A stretch of 64,000 nt of DNA from Pecten maximus (Eukaryota), in the NCBI RefSeq assembly GCF_902652985.1, contig NC_047026.1, positions 9,734,001-9,798,000 of the forward strand. Reading direction: 5' to 3'. Positions within the stretch are counted from its first letter, which is position 1. The number at the start of each line of letters is the position of its first letter. The notes under the pieces were generated by a model. The model made no database searches and was not told where the DNA came from. It saw nothing but the letters and a program-made list of their open reading frames with translations. Positions 1-64,000 of the stretch are shown here, one piece after another. The position numbers were made by a program, and so were the translations under genes.

Positions 1-2335
1 ATGTATGGTGTGTAAAGATAATGTATGATGTGTAAAGACAATGTATGGTGTGTAAAGACACTGTATGATGTAAAGACAATGTATGATGTGTAAAGACAAT
101 GTATGGTGTGTAAAGACAATGTATGATGTGTAAAGACAATGTATGGTGTGTAAAGACAATGTATGATGTGTAAAGACAATGTATGGTGTAAAGACAATGT
201 ATGATGTGTAAAGACAATGTATGGTGTGTAAAAATAATGTATGATGTGTAAAGACAATGTATGGTGTGTAAAGACAATGTATGATGTGTAAAGACAATGT
301 ATGGTGCGTAAAGACAATATATGATGTAAAGACAATGTATGGTGTAAAGACAATGTATGATGTAAAGACAATGTATGATGTAAAGACAATGTATGATGTA
401 AAGACAATGTATGATGTAAAGACAATGTATGATGTAACTACAATGTATGGTGTAAAGACAATGTATGATGTAAAGACAATGTATGGTGGAAAGACAATGT
501 ATGATGTGTAAAGACAATGTATGGTGTAAAGACAATGTATGGTGTAAAGACAATGTATGGTGTAAAGACAATGTATGGTGTAAAGACAATGTATGGTGTG
601 TAAAGACAATGTTGATATAAAGACAATGTATGGTGTGTAAAGACAATGTATGATGTAAAGACAATGTATGATGTAAAGACAATGTATGATGTAACGACAA
701 TGTATGGTTTAAAGACAATGTATGGTTTAAAGACAATGTATAATGTAAAGACAATGTATGGTGTAAAGACAATGTATGGTGTAAAGACAATGTATGGTGT
801 GTAAAGACAATGTTGATATAAAGACAATGTATGGTGTGTAAAGACAATGTATGATGTAAAGACAATGTTGATGTAAAGACAATGTATGATGTAAAGACAA
901 TGTATGGTGTAAAGACAATGTATGGTGTAAAGACAATGTATGATGTAAAGACAATGTTGGATGTAAAGACAATGTATGATGTGAAGACAATGTATAATGT
1001 AAAGACAATGTATGGTGTAAAGACAATGTATGATGTAAAGACAATGTTGATGTAAAGACAATGTATGATGTAAAGACAATGTATGATGTAAAGACAATGT
1101 ATGGTGTAAAGACAATGTATGGTGTAAAGACAATGTATGGTGTGTAAAGACAATGTTGATATAAAGACAATGTATGGTGTGTAAAGACAATGTATGATGT
1201 AAAGACAATGTTGATGTAAAGACAATGTATGATGTAAAGACAATGTATGATGTAAAGACAATGTATGGTGTAAAGACAATGTATGGTGTAAAGACAATGT
1301 ATGATGTAAAGACAATGTTGGATGTAAAGACAATGTATGATGTGAAGACAATGTATAATGTAAAGACAATGTATGGTGTAAAGACAATGTATGATGTAAA
1401 GACAATGTTGATGTAAAGACAATGTATGATGTAAAGACAATGTATGGTGTGTAAAGACAATGTATGGTGTAAAGACAATGTATGGTGTAAAGACAATGTA
1501 TGGTGGAAAGACAATGTATGATGTGTAAAGACAATGTATGGTGTAAAGACAATGTATGGTGTAAAGACAATGTATGGTGTAAAGACAATGTATGGTGTAA
1601 AGACAATGTATGGTGTGTAAAGACAATGTTGATATAAAGACAATGTATGGTGTGTAAAGACAATGTATGATGTAAAGACAATGTATGATGTAAAGACAAT
1701 GTATGGTTTAAAGACAATGTATGGTGTAAAGACAATGTATGAAGTAAAGACAATGTTGGATGTAAAGACAATGTATGATGTAAAGACAATGTATGGTGTA
1801 AAGACAATGTATGGTGTAAAGACAATGTATGATGAAAAGACAATGTTGGATGTAAAGACAATGTATGATGTGAAGACAATGTATAATGTAAAGACAATGT
1901 ATGGTGTAAAGACAATGTATGATGTAAAGACAATGTATGGTGTAAAGACAATGTATGATGTAAAGACAATGTATGATGTGAAGACAATGTTGATGTAAAG
2001 ACAATGTATGGTGTAAAGACAATGTATGATGTAAAGACAATGTATGATGTAACGACAATGTATGGTTTAAAGACAATGTATGGTTTAAAGACAATGTATG
2101 ATGTAACGACAATGTATGATGTAAAGACAATGTATGGTGCAAAGACAATGTTAGATGTAAAGACAATGTATGGTGTAAAGACACTGTTAGATGTAAAGAC
2201 AATGTTAGATGTAAAGACACTGTTAGATGTAAAGACAATGTATGATGTAACGACAATGTATGGTGAAAAGACAATGTTGATGAAAAGACAATGTTGATGT
2301 AAAGACAATGTATGGTGTAAAGACAATGTATGGTG
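1..2335. repeat. Minisatellite, ~18-bp unit GTAAAGACAATGTATG(A/G)T with 17- and 20-bp variants; runs off the left edge
   Basis: Over 120 tandem units are directly visible; they produce the KTMY(D/G)V and HHTLSL ORFs. Confidence 0.98.
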
Positions 2336-2439
2336 TATAATAGATCGAGCATTGTGTCTAACCTATAAATAATGACATTGCTTGTCTCAAACTTATTATA
2401 CACAATAGATTATGCACTTGTTATCAAACATAAAATGTA

Positions 2440-3250
2440 TTGGTCTTGTTTGCGTCGACTATTGATCCATATAAAGGAGACTTTGGTCATGCATGTTGGC
2501 CTTCAGACTACCTAACTTTACAGATGTGATTATTCGGAGAAAAAGTCGTCCTCTAGATGTGGAATTTAATCTCTTGATGAAGTTCTCCTAATACACTTGC
2601 TCTGCAATTATATGTTTAAAGAAAATGTGCCTGTAAAAATATGATATTAATAATCATATCCATTAAGTAATGATTTTGGCTCTACTCTCTGTTTAGATGT
2701 ATACGTATCCTTTGTTTCCCCACATGGGCTGAATTCTGTTAATAAACAAAAGGAATACTAGTGATACCATCGTCCTGTGCACCACAAATACAGAAACTGA
2801 CAGCTTCATCCCTGGACTGACGGCAACATGTATACTTTATAACACATCTACAGATAACATTTATCAGTGAAAATCTATACGGTGTTCTTACTCGAATCAA
2901 ACAATCCAGGTTCACGTTGTCACTGGAAGACGTAACCATATCGCTTCATTAAATATTTGTGTCTCCGAGACTTTGAAGGGAGCAATGATTATACCTCCGA
3001 CATAGCACTGTTGAGTTAATGCCAATGTGTTGTAATACACGACAAAAAACAACCTTCCTGAATATTTCATCTGGAGTTGTTGTGACTCACAGTAAACAGT
3101 ACATATAAACAGTTTGATGGAATACTCCCTGATATCTCCGTTAGCTTTGGTAGTGCCAGTTCCCAAGCATGAGGAGTTGGGAGTCTGGATTGTATCTATA
3201 GAGACTTGATCGATGACCTTGTGTAGCCATTGAAGTAGTCCCCGACCATC
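2440..3250 (-). pseudogene. Possible highly decayed Penelope-like reverse transcriptase remnant
   Basis: Minus-strand fragments in the expected order (DIREY / QQ..GGIIIAP / IWLR / LHQEIKF / KPT-like), broken by stops and frameshifts; weak resemblance only. Confidence 0.25.
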
Positions 3251-3970
3251 ATCTCCTCTTTATTGTGTTTATTAAATATGTATACTGCCCTTTGATATTG
3301 AAATATCCCCGAAGATTTTCAGTCTATTACCACTTAAATCATCTGCAGTAAACTGGAATAATGTTTATATTTGTGAATATGACAATTTCCAGATAGACAC
3401 CTGTGAGTTGTGACGAGGCGGCTTGGATGATAAGGTCCTAGGAGAGAGAACCATTAATTCGGACTGTACTTGGCATCAGAGTTAAAATCTAATTGGCTGT
3501 AAGTGGCCAGGTTAATGGTAGCGTCATCAATAATAATAGGCCACTGTGACCTAGTTTTACCGCGTTACACTACACCTACAAGTGATAGTGTATCTGATGC
3601 TGGGTGATGAAGTGTGGTAATGTCATCTTGTGACACGAAAAACTACCCATAAATAAGTTTTTACTTAGGAGGAAAGGAACAACAGGGAATGCACCGTAAG
3701 GAGTATGTCCGTTTGACGTTCCGATTGGACATTCCGATTGGACGTTCTTTAGATAGCTAGGCTCCGTCAGATAAATCAGTTTAGGTGCCAAAACTCATAA
3801 ACAAATCATGCTATCTCCATTTTGTTATCTGTTCGAAACTGTGATGACATACTAAATCACGTTACAAAAGCATAGGTTTCTGTTGTTCAAATCTAAAGTT
3901 TAAAATAGATTTATCGCGGACAAGATTTTGAGAAAGTGAGATAAAAAAAAACATTATACACTAACGAAGT

Positions 3971-4236
3971 ATTGACATGGCGTAAATTCTAATAAAACAT
4001 AATATACAAACGAAAAATTGACATGACACACATTTTAATAAAAATCATAATATTCAAATACAAAATTGTCATGGCGCAAATTTTAATAAAATAAACCAAA
4101 TAGATATACAAACAAAAAATTGACATGGCACAAAATTTAATAAAAAGTCATTGATATACAAACAAAAAATTGACATGGCGCAAATTTTGATAAAACACAT
4201 AATATACAAACGACAAGTTGACATGGGGCAAGTTTT
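3971..4236. repeat. Diverged tandem repeat, ~48-52-bp unit (TTGACATGGCGCAAATTTTAATAAAA...), ~5-6 copies
   Basis: Recurring TTGACATGG...ATATACAAAC blocks. Confidence 0.85.
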
Positions 4237-4572
4237 CGTCATTCGGATCAGGAGCAAGGTGGCATAATTTAACAACATCTCTGAAAATAGCTTGTTGATT
4301 ACAGCAGTAAACACATGACCTGTAAGTCTCGATGCTTTGAATTCTAGAGGAGAATGGATAGAACTATTGTGTCTCCACAAACTCGGTGATGATGTCATTC
4401 CAATGATAAACAGATGTTGTCTAGGCCAGGGAACCACGAATATGATGTTATGTTAAATGGTTATCATTGTCGGGATTCTTATACAATGTCACTCTCCCAG
4501 CGACAGATGTTCTGTCTCAGATTTCAACCATTCGTACACTAGCAATGAATTATTGTTACTTTATTGCAATAG

Positions 4573-5203
4573 CACGTGACGGTCCGATCTTTCACCGTCA
4601 CATTTCACTAACACGTGGCGTTCCGATATTTCACCGTCACATTTCACTTACACGTGACGGTCCGATATCTCACCGTCACATTTCACTAACACGTGACGGT
4701 CCGATATCTCACCGTCTTATTTAACGAACACGTGGCGGTCATATATCTCACCGTTATATTTCACTAACACGTGGCGGTCAGATATTTCTCTGTCACATTT
4801 CACTAACACGTGGTGGTCCGATATTTCACCGTCACATTTCACTAACACGTGGCGTTCCGATATTTTACCGTCACATTTCACTTACACTTGGTGGTCCGAT
4901 ATCTCACCGTCACATTTCACTAACACGTGACGGTCCGATATCTCACCGACACATTTCACTAACACGTGGCGGTCCGATATCTCACCGTCACATTTCATTA
5001 ACACGTGGCGTTCCGATATTTCACCGTCACATTTCACTTACAAGTGACGGTCCGATATGTCACCGTCACATTTCACTAACACGTGGTGGTCCGATATCTC
5101 ACCGTTATATTTCACTAACACGTGGCGGTCCGATATCTCACCGTTATATTTCACTAACACGTGGCGGTCCGATATCTCACCGTTACATTTCACTAACACG
5201 TGT
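4573..5203. repeat. 39-bp tandem repeat CACGTGACGGTCCGATATCTCACCGTCACATTTCACTAA, ~16 copies
   Basis: Directly visible; the unit has an internal GTGACGGT/ACCGTCAC inverted repeat and an E-box (CACGTG). Confidence 0.97.
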
Positions 5204-5542
5204 GTGACTAGATTTTGTGACCCCTATTTCTGATTTATAAATGGTGTGTATATCCAGATTCTGTGACCCCCATTTTTCTGATTTGTATGCGATGTGTCTA
5301 CCTGGACGTCAGAAAACATGCCCCGACTTTAAATGATAATTTATCCATTTCTTTACTTATTCATCCATATATATTTATTTATTTCATTTTCCTTTATTTT
5401 TGAGAAATCAAAATATCATGAAATATAAAACGATAGAAAGCAAATTTCATCAGAATTTTTCAAGGACTGATGACATTATAATTGACCGTTATGACGTCAT
5501 TGATGACATCGTCAAAAATAAGAAAATCTGTATTTGATCAAG

Positions 5543-5920
5543 ATGGATCAAATGAAGGAAATTCGTATTGATTTTGTGAACTATTTTTTAAACAGTAAAT
5601 CAACAAAATAATACACAGATGTTACACCTGTATCTAGGAATCGAATGTTTAGAATAATTTCAAAGTTTGAACAGCATGCAACAGTTGACGTCAGAAGAAA
5701 TGAATCATCTGAAAGAACAAAAACTGTAAGAAAAGATAGAAACATTGACAGTATTTGCGGCATAATGGATAAAACTTTTTGAACTTAGTGATGTCATTCA
5801 TTTTCTGATGAAAAAGGCATACTTTTACGCCGAGAAACCATTACATTACATAGCCAGAAAGTACCTGTTTGGGCAGCACGGATTATTTCTGGAATTATTT
5901 GACCATTTTTTTCTGAAGAG
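5543..5920 (+). pseudogene. Internally deleted Tc1/mariner-superfamily transposase relic (DUF4817-type N-terminal HTH)
   Basis: One frame from ATG 5543 with several stops: MDQMKEIRIDFVNYF...RIISKFEQHATVDVRRNESSERTKTVRKDRNIDSI...FSDE...LHSQKVPVWAARIISGII*PFF, matching the HTH, FSDE and LHxxKVxVW..GIIGPFF motifs. Confidence 0.7.
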
Positions 5921-6429
5921 ATAGCGAAACATCAACTTGACATGTTGTCTATATTGGATCTTTGTGATACTATTATATCCGGTCAGAATGAGTTTACGGC
6001 CGTGTTGAAGCTCTATAATAGATTATTCTATAAAATTTATATGGTTTCTCAAATAGAAGAGGAAATGGAGAAATCGTGCGTGTGATGTTGTTTCAAGTTT
6101 AGCCCAGCTTTCACCGTAAACTTAGAGTGCTACATATTAGACCCTTTGTAAACAACAACTTTGAATTATCAGGGTCATACATACTATGTCATGTACCAAC
6201 ACTCACCTCTGTTGACCAGGGCCCAAGAGCGCTTGGCAGCATAATCGTTGGCGTGGGTTCGGATCTCGCTTTCCGAATTAAGTAACTTGTAGCAAGTCTC
6301 TGATGATCGACGACTATAGGATAATTGTATATTAATAGTACTAATAAAGAATATCAGCTGTTAATTAACGGTTGCGTAAGTCGAAGACTAATATTCTGTT
6401 ATACACTCCCAACAAAGTTGTGATCTGAC

Positions 6430-6618
6430 TGAGGGCAGGAATCCTAGCCCCCGACTACTTACTCAGTCGAGACGTAATCCGGACTAGGGCAGGAATCCTA
6501 GCCCTCGACTACTGACTCAGCCGAAACTCAATATGAACTAGGGCAGGAATCTAAGCCCTTGATTACTGACTCAGTCGAGACGTAATCCGAACTAGGGCAA
6601 GAATCCTAGCCCTCGACA
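6430..6618. repeat. 54-bp tandem repeat (AGGGCAGGAATCCTAGCCC...), ~3.5 copies
   Basis: AGGGC starts at 6432, 6486, 6540 and 6594. Confidence 0.92.
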
Positions 6619-7310
6619 GCTGGGGTACATTATTTTAGGGAATTTATCCTTCCACTACTTATCCACACGAGGCGTAAATACATTGAATTTCTTCGAACCG
6701 AAAAAAAGAAAGAAAAAAAAAAAGAAAAAAAAACAACTGATTTTAGCTAAAACAGTGGACGTGGCTGTCTTAGATGTCCCTATAAGAGAGAAGACGCATA
6801 CAAAACTTCACAGCTAATGAAGTCCTTTCCATGGCTTCAGTTTGTTTGTCCGCAAATTGAAATCAATGGGGAATTGTCGGATTTCTATTACAGTAGCGAC
6901 ACACATGACAAGCTGAAATCTGACTAAAGGCTCCGCGGTCAAAGTCTTTATAAAGGATTTAGAACCGTATCGCCGATAAACTAAGGCTTCCATCTATAAT
7001 TTGATGATGACACAACGAGTTTAACTACAGCGGGGATTTGTTATCGAGCTTCTAAATATAGTATCGTCTTAAAGGTGTGTTGTAGGGCGGGAAAATAAGG
7101 GTGTATGGTAGAGCGGGAAAATAGGTGTGTGATTGGGATGTGGTACGGCGGGAAGAGAGTGCGTATGGCAGGGAGGGGCGACATGGGGATGAAAGTAGAT
7201 TCAATAATGTATTTCGATCGTGGTGCTTATATTATTGTGATCCTCTTTGAACCCCGGCCCCGCCCTTCAATGATTTCTCATTCATTATCCCTTCGCTTTT
7301 GGGTTCTTTG

Positions 7311-7535
7311 GGTGGTCGGTTGGCACAGTGGAAACACACTTTCCTTTCACCTAGGTGCCCGGGGTTCGAATCCCCGATCGAGCGTGAAAAGGTATGGTTC
7401 ACCTGCCCGTCTACGTGGATTTTCCACTTGGTACTCCAGTTTCCCTCACAGTAAGGCCCCTCGCGCGCTTCCATCAACTAGCGTGCTTAATATCATCTGA
7501 TATTACAATGTACTTGTTTCGCAATTATTGTAAGA
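7311..7535 (+). mobile_element. tRNA-derived SINE (tRNA-Glu-like head, V-domain-like core), family A copy 1
   Basis: A box TGGCACAGTGG, CTTTCAC loop, B box GGTTCGAATCC, core GGTACTCCAGTTTCCCTCACA; homologous to 41911-42140 and 60822-60965. Confidence 0.85.
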
Positions 7536-7924
7536 TAGACATAGTTTATATTCTGTTCCATATTGTTTCATCTACTTCACAACAAGGTTCCAATATGGCT
7601 GACTAATGGTGAAATCACAACCAAGCAAAATGGCAAAGACTTTTCAGTAACCATTCTGACAAATAACCGTGAAAGTTGGTACTCATATCAAACCGATCGG
7701 TTCATAATGATCCACATATTAACCGTGAAATGTGGTAATAATTAACATCTTTAATTAACAATCAAATACTTAATATCCTGTTTCCTTCTGTTGGTGGGTA
7801 ACCTGTTAGAGATCTGATGGTCTATTGCAGAATAATTTTTTTCCCCTGAATTTTGTGAGAAATGCTCACATTGAAATAAATAAGATGTTATGATATATTA
7901 TATTGGTAAGGTGAGATTATAAGA

Positions 7925-8648
7925 CTCTATCATATGTAGTCATGTAGGATAGGGATATTCCACCCGAGGGGTCACAAAATGTGGTAAAACCCGAGGCTCT
8001 GCCGAGGGTTTTACTACATTTTGTGACACAGAGGGTGAAATATCCCTATCCTACATGAACCACATATGATTGAGTATTTTTCTCTCATTCCCCAACCTAA
8101 AATATGCAAAAATAGGCACTATCTGTCGATAGCTTTCTCAGATAGACGCCATTTTTTCTCAATCCAAACTTTTTTCTACTGCATATAATAAAAAAAGAAC
8201 AGCGCCAATCGATTTACCACACCCCATATATGCAAACGTTGTTTGCTGTTCTAAAAACGAAGGAAACCATTCATTTCCACAGTCTAACGTTGTTTCAGCA
8301 GCCCTGTCATTGCAAGCGAAGCCAAATCACTTGATGTCGGCCAAGCTAGTGTGTCCTTTCGCGTGAAAATATAGTTCCATGTTTTATTAATAAAAAACAA
8401 TAAAAGAACGTGTTTTTTTTACATAATAATTCAATGTAAACAAATTTCCATTAGATCTGGCCTAGCACATGGAGCAGACGATGTGTTTACAAATCTATAG
8501 ATAGATCTACTTTCGGTTCGGCGACATACTTTTGTATCATTGCGCGCGCGTGGCTATCCTACACCGGAAGCGAGGTAATACACACACAGCAAGCATGGGT
8601 GTATTTACCTGCACAGACCAGTATGATACCGGTAGGGATGAGAGAAAT
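7925..8648. mobile_element. Non-autonomous element with a ~150-bp terminal palindrome (7925-8074) and an internal/terminal short inverted-repeat pair
   Basis: Palindrome centred on CCCGAGGCTCTGCCGAGGG; TTTCTCTCATTCCC (~8078) pairs with GGGATGAGAGAAA (~8635). Confidence 0.75.
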
Positions 8649-8721
8649 CACGTTATTTGATAGGTCGACATATCCTTTTATTTTCGTTCTGGAAGTCCAG
8701 TAGAGAACACTCTACTCTAAT

Positions 8722-9055
8722 AAATCATCAAGTCCCTGTGATCCGAATTATCCGTAACAAATTGTCAAGTCCCTGTGATCCGAATTATCCGTAACAAATT
8801 AACAGGTCCCTGTGATCCGAATTATCTGTAACAAATAAACACATCCCTGTGATCCGAATTATCTGTAACAAATTATCAAGTCCCTGTGATCCGAATTATC
8901 TGAAACAAATTATCAAGTCCCTGTGATTCGAATTATCTGTAGCAAATTATCAAGTCCCTGTGATCCGAATTATCCGTAACAAATGATCAAGTCCCTGTGA
9001 TCCGAATTATCTGTAACAAATTATCAAGTCCTTTGATTCAGATTATCTGTAAGAA
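8722..9055. repeat. 37-bp tandem repeat TCAAGTCCCTGTGATCCGAATTATC(C/T)GTAACAAATTA, ~9 copies
   Basis: Directly visible periodicity (8728, 8765...). Confidence 0.96.
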
Positions 9056-9744
9056 ATGCTGTCAAAATCTAATATACCAGATTCTCATGTCCCTGTACAA
9101 CATTGGTTGACAATTTCGTCACCCTGCCACGTAGTCAGCATTTTTGTACGGTATTAGCAAATCTCGGCTATTTTACGGAGAGTACAAATAACAGTGGGAT
9201 AGCGTTCTTTAATGTTTAACTCTAAAAGGGTTACTTATGATCCCATAAACAATAACCAAAGCCAGCTGTTATATGGCTAGACTTCAAAACCTACCAGAAA
9301 AGCATTTTCTGGTTTGTTTAGAAAGTTATAAATATTTAATACTCCGTCAAAATACATTCCAAGTTTTTTTGTTTTGTTTTTTTCAATTATGAATAAAGTT
9401 TAAATATTCCCAGCTGATGATAGATGTTTAGGTCGACGTACACAAATCGCCCCCGCTACAATTACCGACTTCCCAGCCAGTCCTTATTATCGGACTAATT
9501 AACTCATTAAATGTTGAAAAATTAGGTTTGTTAGCAGTGTGTTGTAAGGATGAAAGGTTTACTCGTGACATCAATTATAATTTTGTATATCATTAAAACC
9601 TCAAAGAGGAACATTCCAGACTCTAGCAAATTATTTTTTTCTTGAACATAATGAGTTTATAAAAAAACAAAAAACAAATAACTGATATGCATGGTAAAAT
9701 GTCAGAATATGATACGCCTTGGCATATTGGTAACATGGTCCGCT

Positions 9745-12700
9745 GACCAGTCGAGTGACGCTCTATAATATCAAGTCACACATGGGTACAATGTCCGGTA
9801 ACCAGTCGAGTGACGCTCTATAATACCAAGTCACACATGGGTACAATGTCCGGTAACCAGTCGAGTGACGCTCTATAGTACCAAGTCACACATGGGTACA
9901 ATGTCCGGTGACCAGTCGAGTGACGCTCTATAATACCAAGTCACACATGGGTACAATGTCCGGTAACCAGTCGAGTGACGCTCTATAATACCAAGTCACA
10001 CATGGGTACAATGTCCGGTAACCAGTCGAGTGACGCTCTATAATACCAAGTAGTCACACATGGGTACAATGTCAGGTGACCAGTCGAGTGACGCTCTATA
10101 ATACCAAGTCACACATGGGTACAATGTCAGGTGACCAGTCGAGTGACGCTCTATAATACCAAGTCACACATGGGTACAATGTCAGGTGACCAGTCGAATA
10201 TCGCTCTATAGTACCAAGTCACACATGGGTACAATGTCCGGTGACCAGTCGAATGACGCTCTATAATACCAAGTCACACATGGGTACAATGTCCGGTAAC
10301 CAGTCGAGTGACGCTCTATAATACCAAGTCCCACATGGGTACAATGTCCGGTGACCAGTCGAGAGTGACGTTCTATAATACCAAGTCACACATGCGTACA
10401 ATGTCCGGTGACCAGTCGAATGACGCTCTATAGTACCAAGTCACACGTAGGCACAATGTCCGGTAACCAGTCGAGTGACGTTCTATAATACCAAGTCGCA
10501 CATGGGTACAATGTCCGGTGACCAGTCTAGTGCCGCTCTATAATACCAAGTAGTCACACATGGGTACAATGTCCGGTTACCAGTCGAAAGTCGCTCTATA
10601 ATACCAAGTCACACGTGGGTACAATGTCAGGTGACCAGTCGAGTGACGCTCTATAATACCAAGTCACACATGGGTACAATGTCAGGTGACCAGTCGAGTG
10701 ACGCTCTATAATACCAAGTCACACATGGGTACAATGTCAGGTGACCAGTCGAATATCGCTCTATAGTACCAAGTCACACATGGGTACAATGTCCGGTGAC
10801 CAGTCGAATGACGCTCTATAATACCAAGTCACACATGGGTACAATGTCCGGTAACCAGTCGAGTGACGCTCTATAATACCAAGTCCCACATGGGTACAAT
10901 GTCCGGTGACCAGTCGAGAGTGACGTTCTATAATACCAAGTCACACATGCGTACAATGTCCGGTGACCAGTCGAATGACGCTCTATAGTACCAAGTCACA
11001 CGTAGGCACAATGTCCGGTAACCAGTCGAGTGACGTTCTATAATACCAAGTCGCACATGGGTACAATGTCCGGTGACCAGTCTAGTGCCGCTCTATAATA
11101 CCAAGTAGTCACACATGGGTACAATGTCCGGTTACCAGTCGAATGTCGCTCTATAATACCAAGTCACACGTGGGTACAATGTCCGGTGACCAGTCGAGTG
11201 ACGCTCTATAATACCAAGTCACACATGGGTGCAATGTCCGGTGACCTGTCGAGTGACGCTCTATAATACCAAGTCCCACATGGGTACAATGTCCGGTGAC
11301 CAGTCGAGAGTGACGTTCTATAGTACCGAGTCACACATGGGTACAATGTCCGGTGACCAGTCGAGTGACGCTCTATAGTACCGAGTCATACATGGGTACA
11401 ATGTCCGGTGACCAGTCTAGTGACGCTCTATAATACCAAGTCCCACATGGGTACAATGTCCGGTGACCAGTCGAGTGACGCTCTATAATACCAAGTCACA
11501 CGTGGGTACAATGTCCGGTAACCAGTCCAGTGACGCTCTATAATACCAAGTCACACATGGGTACAATGTCCGGTGACCAGTCGAATGACGCTCTATAATA
11601 CCAAGTCCCACATGGGTACAATGTCCGGTGACCATTCGAGAGTGACGTTCTATAATACCAAGTCACACATGGGTACATTGTCCGGTGACCAGTCGAATGA
11701 CGCTCTATAATACCAAGTCACACATGGGTACAATGTCCGGTGACCAGTCGAATGTCGCACTATAATACCAAGTCACACATGGGTACAATGTCCGGTGACC
11801 AGTCGAGTGACGCTCTATAATACCAAGTCACACATGGGTACAATGTCCGGTGACCAGTCTAGTGACGCTCTATAATATCAAGTCACACATGGGTACAATG
11901 TCCGGTGACCAGTCGAATGACGCTCTATAATACCAAGTCACACATGGGTACAATGTCAGGTGACCAGTCGAATGTCGCTCTATTATACCAAGTCACACAT
12001 GGGTACAATGTCCGGTGACCAGTCGAATGACGCTCTATAATACCAAGTCACACATGGGTACAATGTCCAGTAACCAGTCGAGTGACGTTCTATAATACCA
12101 AGTCACACATGGGTACAATGTCCGGTGACCAATCGAGTGACGTTCTATAATACCAAGTCACACATGGGTGCAATGTCCGGTAACCAGTCGAATGTCGTTC
12201 TATAGTACCAAGTCACACGTGGGTACAATGTCCGGTGACCAGTCTAGTGACGCTCTATAATACCAAGTCACACGTGGGTAGAATGTCCAGTGATCAGTCG
12301 AGAGTGACGTTCTATAATATCAAGTCACACGTGGGCACAATGTCCGGTGACCAGTCTAGTGACACTCTATAGTACCAAGTCACACATGGGTACAATGTCC
12401 GGTGACCAGTCTAGTGACGCTCTATAATACCAAGTCCCACATGGGTACAATGTCCGGTGACCAGTCGAGAGTGACGTTCTATAATACCAAGTCACACATG
12501 GGTACATTGTCCGGTGACCAGTCGAATGACGCTCTATAATACCAAGTCACACATGGGTACAATGTCAGGTGACCAGTCGAATGTCGCTCTATTATACCAA
12601 GTCACACATGGGTACAATGTTCGGTAACCAGTCGAGTGACGCTCTATAATACCAAGTCACACATGGGTACAATGTCCGGTGACCAGTCGAATGACGCTCT

Positions 12701-13156
12701 ATAATACCAAGTCACACATGGGTACAATGTCCGGTGACCAGTCGAGTAACGTTCTATTATACCAAGTCACACATGGGTACAATGTCCGGTGACCAGTCGA
12801 GTGACGCTCTATAGTACCAAGTCACACATGGGTACAATGTCCGGTAACCAGTCGAGTGACGCTCTATAGTACCAAGTCACACGTTGGTACAATGTCCGAT
12901 GACCAGTCGAATGTCGCACTATAGTACCAAGTCACACATGGGTACAATGTCAGGTGACCAGTCTAGTGACGCTCTATAATACCAAGTCACACATGGGTAC
13001 AATGTCCGGTTACCTGTCGAGTGACGCTCTATTATACCAAGCCACACATGGGTACAAAGTCCGGTGACCAGTCGAGTGGCGCTCTATAATACCAAGTCAC
13101 ACATGGGTACAATGTCCGGTGACCAGTCTAGTGACACTCTATAATACTAAGTCACG
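9745..13156. repeat. 55-bp satellite GACCAGTCGAGTGACGCTCTATAATACCAAGTCACACATGGGTACAATGTCCGGT, ~62 copies
   Basis: Directly visible; includes a duplicated ~555-bp (10-mer) block. Confidence 0.98.
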
Positions 13157-13279
13157 CAAATTTCATGTCGCATTACATCGTTCTAGGTCTTTAACTTTCC
13201 TTTATACTGATACCGATCCATTAAACTGACATTAAGACGGAACATATCTTTGATGAGACAGGACACATGTTTGTTGATA

Positions 13280-14395
13280 AGGGACTATTGCTTGGTAAGA
13301 CGGGACTAATGTTTGGTAAAACGGGACTAACGTTAAGTAAGACGGTACTCATGTTTGATAAGACGGGACTAATGCTTGGTAAGACGGGACTAATGGTTGG
13401 TAAGACGGGACTAATGGTTGGTAAGACGGGACTAATGTTTGGTAAGACGGGACTAATGGTTGGTAAGACGGGACTCATGTTTGGTAAGACGGGACTAATG
13501 TTTGGTAAGACGGGACTAATGTTTGGTAAGACGGGACTAATGTTTGGTAAGACGGGACTAGCGTTTGGTAAGACGGGACTAATGTTTGGTAAGACGGGAC
13601 TAATGGTTGGTAAGACGGGACTAATGTTTAGCGAGACGGGACTAATGTTTGGTCAGACGGGAGTAATGTTTGGTAAGACGGGACTATTGTTTTGTAAGGC
13701 GGGACTAATGTTTGGTAAGATAGGACTAACGTTAAGTAAGACGGGATTAATGTTTGGTAAGACAGGACTAACGTTAAGTAAGACGGGATTAATGTTTGGT
13801 AAGACGGAACTAATGTTTGGTAAGACGGGACTAATGTTTGGTAAGACGGGATTAATGTTTGGTAAGACGGGACTAATGTTTGGTAAGACGGGACTAATGT
13901 TTGGTAAGACGGGACTAACGTTTGCTAAGACGGTACTTATGTTTGGTAAGACGGGACTAATGTTTAGCGAGACGGGACTAATGTTTGGTAAGACGGGACT
14001 AATGGTTGGTAAGACGGGACTAATGTTTAGCGAGACGGGACTAATGTTTGGTCAGACGGGACTAACGTTTGGTAAGACGGTACTAATGTTTGGTAAGACG
14101 GGACTAATGGTTGATAAGACGGGACTAACGTTTGGTAAGACGGGACTATTGTTTTGTAAGGCGGGGCTGTTGTTTTGTAAGACGGGACTAATGTTTGGTA
14201 AGACGGGACTATTGTTTTGTAAGACGGGACTAATGTTTGGTAAGACGGGACTAATGTTTGGTAAGACGGGACTATTGTTTTGTAAGACGGGAGTAATGTT
14301 TGGTAAGACGGGACTAATGTTTGGTAAGACGGGACTATTGTTTTGTAAGACGGGACTAATGTTTTGTAAGACGGGACTATTGTTTGGTAAGACTG
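13280..14395. repeat. 21-bp minisatellite GGTAAGACGGGACTAATGTTT, ~53 copies
   Basis: Directly visible; explains the (MFGKTGL)n ORF. Confidence 0.97.
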
Positions 14396-15367
14396 ATTAA
14401 TTGTCTTAACATCTAAATCCACCAGGATTATGTTCGTCGCACCCCGCGTAGTAATACCTTGTGAGTGATTTGCCCACCGGTACATATATTGTCACCATGT
14501 CGGATCCTTGTAGAATCGAGACATACCAGACCGCTTGAATATCAGTGAAACATACACCCATATAACATGTTATTCAACAAAGCCTGCTATGAAGTAGACA
14601 GATTTGATGAGCGAGGGAAGACAGGAGGTATTAATTCTCATTTAAACGTGGCACGTAAAGTGCAGCACTATTTACATCAACTCTCGCTAATCTCCGGAAG
14701 TCACGGATCAATGTTTTATGGCCGACAATACATTTTTCTGATTTAGTCCGACGTTAATGTTTGGAAGAACCGGAAGTTGACAAATGGACATTTGTGACTC
14801 TATATTCTGGTTTTGTTGTTACCCTTAATGGCACAAAAGCTTCGAAACTTGTCTTGTCTCTGCCCATGCGCAATGGAGTGTCTTGACACGTTCACATGGT
14901 CTAATTTCGTTCCTTTTCCGGACCGGAAAAAACGTATTATTTTATTTCTGGTCCATTTCCTTTGGAAAATGCAATGGCTATTATACCGACGTTACACGAC
15001 AACATATTTTATTAGATTTGAAGGTTTCACGCCCAGTAAGTAATTATTCACACGTCAGTAAAAGACAATCACTACCTTAGCAAATATCTTGTGCCATAAT
15101 TAAGTCAATGGTACATTTGTAATACCTTTATCCTTTCATTAGACTCCTCTTTACTAGGAGATTAATAATAATTTTGGTCATTTCTACAGGATTCCCATTA
15201 GAAGTGTCCATCTTATTCCCTGTATACCTCTGCTATGCTATCAATCTGAAACATCTCCCAGTAATTTGACATGTACATTATCGATATAAAAACTACAATA
15301 GCAGTTTACCAACACATAAAGATAACACTGCTGAAACTGTTTTACAAAGGTTAATATCACAAGATAT

Positions 15368-15678
15368 CATTGGTCAAAGTATCCGGGTCATACCATTGGT
15401 CAAAGTATTCGGGTCAAACTATTGGTCAAAGTATCCGGGTCCGACTATTTGTCAAAGTAACCGGGTCAGACTATTTGTCAAAGTAACTGGGTCAGACCGT
15501 CGATCAAAGTCTCCGGGCCCCAGACCGTCGGTCACAGTCTACAGGTCTCAGTCCACGATCAAAGTCTCATTGTTTCAGACCGTCGGTCAAAGTCTCCGGG
15601 CCTCACACAGTCGGTCAAGGCTTCCGCTTCAGAGACCTTCGGTCATAGTCTCAAGGTCTCAGACCGACGGTCAAAGTG
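15368..15678. repeat. Diverged ~26-bp tandem repeat (TGGTCAAAGTATCCGGGTCAGAC...)
   Basis: GGTCAAAGT recurs about every 26-27 bp with progressive drift. Confidence 0.8.
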
Positions 15679-16499
15679 TTCGACATGAAAGAGGTGCTGT
15701 GAACTGTAGAGAATCACAAAATGTTGGTCTCTAGACTGGATGTGCTACTGTTTACGACGCCTCCTCCTCTGACCTGACGAGTGATCATTCTAAGTAGCTA
15801 ACTGTAATATCAGGGAGAAAAACATTTGCATTTGTATAAATCACGTAAGGAAATGTTTAATTAAAACCCAAATAGATTTTATAACTTTTAGAACACCACA
15901 CCTTTAATTTTAATTAGTCCCGGGTTGTCATGGTGAAAAGAACGCTTGACATTAACGTGGTCTTGGTGAACATTTACAACTAAGACGATATTTTATGAAT
16001 GCAATTCAAACTAATTAGTTTTACATAACCATTGTCTTTCCTTGTCATGCGCCTCATTATTTAAACTTATTATCTCTGATTAACGTGACAAGGCTATGTT
16101 TCATCCTTAATTGGCTCTCTTCCCGATTCTCACCATGGCGGGAGTTCTGGTGTTAGTCGGCCCATATCAGATTTTTAAAAGACTGATACAACATCAGAAA
16201 TATTCGGATTACTGTCACATCTGGTGTAGAAAATATTATATGAATTGTTATGATATATGTAATATGATATGACGTCATCATAAATTACCTATATTTGCTT
16301 GGATGTATCATTATATCATTTAGTTTCAACATTGCATAATGTGCTTTCTTCATTATGATTTCGTAGAGCCGTAATATTATTCGATATTATATCATTATAC
16401 CATCCAGTCAATATATTTTTCACGATAATCATGATACAATTGCCACATATACTACTTTATTATTGAACACCTTTAATCCTAGTATATTATTGATTGCTA

Positions 16500-16660
16500 T
16501 TTTGCTGGGTTTATCGCCCCGTTAACAGCCTGGTCATTTTGAGGTGGGGTATCCTTGTAGTAGAACGTGGCTACCTCACTGAACAACATATGGGAGGTCC
16601 GTCGCGCAATGAAGGGAAGATGTCTTGTCCTGGGACAAAACCACGACTGCAGAGACCGCC
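16500..16660 (-). mobile_element. Probable SINE 3' fragment
   Basis: GGGTTTATCGCCCCGTTAACAGCCTGGTCATTT resembles the tail of the 42361-42584 SINE; TGTCTTGTCCTGGGAC is CORE-like. Confidence 0.35.
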
Positions 16661-17411
16661 TCGTTTCTCATCTTAGTTTATACGGTAATACATGGTAACT
16701 ATATCAGTGAAATAGACACAGAAGTAAGTGTCGATATATTGCGAGACAAAAAAAAAAGAGTAAAATATACTTAAATAATCGCATTTAATGAAAAAAGGAG
16801 GTCATTTAATTTCGATTCAATGTGCGCGTGATATTTGGCGCCTTGTTGCTATAACTTATTGGCGCCTCATCGTTATAAATAATTGGCGCCTGTTGCTTTT
16901 GATGATTAGCGTTTGGTCGCTATAAATGACGACACTGGTCCTCTGTGGGAACATGTCCGCAAAGGAAAGAAATATACAGATCAACCTTACAAACAGAGGT
17001 CATCAGACCTTTGTTGTTATTACAATATCCATTATTGCTGTTGTGTATCCTAAATCAATATAATTAATTACAGGAGAACACGGTCGTACTGACAATATTT
17101 TGTTTGGCAAGTAATTTAAAACGTGTGAAACGTATATTGTTCCCTCAAAATAATTCTTTAACAAAATTAAAACCATTCACCACCATTACTACATGGCGAG
17201 CATACAAAGGATCCCACATTCAAATCAAACTGTATGAGATAAAGATCTAAAGTAAATCTAGACTTTGTTGAATCTAATTAGTGGTCCTGAAGCTGCTCGT
17301 TAAACATTAATTAATATGCATAAAACGGTACCCACGATACAGAATAAAAAGGAGGATGCAATTAATTATTTTTGATAATAACGCGAAGCTCAGTAGATCA
17401 AAAGAGATACT

Positions 17412-18055
17412 TAACTTTGGAGGGTTGGCGTTAATGGCGTTAAGTGAGTAACTATTGGAAGGTTGTAATGACGTTAGGTGAGTAACGTTTGGAAGGTTGT
17501 AATGGCGTTAGGTGAGTAACGTTTGGAAGGTTGTAATGACGTTAGGTGAGTAACGTTTGGAGGGTTGTAATGACGTTAAATGAGTAACTTTTGGAGGGTT
17601 GTAATGGCGTTAGGTAAGTAACTTTTGGAGGGTTGTAATGGCGTTAGGTGAGTAACTTTTGGAGGGTTATAATGACGTTAGGTGAGTAACTTTTGGAGGG
17701 TTGTAATGACGTTAGGTGAGTAACTTTTGGAGGGATGTAATGACGATGTAACTTTTGGAGGGTTGTAATGGCGTTAAGTGAGTAACTTTTGAAGGGTTGT
17801 AATGGCGTTAAGTGAGTTACTTTTGGAGGGTTGTAATGACGTTAAGTGAGTAACTTTTGGAGGGTTGTAATGGCGTTAAGTGAGTAACTTTTGGAGGGTT
17901 GTAATAACGTTATGTGAGTAACTTTTGGAGGGTTGTAATGGCGTTAAGTGAGTTACTTTTGGAGGGTTGTAATGACGTTAAGTGAGTAACTTTTGGAGGG
18001 TTGTAATGGTGTTGAGCGAGTAATTTTTGAGAGTTGTAATGCCGTTAAGTGAGTA
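17412..18055. repeat. 34-bp tandem repeat AACTTTTGGAGGGTTGTAATG(A/G)CGTTA(A/G)GTGAGT, ~19 copies
   Basis: Directly visible. Confidence 0.97.
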
Positions 18056-20871
18056 GATTTTGGTTTCATCTTGAGATCTATCTGTAGGAGATGTATAGCC
18101 TATTTAGACGTAGCCAGTTCGATTTTGCAGCTGACATTCTTTAAATTCGTTCCTACATCTGGAGGCATCCGGCCTGCGCGTGATTTGAATTATTGCGGCT
18201 AATAATCCAACAGAAACCCTGTCACCGAAAGAATGATATGTGCTTGGTTTCCGCTTATTTTTAATTGCAAACTTGCTTCAAATGCTCGTTTATCATATGT
18301 TGTGGGCCTAAAGGAATGAATTGTCTGACAAACCTTAAAGAGAGCCACACTTTCGGTGACACACCTCAAGTGCCCATTGACATCCCCGAATACTGGTGTC
18401 ATTGATATTTATATACAACACCCCTACCGACATGTACTCACAGGAGATATGTAACTCCTAGTGTTAATTAGAATTAATGGTGAACTACTATTCCCGTCAC
18501 TATCATATAACATCTATACTACGTGTAAGACTTGAGGTCTCCACAGTAATTAAAACTAATTTTAGAATAAGACTTGTTCAGCGTTTCCGAAAATATGCAG
18601 ATTGATTGATTTCACTTTATTGACGTAATTGCCATTAGAAAGAGTTATTGTTTGAACAAAATAGATAAATTTACTGATTCAAATATCGAGGAGTGTTTTC
18701 GGTTATTTCGTCTCCTGTTTAACAGTGAGCTCATTATCGACCCCGTAAATCTACTCCTATGCTGTTTTTTTTTATCCCTGGTATTTTTACAGGAAAATAA
18801 TGTAATTGATAAAACCATTATAATAGGAGATATTTCTTTGTTTGTCTTATGACCTTATACATCGTTCACACGTGACATTGGACCAGACAACATTATGTCC
18901 GGTAGGGTGACGTTTCCGGTTAAATCCGCTGTAAACAGGTTTTATCTGAAGACATAATTGTTTAGAGTGTGTTTATAACCTCTTTTAATATGTAAAATAT
19001 TGATTTTCCTCTTAGTAAAGCTCGAGAATGAAGACATATTCGTTGATCAGCTAATGGGAAATTGTACATTGAAACTTTCAAGATGAAATAAAGGGAAAAT
19101 ATCGTATCGTGTTGTAAGCTCGTTCTAAAAAAAGGAAAGAAAGGTTGACTAAAAGAAAGCGAACCAAATTCCTAATTGTTCCTAAGCTCGTTTAGAAGAA
19201 AAACAGGTAATTTTTGTTCTTAAGTTTCTCTCTTTTCTCTGCTGGCTGTTCCAAACCATTCCATTGTATACATTCAATCTACACAATGAGCATGTGAGAT
19301 TTTACTACCTTCTCCAATACGGAGTAGATTTTCTCGTATACTGTCCCTCTAAAACACAGGTTGTCATAGACCGATAATTTCAAACACGACTATCCTTTTG
19401 TCTCCAATCACTGGAATCACCGGTTGACATCGATTTAAGTCGTAATGACTTCTGTGATGTATCTTGGGGTTTTGCGATGATCTTGTGGCGGTACACGACT
19501 TCCTTCCGGTTGCGCAATGAACTGAATTTTATTGGCACTTCAAAGTAAGATTCTTAAACCGCACACTGTCTTAACATAGCTTTTTTATTTTTTTTATTCC
19601 TTTTTACAGCACTAGCTTGTATCATCCATTCCTCCAAAGTATGGTACAGTTTGAGTCACCGTGTGTTTATATCACAGCGTGCATCGTACAGAAACCAAGT
19701 AATATTCACAGCCTTTCTTTTCATATAGCCTTCATCTTATAAAAATGTTGAAAGTTATTTTCACGGTCAAAATAATGACGTCACATTTTGTGTGTTCAAT
19801 ATTTTTGACGTCCTCATTAAATGTACTGTTTTTGTGTGTCGTCGTATGGTGAATTTGAGGGATACAAGGCCGTCTTAACGACAATTATTTGATAAGCTAA
19901 CCGACAAAATGCACCCTCTCCTGTAATGATCTACAGAAAGACAAGTACGTCTACATAATCACCATCCTTTAATCGGAATGACGGCCACGAGCAACTTGTG
20001 ACGTAAAAGCAGAGCGGTGGCCGCCCACACTTTCCAACACAGCAAGAAGGTCGGTTGTCTAGTTGAGATTTTATTACAGTCAAACGACTACTAGAATTTA
20101 TCAGGGATTTAACTTTTTATATATCAATATTCCCGATTCTCTTCCTTATTGTCGGAATGTTTTCGACATCCTGGAGACAGCCCGATTAGGAAAGTTTCCG
20201 TGATAGATGCCGACTGCAGATGGGAAAAAACATTAAAGGGACTTCGATCGCCACAATGATCTGATGGATTATGTATTCAACAGCCCGGTTCTCTTGACCT
20301 AGATTTTTCAGGTGAACATGGACTATGAGTAATGGAAAATTTCTATGATTCGTAGTAAAGCATGAAATGTAGGTCTGTGTGTTACGAATGTAAGGTAACT
20401 CATGAATATTGATGAGAGAAATGAGTTACACGTGGATTGTATGGCGTAAGCAGGTGGTGTGGTGTACAGGTGAGATAATCATTCTAGCCTGCGACCACAG
20501 AGTGCACGGTCGGTATACATAATTTAAAATGCTGCGGGAATGTAGTTTTTTTATATTGAGTTTCTGAGTTTAAGTTACTTTTGTTTTATTGATAAAAGTT
20601 TTCAGACGGCTTGTTTATACTGTAAATGTAACCTTTAAAGGTTTTCCAGAGACTTTGGCTTATTAAGGTTCATGTAAATACTGATCCAGTGATATTTTAT
20701 AAGCCTGTAAAACACTACTCTGGTAAAATGGAACAGAACTAACTTGGTCAATTGTTAATACGTATCATGGCTATCCATGGGTCTCGCTTTTGACATTTAA
20801 TTTGTTAAGCTGTTTGTTAATTTCGCCAAAACATGCGTGAATTGTAAGTTTTATGCGAACAGAGAAAGCTC

Positions 20872-21399
20872 ATATGGATCAGACATATTGCTCAAAATAA
20901 CCATGCCCTGATGCTCACAAGTGTCTTTATCAGGTAGAAAAGCACAAAAATCGATTCTCATTTGACCTTGAAATGCAAATGGCGGCTGTGCATTACATTG
21001 CACAAATGTGACACATTTCAATTAATAAAAAATCCTATATTTTATTTTATTACGACATCGGAGCACAGTTAGAAGAATGCTTTCAAGACAAATAGTTTAA
21101 CAACGGAGTTGTTTTAGGATATTTTCAGAAATCTGCATATTTTACCTCAAACTCTGCGGTTGAAATATTTTCCCTAAAAACAGGCTTATTGATATGTTCA
21201 GAGTTATTCATAGTGTGTAATAAGAGCATGTTTGATTATTGAAATACCTCCCTATATTCCATAATTGTTATGCATTATTCATGGCCCGCCATTTGCATGT
21301 CAAGGTCAAATGACAATCGATTTTTGCACTACCTGCTATAGATATTTGTGAGCATAACGAACGACATTGTTATTGAGTGCAATATGTCTGATCCACATC
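20872..21399. mobile_element. MITE with ~115-bp imperfect terminal inverted repeats
   Basis: TGGATCAGACATATTGC...CATTTGACCTTGAAATGCAAATGGCGG is mirrored by CCGCCATTTGCATGTCAAGGTCAAATG...GCAATATGTCTGATCCA. Confidence 0.85.
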
Positions 21400-22039
21400 A
21401 GAAAAAAATCCCAATTCTAGTCTTCTCTTATAAATCATGCAATGGGGCTAACAGGTACAATTCGTACGTCCTATTTAGAGTGTCATTAAGGGGACAAGGG
21501 GATTGGACACAAATAAGTACATCTTATCTAATCTGGGTAGTATTTAGTACAACTGATATTGACATTAGGAAGACAGTGAAGTGATTTAGTGGGACTATTT
21601 TGCGGAATTATCTGTGAGCTAATATCCTGTATAAAGAAGTGTTCAAACTTTGCTCTTGAGATTGACGAAATTTCAAATTGTAAAGGCATGTGTGTTTATA
21701 CATAGAGTTATTTTGTATTGACTGCTATGGTGGTTGTTGATAGCTTTGTGGTTCCTGTAGGAATGTGATTTATGTACCAATTGACAACTGGCTAACCACG
21801 TCATCCCATTCCCCTAGATTACTTACAGCTGAAGACTACACACCGTTGTTAATGTCAACTGCCCTAGGGATCACTCTCAAATATTAAAAGACATGCCTGG
21901 AAGGTTTCATTTGATATAAGTAAAAGCTACTTACAATTTTGTATAACAATCATTTTGAAAGATATTACACTTCAACGTGGGCGGCGTCATTTTGTTTCCA
22001 TATAGATACAAATGACCTCGAGGTCAAATGTAATACATA

Positions 22040-22666
22040 ATGTAGTCTCTGAGCCCGTAACAGAGGTGTATGCTAGCTTTCGTAAGAGTCTCTGAGCCCG
22101 TGACAGATGAGTATTGTAGCTTTCGTAAGAGTCTCTGAGCCCGTGACAGATGAGTATTGTAGCTTTCGTAAGAGTCCCTGAACCCGTGACAGATGTGTAT
22201 TGTAGCTTTCGTAAGAGTCCCTGAACCCGTGACAGATGTGTATTGTAGCTTTCGTAAGAGTCCCTGAACCCGTGACAGATGAGTATTGTAGCTTTCGTAA
22301 GAGTCCCTGAACCCGTGACAGATGTGTATTGTAGCTTTCGTAAGAGTCCCTGAACCCGTGACAGATGAGTATTGTAGCTTTCGTAAGAGTCTCTGAGCCC
22401 GTGACATATGTGTATTGCAGCTTTCGTAAGAGTCCCTGAGCCCGTGACAGATGTGTATTGTAGCTTTCGTAAGAGTCCCTGAGCTAGTGACAGATGTGTA
22501 TTGTAGCTTTCGTAAGAGTCCCTGAGCCCGTGACAGATGTGTATTGTAGCTTTCGTAAGAGTCTCTGAGCCCGTGACAGATGTGTATTGTAGCTTTCGTA
22601 AGAGTCCCTGAGCCCGTGACAGATGTGTATTGTAGCTTTCGTAAGAGTCCCTTGGCCACTTACAAG
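22040..22666. repeat. 43-bp satellite (CGTAAGAGTC(C/T)CTGAGCCCGTGACAGATGTGTATTGTAGCTTT), array 1
   Basis: Directly visible, ~14 units. Confidence 0.97.
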
Positions 22667-23087
22667 TGTGAACTACAGGGTTGTAGTCACTTGTAGAATT
22701 GTTGTGTATGGTGTAAGAGAGGAAGACGGAGTCCAGGTAGTTGTATCTTGGTTTATTTAGGTGTGTAGAACTGCTCAGTCCAGTCCTTGGAAACCGACTA
22801 CATAATATAGTAACATCTAACCTTTTATAGTCCTAAGTCCTAGGTATGAGTATATATGATTGATTGATACAGGATAATACAGAAGACGGCTGTCATATAG
22901 CCTAAGACAATATTAGATAACCATGTACAACATGTACCATTAATATCAGATCAACTACGTCAACAGGTAAACAAGTTGGTTCCAAAGGGCAAATGTGTTA
23001 TATAAAAATACAGACCTAGGAATATTTTTAGATATAAAATCTGATATATATTTTTAACTAAATTTTAAAATAATTTATTATATTTCA
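22667..23087 (-). mobile_element. Solo LTR (421 bp, TG...CA)
   Basis: Near-identical to 23607-24027 and 26421-26841. Confidence 0.9.
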
Positions 23088-23606
23088 ATATCGTATATTG
23101 TAGCTTTCGTAGGAGTCGCTGAGCCCGTGAGAGAAGTGTATTGTAGCTTTCGTAAGAGTCCCTGAGCCCGTGACAGATGTGTATTGTAGCTTTCGTAAGA
23201 GTCCCTGAGCCCGTGACAGATGTGTATTGTAGCTTTCGTAAGAGTCTCTGAGCCCGTGACAGATGTGTATTGCAGCTTTCGTAAGAGTCTCTGAGCCCGT
23301 GACAGATGTGTATTGTAGCTTTCGTAAGAGTCCCTGAGCCCGTGACAGATGTGTATTGTAGCTTTCGTAAGAGTCTCTGAGCCCGTGACAGATGTGTATT
23401 GTAGCTTTCGTAAGAGTCCCTGAGCCCGTGACAGATGTGTATTGTAGCTTTCGTAAGAGTCCCTGAGCCCGTGACAGATGTGTATTGTAGCTTTCGTAAG
23501 AGTCTCTGAGCCCGTACAGATGTGTATTGTAGCTTTCGTAAGAGTCCCTGAGCCCGTGACAGATGTGTATTGTAGCTTTCGTAAGAGTCCCTTGGCCACT
23601 TACAAG
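23088..23606. repeat. 43-bp satellite, array 2 (~12 units)
   Basis: Same unit as array 1. Confidence 0.97.
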
Positions 23607-25362
23607 TGTGAACTACAGGGTTGTAGTCACTTGTAGAATTGTTGTGTATGGTGTAAGAGAGGAAGACGGAGTCCAAGTAGTTGTATCTTGGTTTATTTAC
23701 GTGTGTAGAACTGCTCAGTCCAGTCCTTGGAAACCGACTACATACTATAGTAACATCTAACCTTTTATAGTCCTAAGTCCTAGGTATGAGTATATATGAT
23801 TGATTGATACAGGATAATAAAGAAGACGGCTGTCATATAGCCTAAGACAATATTAGATAACCATGTACAACATGTACCATTAATATCAGATCAACTACGT
23901 CAACAGGTAAACAAGTTGGTGCCAAAGGGCAAATGTGTTATATAAAAATACAGATCTAGGAATATTTTTAGATATAAAATCTGATATATATTTTTAACTA
24001 AATTTTAAAATAATTTATTATATTTCATTCGTCCCTTGGACAAAAATGATTTCAAATTAGATATAATTTCGACATCATATAAGTAGATTCTAAAATAATT
24101 AATTATGTTGATAACGTCCCTTTGTCATAAATTATTGAAAAGTAAGAGAAATATAACATGTTTAGATTATGTAAACCAAAAAATTAAAATAACGAAAGAA
24201 ATTGTGGTGAAGGCTAGATACTTATACTAAATATTATGACGGTATAGTATTGAATGAAATGACATTCATTATACATTGCTTACATTAGAATAAGAAATGA
24301 AGTCATACAGATACAAATAATGAATGGAATACTAATCATGAAGTTACATGATTACATTACGTAGTACGTAACAAAAATCATAAAGGAATAAAGCTTATAA
24401 TGAAATGACATAGCAATATATATATTACTAATAGTAATATCAAATGTATTAATCAAATAACATTTAGTTTGTACTTTATATGTGTACAAAAACTTTAAAT
24501 GTGTATAAATACATTATAACATATGTACTTGAAATGCATTAAAATATATAAACAAAAGATAAGAATTAAATTCACACAATATTTTCTTCACACAGTTCAC
24601 TTGTTGTAATTCCAGTATTAATGTCCAACGTAATTAAAGAAATGTTTATGTACTGTTATTAAAATGAATGTTAAAATGAAATGGCGTGGATACGATGTAC
24701 AACCATCTGTAAATCCAACTGTAAATTCTCGCACTCCAATTAGGCTGAGAAGATGTAAAAAAAATGTCAGAAAGTTCCATGTAATGTAAAGATGTTCCTC
24801 TTCGGAAGTGGAAGTGGTATATCCTTTTTCCTCGGCAATTGTACTGCATCGAGTATTCCAAATCCGTCGAATAATCTTGTTAAGTGTTAGTGGATGTGTA
24901 GATGTAGATATTTCTTCTTCGGACAAGGAAATGTAGACTTATTTTTCCCTGGCATTTGAACTGCATCAGGTATTTCCTTATCCGTTGAAGTATGGTGCGT
25001 TGTTATGTCGTTCGAGTGCAGTAGATTATATTTTAGATATCTGTGCGTGTATTATCACGTCACTATCTCTGACTCTGACATAATATGGAAAGTTCAAATT
25101 ACAAATTTAACCTCGTGGTGGAATCACGTTAGGCTGAACTCTCCATTGTAGATATAGGTGAAGACGTCTCTTCGGTATATATGAATAAATGAAATTGTTG
25201 TAATATATGTTGAATAGTGTCTCTTCAGTTGAAGATATTAAAAATGAATTCAAAGCCTCTTCTTATATGTTGAGGATGATATTATGATGAAAATGTTGGA
25301 ACTTCTGTATGGAAAACACAGCACATAAACAATTCAATAAAACGTTGAAGAAAATGAATGTA

Positions 25363-26400
25363 TTAATCCTCTTCAATAACCGGAGGTGGCATTATGGATT
25401 GAAGTCGTGGATACATTGGCGTTGGCTGGTACGATGGTGGTATCAATGGTACTGCCGCTGGTGAAGGAACTGGTGACGAACTGGTGACATGAGAAGAACT
25501 TCTCTCTTGCTTACTTTCACTTAAGCTATAGTCAACAGACTTAGTAGATTTGACCTTTCTTCCACTACACTTACGTGAACATTTGCAATACAAATACAAT
25601 AAAACTATAATAATAATAATACCAACCAGAGCTGAAAGCACTGGAATTAAATATTGTTTAAAATCCCAAATATCACTATCTATAGGTTCTACTGTTGATA
25701 GTTCTTTAATCAAGGATTCCATAGATATTTTGTCCATTTGTTGTAAATTACTTGGAATGGCTACTGTGGAATAGTTTGGAAATTTTTGGTGAAAGGGGTG
25801 CCATAATGAGCTAATTGAAATATTTAAGTGTAGGTGTGATGGAAATGTTATATTTAGTGGACGAGTAGCTGATGATTTCTGAAACGAAGCAGCTAGACTA
25901 AGGTGGTCACTAGATGCTGAGCATGAATATGGAACATGGATAATTTGGATAGGGGGTTTAACACATATTTGTTTAGTTTCGTCCAAATTTTGACAAACTT
26001 TTTATTTGATGTAATGGCCCAAGAACCATTTGCGATATGAAAAGCTAGCGGTAGTTGAGAATTTGGGACAACAATAGTTACACAATATTTATTTATATTT
26101 ATTTTGTTGTCAGTAAAAAGAGCAACAATACAATGTTTACTTAAATTAATTTGGGTATATAGGAGATGTAAATTGACAATGGTTATAAAAAGGGTGAGTA
26201 CATGAGCTAACATCTTCTTCATTAAGAAGTATATACTTAGATATTTCTGGATTGACAGCAATAGCTGTAGATTCCAGTTGATACTTTGCAACAAGTTTGC
26301 AAGCAGCACAATCTTGATTATTTGAAGTTGGTGAATTAGATGAAATCGGCATAGTCACAGGAATATTAAATACATTATACAGACGAAATTTGTTGGAGGC
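25363..26400 (-). pseudogene. Envelope/fusion glycoprotein-like gene (baculovirus-F/errantivirus env-like), C-terminal half, two frameshifts
   Basis: Three overlapping ORF pieces: LYNVFNIPV..AVNPEISKYILLNEEDVSSC..HC / CIVALF..KYC..NGSWAI / IIHVPYSCSASSDHLSL, then TM helix LIPVLSALVGIIIIIVLLYLY, a Cys/Lys stop-transfer segment and a Pro-rich tail. Confidence 0.75.
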
Positions 26401-26401
26401 G

Positions 26402-26418
26402 TCCTGGTCACGGCACCA
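26402..26418 (-). promoter_or_regulatory. Primer-binding site complementary to the tRNA-His 3' end
   Basis: TGGTGCCGTGACCAGGA is the reverse complement of ...TCCTGGTCACGGCA-CCA of invertebrate tRNA-His(GTG). Confidence 0.88.
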
Positions 26419-26841
26419 GATGTGAACTACAGGGTTGTAGTCACTTGTAGAATTGTTGTGTATGGTGTAAGAGAGGAAGACGGAGTCCAAGTAGTTGTAT
26501 CTTGGTTTATTTACGTGTGTAGAACTGCTCAGTCCAGTCCTTGGAAACCGACTACATACTATAGTAACATCTAACCTTTTATAGTCCTAAGTCCTAGGTA
26601 TGAGTATATATGATTGATTGATACAGGATAATACAGAAGACGGCTGTCATTTAGCCTAAGACAATATTAGATAACCATGTACAACATGTACCATTAATAT
26701 CAGATCAACTACGTCAACAGGTAAACAAGTTGGTTCCAAAGGGCAAATGTGTTATATAAAAATACAGATCTAGGAATATTTTTAGATATAAAATCTGATA
26801 TATATTTTTAACTAAATTTTAAAATAATTTATCATATTTCA

Positions 26842-26990
26842 ATATCGTATATTGTAGCTTTCGTAGGAGTCCCTGAGCCAGTGACAGAGGTGTATTGCAA
26901 CCTTCGTACGAGTCCCTGAGCCATTGAGAGAGGTGTATTTTAGCTTTTGTAAGAGTCCCTCAGCTAGTGACAGACGTATAGTGTAGCTAC
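26842..26990. repeat. 43-bp satellite, diverged array 3 (~3.5 units)
   Basis: Decayed copies of the same unit. Confidence 0.9.
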
Positions 26991-28512
26991 CTAGGCCAGA
27001 GATAGTGGTGCATTCTTACTTTCGTGGGAGATATTGATGAAAAAATATTTCTTTACGTTAAGTTCCCATCCGTTTACTCCCATATGATCCACCGGTGTGT
27101 ATTAAATTCTATGCGGATTAATATTTGTTATTTTATGATGATAGGCACATCACTGAAATATATACGGATAATTAGTCTAACTAAATATAACACGTAATGT
27201 GTGGTACAACTGGTGACAGCCGTCAACACCCATGCTCGATCTAGCTCTCGCGGAGTCCTGGCGGCCATTAACTACTCTCCAGAGTAAAACTCGTCAGAAT
27301 TACGCCCGTGATGACGCGATAAGCAGCAGTAATAGTGTTAGGACGTGATGATGTCGAACTGAATCAACATAGCCTGAGGAATCCTGACGTGGTAGGAGGT
27401 CGACTCGACAAAGGTCATCAGCCTTTTCCGGCCCAAAAGATTCGATCACTGTAATCTAATATTGCTAGTTAATTATTTAGTTATCATTCCAACTATCACT
27501 GAGCCAACTCGATCAAATCTCCTAGCATTATGTTACATTTGTAATAACAGCTCACTAACTCCCGCGCCTTGTAAGGCTTGTGTACAGGATATATTGACAG
27601 CGATACTTTATTTACCTAAACTAGTCCATTTATTTTAAGAACGATCCATACCAAACCTTACTCCAAATTGAAACTTGACTGTAATGAATCTAAACAAAGT
27701 GAGGTGAGTTAAATGATACAAAGGTGTCAGACACAATTTGTTTTAGATTACTGAGATTTTTTCCGGCTTCATGCCGTCACCGTATCCTGTCTGTGGCTTA
27801 GTTTACACTCGCAGTGGTAGGGATTGTCCGCATCAGATAGCAAATTTTCTGGGCACGAACATAAAAAATGTCCGTGTATATCACTCCGATAGTTATAGTA
27901 CCACAGGTTCCAGTATACAGACACGTTTTCCAACAATGTCGTAAGCGATTTTCAAAGCTTACGTCATGTCTACGTAACACTTGATTTGACCTGGCTGAAG
28001 CATATAGTTGTAGATTATGAGTTTGAACACGGAAACGACTTCACGGATACCGGACCAGATTAGGCCTGTACATTGGTGAAGGGTAACGTGTCACTACATC
28101 TGGGTATGAGCCGACTCGAGATGTGTGTCTGACGGGAACTATTCCACTTTGAAATTTCATTTCCTCTGATGATACATATATCAAAAAATCTGCACGTGTT
28201 TTCTGAGGCCGTCAAGTAATGATTTTCAAAGATTGTGTTTGTGTTTTTATGATAACTTTCATAAAAACATGTTTTACAAGCAAACAGCCTGATAAACTAC
28301 ATGGCTCTTCTAGTCATGTCGAATTCCCTTGACTATTTTAAATGAAATTTGATTTTGAAGTGAATTAGATTTTGAAAACGTATATTTTTAAACAAGATTA
28401 TATTGTTGATTGTGTGTTTGGCTTTGACAGAATAAAGAAAAGCGTGCGAATAATGCACAATACATATGTACATGGAGCGGTTAATTACTATGTATCGTAC
28501 ATGTATGCAATA

Positions 28513-29439
28513 TAGAAATAGAGGTTACACAACGAGTGGTTGTTGGATATGAATTTATTTCACAAGAGTAAGTAATTTTTTAAAAGTTACAAAAGACACG
28601 AGCTTTAGCGAGTGTTTTTTGCAACTTTTAAAAAATAACTTACGAGTGTGAAATAAATTCCATATCCAACAATTTTGAGTCGTGTGACCTGTTTCTGCCA
28701 CAATGATATCGGCTTGAATCAAAGGGAAACGTGGCCAAGTATAATTTCGCGTATGCAAATAAAGTGTACCAGTGACGTCCGGGACCTGGTGATGTGACGT
28801 CATTAGATTATTGATGACGTCAATAACAATTGCAGCTTGGGTCAAAGTTCACCGTGTTAGCCAATCAAAATGCGTACAGAGTGTATACCACGTGTGGTAT
28901 AAACAGATTGTTAATCAACAGCTGTTAACGATTAACTGATGGTCTGAGAGTTGAATAACACAGGGTATTGTGGTAGAAATAGAGGTTACACAACGAGTGG
29001 TTGTTGGATATGGAATTTATTTCACACGAGTAAGTTATTTTTTTAAAGTTACAAAAGACACGAGCTTTAGCGAGTGTATTTTGCAACTTTTAAAAAATAA
29101 CTTTCGAGTGTGAAATAAATTCCATATCCAACAATTTCGAGTCGTGTGACCTGTTTCTACCACAATAATATCGGCTTGAATCAAAGGGAAACGTGGACAA
29201 GTATTATTTCGCGTATGCAAATAAAGTGTACCAGTGACGTCCGGAACCCGGTGATGTGACGTCATTAGATTATTGATGACGTCAATAACAATTGCAGCTT
29301 GGGTCAAAGTTCACCGTGTAAGCCAATCGAAATGCGTACAGAGTTTATACCACGTGTGGTATAAACAGATTGTTAATCAACAGCTGTAATGATTAACTGA
29401 TGGTCTGAGAGTTGAATAACACAGGGTATTGTGGTAGAA
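28513..29439. mobile_element. Head-to-tail dimer (461-bp period) of a palindrome-headed non-autonomous element
   Basis: TAGAA at 28513, 28974 and 29435; each unit has a ~180-bp palindrome centred on CACGAGCTTTAGCGAGTG and a TTTCT(A/G)CCACAAT / ATTGTGGTAGAA inverted pair. Confidence 0.85.
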
Positions 29440-30890
29440 GATCATTTAATCAAGTAACAGTGGTTTCAATGTTGTTATAGCCAATACCCGTTAGGGATTT
29501 GCCCACCATACATCTTGCTTTCATGTCGACTATAACAACATAAACACCACTCTTCAATGCTTATATTTCCATTGTCTTACAATTTTCGTGAACTTTGAAA
29601 AAAATGAACAACAAAAAATAATAAAAAAGAAATCCAGCCTTTTTAATGTCACATGACAAGCTGGGTGTTATGATGCACTGGTTGTTATAGGCGTATGGTG
29701 GCAACTGCCTCTAAGATTTTGGTCAATAGGAAAATGCGGAGCAAATGTTAATATCAATACGTGGATGTACATGTATGTCAAATCAACGAATACGGCTGAC
29801 ACAAGAAGCCTATCAACTTATTTAGTTATGCTCTCAGAGCTTATTGTTTTCTTCGAGTTTTTGTTTTGATACTGTCAATATGAAAATGCGACCAATGTAC
29901 ATGCAAGTGCGTGAGACTAAAGAACAAAAAGTTATGTCAATGATGCGTGATACAGTGCAACTAAAACGCTCGCCTTTGATATGATACTTTTGGTATAAAG
30001 AAAAGCTTAACCAAGCTTATTCACATGGATACAATTAAATACTTCCTATTGCAGTGGGATGTCACAAGAGCAAACGCGTGCACTGAAATTGTTCATTTTA
30101 ATAAAGAGAAAATTGTTTATGTGATTAGGAGAAAATTATTTATGCAATAACCGAATATTATCTATGCAATGGAGATAATATTGTTCATGTGATAAAAAGA
30201 ATATTGTTAATGCAATAGAGATGATATTGTAAATGTTATAACGATAAGGTTGTTTATACGTGGTAAAGATAATGTTGTTTATGTCGTATAGATAATTCCC
30301 TTTGATGTAATGAAGGATCCTGTGTATGTATTAAAAGAATATTGTTTATAGATTTCTGACTCATCGCAATTTGTTTGCAAGGGTCTTGCTAAACACAGCC
30401 AGTAGTTTTGTCAATCTATATTGTACATGTAAATTTATACAATGATATTATCTTGGATATCAGAGCCCATATAATCTATAGTTCGCAACCTCCCCCTGCA
30501 CACCATCAATGGTCTAATGTTATGACAGTTGCAACAATTTGGTAAAAAGAGTTTTATAAAATGGCGTTGTAGCCAGCAGTGAACCTGGTCCCCGAGGAGG
30601 TATCGGACCATCAATAATTAATGCCTGTCCAGTTCTTCGTGAGCACTGTCCATCGTGAGGATACAACTCTCCCCAATCGTTTGATACAGTGGAAATGAAT
30701 GTCGATAACTGTGGCGCAGTCTGAGGGTATCTAAACTAAATTAACTGTCGCCGTGGTGTGCTGTCCAATCGTCAATTATATCTACGTCTCCGTCCGTCTG
30801 GCTGTCATATCTTATATCGGGATTCGACATCGGGAATATAATTTTGATATTAAGTGCTGTTCACTATAAACATGAATACAATGTTAATAC

Positions 30891-30910
30891 AAGCTTCTTC
30901 TCTTTTTCAG
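30891..30910 (+). promoter_or_regulatory. Putative 3' splice acceptor of a 5'-UTR intron of the GPCR gene
   Basis: Polypyrimidine tract CTTCTTCTCTTTTTCAG about 200 bp upstream of the ATG. Confidence 0.65.
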
Positions 30911-31116
30911 ACCTGTTGAGATCCCGTGTCATGCTGGGCATCATATCGACTGACATATCCTGTGTGGGCGATGATAATGCTGTCTGGAACACCAGCAACG
31001 ACGCTATCAGACAAACATCCCTTTGATTCCTGTCATCAAACAGTTGCCAATAAATCTAGAATAGTGTCTCGAAAAACAACCGATTTTAGTTGTCAGTGAA
31101 AACACACATTCGAATC

Positions 31117-32394
31117 ATGCTGGAACATCAATTAAAATCGATCAATCGATTCATGCACATGTTCAAGAACCGAACAACGGAGTTTGATTTTACCAACACG
31201 ACATCTACACCTTGGGCTCAACGTCACTCTGATGAAGTGTTCGAGAAGCTCATCTTGGCGTTCGCGTATGGCATTCTCATAGTGATATCGTTTTTTGGGA
31301 ACAGTATAGTCTGTTACGTAATCCTACGGAACAGGCGGATGTACACAGTGACAAACTTCTTCATCGCTAACATGGCTATGTCAGACTTACTGCTCACACT
31401 GTTCAACGTTCCTTTCAACATAGCTAAACACCTTCTGGACAACTGGCCGTTCGGCGACGTTCTTTGTCATTTCGTGAATTTTTCACTGATGGTATCAGTT
31501 TATGTTTCGACCTTCACCTTGACCGCCATAGCCCTTGACCGACAGAACGTGCTACTTAAACCTCTCCAGCCGCGCATGACGAAACAGATGGGCCTGGTCG
31601 TGCTAGTGATAATTTGGTTGATTGCGATTTTCTTTTCCTTGCCGTACGGTATTTTCAATAAGGTACAAAGTATAAGTATGATGGTAAAGAGGGTCGACAG
31701 ATGTAGTCCGCACTTCCCAGAACCACAGGAAGTTTTTGCGAAGTATCTGACACTGGTTACAGTTGTATTACAGTATATAATCCCGCTGAGCATTATTGCC
31801 GTGGCATACGGTAGGATCGTGATGCGCCTGTGGAAGCGAGTGCAGCTCGGAGCCGTAACGCGAACGCAACAAATGTCACAGGCGAAAGCGAAACGCAAAA
31901 GTATCAAGCTGCTGGTGACTGTCGTCATTGTGTTCGCGCTGTGCTGGATGCCTTTGAACTTGTACCACATATTGACCCAGTTTCATCCGGATATCCGGAC
32001 ATTTACGTACGACAGTACAGCGTTTTTCGTGTTCCATTGGATCGCCATCAGCAGTACGTGTTACAATCCGTTCGTATATTGCTGGCTTAACGAGAGCTTC
32101 CGAGCGGAAGTCAAATCTTGCTTCAGCTGCTGCAAGAGATCGCGACGTGTACATCCGGGCATTGATGTTGATGGTATGCTCATCCGCCATGATGTATTCC
32201 GGCGATCGAAGACTATAACGAGCATGATTCGATCGAGCACTACTTTCAGTTCTATCCGGATAACTACCAACACCAGTGTTCACAGAGACTCATACCCGTT
32301 TTGTGTCAGAGACCAAACACCACTGGTCAACTCTCAGAAGTTTGTCTCCACTGAATTCTCCAATGTAATGTGTGAAGACAACTTAACTAGTTAG
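31117..32394 (+). CDS. GPR83: Rhodopsin-class (class A) neuropeptide-family GPCR, GPR83-like; intronless CDS, 425 aa from the first in-frame ATG
   Basis: Seven TM segments; GNSIV, TNFFIANMAMSD, WPFG..C, TLTAIALDRQ, CWMPLNLY, HWIAISSTCYNPFVYCWLNESFR (close to the GPR83 TM7); N-terminal NRT and NTT sequons. The symbol denotes similarity, not proven orthology. Confidence 0.9.
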   Translation: MLEHQLKSINRFMHMFKNRTTEFDFTNTTSTPWAQRHSDEVFEKLILAFAYGILIVISFFGNSIVCYVILRNRRMYTVTNFFIANMAMSDLLLTLFNVPFNIAKHLLDNWPFGDVLCHFVNFSLMVSVYVSTFTLTAIALDRQNVLLKPLQPRMTKQMGLVVLVIIWLIAIFFSLPYGIFNKVQSISMMVKRVDRCSPHFPEPQEVFAKYLTLVTVVLQYIIPLSIIAVAYGRIVMRLWKRVQLGAVTRTQQMSQAKAKRKSIKLLVTVVIVFALCWMPLNLYHILTQFHPDIRTFTYDSTAFFVFHWIAISSTCYNPFVYCWLNESFRAEVKSCFSCCKRSRRVHPGIDVDGMLIRHDVFRRSKTITSMIRSSTTFSSIRITTNTSVHRDSYPFCVRDQTPLVNSQKFVSTEFSNVMCEDNLTS

Positions 32395-33211
32395 ACACAA
32401 GAGAGTCGTCGTCAACAACACAATAACAACTTTGTATGACCGGTGATTGTGGTACATTTGGAAAACATCACGTGTGTTTGCAATATAGTCATTTTGAGGA
32501 AACTTGGCCAAATTTTGTCCACGAACAAATGCTGCATATTGTTTACAAATGGACGGTATTATCTGGAGGCTGGATAGAGCTATCAATCGTATGATAGAGA
32601 GGCCGGAAAGTGATGATCCCCGATTTTGGAGGTCCACGTACTTTGAGGCATTTAGTTTAGTTTCACAGCCTGGGTATATGAACGGTCGGACGGACAGCCT
32701 GGGATGGACAGTCGGATGGACAGCCCGGGTATATAAATGGTCGGACAGACAGCTTGTGTATATTGACAGTCTGACGGACGTACACGTTATGTTATTGACA
32801 ACTTCATCAATATTTGATCACGTGATCAATGCTTAAAAAATTATAAAGTATATTTGCTGATTACAATGACAGTTTACCAATACATTTAATGTTGTCTGTC
32901 GCGCACATTGAGGCCCTTCGGTAACGGTTGCTACGTCACAAAAGTCTTAGCTGTGATTTTTTTGGTTAAATCCTGCTAGACTGATTGTTTTTTCGAAAAC
33001 ATTTCTTCACGTTGATAAAAAGTGACACATAATAATACTATATATATAAATATGTGAACCAATTCAATAGCACAGCTGGCTACATTTTTTTTCTGTTGAT
33101 ATTTTCTGATGCTTCACAACCTTCGTTGATATTGTACTGTAAGGGTGATCTATAGTCTCTGTATTATAGTAAGATGTTGTACTGTTAAGGTGAATCACAG
33201 TCACTGTATAA

Positions 33212-34614
33212 TTATACATCATGGGTGTCTGTGCAATAGTCCAGAATATTTGACACGAGGTACTGGTCATCGACATCGATCGACTTCTGGTACCGAGGGT
33301 CAAATATTCTAGTATAGTCAGGAATATTTGACACAAGGTACTGGTGATAGACATCGGTCGACTTCTTGCACCGAGGGTCAAATATTCTGGACTATAGCAC
33401 AGTCACCCATGATGTGCTTGTTTTTTACATAATCACTAGACCACACTTTGAATCACTGAAATATCGACATCCCTGCTGGTCTAGAAGTCGCCATGACTTT
33501 CGTCTGACAAGGTTGACATCTGAGTGACGCTTAAAAGGATAGGACTAAATTCCAAAACACCACTTGTGTTCAATAGTTCGCACGTGACCAAATTCCAAAA
33601 CGTCACATGTATTCAATAGTTCGCACGTGACCGCGCAATAGTCATCTTGGCCATGCAATAGTATAGAGTTGTTTCCTGCCTTATCGGTCAACAGTCAAAA
33701 CTCTTACCCGAGGTGTTGGGACCAACCCATGAACTGTTTCCCGAGGCCGGAGGCCGCAGGCCAATGAGAACAGCTCATGGGGTTGGTCCCAACATGGGAG
33801 GGGAGAGTTTTGACTGTTGACTGATTTGACATGAAACAACCGTTTTGTTACCTGAATCATCCACAAGATTTCACAAATAGGCTATTTTAAAAGGCCGAGG
33901 AACGCATAAAAAATCTTCAGCAAACAGTTAATTCCGGATTTTGTGCATTTTCGAACCCCAAAATTGACGGTCCTTTGGCTCGCAGGACAATGTCAGAATT
34001 CAAACAGACCCTTTTATGATATTTTATGTTGTAGCCAAATCCCTGTTTTCAATTAGATACAACAAATCCTGATTGGAGATTTCTGCGAACCTTTCTGACA
34101 TCGAATCTAGGCGTTGATAGAGATGCTGTTTACAAATCAGGATAAGAAAGACGCTTCATCGTAATCATTTGGGTGTTTGGGCGCGTGCGGATGTTCCTCG
34201 CCAGTTAAGAGTCAAGAATATTAACAGTTCAACAGTCGAAAATATTTAATTTACATTTACACAGATTTTATACGCGTTCCTCAGCCTAATGAAATAGCCT
34301 TAATGCGATTCTTTTGGATTACAAAACAGTTGTTTCATGCCTTATCAGTCAACAGTCAAAACTCTTCCCCGAGGTGTTGGGACCAACCCGATGAACTATT
34401 TTCTTGTGGCCTCTGGAAAAAGTTCATCAGGTTGGTCCCAACACCTCGGGGAAGAGTTTTGACTGTTGACTGATAAGGTACGAAACAACTGCATAATATC
34501 CCTTTTGGGTACAGTTAAGGATAGTCTAACGCATTAAGTAATAAAAAGTAATATTGACCGGTCAGCAGTCGAAAACTCAACATTATTTACATAACCTAGT
34601 GAGTTACGTAACAA
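33212..34614. mobile_element. Palindrome-headed non-autonomous element (palindrome 33215-33415 with a duplicated inner hairpin) hosting a nested element
   Basis: CATCATGGGTG...CACCCATGATG arms; TTACATAATCACTAG (~33425) pairs with CTAGTGAGTTACGTAA (~34596). Confidence 0.65.
33668..34492. mobile_element. Foldback element with a ~170-bp palindrome at each end plus subterminal inverted repeats
   Basis: TCAACAGTCAAAACTCT..GTTGGGACCAACC / GGTTGGTCCCAAC..AGAGTTTTGACTGTTGA at 33668-33840 and 34328-34492; AGGCTATTT..GAGGAACGC is mirrored at ~34270-34300. Confidence 0.85.
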
Positions 34615-34799
34615 TTCAAAATATAGTTTATGCATCAAGTTGAGGAAAATCAAACGCATTGTGTAAAAACGTACGATATTGTACTGTAATGGTGATTTAT
34701 AGTCCATATATTATAATACGATATTATACTGTAAGTGTGATCTATATTTCCTGTAACATAGTGCGATTGGTCGTTCTCAGTTTGGCGGCCTCCCGAGCA

Positions 34800-37410
34800 A
34801 AGAACTACGAAAAGGCCGAGTGAGACCTCCCGGGTCAAAATCGAACATGTCACAGTTATCTCCAAGCTTCAGCAGCTTTACAATCAACTGGAACCACTTA
34901 ATAAGCAATCAGAAAGAAGAACAACCGGATGGTCAGTGCAAATGCAAGAACTGTAATAAAACATTCAAGAAAGCAAACGCCAAACTGTTAGAATGTGAGC
35001 GTTGTCGTAATAAATTAATGAAAGGAAATCAAGGGAAGAGGGCATCGTGATATTGGATTAAGGAGTGTAATTCGATCTCAAAAGAAACCAGAAACACTCT
35101 TGATAAGAAGCAATTATCCAATATTTTAGACAAATGCAACAAAGAAGAAAAGGAAATCTAAAACGTCACGAGACTCGGGAGATACAAAGAAGATATATCA
35201 CAGGAGGAAACAGCCAGGGACAAAACAAAATCAGACCCGTATTGTTGGTATTTAGTGGCATGGACACAAAAATGTCGTTATTCAACATTATCAAAAACAT
35301 GCACGGAGATGATGATCTTAAAGATGTCAAAATCATCAACGATCCGACAAAGGAGGAAAGAGAGTTAGAGAAAAGGCTCTGGCAAGAATCAAGCAAAAAG
35401 AGAGACCAAAATCAATCGGGAAATATACCTACAAAGTCAGGAGCCCCGCTGTGTGCCAGAAAGGTTATAGGAATAAGGATCAAAGAATAGGGAAGAAAAA
35501 AGTGTCATCAAATAAAGGCATGAGTATCACACTAAAATGCATTATTAAGATATTAACTTAAAATGCTTCTACACAAAGGCAGACTAACTTAAAAACACAG
35601 ATTTGGAACTTTCTTTAAGAATAAACGAGATGAAACGGGGATATTTGTAAAAACTGAACTTAAGCAAAAAATATGAACAATGTATACATTTGTAGGAGGC
35701 AACAGAGACTACACAAAATTCGATAAAAACGTTGATAACTATATCGGTAGAGGTAGAGGTAGAGAAATTAAACTACAAACATATTTCCATGAAAATATAT
35801 GTATTAACAACCATGGAAAATCAGAGAGCGGAACAGAAAAAATAATGCCAACTTAAGAAATCTTATAAACGAAGCGTCAAGCAAAGGTTACTCTCAACTT
35901 CTCATCTTGTGAGAATTCAACTACCCTAACATAAACTTGGCAACCTAGAATACCAAAGGTGACAGCACATAAACACAAAAGTACAAGTTTGTACAATATT
36001 TTCAAGATAATTATTGACACACTTACAAGATGTCGAGGAAACGACATGCCACATCTTTTGGACCTCGAAAGCATAATTTCGTCAATAGAATATCGGAGCC
36101 CACTAGGAAAGACCTATCACAGAGACATCTTTATGAACTTAAAATGTCATAAAACGGTAAAATTTTCTTTATGTGTTATAAAAAGGCGAATTGTGAAACA
36201 ATAACAGAAGAATTCATAAAAAATGAATGGAAAAACGATTTAAACGAACAAAACATAATCAATGAAACTTGGCAGTGATTCAAGATGAAAATACAGGACA
36301 ATGTGGATAGGTTTGTACCAACCAAGTCAAATTAAACTGAAAAAATAACAAACACCGTTTCCCGTGGACCAAAATACGTCAGAAAAAAACAAAGTTGAAA
36401 GGCCGCCTTTCAAAACAAGTGATGTCTACATCGGACCCTGATGTAAAAAGAAGATACAACAAAGTGAAAACCAGGTCAAAACGATGACGTGGAAATTACG
36501 CAATGATTATGAAAAGTCATTAGCAGAAAAAAAGCAAAAATGGATCCAAACATGATATGAAAATATATTAACTCAAAATCAAAGACAAATATGGTTATCG
36601 GAGATCTATACGAACATCCAGACGTGACTAAGTCGAGGGAAGTAGCTGTGTACAAACAAAAAGCATATATCCTCGCTGACTTCTTCCAAAGCTTATTGTT
36701 GAAGAAGAGGACGTAGAGACCCCTACTCTTCCATAGAGAGTTAATTAGGCTAACTACATTTTCGGACTTTTAAGAAGAACATTTAGTTTCCTGTATAGTA
36801 ATAATTTCCTTTTACGTTACAAATGTTTGGTACGATCACAGCTGAATTACGCTAGTTCGGTTTGAGCTCCAAAGAAGGCAAAGGATATTGATAGATTAGA
36901 CCGTACAACGAAGATCAACCAACTGTTCACGAGGAATGAGCGACCTATCATATACAGAAAGGCATGGGAAATTAAAACTTTCAACAATATCGCACGGATG
37001 GGTTAGAGGAGATATGATCGAACTCTACAAAATGTTAAGCGGCATTTATGACAAAGAATCCTGTGGTTTCATAAAATTATGGAAAGACGTGGTAAAACGG
37101 TACAGCGGTCGAGGAAACTCGAAGATGTTATTTCCGCAACAATCTAGGACAGCGTTGAGAAGCAAAACCTTCGCCGTTAAAAACTGTAACAATATGGAAC
37201 AGTCTTCCAGATGATGTTGTTACTACTAAGAATACCAACACTTTCAAAAATAGATTAGATGAAATATGGAAAAATCAATATAAATTTATATAAATTCTAT
37301 ATAATGATAAGACAACCATAACTAAAATGAACTTTAATTTCAAGTTACTAAATACTAATTGAGTCAAATTGTAGAGGAACTGATTCGCTTCCTGTACTTG
37401 GAAATAACTA
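34800..37410 (+). mobile_element. Old, multiply deleted CR1 LINE relic (ORF1 PHD-like start, ORF2 fragments)
   Basis: CKNCNKTF..LLECERC; IINDPTKEERELEK; DMPHLLDL..YRSPLGK; LSYTERHGKLKL...RGDMIELYKMLSGIYD (CR1 ORF2 C-terminus). Confidence 0.8.
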
Positions 37411-37424
37411 TATTAAGATTGTAA

Positions 37425-37620
37425 CTAAACCTCGTTTACGGAGAGTATTAGATTGGGCTATCCGTCCGTGCGTCCAACCCAGTTTCTGAACAATAACTCC
37501 AAAACTGTTTAGGATAACTTCACGAAACCTGGCATACGTATTGCGCAAGTGGTCTAGTTTGTTTTTTGTTCCTATTATTATTTTCGTATAAACCAAATTT
37601 TGACCCCATGTAGGTAAACT
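37425..37620 (+). mobile_element. Helentron/DINE-like non-autonomous fragment
   Basis: CCGTCCGTGCGTCC microsatellite followed by TTTCTGAACAATAACTC..TTCACGAAACCTGG and TTTTGACCCC motifs. Confidence 0.4.
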
Positions 37621-38061
37621 CTGATCTTGTACGAGAAGACGATAGGTTTGAGTACAATTTAATTCATTTATTTGTTTGGCCTTTCTACCAATGAGATTTT
37701 ACACCTTACATAAGACATCTATATCAGTAATACAACATTGTGTAGAGTGATACACACTTTGGTATCAAAATATTGCATGGCTTACATGCAGTAAAATTAA
37801 CGAATGTGAAATTAGTGTATGAAAATTCAGGACGATTGGACAATTTATGAAGCCGGTAGAGCGAGGGAGTCGAAATATATTCATAGTAAGAATGACCTCA
37901 TTTTTGACCCCATGTGGTTGAAATGCAAACTCATACAATAAATAATAGTTGTCAGTAAGAGTATGAAGTTTCAAGCAGAATGGACCAATAATGAGGTCGG
38001 TAGAGTGAAGATATACATACTTATGTACGAGCCTATCTCTGTATCCTTGTCTCGAATGGAT

Positions 38062-38255
38062 AATAACGCGAAACTAGCATGTCATAACACGAAACTTACA
38101 TGTCATAACACGAAACTTACATGCCATAACACGAAACTTACATGCCATAACACGAAACTAACATCTCAATCGCGAAAATAGTATGTCGCGAACTAACATT
38201 TCTTAATTTCGAAAATAACATCTCAATCGCGAAATTAGCATGTGATAGCGCGAAA
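38062..38255. repeat. 21-bp tandem repeat TAACACGAAACTTACATG(T/C)CA, decaying
   Basis: Directly visible. Confidence 0.88.
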
Positions 38256-40474
38256 TAAAAGTGGAATATTTATGCATCTTTCTAAGCTCAGTAGAAATGC
38301 AAAACAGCGAACTACGCACAATTAGGCACGGTATGTACGCAGAGTTATGTGGTGTAGTGCTCTGATGTTTATTCTGTTGTAAAGATGAAACCGTGGACAC
38401 TAGACATACAATTTACTTAAAAGATACTGCTTTAGAGAGTTTGATGAAAATATCGATGCCTGATGGATATTAAATTCGGTAATCAAACGGTGTTTTCCGA
38501 AACAAAATGACAGCCGATAAAAATGTCCTTGAATTGAAAACGATATTAGATTTACTTGAGTATGATTTATATTAAAAGCCACAAAGTGACTTATTTGTAA
38601 ACGTAATCATTTATTTCCTTCAAATTGTACCTCAGAAAAGGAAGGGACACGAAACTACATAGATTACCATATCAAACTGTCATTTACAGAAATACTTCAC
38701 CTGCCCACCTTCAATAAAGATCTCCTTTGTAACATTTTACAACCATAGTATACCGTATAGCGGGAAGTTTCAGCGGGGCTTTAATTTGGCGATTTCGCGG
38801 GTCCGTATATAAATCGCCAAAATTTATTCTTCTCGATAACCACGCTCATATCTTAACGTCGGTTTACCAATAACTGACCGCTACAATTGATTCTTAGGAC
38901 AATCCAGTTCGACATTTAAGTAAGCTGTCAGTATCATATGTCTGCACTCTTTAAAATAGCATGACACTTTTATAGTACTCTCTAGTTTCGCGGTATTACG
39001 AGAAAGTTTCACTTTAAAAGGCGTTTGACATTATCAGGCAAACTGTTGACTCCTACAGAAATGAATCCTACAGGCTGTCGTATTCAACCAACTTTCGTCA
39101 GATGTTCCCCATTTTAATGAATTTAGCGAATATATATTTAATTAAGGATTTCCAGATGAACTTAATTACATTGTTTTCGGAGTGGGAATAAACGGAAACT
39201 GAAATAATCATCAAACATATTAGAACTGCACGATTTCAGAACCCACTTTCTTTCAATTAAAGCATGAAAAAGGAGGGCGGTAATGCTTGTTTTAACACCG
39301 GTCTATGTGTACTCTTCCTGAAATCACTGGTGTACCTGTAATTTGATGTAATGAAGAGAGTCAAGGAACATTATTTACGCCCAGACGGTAACTAGTCTTC
39401 GGGAACTATATTGTGTGTTAATGTGAATGTAGTTTGTTTTATTATCTGGGGAATTAGTGTGAATTAGACAGAACATTAAATATGAGTTTAAGAGGTGAAT
39501 GTTGGCATAACGTTTTGTGTTTATGTTTATCAATATACAGTAATGTTGTAGATCCTTACTCAGCTAACGATTTAATTACTGCTTTGTTGATTATAGAATG
39601 GAGCTGATCACGGGGACCTGATATTTATGACTATATATACCTGATCATAGGGATAGGATCTCAGGCGCGTGACATGTTCCCAGAATGAAAAGTTATAGCC
39701 CCAGGGTCCGACCCCTATATCACTTATTGAAAAGAGCTGGAATACCGTCTCTCAAAATTCAACACATTTAAAAAAATCAATTCTGGCCACAAATGAAGTC
39801 CGATTCTTTCCTTCTATGGCTCTTTTGAAAGAAAATGTAAAACGAATTCCATTGATACCTAACATAATATAATTCGAACCAGAGTTTTAAAATTACTACA
39901 AATGAAAGTTGGAATTTCGCTATACATGTCTAAGAGGTGTCTATTCCCTAATGAGCACATTTATATAAGCACTCTGTCTCACAAGCTTGTCATATTCAAC
40001 CAAACATATATTTACCTACCATGCATTGAAATAGCCAACACAATCTTCGAACTGTCTGTCCCTGAATGGTATAGCGTTTCTGATCGGCAAGCGGCATTCC
40101 TGTAACGAATCAGAAACATGGTACTATTCAGGGGCAGAACGTCACTGAGCCAAGCTGTGTATTTCAAAGTGTATATAGCAAATCTACATTCATGTTTCAG
40201 ACGATCCTTTGTAGTTCCAATGTATTGTGCATGGTTTCAAACTAAAAATCATTCTAAATTGATATTTTTTGTATTTGTTATTTTTGCAGCAAAGAACAGT
40301 TTACAATACAGCATCCAGTGTATATATATATATATGTGTGTACTGTGTATGTTTCACTAAAATAAATAATATTTTTAATCGCAGCATGCGTTTTTCTATT
40401 TCGTGTCTTACACACTTCTCACTAGAAATACATCTCATGATCAGCTTAAGGGCTTAAACGTTACATGAATCTTG

Positions 40475-41195
40475 ATTTCGTCCGTTATACACAGGTTAAC
40501 AAAAACTGATTTTATGTTTCGTCCGTTATACACAGGTTAACAAAAATGATATTGACAGTTTCGTCCGTTATACTAAGATTAAAAACTGGTATTAACAGTT
40601 TCGTCCGTTATACTAAGATTAAAAACTGGTATTAACAGTTTCGTAAATTATAGACATGTTAAAGAATAATGATATTTACAGTTTCGTCCGCTAAGAAAGT
40701 TTAACAAAAAACTTATATTAACAGATTCGTCCGTTATACACAGGTTAACAAAAAATGATGTTATCGGTTTGGTCCGTAATACACAGGTTAACGAATGATA
40801 ATATTGACAGCTTCGTCCTTTATAGATAGGTTATCAAAAACTGATATTATCAGTTTCGGCCGCTTAGACAGGTTAACAAAAACTGATATTAACAATTCAT
40901 CCGTTATAGACAGGTTAGCAAAAACTGATATTAACAATTCATCCGTTATAGACAGGTTAGCAAAAACTGATATTAACAATTCATCCGTTATAGACAGGTT
41001 AGCAAAAACTTATATTAACAATTCATCCGTTATAGACAGGTTAGCAAAAACTGATATTAACAATTCATCCGTTATAGACAGGTTAGCAAAAACTGATATT
41101 AACAATTCATCCGTTATAGACAGGTTAACAAAAACTGATACTAACAATTCATCCGTTATAGACAGGTTAACAAACACTGATATTATCAGTTTCAA
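40475..41195. repeat. 42-bp tandem repeat TTCATCCGTTATAGACAGGTTAGCAAAAACTGATATTAACAA, ~17 copies, homogeneous in the right half
   Basis: Directly visible. Confidence 0.95.
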
Positions 41196-41910
41196 CCTAT
41201 AACGTCATTGATACATCAAAGGAAGGAATGACTGTCGACATACAGAAGTAAAACGATTCCTTACAGACACTGGGAAAGCTGGTCTCTATAACTAGTTCAT
41301 AATATTACAGAATGTACTTCTGGGAAATATCAACAACAATGACAACGTATAATCAAATCTATAAATAACATTATCATAATGTAAATAAATTATCCTAAAC
41401 ATTTGGCGTAGCAATTTGTCCTAAAAACAACTACAGGTTATAAAATAGTGACGTAATATTGAAACACTATGTATATGCCATCTGTAGACGCTTGATTATT
41501 ACTTATAAAGTACATAACATATACTATATATAGATATGATGGAAGGCATTGCGTGATAGCTCTGTTATTCATCAATGGTTTTCCTCCGAGTCGCGAGACG
41601 CCACACAATGGAAACATAGGTGCCCCACGGCGCCTTTAACATCTTACTCGACTGTATGAGATAGTTAATCATTAAACATTAACGAATTGATGTTACCAGG
41701 TGATTGGGCTTACTATATATACATACTGGTAAACACAACCCTAATTGTGTAACTCTTGATTGTTGGTCTTTAATGATGCCAAATTATAGTCCTCAAAGTG
41801 AAACTTCTGTGTTTGCACTGAGTTTTTTTACCACTGTAATACATGTGCTACTCGCCTTGCCTGTTAAAGTACGTGTTCGGGACGTTAAATCATACGACTT
41901 CAAAGGATAG

Positions 41911-42140
41911 GGTAGTCGGTTTGTACAGTTGTAACACACTTGCCTTTCACCTAGGTGGCTGGGGTTCGATTCCCCGATCGGACGTGAAAAGATATGGGGT
42001 CACCTGCCCGACCACGTGGGTTTTGTCCGGGCTCTCCTGTTTCCTCCCACAAAAAGACCCCTCGCGCTCTTCAATCCAACAAGCGTGATTAAAATAAGCT
42101 TATATATCTTGTTTCGTAATTGATGTAAAATAAATAAAGC
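41911..42140 (+). mobile_element. tRNA-derived SINE, family A copy 2
   Basis: CTTTCACCTAGGTG..GGTTCGATTCCCCGATCG..GTGAAAAG; V-like GGGTTTTGTCCGGGCTCTCCTGTTTCCTCCCACA; AATAAA tail. Confidence 0.87.
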
Positions 42141-42360
42141 TTACATATATGTATGTTGCCATACCTTCGTGTCCAGGTACAATACGCTCATTCAATACTA
42201 TAACGCCTCTTTTTGTTTATATTATTCATCGTTTAATCGATTTTGAGTTAGAATGATGGTTTCATGATAATTTCGGTATAATCTTTGGGTATCTTGACAC
42301 ATTGCTAAAACTAGTAAGGTATACCTACAACCCTGCAGAGACTACTACTTACGTTTAATC

Positions 42361-42584
42361 TGTTTTGGTTTGGTTTGGTTTGTTTAACGTCCTATTAACA
42401 GCCAGTGTCATTTAAGGACGTGCCAGGTTTTGGAGGTGGAGGAAAGTCGGAGTACCCGGAGAAAAACCATCGGGCTACGGCCAGTACCTGGCAACTGCCT
42501 CACGTATGTTTCAAACTCGCAACCCAGAGGTGGAGGACTAGTGATAAAGTGTCGGGACACCTAAATTTTTGGCCACCGCGACCC
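42361..42584 (-). mobile_element. tRNA-derived SINE, family B, near full length
   Basis: Minus strand reads GGGTCGCGGTGGCC head, GGTTTTTCTCCGGGTACTCCGACTTTCCTCCACC core, GCTGTTAATAGGACGTTAAAC and an (AAACC)n tail. Confidence 0.87.
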
Positions 42585-45500
42585 GTCACGTCCTCAATAT
42601 AAACACCCTATTGTTCAATGGGTTTTATTTTCAATTAAACGAATCTCCACACAATATCCATTATCAGTAACGACTACTTACCATTCTAATTCAAAATCGA
42701 TATAACGAGGACAGCTGTATATAGAAAATAATTGAAATAAAGACCCTTACCAGCCACCAGCAGGTCTCTGCAACTTAATATATAATGGGGATTTATATAT
42801 CAAATAGTTAATATAATTAAGAAGAAATAATTTAACGCCCGTCCCATGCCAAAGGAAAATGCATTTTAAATGAATACAAATACAGTGTATATAATAATCA
42901 TGGAAACGAAACACTAATTGTCTTATCGAAAAATTAACCAAGGTAAACTATTTTTGCAATAACAGTCGAATAAAAACTGATCCTACTAGGAAATAGAAAT
43001 ACAAAACAAAACAGATCTCCAGATAAACAAACATCGGATGGACAACATCATACCATAAAACTCCCGGTGAATTTTGTATAATGTAATGTATAATAGGAAC
43101 ACATACATTTTTGCTTTAACTGCAACTCCAATTTTTTAGCGAAGAATTCCGAAATTCGGCTGATTGATTTTAAAACCTTATTGTGTCCATTTTAAGCAGA
43201 AGATGTTTACTCCTTTGCGACATTCTCCTTGTACTTATTAAGTGTCTCCATGCAAATTTAGATGTTTCGTTCATATTGTACCCCTCGCTTTATTCACTTT
43301 GAGTTCAATTCAGTGTTATTTCTGAAATTTGATAGCTTACTGGACACCTTTAAATTACAACTTACAAATGATATAAATTTAGAATTCTCAGGCGATTTGT
43401 GGTCATTGTTCTGTGCCAGGGTCGAGCATACATTTTATGTCCTTGCTGCTTGTATGCCTAGGCTATGTAAAATTGGTGCGAATTTTCAAAGGATTGAATA
43501 CTAAGGACTTGATTCAGTCTGCCTCGCTCGTAGCAAGCCCCGCGTGGGCATGCTTGTGATTGCTATAAACACAGGATCTCGGCCCACATGTCCCCAGAGA
43601 CAGACTAATCCACATCGGCCAATCAGCTTACCCTGTATCATGTAGACTTAATTACAGATGTTATCCATATAGAAGTTTATGGCCCTAGTGAGGGTTTAGA
43701 TGATGTTGACGAAAGGGTAGTCTCCAAAGGTTCCTGGACTGTTCCGTTCTCAGTGTAGTAAAATCTAGTGGATTAACTAGGCTAATCATTGTCCCCCTAT
43801 GGAAGAGCTGTTGGAGCAAGGTTGATACACAGACAAAATGCCTTGAGGTCAATTTGACATCAAAACATTTTGACCAGATATTGACCTGAATTGACATGAA
43901 GACATTTTGCTTGTGTAGACCGAGATCCATATTTCTCCTAAGCTGGGTATGAGAGCAGAAGTTATAAAGCTCCTTAACAAGGGTCGTGTCCTCCTTCGTC
44001 CTTTGCAGTTCCCGACGGCTATTCTGCAGGAGATATTGCCTGTTGCTGTTCTCTAAGTCTATTTCGGCGATCAGTATATCTTAACGTGTGATTATCCTTG
44101 ATGCACATTTGAAGGATCTTCTTCCAATCGATCTGTATTGCTGGCGATTTTTGGGAACAAATTAGCATGTAGATCTTTGTTCCGAGACTCACAATGCCTA
44201 TGACCCACTTTCTATCTGTACCTCCATGCAGTAGGACGCGGCGAAATCGACCATTACATCAACTAGGTAGCCTTAACGATAAGGAACAAGCTAAGCTCCA
44301 CTTCCATGTCAACTTCCATACACTGATTGCGCTGACAGGATAGTATGCCATAACTGGTACGTGAGACAGAAGATCATTAGCTTGGTAGTGACTACACGAA
44401 CCATACTTTCTGTAAGGCTCTGTGATGACATGTTGCTGTTTTGTGTCGAAAGTTTTACTCTTTCTCAAGCCAGCGAGTCAATAGTTCTCTACCAGGAGTG
44501 GTTTCCCCTCGCGAGTGAAATCCAATATTATCTAGTCTAAGACTCAATGCTCTTCGTATATCATTTTCTCATTTTGGTTATTGTATCCTTGAAATATTTG
44601 AGAATACGTCTCTCTTGCTCTCCTTCTTTGCCAGTTGGAACAACTTAATGGCGGTTTATTTAACTGCTTCTCTTGGTTCCCAAACTCTCCGTCAGATGTG
44701 ATACTTTTGAGCATCTATTCATCCGCTTGCTCCATGGCCGGTCACTTCGTTCGAACACTATCCTTTGTCTTTACTATGTTTAATTTAACAACACGCAAAC
44801 AGTCCCGGAATGTGAAATGGCGATTTACGATATAGCGATATATTAATTCTAAGATAACTGACTTAAGTAACATTATAAGTTTATATCTCTCTACTAGAAA
44901 GTAGCATGACCTTAATATTACACATTGAGCATACAACCTCTGGAGAACGCTGCATTATGTCAGGATGCAACGCTGGATTTAAGTAGTGATAACGTTGTGA
45001 ATGAAAGTCTACATATGACATCCTCAGAATGTCAGTGTGGTATGTTCTGGTAACATTTTATTTAATTGTGTAAGCGTTTGCACAACGTTACACCTTGTTA
45101 TACAATAAGTATGATGCCCCTAAGGTAGACGAAACACATTTTTTTTGAAAACTTTAATGACGTCATTATTTCTACAGTGACTTCATTTCTTCCACTACCG
45201 TTTCCCATTTCTATTGCAGTCCATGGCCAACTTTGAGCGTCTGTTATGTGATCATGGTATAACTATTGTAGAAACGAATTCACTTTGGTTACATGTAATG
45301 CGCATGTGTGTGCGGAAACAAGAAGTGACGATGCGCATGTCTAGCAAACTTTGCTCAACCACTAATTTCCTTTGGTCCGATTTCGTTTGCGCATGCGTCA
45401 CCATTTTGATGCACGGCAGTGATTGGTTGTAGTTTATACACATTACATTAGACAGAACAGCCTAACTATTGAAAATAGTATGACTGAAATCATAACGTGC

Positions 45501-47824
45501 TGTATTTGTAAAATACAAATACATGAAAAAAGGGTAAATCGTGTTCTCCGTATCATCGGTAATACATGTGTTTGTTTGCGATATGAATAATATATGTATA
45601 GGGTTTATATCTTGAATTATTATTCTGCATTTATTTTAAACAATATTTCATCAACATTCAAGTACACACATCACAATACAAATCATGTATACTTATAGGA
45701 TTGGTAAACAAGCTAAAAGCTTATGCTAATTCCTTTCCTAAAACACGATTACGGCGTTAAATTATGGACATTTACACACAATATTGAGATGAACAAATTA
45801 ACTTCTCAACAAAATACTTCAGCTGATTACATATTTGATACTTTTAACTCTGAAAACATTGATGTAACTTCAGTGTTGTTTGAAAACTAAAGATGTTGAC
45901 ATTATTAAAATCGTTTACGGTTAAAAATGAAGTTCTGTACAGAAATGAATTTTTCTTCACTTTCCTTAGTGTTTAGCGATTGATCACCCTATAAGAGACT
46001 ATCTAGGTTTTCACTAATATCATACTCTTCGTCATTATATTGATAAATATTGTTGTCTGATAAGATCATCAGTAATACAATTGAATAAATAATAAAAAGT
46101 GCCTTCTGTCATAAAACCACATGTCCATCGAGGTGAATCCACAAGATTTTTACGAAAAAGATGCTGGTTTAGTGAACTGCATTCTTGTCAGAGTTTAGCA
46201 AGGAGAATTTGACCTGTTCTTTTTCAAATGTTAAAATAATTAGATAAAAGTATGTTACTCGTGTTGTGTAGATGTGTTTTGAGGACATTGACAGAAGAAT
46301 TTTCTTTCACATCTAATGGCAGTTCATTCCAGAGTCTAATAGATGAGGGTAAGAAGTATTTCTGATACAGGTTTGTTCGTGTAAGTATTGCTTGATGTAA
46401 GTCTGATCGTCTGATACTATGTCTACGGTTTTTCCGACGTTCTTAAAGGCACTAAGGCACTAAGATAAATAGTTTGGAGTTATGTTATGAACCATTTTAT
46501 GATATTGAACTATGTTTTTGTTCTTTTTAACGACGATCTATAAGTTTTTCCCAATTTGTGTCTTTATAAAGAGGTTCAAAGTTTGCAAGCTCAGTTCCCC
46601 ATGTAATAAACGTTTCGATGCAGATTCTATAACATTATCAATATGAACATTCCAAGAAAAAATTGACGAAAACCAGACTCCAAGATGCTTATGATTAGAT
46701 ACTTCAGAAATAATGCTATAATTAAATAATCCTAATGTTTTTCGAGAAATGAGTAAACTTTCTGTTTTGTCGGGATTAAAAGTTACCAGCCATTTATCAG
46801 CCCATTTTTGAATGTTATCAAAATCATTATTTAACACAGTACTTGCTACATTCGGATTGTCCATAATTACGTAAAGAGTCGTATAATCAGCAAAAAGTTT
46901 AACATTACATCTGAAATTGACAACAATGTCATCAATATAAGTTAGAAAAAGTAAAGTGCCAAGGATTGACCCTTGTTGAATACCTGCGGTTATATTTTTG
47001 AAATCCGAAAAAATTCCCGCCCAAAATTACCCTTTGTTTCCTATTTTTTAAATAACTGTGGAACCATTTAATAATTTGCCTGATAATCTCGCTACTGTCA
47101 GCTTGTATCGCAAACACTATTCTTATTTCTTTACCTAAATCTAATGTTTTCCCGATATCACTTGTGATATAAAAGTAGGTGAATAACTGCAGAATCGCCA
47201 GCGGTAAAACCGGATTGGTACAGTAAAAAAATGTTTATCTCTGAGGCAATTATATACGTATTGGAATACACAACGTTCCGTTAATTTACCAACAATACTT
47301 ATAAGTGAAATGGGTCTGTAATTAGATATAATAGATCTGTCCCCCTTTTTAAAAACAGGAGTGACATTTGTAGTTTTCCAACTGTCTGGATATATACCTA
47401 CATTTAAAAAAATATTAAAAATACAACTCAATTGCTCACATAATTGATTTTCCCTTCTTTTAAAGGTAATCCGTGTATCAAGTCAGGACCAGTTACCTTA
47501 GACACATTTAAAACACTAATTGCATCGTTTACATCTTTCGGTGTAATAGTGAAAACATCTAAGTGAGGAGGAGGAGGAAATGTATTGCCCGGAGGAAGTG
47601 TAGCTTGTATTGTATTTATGGTAGACTGTTCTGAAAAATAGGCGTCAAATGCTTCTACTTTACCTTTATCATCTTTAAATACGATATTGCACACATATTA
47701 ATGGAGGTATAGAATGTGATTTTTAAGAGAAAAGTGTAAAACTATTTGCTATTTTCCACCATTCGCGCGAAGAGCGTTTTGTCAACTTTAGCGTATCTGC
47801 TTCTTTATTTAGATAATCTACCTT

Positions 47825-48228
47825 ACCACAGAACCAAATCAAAAATAGATTGAATGCATCGGGGCCTACTGATTGGATATTTAGGTGAGAGAAGTTTCCA
47901 AAGTTTTATGTGTGTGCGGGGCAATACATGTAGATGTAAAATATACATATATTTTTTTTCTCTAGCCTGTTTTTGTCAGGGGGAGTTAATTAAGTGTGTA
48001 TTTTGTTGTAAATTTAGGTGAAGTTTTGGTGCTGAATTCAATACAAGATGGTGCCCCCATATAAAAAAAAAGTTCAAATTGGTAGAATTTTTAATCATTC
48101 TATTTACAGGTTTCCGAGATGACATTCTTCAAAATTATGGTTAGTGGACCAGAGTTGAAAACTCCAATCAAGCAGGACAGTGGTAATGTTAACATTATCG
48201 TCTATTAGAAATAATTTGGTTCTGTGGT
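47825..48228. mobile_element. ~400-bp MITE with 15-bp perfect TIRs (ACCACAGAACCAAAT)
   Basis: TIRs at 47825-47839 and 48214-48228; CCT(T) on both flanks; interrupts the LINE. Confidence 0.82.
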
Positions 48229-48518
48229 TCCTTTAGCATCAACACAAGTGTTTCGTAACTGTTTTAACTTATCCCAATGAACTTGACTCTGTGTACGTTT
48301 AGCTTTTCTGCGCAATCGTTTCCTTGCTCTTACTAAAGTTCTGATTCTATTGTGTATCCATAGGGAATCTCGAGTACGAACAGTAATAAATCTATTTGGA
48401 ATTGAAACTAAAGCACATTCTAATACGGATTTAGTTAAGAAGTTTACTGCGTCTTGTGGAGAGCAATTTGTGATATTTTTTCTTCAATCGATTTCACCAA
48501 GTTTGATATTAAATAAAT

Positions 48519-51500
48519 AGTGGAGTCCCTACGGGAATCCCGTGGACTTTTTTGAAGGAAGCTGGAGGTAATGATTTTACAAAAGTATATGATGTCCTTA
48601 ATCAAAAAATGTTTGTTGTCATTCTGACTTCCGCGTCTAGTCGATTTAATGACGCAATCAAAATGGCGGCCATAGCAACCAGATTTTTACAATAAAAGGT
48701 CTGGTTTAGCAAATGAGTTTCAGACAGACATATTACAAAATACGTTTTATTAAAATATCAATTGGCGATTACATGATAGGAACTTAATTATTTGAGAGTT
48801 TTCGTCACCGGAAGTGAATTCAATTAAGAAATGGACAAAATGGCGGCCATAGCAACCGATTTTTTAATCCCAATAATGACAAAAATGATACATTATGTGT
48901 TCATGCATACGGATTTTTGCCGAAATATCTCTATAAATAGGTTGCTGTCAAATCAGGTTCAATGTAAATCCTGCAGTTTATCAGTTTGTTTTATTCCAAC
49001 GGAAGCTGTTAAAGTTAAGAATAAGTTAAAATGGCCGCCATAGCAACCAGCGGTACCAAAAGAACAACTTGTAAAACGAATACAAATACACAGATGTTTC
49101 GTAGAATTTGTTGATAAATGTCATATTGTGGCTTTGTGATGCAACTTATTTGAAATTACATAGCTTTCCTTCATAATTTATAAAAGTAGCTAAGATTCAT
49201 ATTTAGGGCAAAATGTTTAATAAAAATATTTAAAGCTAACAAAAAGGCATAACAAACACATTACCTCAATGTCCGTCTCTACTCACAACGTTATTTCTTC
49301 CATATCATTTTTTTCTTACAACAAATGGCCCAATGGTGTGTTTTCACATGCCTCATCATCTGCTTCACACGCGCAAAGTTCTGTACAAACCAAATTTTTC
49401 GTTTTGCATTTGCATTTATTTGACGAGCATTGTGTTGTTTTGCACTTACAAAAAATAAGTTCAAGCATTGCAGTTGGTGCAGGAGGTAGGGATGCCATGA
49501 CTGGGATATATATATCGTGTTCCTCTTTCCATCCAAACAAAGTAGGAGATGGAAGCACGGGACAGGCAACGTCATCGTTGAACCAAATTATAGCCTGAAG
49601 CTGGGTTCGCAGGATTGACTGTTTGAGTGCTGCCCTTGTAGGCGGTAGCTTTTCAGCTTCAGCTTGCTTTTGTTTAATATTCCACCAGCGTAGATGACCA
49701 ATATCCGTCAGGGATGTTTTCGGACAATATAGAGAGCATGTGAAATGTTCGATCTTCTTTTCCATGTCTTCTGTTAGTTCCAGTTTTCCAAGGTCTGCGA
49801 AAACACGCTTTATTGATTCGTCTGCAATTTGAAACGCCTTCCAAAATGAGAGTTTACCTTTACCGGAAAACGTCCCAGTATTATCGGCTCCTGAAAACGC
49901 ATGGAATCCAGGTAGGGCCTCTATTTCCAAAGACGAAAGACTGTGATATACTTGACCCAAATCTATTTCCCGTTGCCTATTTCCTGTTCCAGTGCAAAAC
50001 TTGGTACATTTTGGAAGTCGTGGGTACCTTCTCAGAAAAAGGATGAACACGTCGGTGTCGAGGGAGTGGATGGCTAGGGTAGATGTTCCTTCCTTGACTT
50101 GCGTCCAGAGCATGCAGGACGAGTTTTGTGTCCGCTTCTTCTTGAGTACTTGCCAAATGTTCAGCATCAAACAAAGTTGACCTTACTTGATCTCTCCATG
50201 CACATACCAGGTGCAAGCTCCTTTCAGTTGCATACTGCAAGTGATTTTATTGACACGTATGTTGACAATTCATCCTTTGTAGATGAATGTGAAAGGAACT
50301 TTGCCATGGATATATTGGTGATATTGGTTTGGTCAGTCACGTGGTAAGCCACCGATTCCTTTTTACCGAGTCTTCTTTGTCTTGTGCCATCCTTCAGAGA
50401 TTTCGTAACATCATACCTATCGAAAACCAGATGTACTTCGTTATATCTAAGTAGATATTTTTTTTGAAATAATTTGTATGAAGTGCTCTGCTAGGTCACT
50501 GCAATCTTTTACCCAATGCGGTTTTCCCACCGCTTGTACCTCCACCATACCATCTACAATCGCTGTAGCATTGTCTCCTGCGAATAGTTCGTCTGTGTTG
50601 TTAATGGCGCTATCAGTTGCTGTGTTTTCTAGGATGTTCATTAGCTTGCTCTTCACTGAGCAGTGCAATAAGTGACCGTCTGATGAAAAGAAGGCCCTGG
50701 GAATCACAGACAATTCGTAGGTGGCAATGTTGTCCTGAGCGTTCACCTCTGGTCGGGATCTTGCAGCAATGATAATCAGAGCGAACAATCCCCGATCTTC
50801 GCGGAGTTCTAATACGGTTTTATTTGCTGTGATTCTCACTTTCTTGCAGCTTTCTTTCCATGTTTTGAGTTTGTTCTTTTTCAATACAGCCCATAAACCA
50901 ACTTCGTTTGTCCTGACGCGTTCATTCAAATATGGTGTCCTTTCTCTGAAAGTGTCATCAAATCTGTCTTCACCCCTTCTGTCATAACCTCCTTGGTGAC
51001 GATGTTGATGACATCTTCTCCTTCATAGGTAAACGGATTGGTAAATGTCCTCATGACTTCAGTGAGAGCCGCAACATTTTTTCCTGTCTCGAAAGGCATG
51101 GTCTATTGTCCTGGTGATGACGAGTCTTGATACCGTCTCGGTTTTCAGAGTCACTCGCATCGTTTACCAAATGTGTAAGCTGTGAGGAAACGAGAAAGAA
51201 CCTTGACCGAGCTGTATCATTCAATGTTATACCAACGATGCCACCGGAAACCTTCATCCATCTGTTAATGTGTTCAAGCGCATGGTCGGCACCAATACCA
51301 CAAAATGGTATCTTATTTTTGTTCACAACCCAGTTTCCGCTGCAAAATTGCATCCACAACTCGGGATCGTCCGCTTCGATTGCTCGCATTTCGGCCAGGT
51401 ACAACGAAATCATCCTTGCGTAATTTGATTTATCCAAAGCAAAGAAATACTTGGTAAAAGTCTCGAGCGACTGAAGATGCAACTCCCAGTTTCCGGTATG

Positions 51501-52868
51501 AAACGACCGTATGAACTGAAGCATGATCGATACTATCTCCATGTACTACCGTATAACTACAAACATAGGGTTCCTTGCGGATTGGTTATCATATTCTGCT
51601 ATCTTGGACATGATGTTGTGATTGACTAAATCAGATACAAGTGCCGCGTGGGAAAGCTTCGTGTTTTGTCGATTTTCAAATGCATTGTCCAAATCTGGAA
51701 CATGTTTTCGTATCAAATCTAGGAGAGTCGGATAGGCATTGAACAATCCATCGGCATACAAATCAAACAAAGACAGTAAGGTGACGGTGTGAGCCGTTAT
51801 CATACGTTTTTATATTACGTTAATTACAAATGAATATACAGCTATAATCCCGATAATTTCTTTAAACCATTTAAAGAAATCCGGAATTTTATCATTTCTG
51901 ACCGTAATTGGCTTTAATTTTACAATATCCCGGAAAATGTATTATGTGGCGCAAAGCGGCATTGTAACATATCTATATTCTGTAAATGAAGCAAAATAAT
52001 GCTTTTATGTAAAACAAATAAGTAAACCACATCCATGCAGACTAAATTTACTGAATTTATTCACAATCATATGATATTTGAGGACGTATAAATTCAAGAT
52101 AGTGAGTAAACACACGGTAACATTATGGGACTGTTTCAAGTGTTATAAAGCTGTACTTAATAAGAATTTTTAGAGAAAAACATCAAAAATGCATTACCAT
52201 TGTGTCTGCTAAGATGATCAAACTGAAGAATAGAAGTAGAAAAAGCATTCCTGGTCTGGATTTTCATATTTTCCCCGCTGAAAAACTTTGACCAGAAGTT
52301 ATACTAATAAAATTTCTCGGTTGAAAAACGGTACCCGCAGTTCCGGAATTTAAATCGAAATGATTTTGTCCTTTTGATTTATTACCAATTTATATCGTCA
52401 AACTCTATTTAATATGTGACATATTGATATAAATAAATAATATATTTTTTCCTGTCCACATTTTATTGATTTAACTTGTGAATACGCCGTTTGTTTCATA
52501 ATTAATCGTGCGTTTTTACAGAAATTTTAGTCCTTAAAATGTTAAAATAACCATAAACTTACTCAAATAATTTTTTTAAAGAGCAAAATATATTTTACAG
52601 TGTGCAAATACATATTTATTAACATTAACTCGTATTTAATGTTTGATACAACAATCAAACTAATGATATAACCCAGAAAAATAGGTGAGTTTATACATGG
52701 ACAAAACATTTTGACCGCCATCTTGATGACGTCATAAAAACGATATGACGCGCATGCGCGACTGACAACAAACATTTTTTTGAAGTATACTATCTATACT
52801 ATCAATTTATCATGGTCTCTTGCTTCCTTCATGAAGTGCCCACGGGAGTAAAATTTCTGCCCTTGGGG
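48519..52868 (-). mobile_element. Academ-type DNA transposon, internally deleted
   Basis: AAT duplicated at 48516-48518 and 52869-52871; imperfect subterminal IRs (CCCGTGG..TGAAGGAAGC); three ATGGC(G/C)GCCATAGCAACC repeats; coding relics inside. Confidence 0.8.
49316..51803 (-). pseudogene. Academ transposase C-terminal part, XPG/PIN-like nuclease and Cys-rich zinc domain, with frameshifts and stops
   Basis: FIRSFHTGNWELHL..YFFALDKSNYAR; DHALEHINR..GGIVGIT; IVDGM; QEEADTKLVLHA; DTDV; FHAFSGADNT..GKGK; LPPT; CKCKTTQCSSNKCKCKTKNLVCTELCAC. Confidence 0.85.
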
Positions 52869-54790
52869 AATGATAATCGCCCTGGTTATATAACCATATT
52901 GTCCTTTTGAACGTGTGATTATACATGTATGTGTATTTAGGAATATCGATGTAGATATATATAGGACAATGGTAAAAAGGATTCGCCAACCGCTACATTT
53001 TAAATTAAATTTATGTTATCAACTATGAATAAATCAAGTAAAGAAGAAGATGTTTCAGTAAAGTTCGTCGGTTCATTTAATTTACTAGTTGTATCGAAGA
53101 ATAACGACTTAGAATGTCGTTGGTATGTATTGATATTCGAACGTATGGAATTAATAAGATTTTCATTAAAATCTCCAATTATGAAATAATTATCAATGTC
53201 TGTATCAATGGCAAAGTCTATGTAGTGTTCTAAGAAACCCCATATTTCATTTTTAAAATTTGGAGGTCTCTAAAATGTTCCAATCAGTATATCAGTATGG
53301 TTAATATTTAACTCAAATGCATTCCAAATTCGCAACTTCAAGATCATTTCGTCAATGTACTTTTATGTTTCCATTAACATACACTGCAATCCTGCCGCCT
53401 ATTCGGTTATATCTGGTTTTCAATCATGGGGGTGGAATTTGTCATTTAGCAAATCATCGGACGTTTCAGTTATATAATTTAACCATGTTTTAGTTAAAGC
53501 AATCATATCAAAATCCTCAAGTTCAGACATGATGAGGTCTATTTTTGGCAATAAACTTTGTACATTATAGTGAACTATTGATATATCACACTTATTATCA
53601 AATGACACGGTACTGTATGATGAATTGGTATCTTGGGACCATGGTCTGAGTCTGAGGGACCAGGATTAATTTCAACATCTCCATATCGATATAACAAGTA
53701 TATAATCTAATAATTGATTACCAATAGTAAAGAACAAATGCAAAAATATCAGAATATCATATAAAACTTGTTACTTTGATGGTCTGTTATCTGATTCTGC
53801 TTAATTTTTTTCGCTAAATCAGAACCAGTGAGCATGGCTGATATCTGGGGAAAATAAAGAATATTTGACGTTAGTGAAAAACAACAATTACAATGCACGC
53901 ATGCATGTTCTGTATTGGGGAAGTAAGCAAGTTTAATAAGCTTAATAAGTTAAAGAACCGGAAGTGGAAAATACCACGAAAGTATTAAATTAGCAAACAT
54001 AAATGCTGTTTTTCGTCTCTCAATCCAGTTGCACGCATTAGAAATAACTCTTTTAAGATATATTTCAAATGTTTGTGTGTTTTCGTTGTTATAATTTTTT
54101 GTTTTGTTTTTGATGGGCGTCCATGTCTGATCATACAATTAAAATTTTAAGAAAATAGAAAGCTTCATAGTAATGTCGGCGACCCCCGCCATAGTCTTTG
54201 TCAACATCCACACCTGTTGAAAACCTTTACATTATAAACTTTTGAATATTTTTTTCTCTTTACCTGGTCATGACCGAATCTGTTTCGATCAAGATCATCT
54301 CGTTACTGGCTCTGACCGGATCCACCGGGTGATACCGGAAGTTACGAATCCGACGGGGAGTATCTACCTGAAGGGCGTAAGGACATGGCTGGGGTATGTT
54401 TTATAGTGATACGTGGCATTTTAACATACTATCGGAAATATGATGATACCCACGGAATTCTACGCTATTTCCTTTATACATATCAGTAATTCGTTAATCT
54501 TATAAACTTGCCGTGTTTGATTGATGCTCAATATTATCCGGCTGCCCTATTGTCAAACGACGTATTTGCTATGATATTTGTCAAAAATACCCAATAATCG
54601 CGATCAAAACACGATGGACAGAGTTTTGGGCCTTTTGGCATTAAACATTGACTACAATAAAATATTAGTAATCAACGATTCGTTTGGATTACAGCTATAA
54701 AGTACCTCAATTGGCTAATTATAATGACACGAAAAAAATCCGACGGGGAAAATCTCTCTCCAATATCTGATTCCGACGGGGAATATCAGT

Positions 54791-55025
54791 TTTGATTGAT
54801 TTAAACATATTTTTATTGTTCAATATAACAACAAGGATAAGGCACAAGTTATCTCAACTTAGAAACGCCTTCTCCCAAAATACATTGTATAACTATAACA
54901 TATCTACAATAATATACACTATCACCAATTAAGTTTTCTAGAGTTAGATATTTGTTAAGAAAAGGAGAGCTGAAAAGCCAGGAAGAAGAGAGCAACAAAC
55001 AAACAAACAAAAACAAAAAAAAAAA

Positions 55026-55066
<41 letters not shown>

Positions 55067-58000
55067 CTATTGAAGTGAATTATTTTTAAGTGACCTTAGA
55101 ACCGATTACTATTTTTAATATAGGTCTGTACGGATTTAAAAATATATTCGTTTTGCTGGTCTGACAGGTTTGGAGAACCACAAAGAACAACATTGATTGT
55201 GACATTACAATATGGAGAAATGTTGTTGAATACAATTTCACGTTGTCTTCTATATAATATACATTCTAAAAAATAATGCACAACATTTTCACATTCATTT
55301 CCACATTCACATGATGGGTCATTAATTATATTAACTCGAAACAAATCATATTTTAAACTGCTACAAGCATGTCGCAACCTTGTATGTAAAACATTTAATT
55401 TTCTGTTTCCTACATGATAAAATAAAGGCAACGCGTCAAGGTTGTGTTGGATTTTAGATTTAAAACAATTGACGGATGGTTGCTCTCTGACATCGATTGG
55501 TAAATTGTTCCATAACCTAACAGTAGACGGAAAAAGAGATTCATAAGAAATGGATAATCTATAATTTTGGACAGTGTAGTTTTGGTTATTTCTGACATTA
55601 TACATATTACGCTCCCCTACTCTTGGAGGAAGTAGATTACTTAAATAAGAAGGAGTTAGATTATTATGAAGTTTATACATAAGTGAAAGTTTCTTTAATT
55701 TTCTTCTTTCTGATAATGGTTGAAGTTGGGATTCTTTATATAGAGATTGTTTACTAGAAAAAGAAGGCATGCCTGTGATAACTCTTGCTGCTTCTAGTTG
55801 GACTTGCTCGAGCTTGTTTACGTCTGTCAGAGAACAACCATCCCATACTTCACATGCATATTCTAATACTGGCAGCACAAATACTTTGTATATCCGTAAT
55901 AGTGTCTTTTTATTCAACAAATATTTAAATTTTCTTAATACCGATATTTTTTTCATACAAGCTTTTTGGATTTCTGATATATGTAGAGACCACTTTGCAT
56001 CTGAACTAAAAGTTACACCTAAATGTCTATGGTTTTCAACACAATTCAAAATTTCATTCCCAAAAGTAAGTTGCATAAGTGGCACGTTTTTGGAATTTGT
56101 TATGAATAATACATCAGTTTTTTGTGGGTTGAATTTAGTAAGCCAGTCTTGGGACCATTGATTAAGTTTCTGTAAATCACTATCTAAAGATCGTTGAATA
56201 TCTTCACAAGATGATGAAGGAAACATCAAGGAAGTATCATCGGCAAATAAACGTGAAACACTAGTCAGATTATCAACAATATCATTTATGTAAATTAAAA
56301 ACAAAAGTGGTCCCAAGACACTTCCCTGAGGAACACCTGCATTTGTGGAGCCTTGATCAGAATATACATTTTTTACTAAAACTTGTTGCTGCCGTCCCGA
56401 TATATAATTTTTTAACCAACGTAATAGATTACCTCTAATACCATATGCTTCTAATTTAATCAATAAACCCTTGTGCCATACACGGTCGAATGCTTTTGAT
56501 ATATCACAAAAAATAAGACAGGTGTGTTTTTTTCCCTCAAGAGAACAACATATATTATGGTACATTTCTATTAGTTGGTGTACTGTAGAATGACAAGACA
56601 TAAACCAGATTGTTTTTCATAAAATAAGGAGTTATCAAGGAAGTAATTATAAATATACTTGAACACTACTCTTCCGAAAACTTTACCGATACATGATAAC
56701 AAAGTAATAGGGCGATAATTGGACACCACATGCCTGTCCCCCTTTTTAAATAAGGGTAAAACAATTCCTTTCTTCCAAATAGTAGGAAAAACATTTTGGT
56801 TTAATGACATATTAAAAAGAATTGCCAATGGCTTACATACGGAATTTGCAGTGTATTTTAACATGTGGTGGCTTATACTATCGTGACCAGATGCTTTTCC
56901 TAATCTGAGAATTTTTAAGATATCACAAATCTCATCAAATCGAATAACAAGAGAATCAAGGTAAGAATTTGTTCTACAGTTATATGTGGGTAATGGAATA
57001 TCCCTATCATCTATAGTTGAAATAGAGCAAAAATAATTATTCAATATATTAGATTTTTCAGTATCATCAAGTTCAACATTTCCATTATCAGGATTTACTT
57101 ATGGTGGAATAACTTCCTGTAAACCAGACTGTTTAACTAATTTACGAACAAGTTTCCAATACGATTTAGGATTACTAGTATCAAGTTTATCAATTACATC
57201 ACCAACATTATCATAAAATAATTCCCTCGCGTGCTTTTTCATGTTATTAACCTTGTTTCTTTGGTTTTTATAGTTGACTTGATAGGAGGTTGATTTTACA
57301 CGTTTAAATTCTTTATGGAATCAGTCTCGTAACCGCATAGCTTTCCTGAGTTCAGAGTTCATCCAAAGTTTATCATGGGGTCTTATAGTAACTATTTTTT
57401 AGGGATACATTCTTCAGCAAAAGATAAAAACTGCTCGGTAAATTTAACACTAGCAATATCAACGGAATCAAAATTTTGAAAAAATGAGGTCCAATCAAAA
57501 TGATTTATCAAAACGTTAAACTTATTAAAATCAGCATGTTTGTATGACCAAACTTCACGAGCATAAGTACGAGAAAGGTTTACTGGTACAGACAAAAATA
57601 TTACACAAGCGTCATGATCGCTAATGGTACGGTCAATTGCAATGACGTGTGAATCATTACATTTAGAAATATCACTTATTAAAATTGGATCTAGTAAACT
57701 ATGTCTTGTCATTCCATGCCTGGTTGGTTCATTAATAACATTTGTCAAATCTAGTTCTAACATTATTTGATGTAAAACATGATTATGTGATAAGGTAAGT
57801 AAATCAACATTAATATCTCTAACAATTATCACATTGGATGTAATTTCTAAAGCTTTCTCCACTGAATATTTAAAATTTTCCCAAAAGGGATGACATGAGC
57901 CTTCTGGTCTGTATACAGTACCTAATGATACAATTTGATTCGGCATTTCAACTTGTATCCATATAATTTCTCCACCCATCAATTCAAGGTCAACTCTTCT

Positions 58001-58278
58001 AACACATTTTAAAGAATCGGAGTAGTAAACTAGTATCCCTCCACCCGAGAAATTTCCATCTTTCCTAAAAGGCTCCACAAAACCTGGTATAGTTAAATCA
58101 GCTGAAGATACTTGATGGTCTAAGTGTGTTTCGGTAAAACACAAAATATTAAATTCATTTGTGATATTTTCAATATATTCTAACTTATTCCTTATGCTTC
58201 TACTATTTAAATGAAATATAGACAATTCATTTTCCGGGGGACCGGGGTTGGTTTCTATGTCTATGTCTAATACTAACA
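54791..58278 (-). mobile_element. Young 5'-truncated CR1-group LINE with an 11-bp TSD (GGAATATCAGT)
   Basis: TSD at 54780-54790 and 58279-58289; AATAAA-containing tail; ORF2 has only a handful of lesions. Confidence 0.92.
55096..57044 (-). pseudogene. LINE ORF2 reverse transcriptase and C-terminal CCHC domain (frameshift near 56600)
   Basis: NYRPITLL, DISKAFDRVWH, GVPQGSVLGPLLFLIYIND, LFADD, CECG..HYFLEC. Confidence 0.93.
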
Positions 58279-58303
58279 GGAATATCAGTACACAGGCTTT
58301 CAT
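57392..58303 (-). pseudogene. LINE ORF2 N-terminus: 2A-like peptide and APE endonuclease
   Basis: DIETNPGP; HLNSRSI, CFTETHL, GGGI, VYRP, DIN, LLDPI, SDH. Confidence 0.9.
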
Positions 58304-59387
58304 TTGATTTTTATTCAGATATCAAATATTTGTAATCAATATGACACATGATTTCTTTTATTTCCAGATAATTCTAGATTTACCCAGTTATCGGAAGATT
58401 CTGGTGTTTTACATTTGATCCAGGGACTTCTTACCCGTTGACGTTTATGCGTATTTTTTGTAGGCGTAATAAAACGTTTAAGTTTTGGAGTTAACGAAAT
58501 TGGATTTAACCCTTTTTTGGGCGCCTGAAGCCACAACGAACTCTTTTTACGTGTTGGCATTATCCTTAAAATTAAAGGAAATAAGTGTTGACGTTATTAA
58601 AGTCTCTGCTTCAAAATTCATTGGTAAGGGGTTGATAAATTGATATTCTATATTTGATCAACAATAGCTCGAAAACGAGCACATCGACATATGATTTTTC
58701 ACCATTTTGTGCTATGGCATGACATCCGACTCCAAAAATAGATACGAGAAAACAAGTTTAACACAGGAAAATTCTGGCTTCTCAGAGGTGTACAATTCCT
58801 GTTATCATTCATACAACATATCAGTAATTCGTTACACACATGATTGAATCTAACGTATGGAGTAATTGACGGGTACAATTGCAGATTTAAATTATTTCAC
58901 TTGGCTTACGGAGGAGGTTAGAAACATTTTCTGTTAGATGCGCATGCTTCATGGAGCTTTATTCAGTTTTTTTTTAAAAGTTTATTGGCAGTTTCGCTTA
59001 TTCTATTCTGAACAATATCATAAGTGGAATTGAGCTTCATAAGATCGAAAGCAACTGGACCCATTCAGTTTTCAGTTAGACTTATTACATTTTGATAACT
59101 GAGCCCTGAACACGCGTGTAGCGCAATACACACACTGTACGATGCTTGACATACTTGTTCATGTCTATATTTACATTTGCATTGCAGCCCCATTATATAA
59201 CTTTACCAAACTCACTTGAAGGTTACGAGTCCATAACGTCATTACTATAATTGTCACGTCGGCGATAACGAAAGATGGCCGTTGAAAAGGTGGTTCCGTC
59301 TTTGACAATGATAATTTGTTCATTCATCGTCGGAGCAAAATTCCTGGATATACAGTAGTCTTTAAAAATCGTTGTCAAATGTAAGTA

Positions 59388-59537
59388 TAGGCATTGAACT
59401 GCTTTCATTTGGAAGTTATGGGCTGATGAATGCCAACTGGACAAAGGCAAATTCGCTAGCGCGCTTCATTAAATTTGCCTTTGTCCAGTTGGCATTCATC
59501 AGCCCATAACTTCCAAATGAAAGAAGCTCAATGCCTA
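59388..59537. repeat. Near-perfect hairpin, ~66-bp arms (inner 52 bp perfect), 18-nt loop
   Basis: 59402-59453 is the exact reverse complement of 59472-59523. Confidence 0.95.
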
Positions 59538-60821
59538 AGTATCACACAGTCGCGACTTTGTGTACTGATATTCCCCGTCGGATTCAGATATTGGAGAGAG
59601 ATTTTCCCCGTCGGAATTTTGGGTGCCATTATAATTTGCCAATTAAGGTACTTTATAGCTGTAATCCAAACGAATCGTTGATTACTAATAGTTTATTGTA
59701 GTCAATGTTTAATGCCAAAACTCTGTCCATCGTGTTTTGATCGCGATTATTGGGTATTTTTGACAAAAATCAAAGCAAATTCGTCGTTTGACAGTAGGGC
59801 AGCCGGATGATATTGAGCATCAATCAAACACGGCAAGTTTATGAGATCAACGAATTACTGATATGTATAAAGGAAATAGCGTAGAATTCCGTGAGTATCA
59901 TCATATTTCCGATAGTATGCTAAAATGCCACGTATCACTATAAAACATACCCCAGCCATGTCCTTACGCCCTTCGGGTAGATACTCCCCGTCGGATTTGT
60001 ATATACTCCCCGTCGGATTCGTAACTTCCGGTATCACTCGATGGGATCTGTATCGAGATCCTCTCGTTACGGTTTCTGGTCGGATTTGTATCGAAGTCCT
60101 CTCGTGACTGGTTCTAAGCCGGCATGTATCGAGAGTTTTTCGTTATACTCAATATTTGTACGACATTGACTTTGAGGTGAAGTCAACCCGCACATGCCGG
60201 GTCCCCGGGGTCTAATATATATCTATTCGCATTTACTAACCTGTACAGAATTTTACATGGTGGTAGTGTGTGTGTGAGGCTAATACAGCGACCGTGGGAA
60301 TTAACAGTGTATTACTCTTAGTCTAGCTACATGTAACCCTGCTCTAGCATCCACAGGCTGTCTTAACGATGAAGTTAAGTCAATCAATTAAATCTATTAT
60401 AATTTCGTTACCGATATATTGTGGAGTAACCTGTACGATTTCCCTACTGATATGAAGTTCGCTAGTGCTATAATCATCTGGTATCAATCCTAGGAGATTC
60501 TGCGGTCTTGGGAGATAATGAATATTTAAAATGATTGTCGTCTAGTTTCGAGTTCTCTACACTGATAATGTGTCAACGAAACCAATTACTACAATCAATG
60601 CATTGGAATGATGACAATAAATATATTGGAATAACGACAATATATACACTAAAAACGACGAACAAAATTGTGTTGATAAATAAGAAAATTGTAAATATAA
60701 TTTGATTTAATCGTTCATATACCTCTTGCATTCTAAACATCATGTGATGATATAGGCCCCCAACTCTTCACTTATTCATAAACAATTACGATTTAACTTA
60801 CATCAACTTATACTTATGTTA

Positions 60822-60965
60822 ATCACCCATGTCGGCACGAATGACCGAGGGGTCTTACTGAGGAAGGTAACCGGAATACCAGGATAGCGTCACTTGGTCC
60901 GGCGACGTGACCGCTGTGCCTTTTCACGTCGATAAGTGAAAGGCGAGCGATCTACCACGACGCTA
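60822..60965 (-). mobile_element. tRNA-derived SINE, family A copy 3 (diverged, internally deleted)
   Basis: Minus strand reads CGCCTTTCAC..CGTGAAAAGG..GGTCAC..GGTATTCCGGTT..AGTAAGACCCCTCG. Confidence 0.7.
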
Positions 60966-61253
60966 GGGAAATCTCACTAAACTGTAATCAGAACACAAAT
61001 CTAATAATATTAACTAACACATAAAACAATATGTCCCAATAAACCAGTATTTCCATTTGTGAATCTGAATAACTGGAATAATTAGATTTTTAAGGAGCAC
61101 TGTTCGCTATCCTCGTATTAAACTGGATTCATCGTAAACAACACCTCGGTGTGACGTCGAATGTGTTCCTCAACGGTACTAAATTAACTAGGGACAAGGC
61201 AGAATGTCTATTGGAGCGCTCAATAGCCTATGAAGGCAGGATTTTAGCCAGGA

Positions 61254-62075
61254 AAGGAATGGTCCTATCCAAGAGGTTTAACATGTGAGGGAATGGTCCT
61301 ATTCATGTGAGGGAATGATCCTAACCATGTTAGGGAATGATCCTATCCATGTTAGGGAATGATCCTATCCATGTGAGGGAATGATCCTATCCATGTGAGG
61401 GAATGGTCCTATCCAAGAGGTTTAACATGTGAGGGAATTGTCCTATCCATGTGAGGGAATGATCCTATCCATGTGAGGGAATAGTCCTATCCTTGTGAGG
61501 GAATGGTCCTATCCATGTGAGGGAATTGTCCTATCCATGTGAGGGAATTGTCCTATCCAAGAGGTTTAACATGTGAGGGAATGGTCCTATCCATGTGAGG
61601 GAATGATCCTATCCATGTTAGGGGATGATCCTATCCATGTGAGGGAATTGTCCTATCCATGTGAGGGAATTGTCCTATCGATGTGAGGGAACGGTCCTAT
61701 CCAAGAGGTTTAACATGTGAGGGAATATGGTCCTATCCATGTGAGGGAATGGTCCTATCCATGTGAGGGAATTGTCCTATCCTTGTGAGGGAATGGTCCT
61801 ATCCATGTGAGGGAATTGTCCTATCCTTGTGAGGGAATGGTCCTATCCATGTGAGGGAACGGTCCTATCCATGTGAGGGAATTGTCCTATCCATGTGAGG
61901 GAACGGTCCTATCCAAGAGGTTTAACATGTGAGGGAATATGGTCCTATCCATGTGAGGGAATGGTCCTATCCATGTGAGGGAATTGTCCTATCCATGTGA
62001 GGGAACGGTCCTATCCATGTGAGGGAACGGTCCTATCCAAGAGGTTTAACATGTGAGGGAATGGTCCTATCCAAA
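61254..62075. repeat. 22-bp minisatellite ATGTGAGGGAATGGTCCTATCC with a recurrent 12-bp insert AAGAGGTTTAAC
   Basis: Directly visible. Confidence 0.96.
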
Positions 62076-63465
62076 TAATTTTGGCAAATTTTATGCGAAT
62101 GATCAGCGGTTAATGTAAGGTAGATATTGCAAAGTAACTCCTGCTAGTAATTTGAAGTTTAGAGCCTTGTAGGACTGAAGCACCTCTTTGGTGGCTCGCC
62201 CGGCTTCTTATTCTGTACTATATCACACTTGTTTTGTTTTTGTGTACGCGAAAATAAATATAGATGAAGAATGATATACAATGTAGTTCATAGTTCGGTA
62301 TTCATATATTTATATGGAAGAATATTTGCAATTAATGTCGGTCAATGAATGTTATATTTTGGTATTCATATTGATTAAATGCTTGTCTACAGCGCAAGGC
62401 GGGCAAGCTGACATTGGTGTATTGTCTTTTCTGACGTTGTACGGATTGGACCAAAGCTCCCCGACAGTTAAGGGTCTGAACCCTGATCCCTCTCTGAATA
62501 CATTGATAATTTTTAGGCCAGGTCAGAATATGTTTACTAATCCGACTTTTATCTAAGCTCAGGAACACATGATTACCACCGGTCCAGTTGAAATCATCAT
62601 TAAAGGTCAATTCAATTAAACTTTATTAGCACTTTTGTAATTACAAATGAAATTTGATGGTTAAATATATACATATATAAATAACTTATCTCGACATGAC
62701 GTCATAGGCCTAAATATATAGCTTCTTTTCGCAATACACTGTTGATCTGAGGTTTTTGGTCATGATTTCTGTTTAGAACAACCAGTTCCACAGGGGACGT
62801 ATTTCTATGTCTAATCGATCTTGATTCATGCAGGTATGGTTTCTGAGCAAATGTTGACATTAATGTCAACGTGGTTCAAGCATGCAAAATAGTATTAAGT
62901 CACAAAACCGCCAAAAAAAAAAAAAAAAATTCTCCATACACTTAACTGTATACCATGATCTCCGAACTCCCAAGGCTCGCTATCCTATGTGTCCCTCCTA
63001 CCATTCCTTTTTACAATACAGATGATTTAAATTGTATATAATGTCACAAGTGCATGTACTTGCTATATGTTGGTCGTACACGTAAAAATCACATTTGAGG
63101 TAAAAGTAGATTTCAATTCATTTCTTGAGGAAAAAAGGCTCCTTACACAGAATTCGATTTATCAATTTCCATAAATTGAATTGCGGGTTCCTTAATTCGA
63201 AATACGATTATTCATTAATTTTGTTGCAACTACGTAGTAGAGTAATTTATATCAAATTGATAGACAGCTACAGTTATATCAAGTCATCAAAACTAGATAA
63301 TGATATGATGAATGAAAAGAAAAAAGAAAACTTTTGACAAAGTTGACGTAACGTAATTGAATTGTCGACGTGATGTCATGGTATTGTTGCCGTGAAGTCA
63401 TACATTTGTTGAGAATGTGCAGAATGGTGGATATCTCTGTCAAAGATCACTTTCAGCACAAGCGA

Positions 63466-64000
63466 AGAGTGAAAAACATGACATAGTCACACAACGTCGG
63501 GATGAGTGAAACATGACATAGCCACACAACGTCGGAACGAGTGAGAAACATGACATAGTCACACAACATCGGGACGAGTGAGAAACATGACATAGTCACA
63601 CAACATCGGGACGAGTGAGAAACATGACATAGTCACACAACGTCGGGACGAGTGAGAAACATGACATAGCCACACAACGTCGGGACGAGTGAGAAACATG
63701 ACATAGTCACACAACGTTACGACGAGTGTAAAACATGACATAGCCACACAACGTCGAGACGGGTGAGAAACATGACATAGTCACACAACGTCGAGACGGG
63801 TGAGAAACATGACATAGCTACACAACGTCGGGACGAGTGAGAAACATGGCATACATAGTCACACAACGTCGGGACGAGTGAGAAACATGACATAGTCACA
63901 CAACGTCGGGACATAGTAACACAACGTCAGGACGAGTAAGAAACATGACATAGTCACACAACGTCGGGACGAGTGAAAAGGATGACATAGTCACACAACG
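63466..64000. repeat. 37-bp tandem repeat GAGTGAGAAACATGACATAGTCACACAACGTCGGGAC; runs off the right edge
   Basis: Directly visible, ~14 copies. Confidence 0.96.

Follow-up and report, generated by a model that had tools for sequence, protein, structure and literature searches.

How does an LTR element come to have complete ends and half of an envelope gene, with neither gag nor pol beside it, and is such a form able to spread? These questions are raised by an element at positions 23607 to 26841 of a 64,000-nucleotide stretch of the Pecten maximus genome (contig NC_047026.1, positions 9,734,001 to 9,798,000; "the window" below). It reads on the minus strand, and its internal region lies between paired TG..CA LTRs of 421 nt each that are four substitutions apart: the 5′ LTR at 26421..26841, with a TATA-like motif at LTR position 259 and AATAAA at 331, and the 3′ LTR at 23607..24027. 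Positions 1-304 of the 5′ LTR are common to a non-coding family (family B, discussed below), and positions 305-421 form a tail called type A. Two nucleotides past the LTR is a 17-nt primer binding site (PBS) for tRNA-His(GTG) at 26402..26418, whose 18th base mismatches the tRNA complement and is already env. An end complementary to the PBS is present in host tRNA-His(GTG) genes (23 places in the genome, with 2 loci confirmed by ARAGORN). A short polypurine tract (PPT, 24028..24037) directly adjoins the 3′ LTR, and the minus-strand stretch 24028..25475 holds the last ~36 env codons and a long AT-rich 3′ non-coding region with 89-97% identity to the 3′ part of family B. The original prediction had described the paired LTRs with about four differences, the 17-nt PBS and the PPT, an env-like sequence directly after the PBS and the lack of gag-pol. 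All of these were confirmed: env homology sets in at 26403, within the final bases of the PBS, and the internal region contains neither a gag nor a pol ORF. The LTRs, PBS and PPT are errantivirus-like. A second PPT-like motif is present in the window about 75 nt upstream, and elsewhere in the genome L087, L091, L097 and similar loci are solo-like LTRs that reach ~80 nt further upstream through the PPT, some with a target site duplication (TSD) at the extended end.

What remains of env is best read against L055, a natural env relative from the same genome that is open for 582 codons (with a break of its own near the end) and begins like a signal peptide, with a stretch resembling a furin site and fusion peptide at residues 113-134. 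The homology runs through three frames, all on the minus strand. The first piece (26152..26403) is 72.6% identical to L055 residues 312-393 and ends at a break near 26150; the second (25995..26150) is 85.7% identical to residues 394-442 and stops near 26000 at a second break, which is a short deletion; the third (25363..25998) is 60.6% identical to residues 450-553 and includes a predicted transmembrane segment (25647-25591) and a Pro/Ser-rich tail with a stop. Since the retained part starts at residue 312, the N-terminal 311 or so residues are gone. The start, signal peptide, furin site and fusion peptide are absent from the window copy, and the remnant would therefore be neither secreted nor cleaved and would not be fusogenic.

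The protein family can be named through relatives. A search with the L055 protein returned 103 proteins, many of them molluscan and many labelled PF12259 (Baculo_F), and an alignment and profile were built from 44 of 104 sequences (L055 and its relatives). While PF12259 is matched by 29 of the 44 aligned relatives (E<=0.001), Pfam gave nothing above cutoff on the window env pieces and no Baculo_F match on L055 itself, so the link from the window to PF12259 and class I fusion proteins is transitive. The profile of the 44 relatives matches the window in order, at 26403-26152 (3e-21), 26249-25995 (8e-18) and 25998-25504 (3e-35), and against the PDB it finds 9w4d and 9w4c ("fusion protein") with E ~1e-12, the match covering the retained region. 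For L055, the predicted model (pLDDT 73, pTM 0.52) best matches the F proteins of RSV and paramyxoviruses (E 7e-10, TM 0.3-0.44, large rmsd). By homology, then, what is left is an F-type class I env reduced to its C-terminal half, with a predicted transmembrane segment. The claim that a fusion-protein half had been retained is borne out by the profile matches and the fold of the L055 model, and the proposed comparison of env with Baculo_F and class I fusion proteins did find F-type homology, by way of the relatives. Many further env-F loci exist in the genome (28-59% identity); several of them are open over 550-710 codons, and the genome hosts several errantivirus-like families.

The lineage is visible in these relatives. 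The C8 relative (72% env DNA identity) has gag, pol and env, with PR-RT-RH-IN upstream of env and therefore a pol in Ty3/gypsy order; in the window copy the corresponding gag and Ty3/gypsy pol are deleted. Together with the profile and model matches, the env relatives support an origin in a recently active env-carrying lineage of Ty3/gypsy type, as had been proposed. A BEL/Pao origin was considered because of the His PBS and rejected: the env is F-type, not gB or Gc, a BEL-type pol was not found, and the relatives lie behind a pol in Ty3/gypsy order without DUF5641. The LTRs of the 72% gag-pol-env relatives match the window element over no more than 34 nt, and the degraded copy C5 (83-89% in env, 79% in the LTR tail) is older and interrupted. 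A weak search of longer proteins for the env of the direct parent gave only P0001, at 54%. Two places on C17 (7427806-7470715 and 12708670-12756956) hold nested, fragmented clusters of env-bearing and family-B pieces with His PBS sites, which could be a transposon graveyard or a piRNA cluster.

Has the env-only form spread? In the 918-Mb assembly at least 43 places match the LTR with 85-100% identity (40 of 146 candidates scored). The pattern of LTR end plus PBS matches once genome-wide, and the env-bearing kilobase has no other copy above 88% (27 of 27 candidates scored), its best matches being one degraded copy at 83-88% and then five at 71-72%. Several insertions with the same internal junction were not found in the assembly, which has one copy. 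The original prediction had supposed that the deleted form itself was mobilised by a helper, and had named a junction confined to this locus as an outcome that would refute it; with the junction and the env kilobase found once, this is not supported, and the element is likely an inert relic and not a spreading env-only element. Nor was a helper seen: in 20 stretches, each of 10 kb and adjacent to an LTR or PPT-side match (again with 40 of 146 LTR candidates scored), no linked gag-pol-env was present, and the full-length relatives with the same LTR for which a search had been proposed were not found there. One candidate, L096, has pol and env homology; it is an unrelated element read from the opposite strand and was rejected.

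That the junction is unique does not in itself mean that the deletion followed insertion; lying flush against the PBS, it speaks for an error of reverse transcription. The junction (26402..26404, minus strand) is a 3-nt microhomology between the end of the PBS and mid-env, with zero leader bases. The last three PBS bases are present at the aligned env place in 4 of 4 natural env relatives, and the next four bases past the junction are the same in the C8 relative and the window. Exact His-PBS sites number 117 in the genome; among the first 30 examined, 25 have the tRNA-matching 18th base, where the window has the env base. A 5′ breakpoint at PBS base 17-18 with short homology to the 3′ breakpoint is what the class of PBS-flush deletions from plus-strand transfer is reported to show. 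We consider it probable that the window holds a single-locus, dead-on-arrival copy of an env-F Ty3/gypsy (errantivirus-like) element, made by a failed second strand transfer. Plus-strand strong-stop DNA, whose 3′ end is a copy of the tRNA-His primer, would have paired with a minus strand that had reached only mid-env and not the PBS; both strands would then have been completed and the short DNA integrated into a minisatellite. Retroviral Psi lies in the 5′ UTR/gag (PMC12789967), and its place in this family may be similar. A copy with no leader would lack the usual packaging signal, and it likely never moved again and would then have gathered indels. Unequal exchange in the minisatellite likely set a solo-LTR version alongside and may have erased the TSD. 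The flush PBS junction, the microhomology in 4 of 4 relatives, a replicate of the junction at another locus (L117, below) and an indel load fitting post-insertion decay support a failed transfer; the lack of a TSD, which L117 and most relatives have, a PBS of 17 and not 18 nt and the shortness of the microhomology count against it.

Env-carrying elements express env from spliced RNA. Reverse transcription of a spliced env mRNA would indeed yield the order LTR-PBS-env-LTR, but it would also keep the signal and fusion peptides, and the join in the window is mid-env, 311 codons past the start, where none of the four relatives has an acceptor AG at the aligned place. These points largely refute an origin from spliced mRNA, which we regard as very improbable.

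Among the 30 His-PBS sites, two candidates for a similar junction were recognised by eye, the first of which was then tested. L117 (C4:20534128) is a 433-nt TRIM-like mini element of a BEL/Pao-like, DUF5641-bearing family, with identical 61-nt LTRs and a 5-bp TSD. Its 18-nt His PBS runs directly into the final codons of pol through a 6-nt microhomology; of 4 matches no other has this junction, and L117 is a clean replicate of the PBS-flush junction. In L108 (C2:7846097), also His-primed, the PBS is followed by ~25 unmatched bases and then by protease sequence 97-98% like that of four other copies; the element is ~1.75 kb (leader/gag) shorter than the C439 copy. Pfam on the 18 frames that open directly behind the 30 His-PBS sites gave one weak match, the L108 protease (E 0.048), and BLASTP of L108 against the C8 pol was negative. 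Because both were picked by eye, 2 of 30 is a rough, unsystematic figure. These junctions bear on an alternative in which a full-length element was inserted and later lost the stretch from PBS to env through microhomology-mediated chromosomal DNA repair. A single locus is what such a loss would leave, 3 nt of microhomology is typical of end joining too, and the locus is unstable (it has a solo-LTR duplicate and no TSD). The breakpoint would, however, have to fall on the last PBS bases by chance, although the internal sequence of a relative exceeds 6 kb; the flush junction recurs in the unrelated His-primed L117 with its identical LTRs; and the deleted form is present in 3 of 3 DNA runs. A post-insertion deletion therefore seems unlikely to us.

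Sequence data from other individuals address both the reality of the junction and the whereabouts of the parent. Parts of the region are contained in 18 runs from 7 studies, of which five (X1, X2, X3, X6 and X10) were compared. Contigs that bridge the junction occur in all three DNA runs compared (X1, X2 and X3, from three studies), one of which may be the assembly's own source. An assembly artefact might be suspected in a repeat-rich context where the LTR and flank are duplicated, but contigs of three runs bridge the junction, and we find this explanation scarcely credible. Against the window, the junction contigs show 0 differences in X1, 0 in X2 and 3 in 176 nt in X3. The X1 junction contig diverges from the window after 26367, and an X1 contig joins the LTR end to the minisatellite of the locus, with only 22 letters on the LTR side, fewer than the required minimum. 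The differences of the X1 and X3 junction contigs may be alleles; the contigs are short, and separate insertions are possible. A second kind of contig, found in X3, X10 and X6, follows env with 2-3% differences from the window and leaves it exactly at 26404; that of X6 is 4,461 nt long, 3,487 of them beyond the junction. X10 is recorded as RNA and X6 is RNA by guess (RNA libraries can contain DNA), and none of the listed contigs of these two runs bridges the junction, an outcome that depends on cover. From where they leave the window, the contigs would represent the un-deleted parent, which is absent from the assembly.

These contigs offer some comfort to the idea of an env-only form that, being non-autonomous, relies on a helper for packaging and copying: an un-deleted relative does exist in other individuals, junction contigs differ between runs, and the second env break is common to X1, X2 and the window. 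The LTRs, PBS and PPT are intact, and the sister derivative family B has clearly been mobilised. Against this, the assembly has one copy where 17 family B loci were examined, and there is no leader, while family B, which spread, keeps one of 1.28 kb. Junction-contig depth is like that of neighbouring env contigs (9-26) and far below that of the LTR contigs, a weak hint. The original prediction had also taken two frameshifts beside near-identical LTRs as a sign that the deleted form was mobilised. With an indel:substitution ratio of 0.18 (from comparison with six family-B copies) and four differences between the LTRs, the 1,036-nt remnant should have gained 0.9 indels since insertion, and the probability of two or more is ~0.22 (0.03-0.66 over rate uncertainty), which is not significant. 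At the first break (26150) X2 and X3 contigs differ in length from the window. The second, near 26000, is present in X1 and X2 contigs, and the X10 contig departs from the window there; from its presence in X1 and X2, it could predate integration. As one break is variable and the other common to the deleted form, both can be explained without a further round of copying. The argument from frameshifts is thus weak, and copying of this form by a helper is in our judgement improbable.

The insertion site has a history of its own. The element sits in a 43-bp minisatellite that extends over 22044..26988 in three blocks (22044-22652, 23096-23592 and 26846-26988) and has 13 matches genome-wide, all at this locus. 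A solo LTR at 22667..23087 (minus strand) is flanked on its left and right by the same sequences as the whole element, differs from each element LTR at 6 positions and has one derived base in common with the 5′ LTR. No TSD is present at the ends of the element, and in relatives it measures 4 bp: among nine solo LTRs of the same type, five have an exact 4-bp TSD and a further three are one base off. The third LTR, the minisatellite and the missing TSD had not figured in the original prediction. The order at the locus is array, solo LTR, array, element and degenerate array, which unequal exchange between a solo-LTR version and a full version would likely give; the solo-LTR duplicate could also be two haplotypes merged in the assembly. 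That the TSD was lost through minisatellite turnover is a guess. Elsewhere in the window there are many unrelated minisatellite arrays (1-18063, 40476-41193 and 61256-64000, with periods of 18, 21, 22, 34, 37, 39, 42 and 55 bp), a 434-codon ORF on the plus strand at 31090-32391 for a rhodopsin-family GPCR (7tm_1, E 5e-63) and, at 54343-60001, ~450-bp inverted repeats (94-96%) around frames for a LINE-like endonuclease and reverse transcriptase (55099-58321), which may be a LINE lying within a DNA transposon.

If the env-only copy did not spread, a relative did. Family B elements (L073-L080, L084, L100 and L137-L143) are 3.2-3.7 kb long, and their LTRs have positions 1-304 in common with the window element and a different tail, ending TA rather than CA. 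They have a degenerate His-like or other PBS and a leader without long ORFs, in two PBS/leader variants, after which come ~36 codons from the end of env and the 3′ region that the window element also has. This 3′ 1.45 kb (25475 down) occurs at 89-97% in at least 16 other places nearly whole and in one more in two pieces (40 of 83 candidates scored). The 17 paired loci, found among 30 examined, amount to ~14 independent insertions; 10 have an exact 4-bp TSD, 3 have none, 3 are truncated and 1 was unparsed. LTR pairs are up to 440/440 identical. L074 and L084, both inside an intact TSD, combine a type-B 5′ LTR with a 3′ LTR that ends in a type-A tail (98% and 91% identical to that of the window element), and in L074 the U3 parts are alike at 298 of 304 positions and only 87% like the window's. 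Such mixed LTRs would likely have arisen by strand transfer between co-packaged RNAs, and since the two tails lack homology, gene conversion at a later time is the less likely cause. Asymmetric LTRs in HIV have been explained by strand transfer between two co-packaged RNAs (PMC9278108), and intermolecular transfers are discussed in PMC12789967. Family B thus appears to be a non-coding derivative of the same lineage, mobilised in trans; the trans-mobilisation proposed for the env-only copy holds for this sister family and fails for the single-locus copy. The family-B leader is also found at 81-90% in seven loci (L144-L150) that have neither this LTR nor the 3′ region and probably form a further non-autonomous family with the same leader.

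The window element is a real, young and likely inert deletion product, and as a relic it matters little in itself. What it points to is a young lineage of env-F errantiviruses, variable from one individual to another and accompanied by a non-coding parasite. Tentatively, and we would not yet bet on it, there may be a three-part system: an enveloped errantivirus absent from the assembly and present and expressed in other individuals, an ETn-like family B travelling in its particles, of which the TSD-bounded insertions with one LTR of each type would be the record, and strand-transfer accidents like the env-only copy. If true, this would be a case, outside insects and vertebrates, of an F-type envelope carrying a non-coding parasite from cell to cell, and mini LTR elements would commonly be born through PBS-flush deletions. 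Errantivirus transmission outside Drosophila is described as unknown in PMC13524379; with a parent varying between individuals and young parasite insertions as the read-out, it would become observable. The window copy is also a clean natural record of an error otherwise reported from retroviral vector work.

Three known systems invite comparison. Pulsinelli and Temin reportedly described, in 1991, PBS-anchored deletions caused by plus-strand-transfer errors in retroviral vectors. That class is like the window junction in that the deletion reportedly starts from the 3′ end of the PBS and sequence resumes downstream on short homology; it is said to come from vectors in culture, whereas the examples here are fossil and germline, in invertebrate Ty3/gypsy and BEL/Pao elements. 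No literature on env-only or PBS-flush derivatives of such elements was found in a search that fell short of most subscription papers. The family itself is not new: F-type env Ty3/gypsy elements of molluscs, some of them His-primed, appear as "ancient" errantiviruses in Chary and Hayashi (eLife 2026, PMC13524379), where 2 of 15 mollusc rows (15 of the 46 in supplement 1) combine a His(GUG) PBS with LTRs of 370-445 nt. Those elements resemble ours in an F-type env with furin site and fusion peptide (seen here in the relative), an RSV/paramyxovirus-F-like fold, molluscan relatives and, in the nearest gag-pol-env relative, the PR-RT-RH-IN order of pol. That collection is of intact elements, whereas the window copy has no gag, pol, leader or N-terminal half of env. 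Family B, finally, resembles the mouse pair ETn and MusD (PMC6466679): like ETn, it is non-coding, keeps traces of a coding progenitor, outnumbers that progenitor and has young insertions. The analogy is with family B and not with the env-only copy, and the progenitor here has env, whereas MusD lost it.
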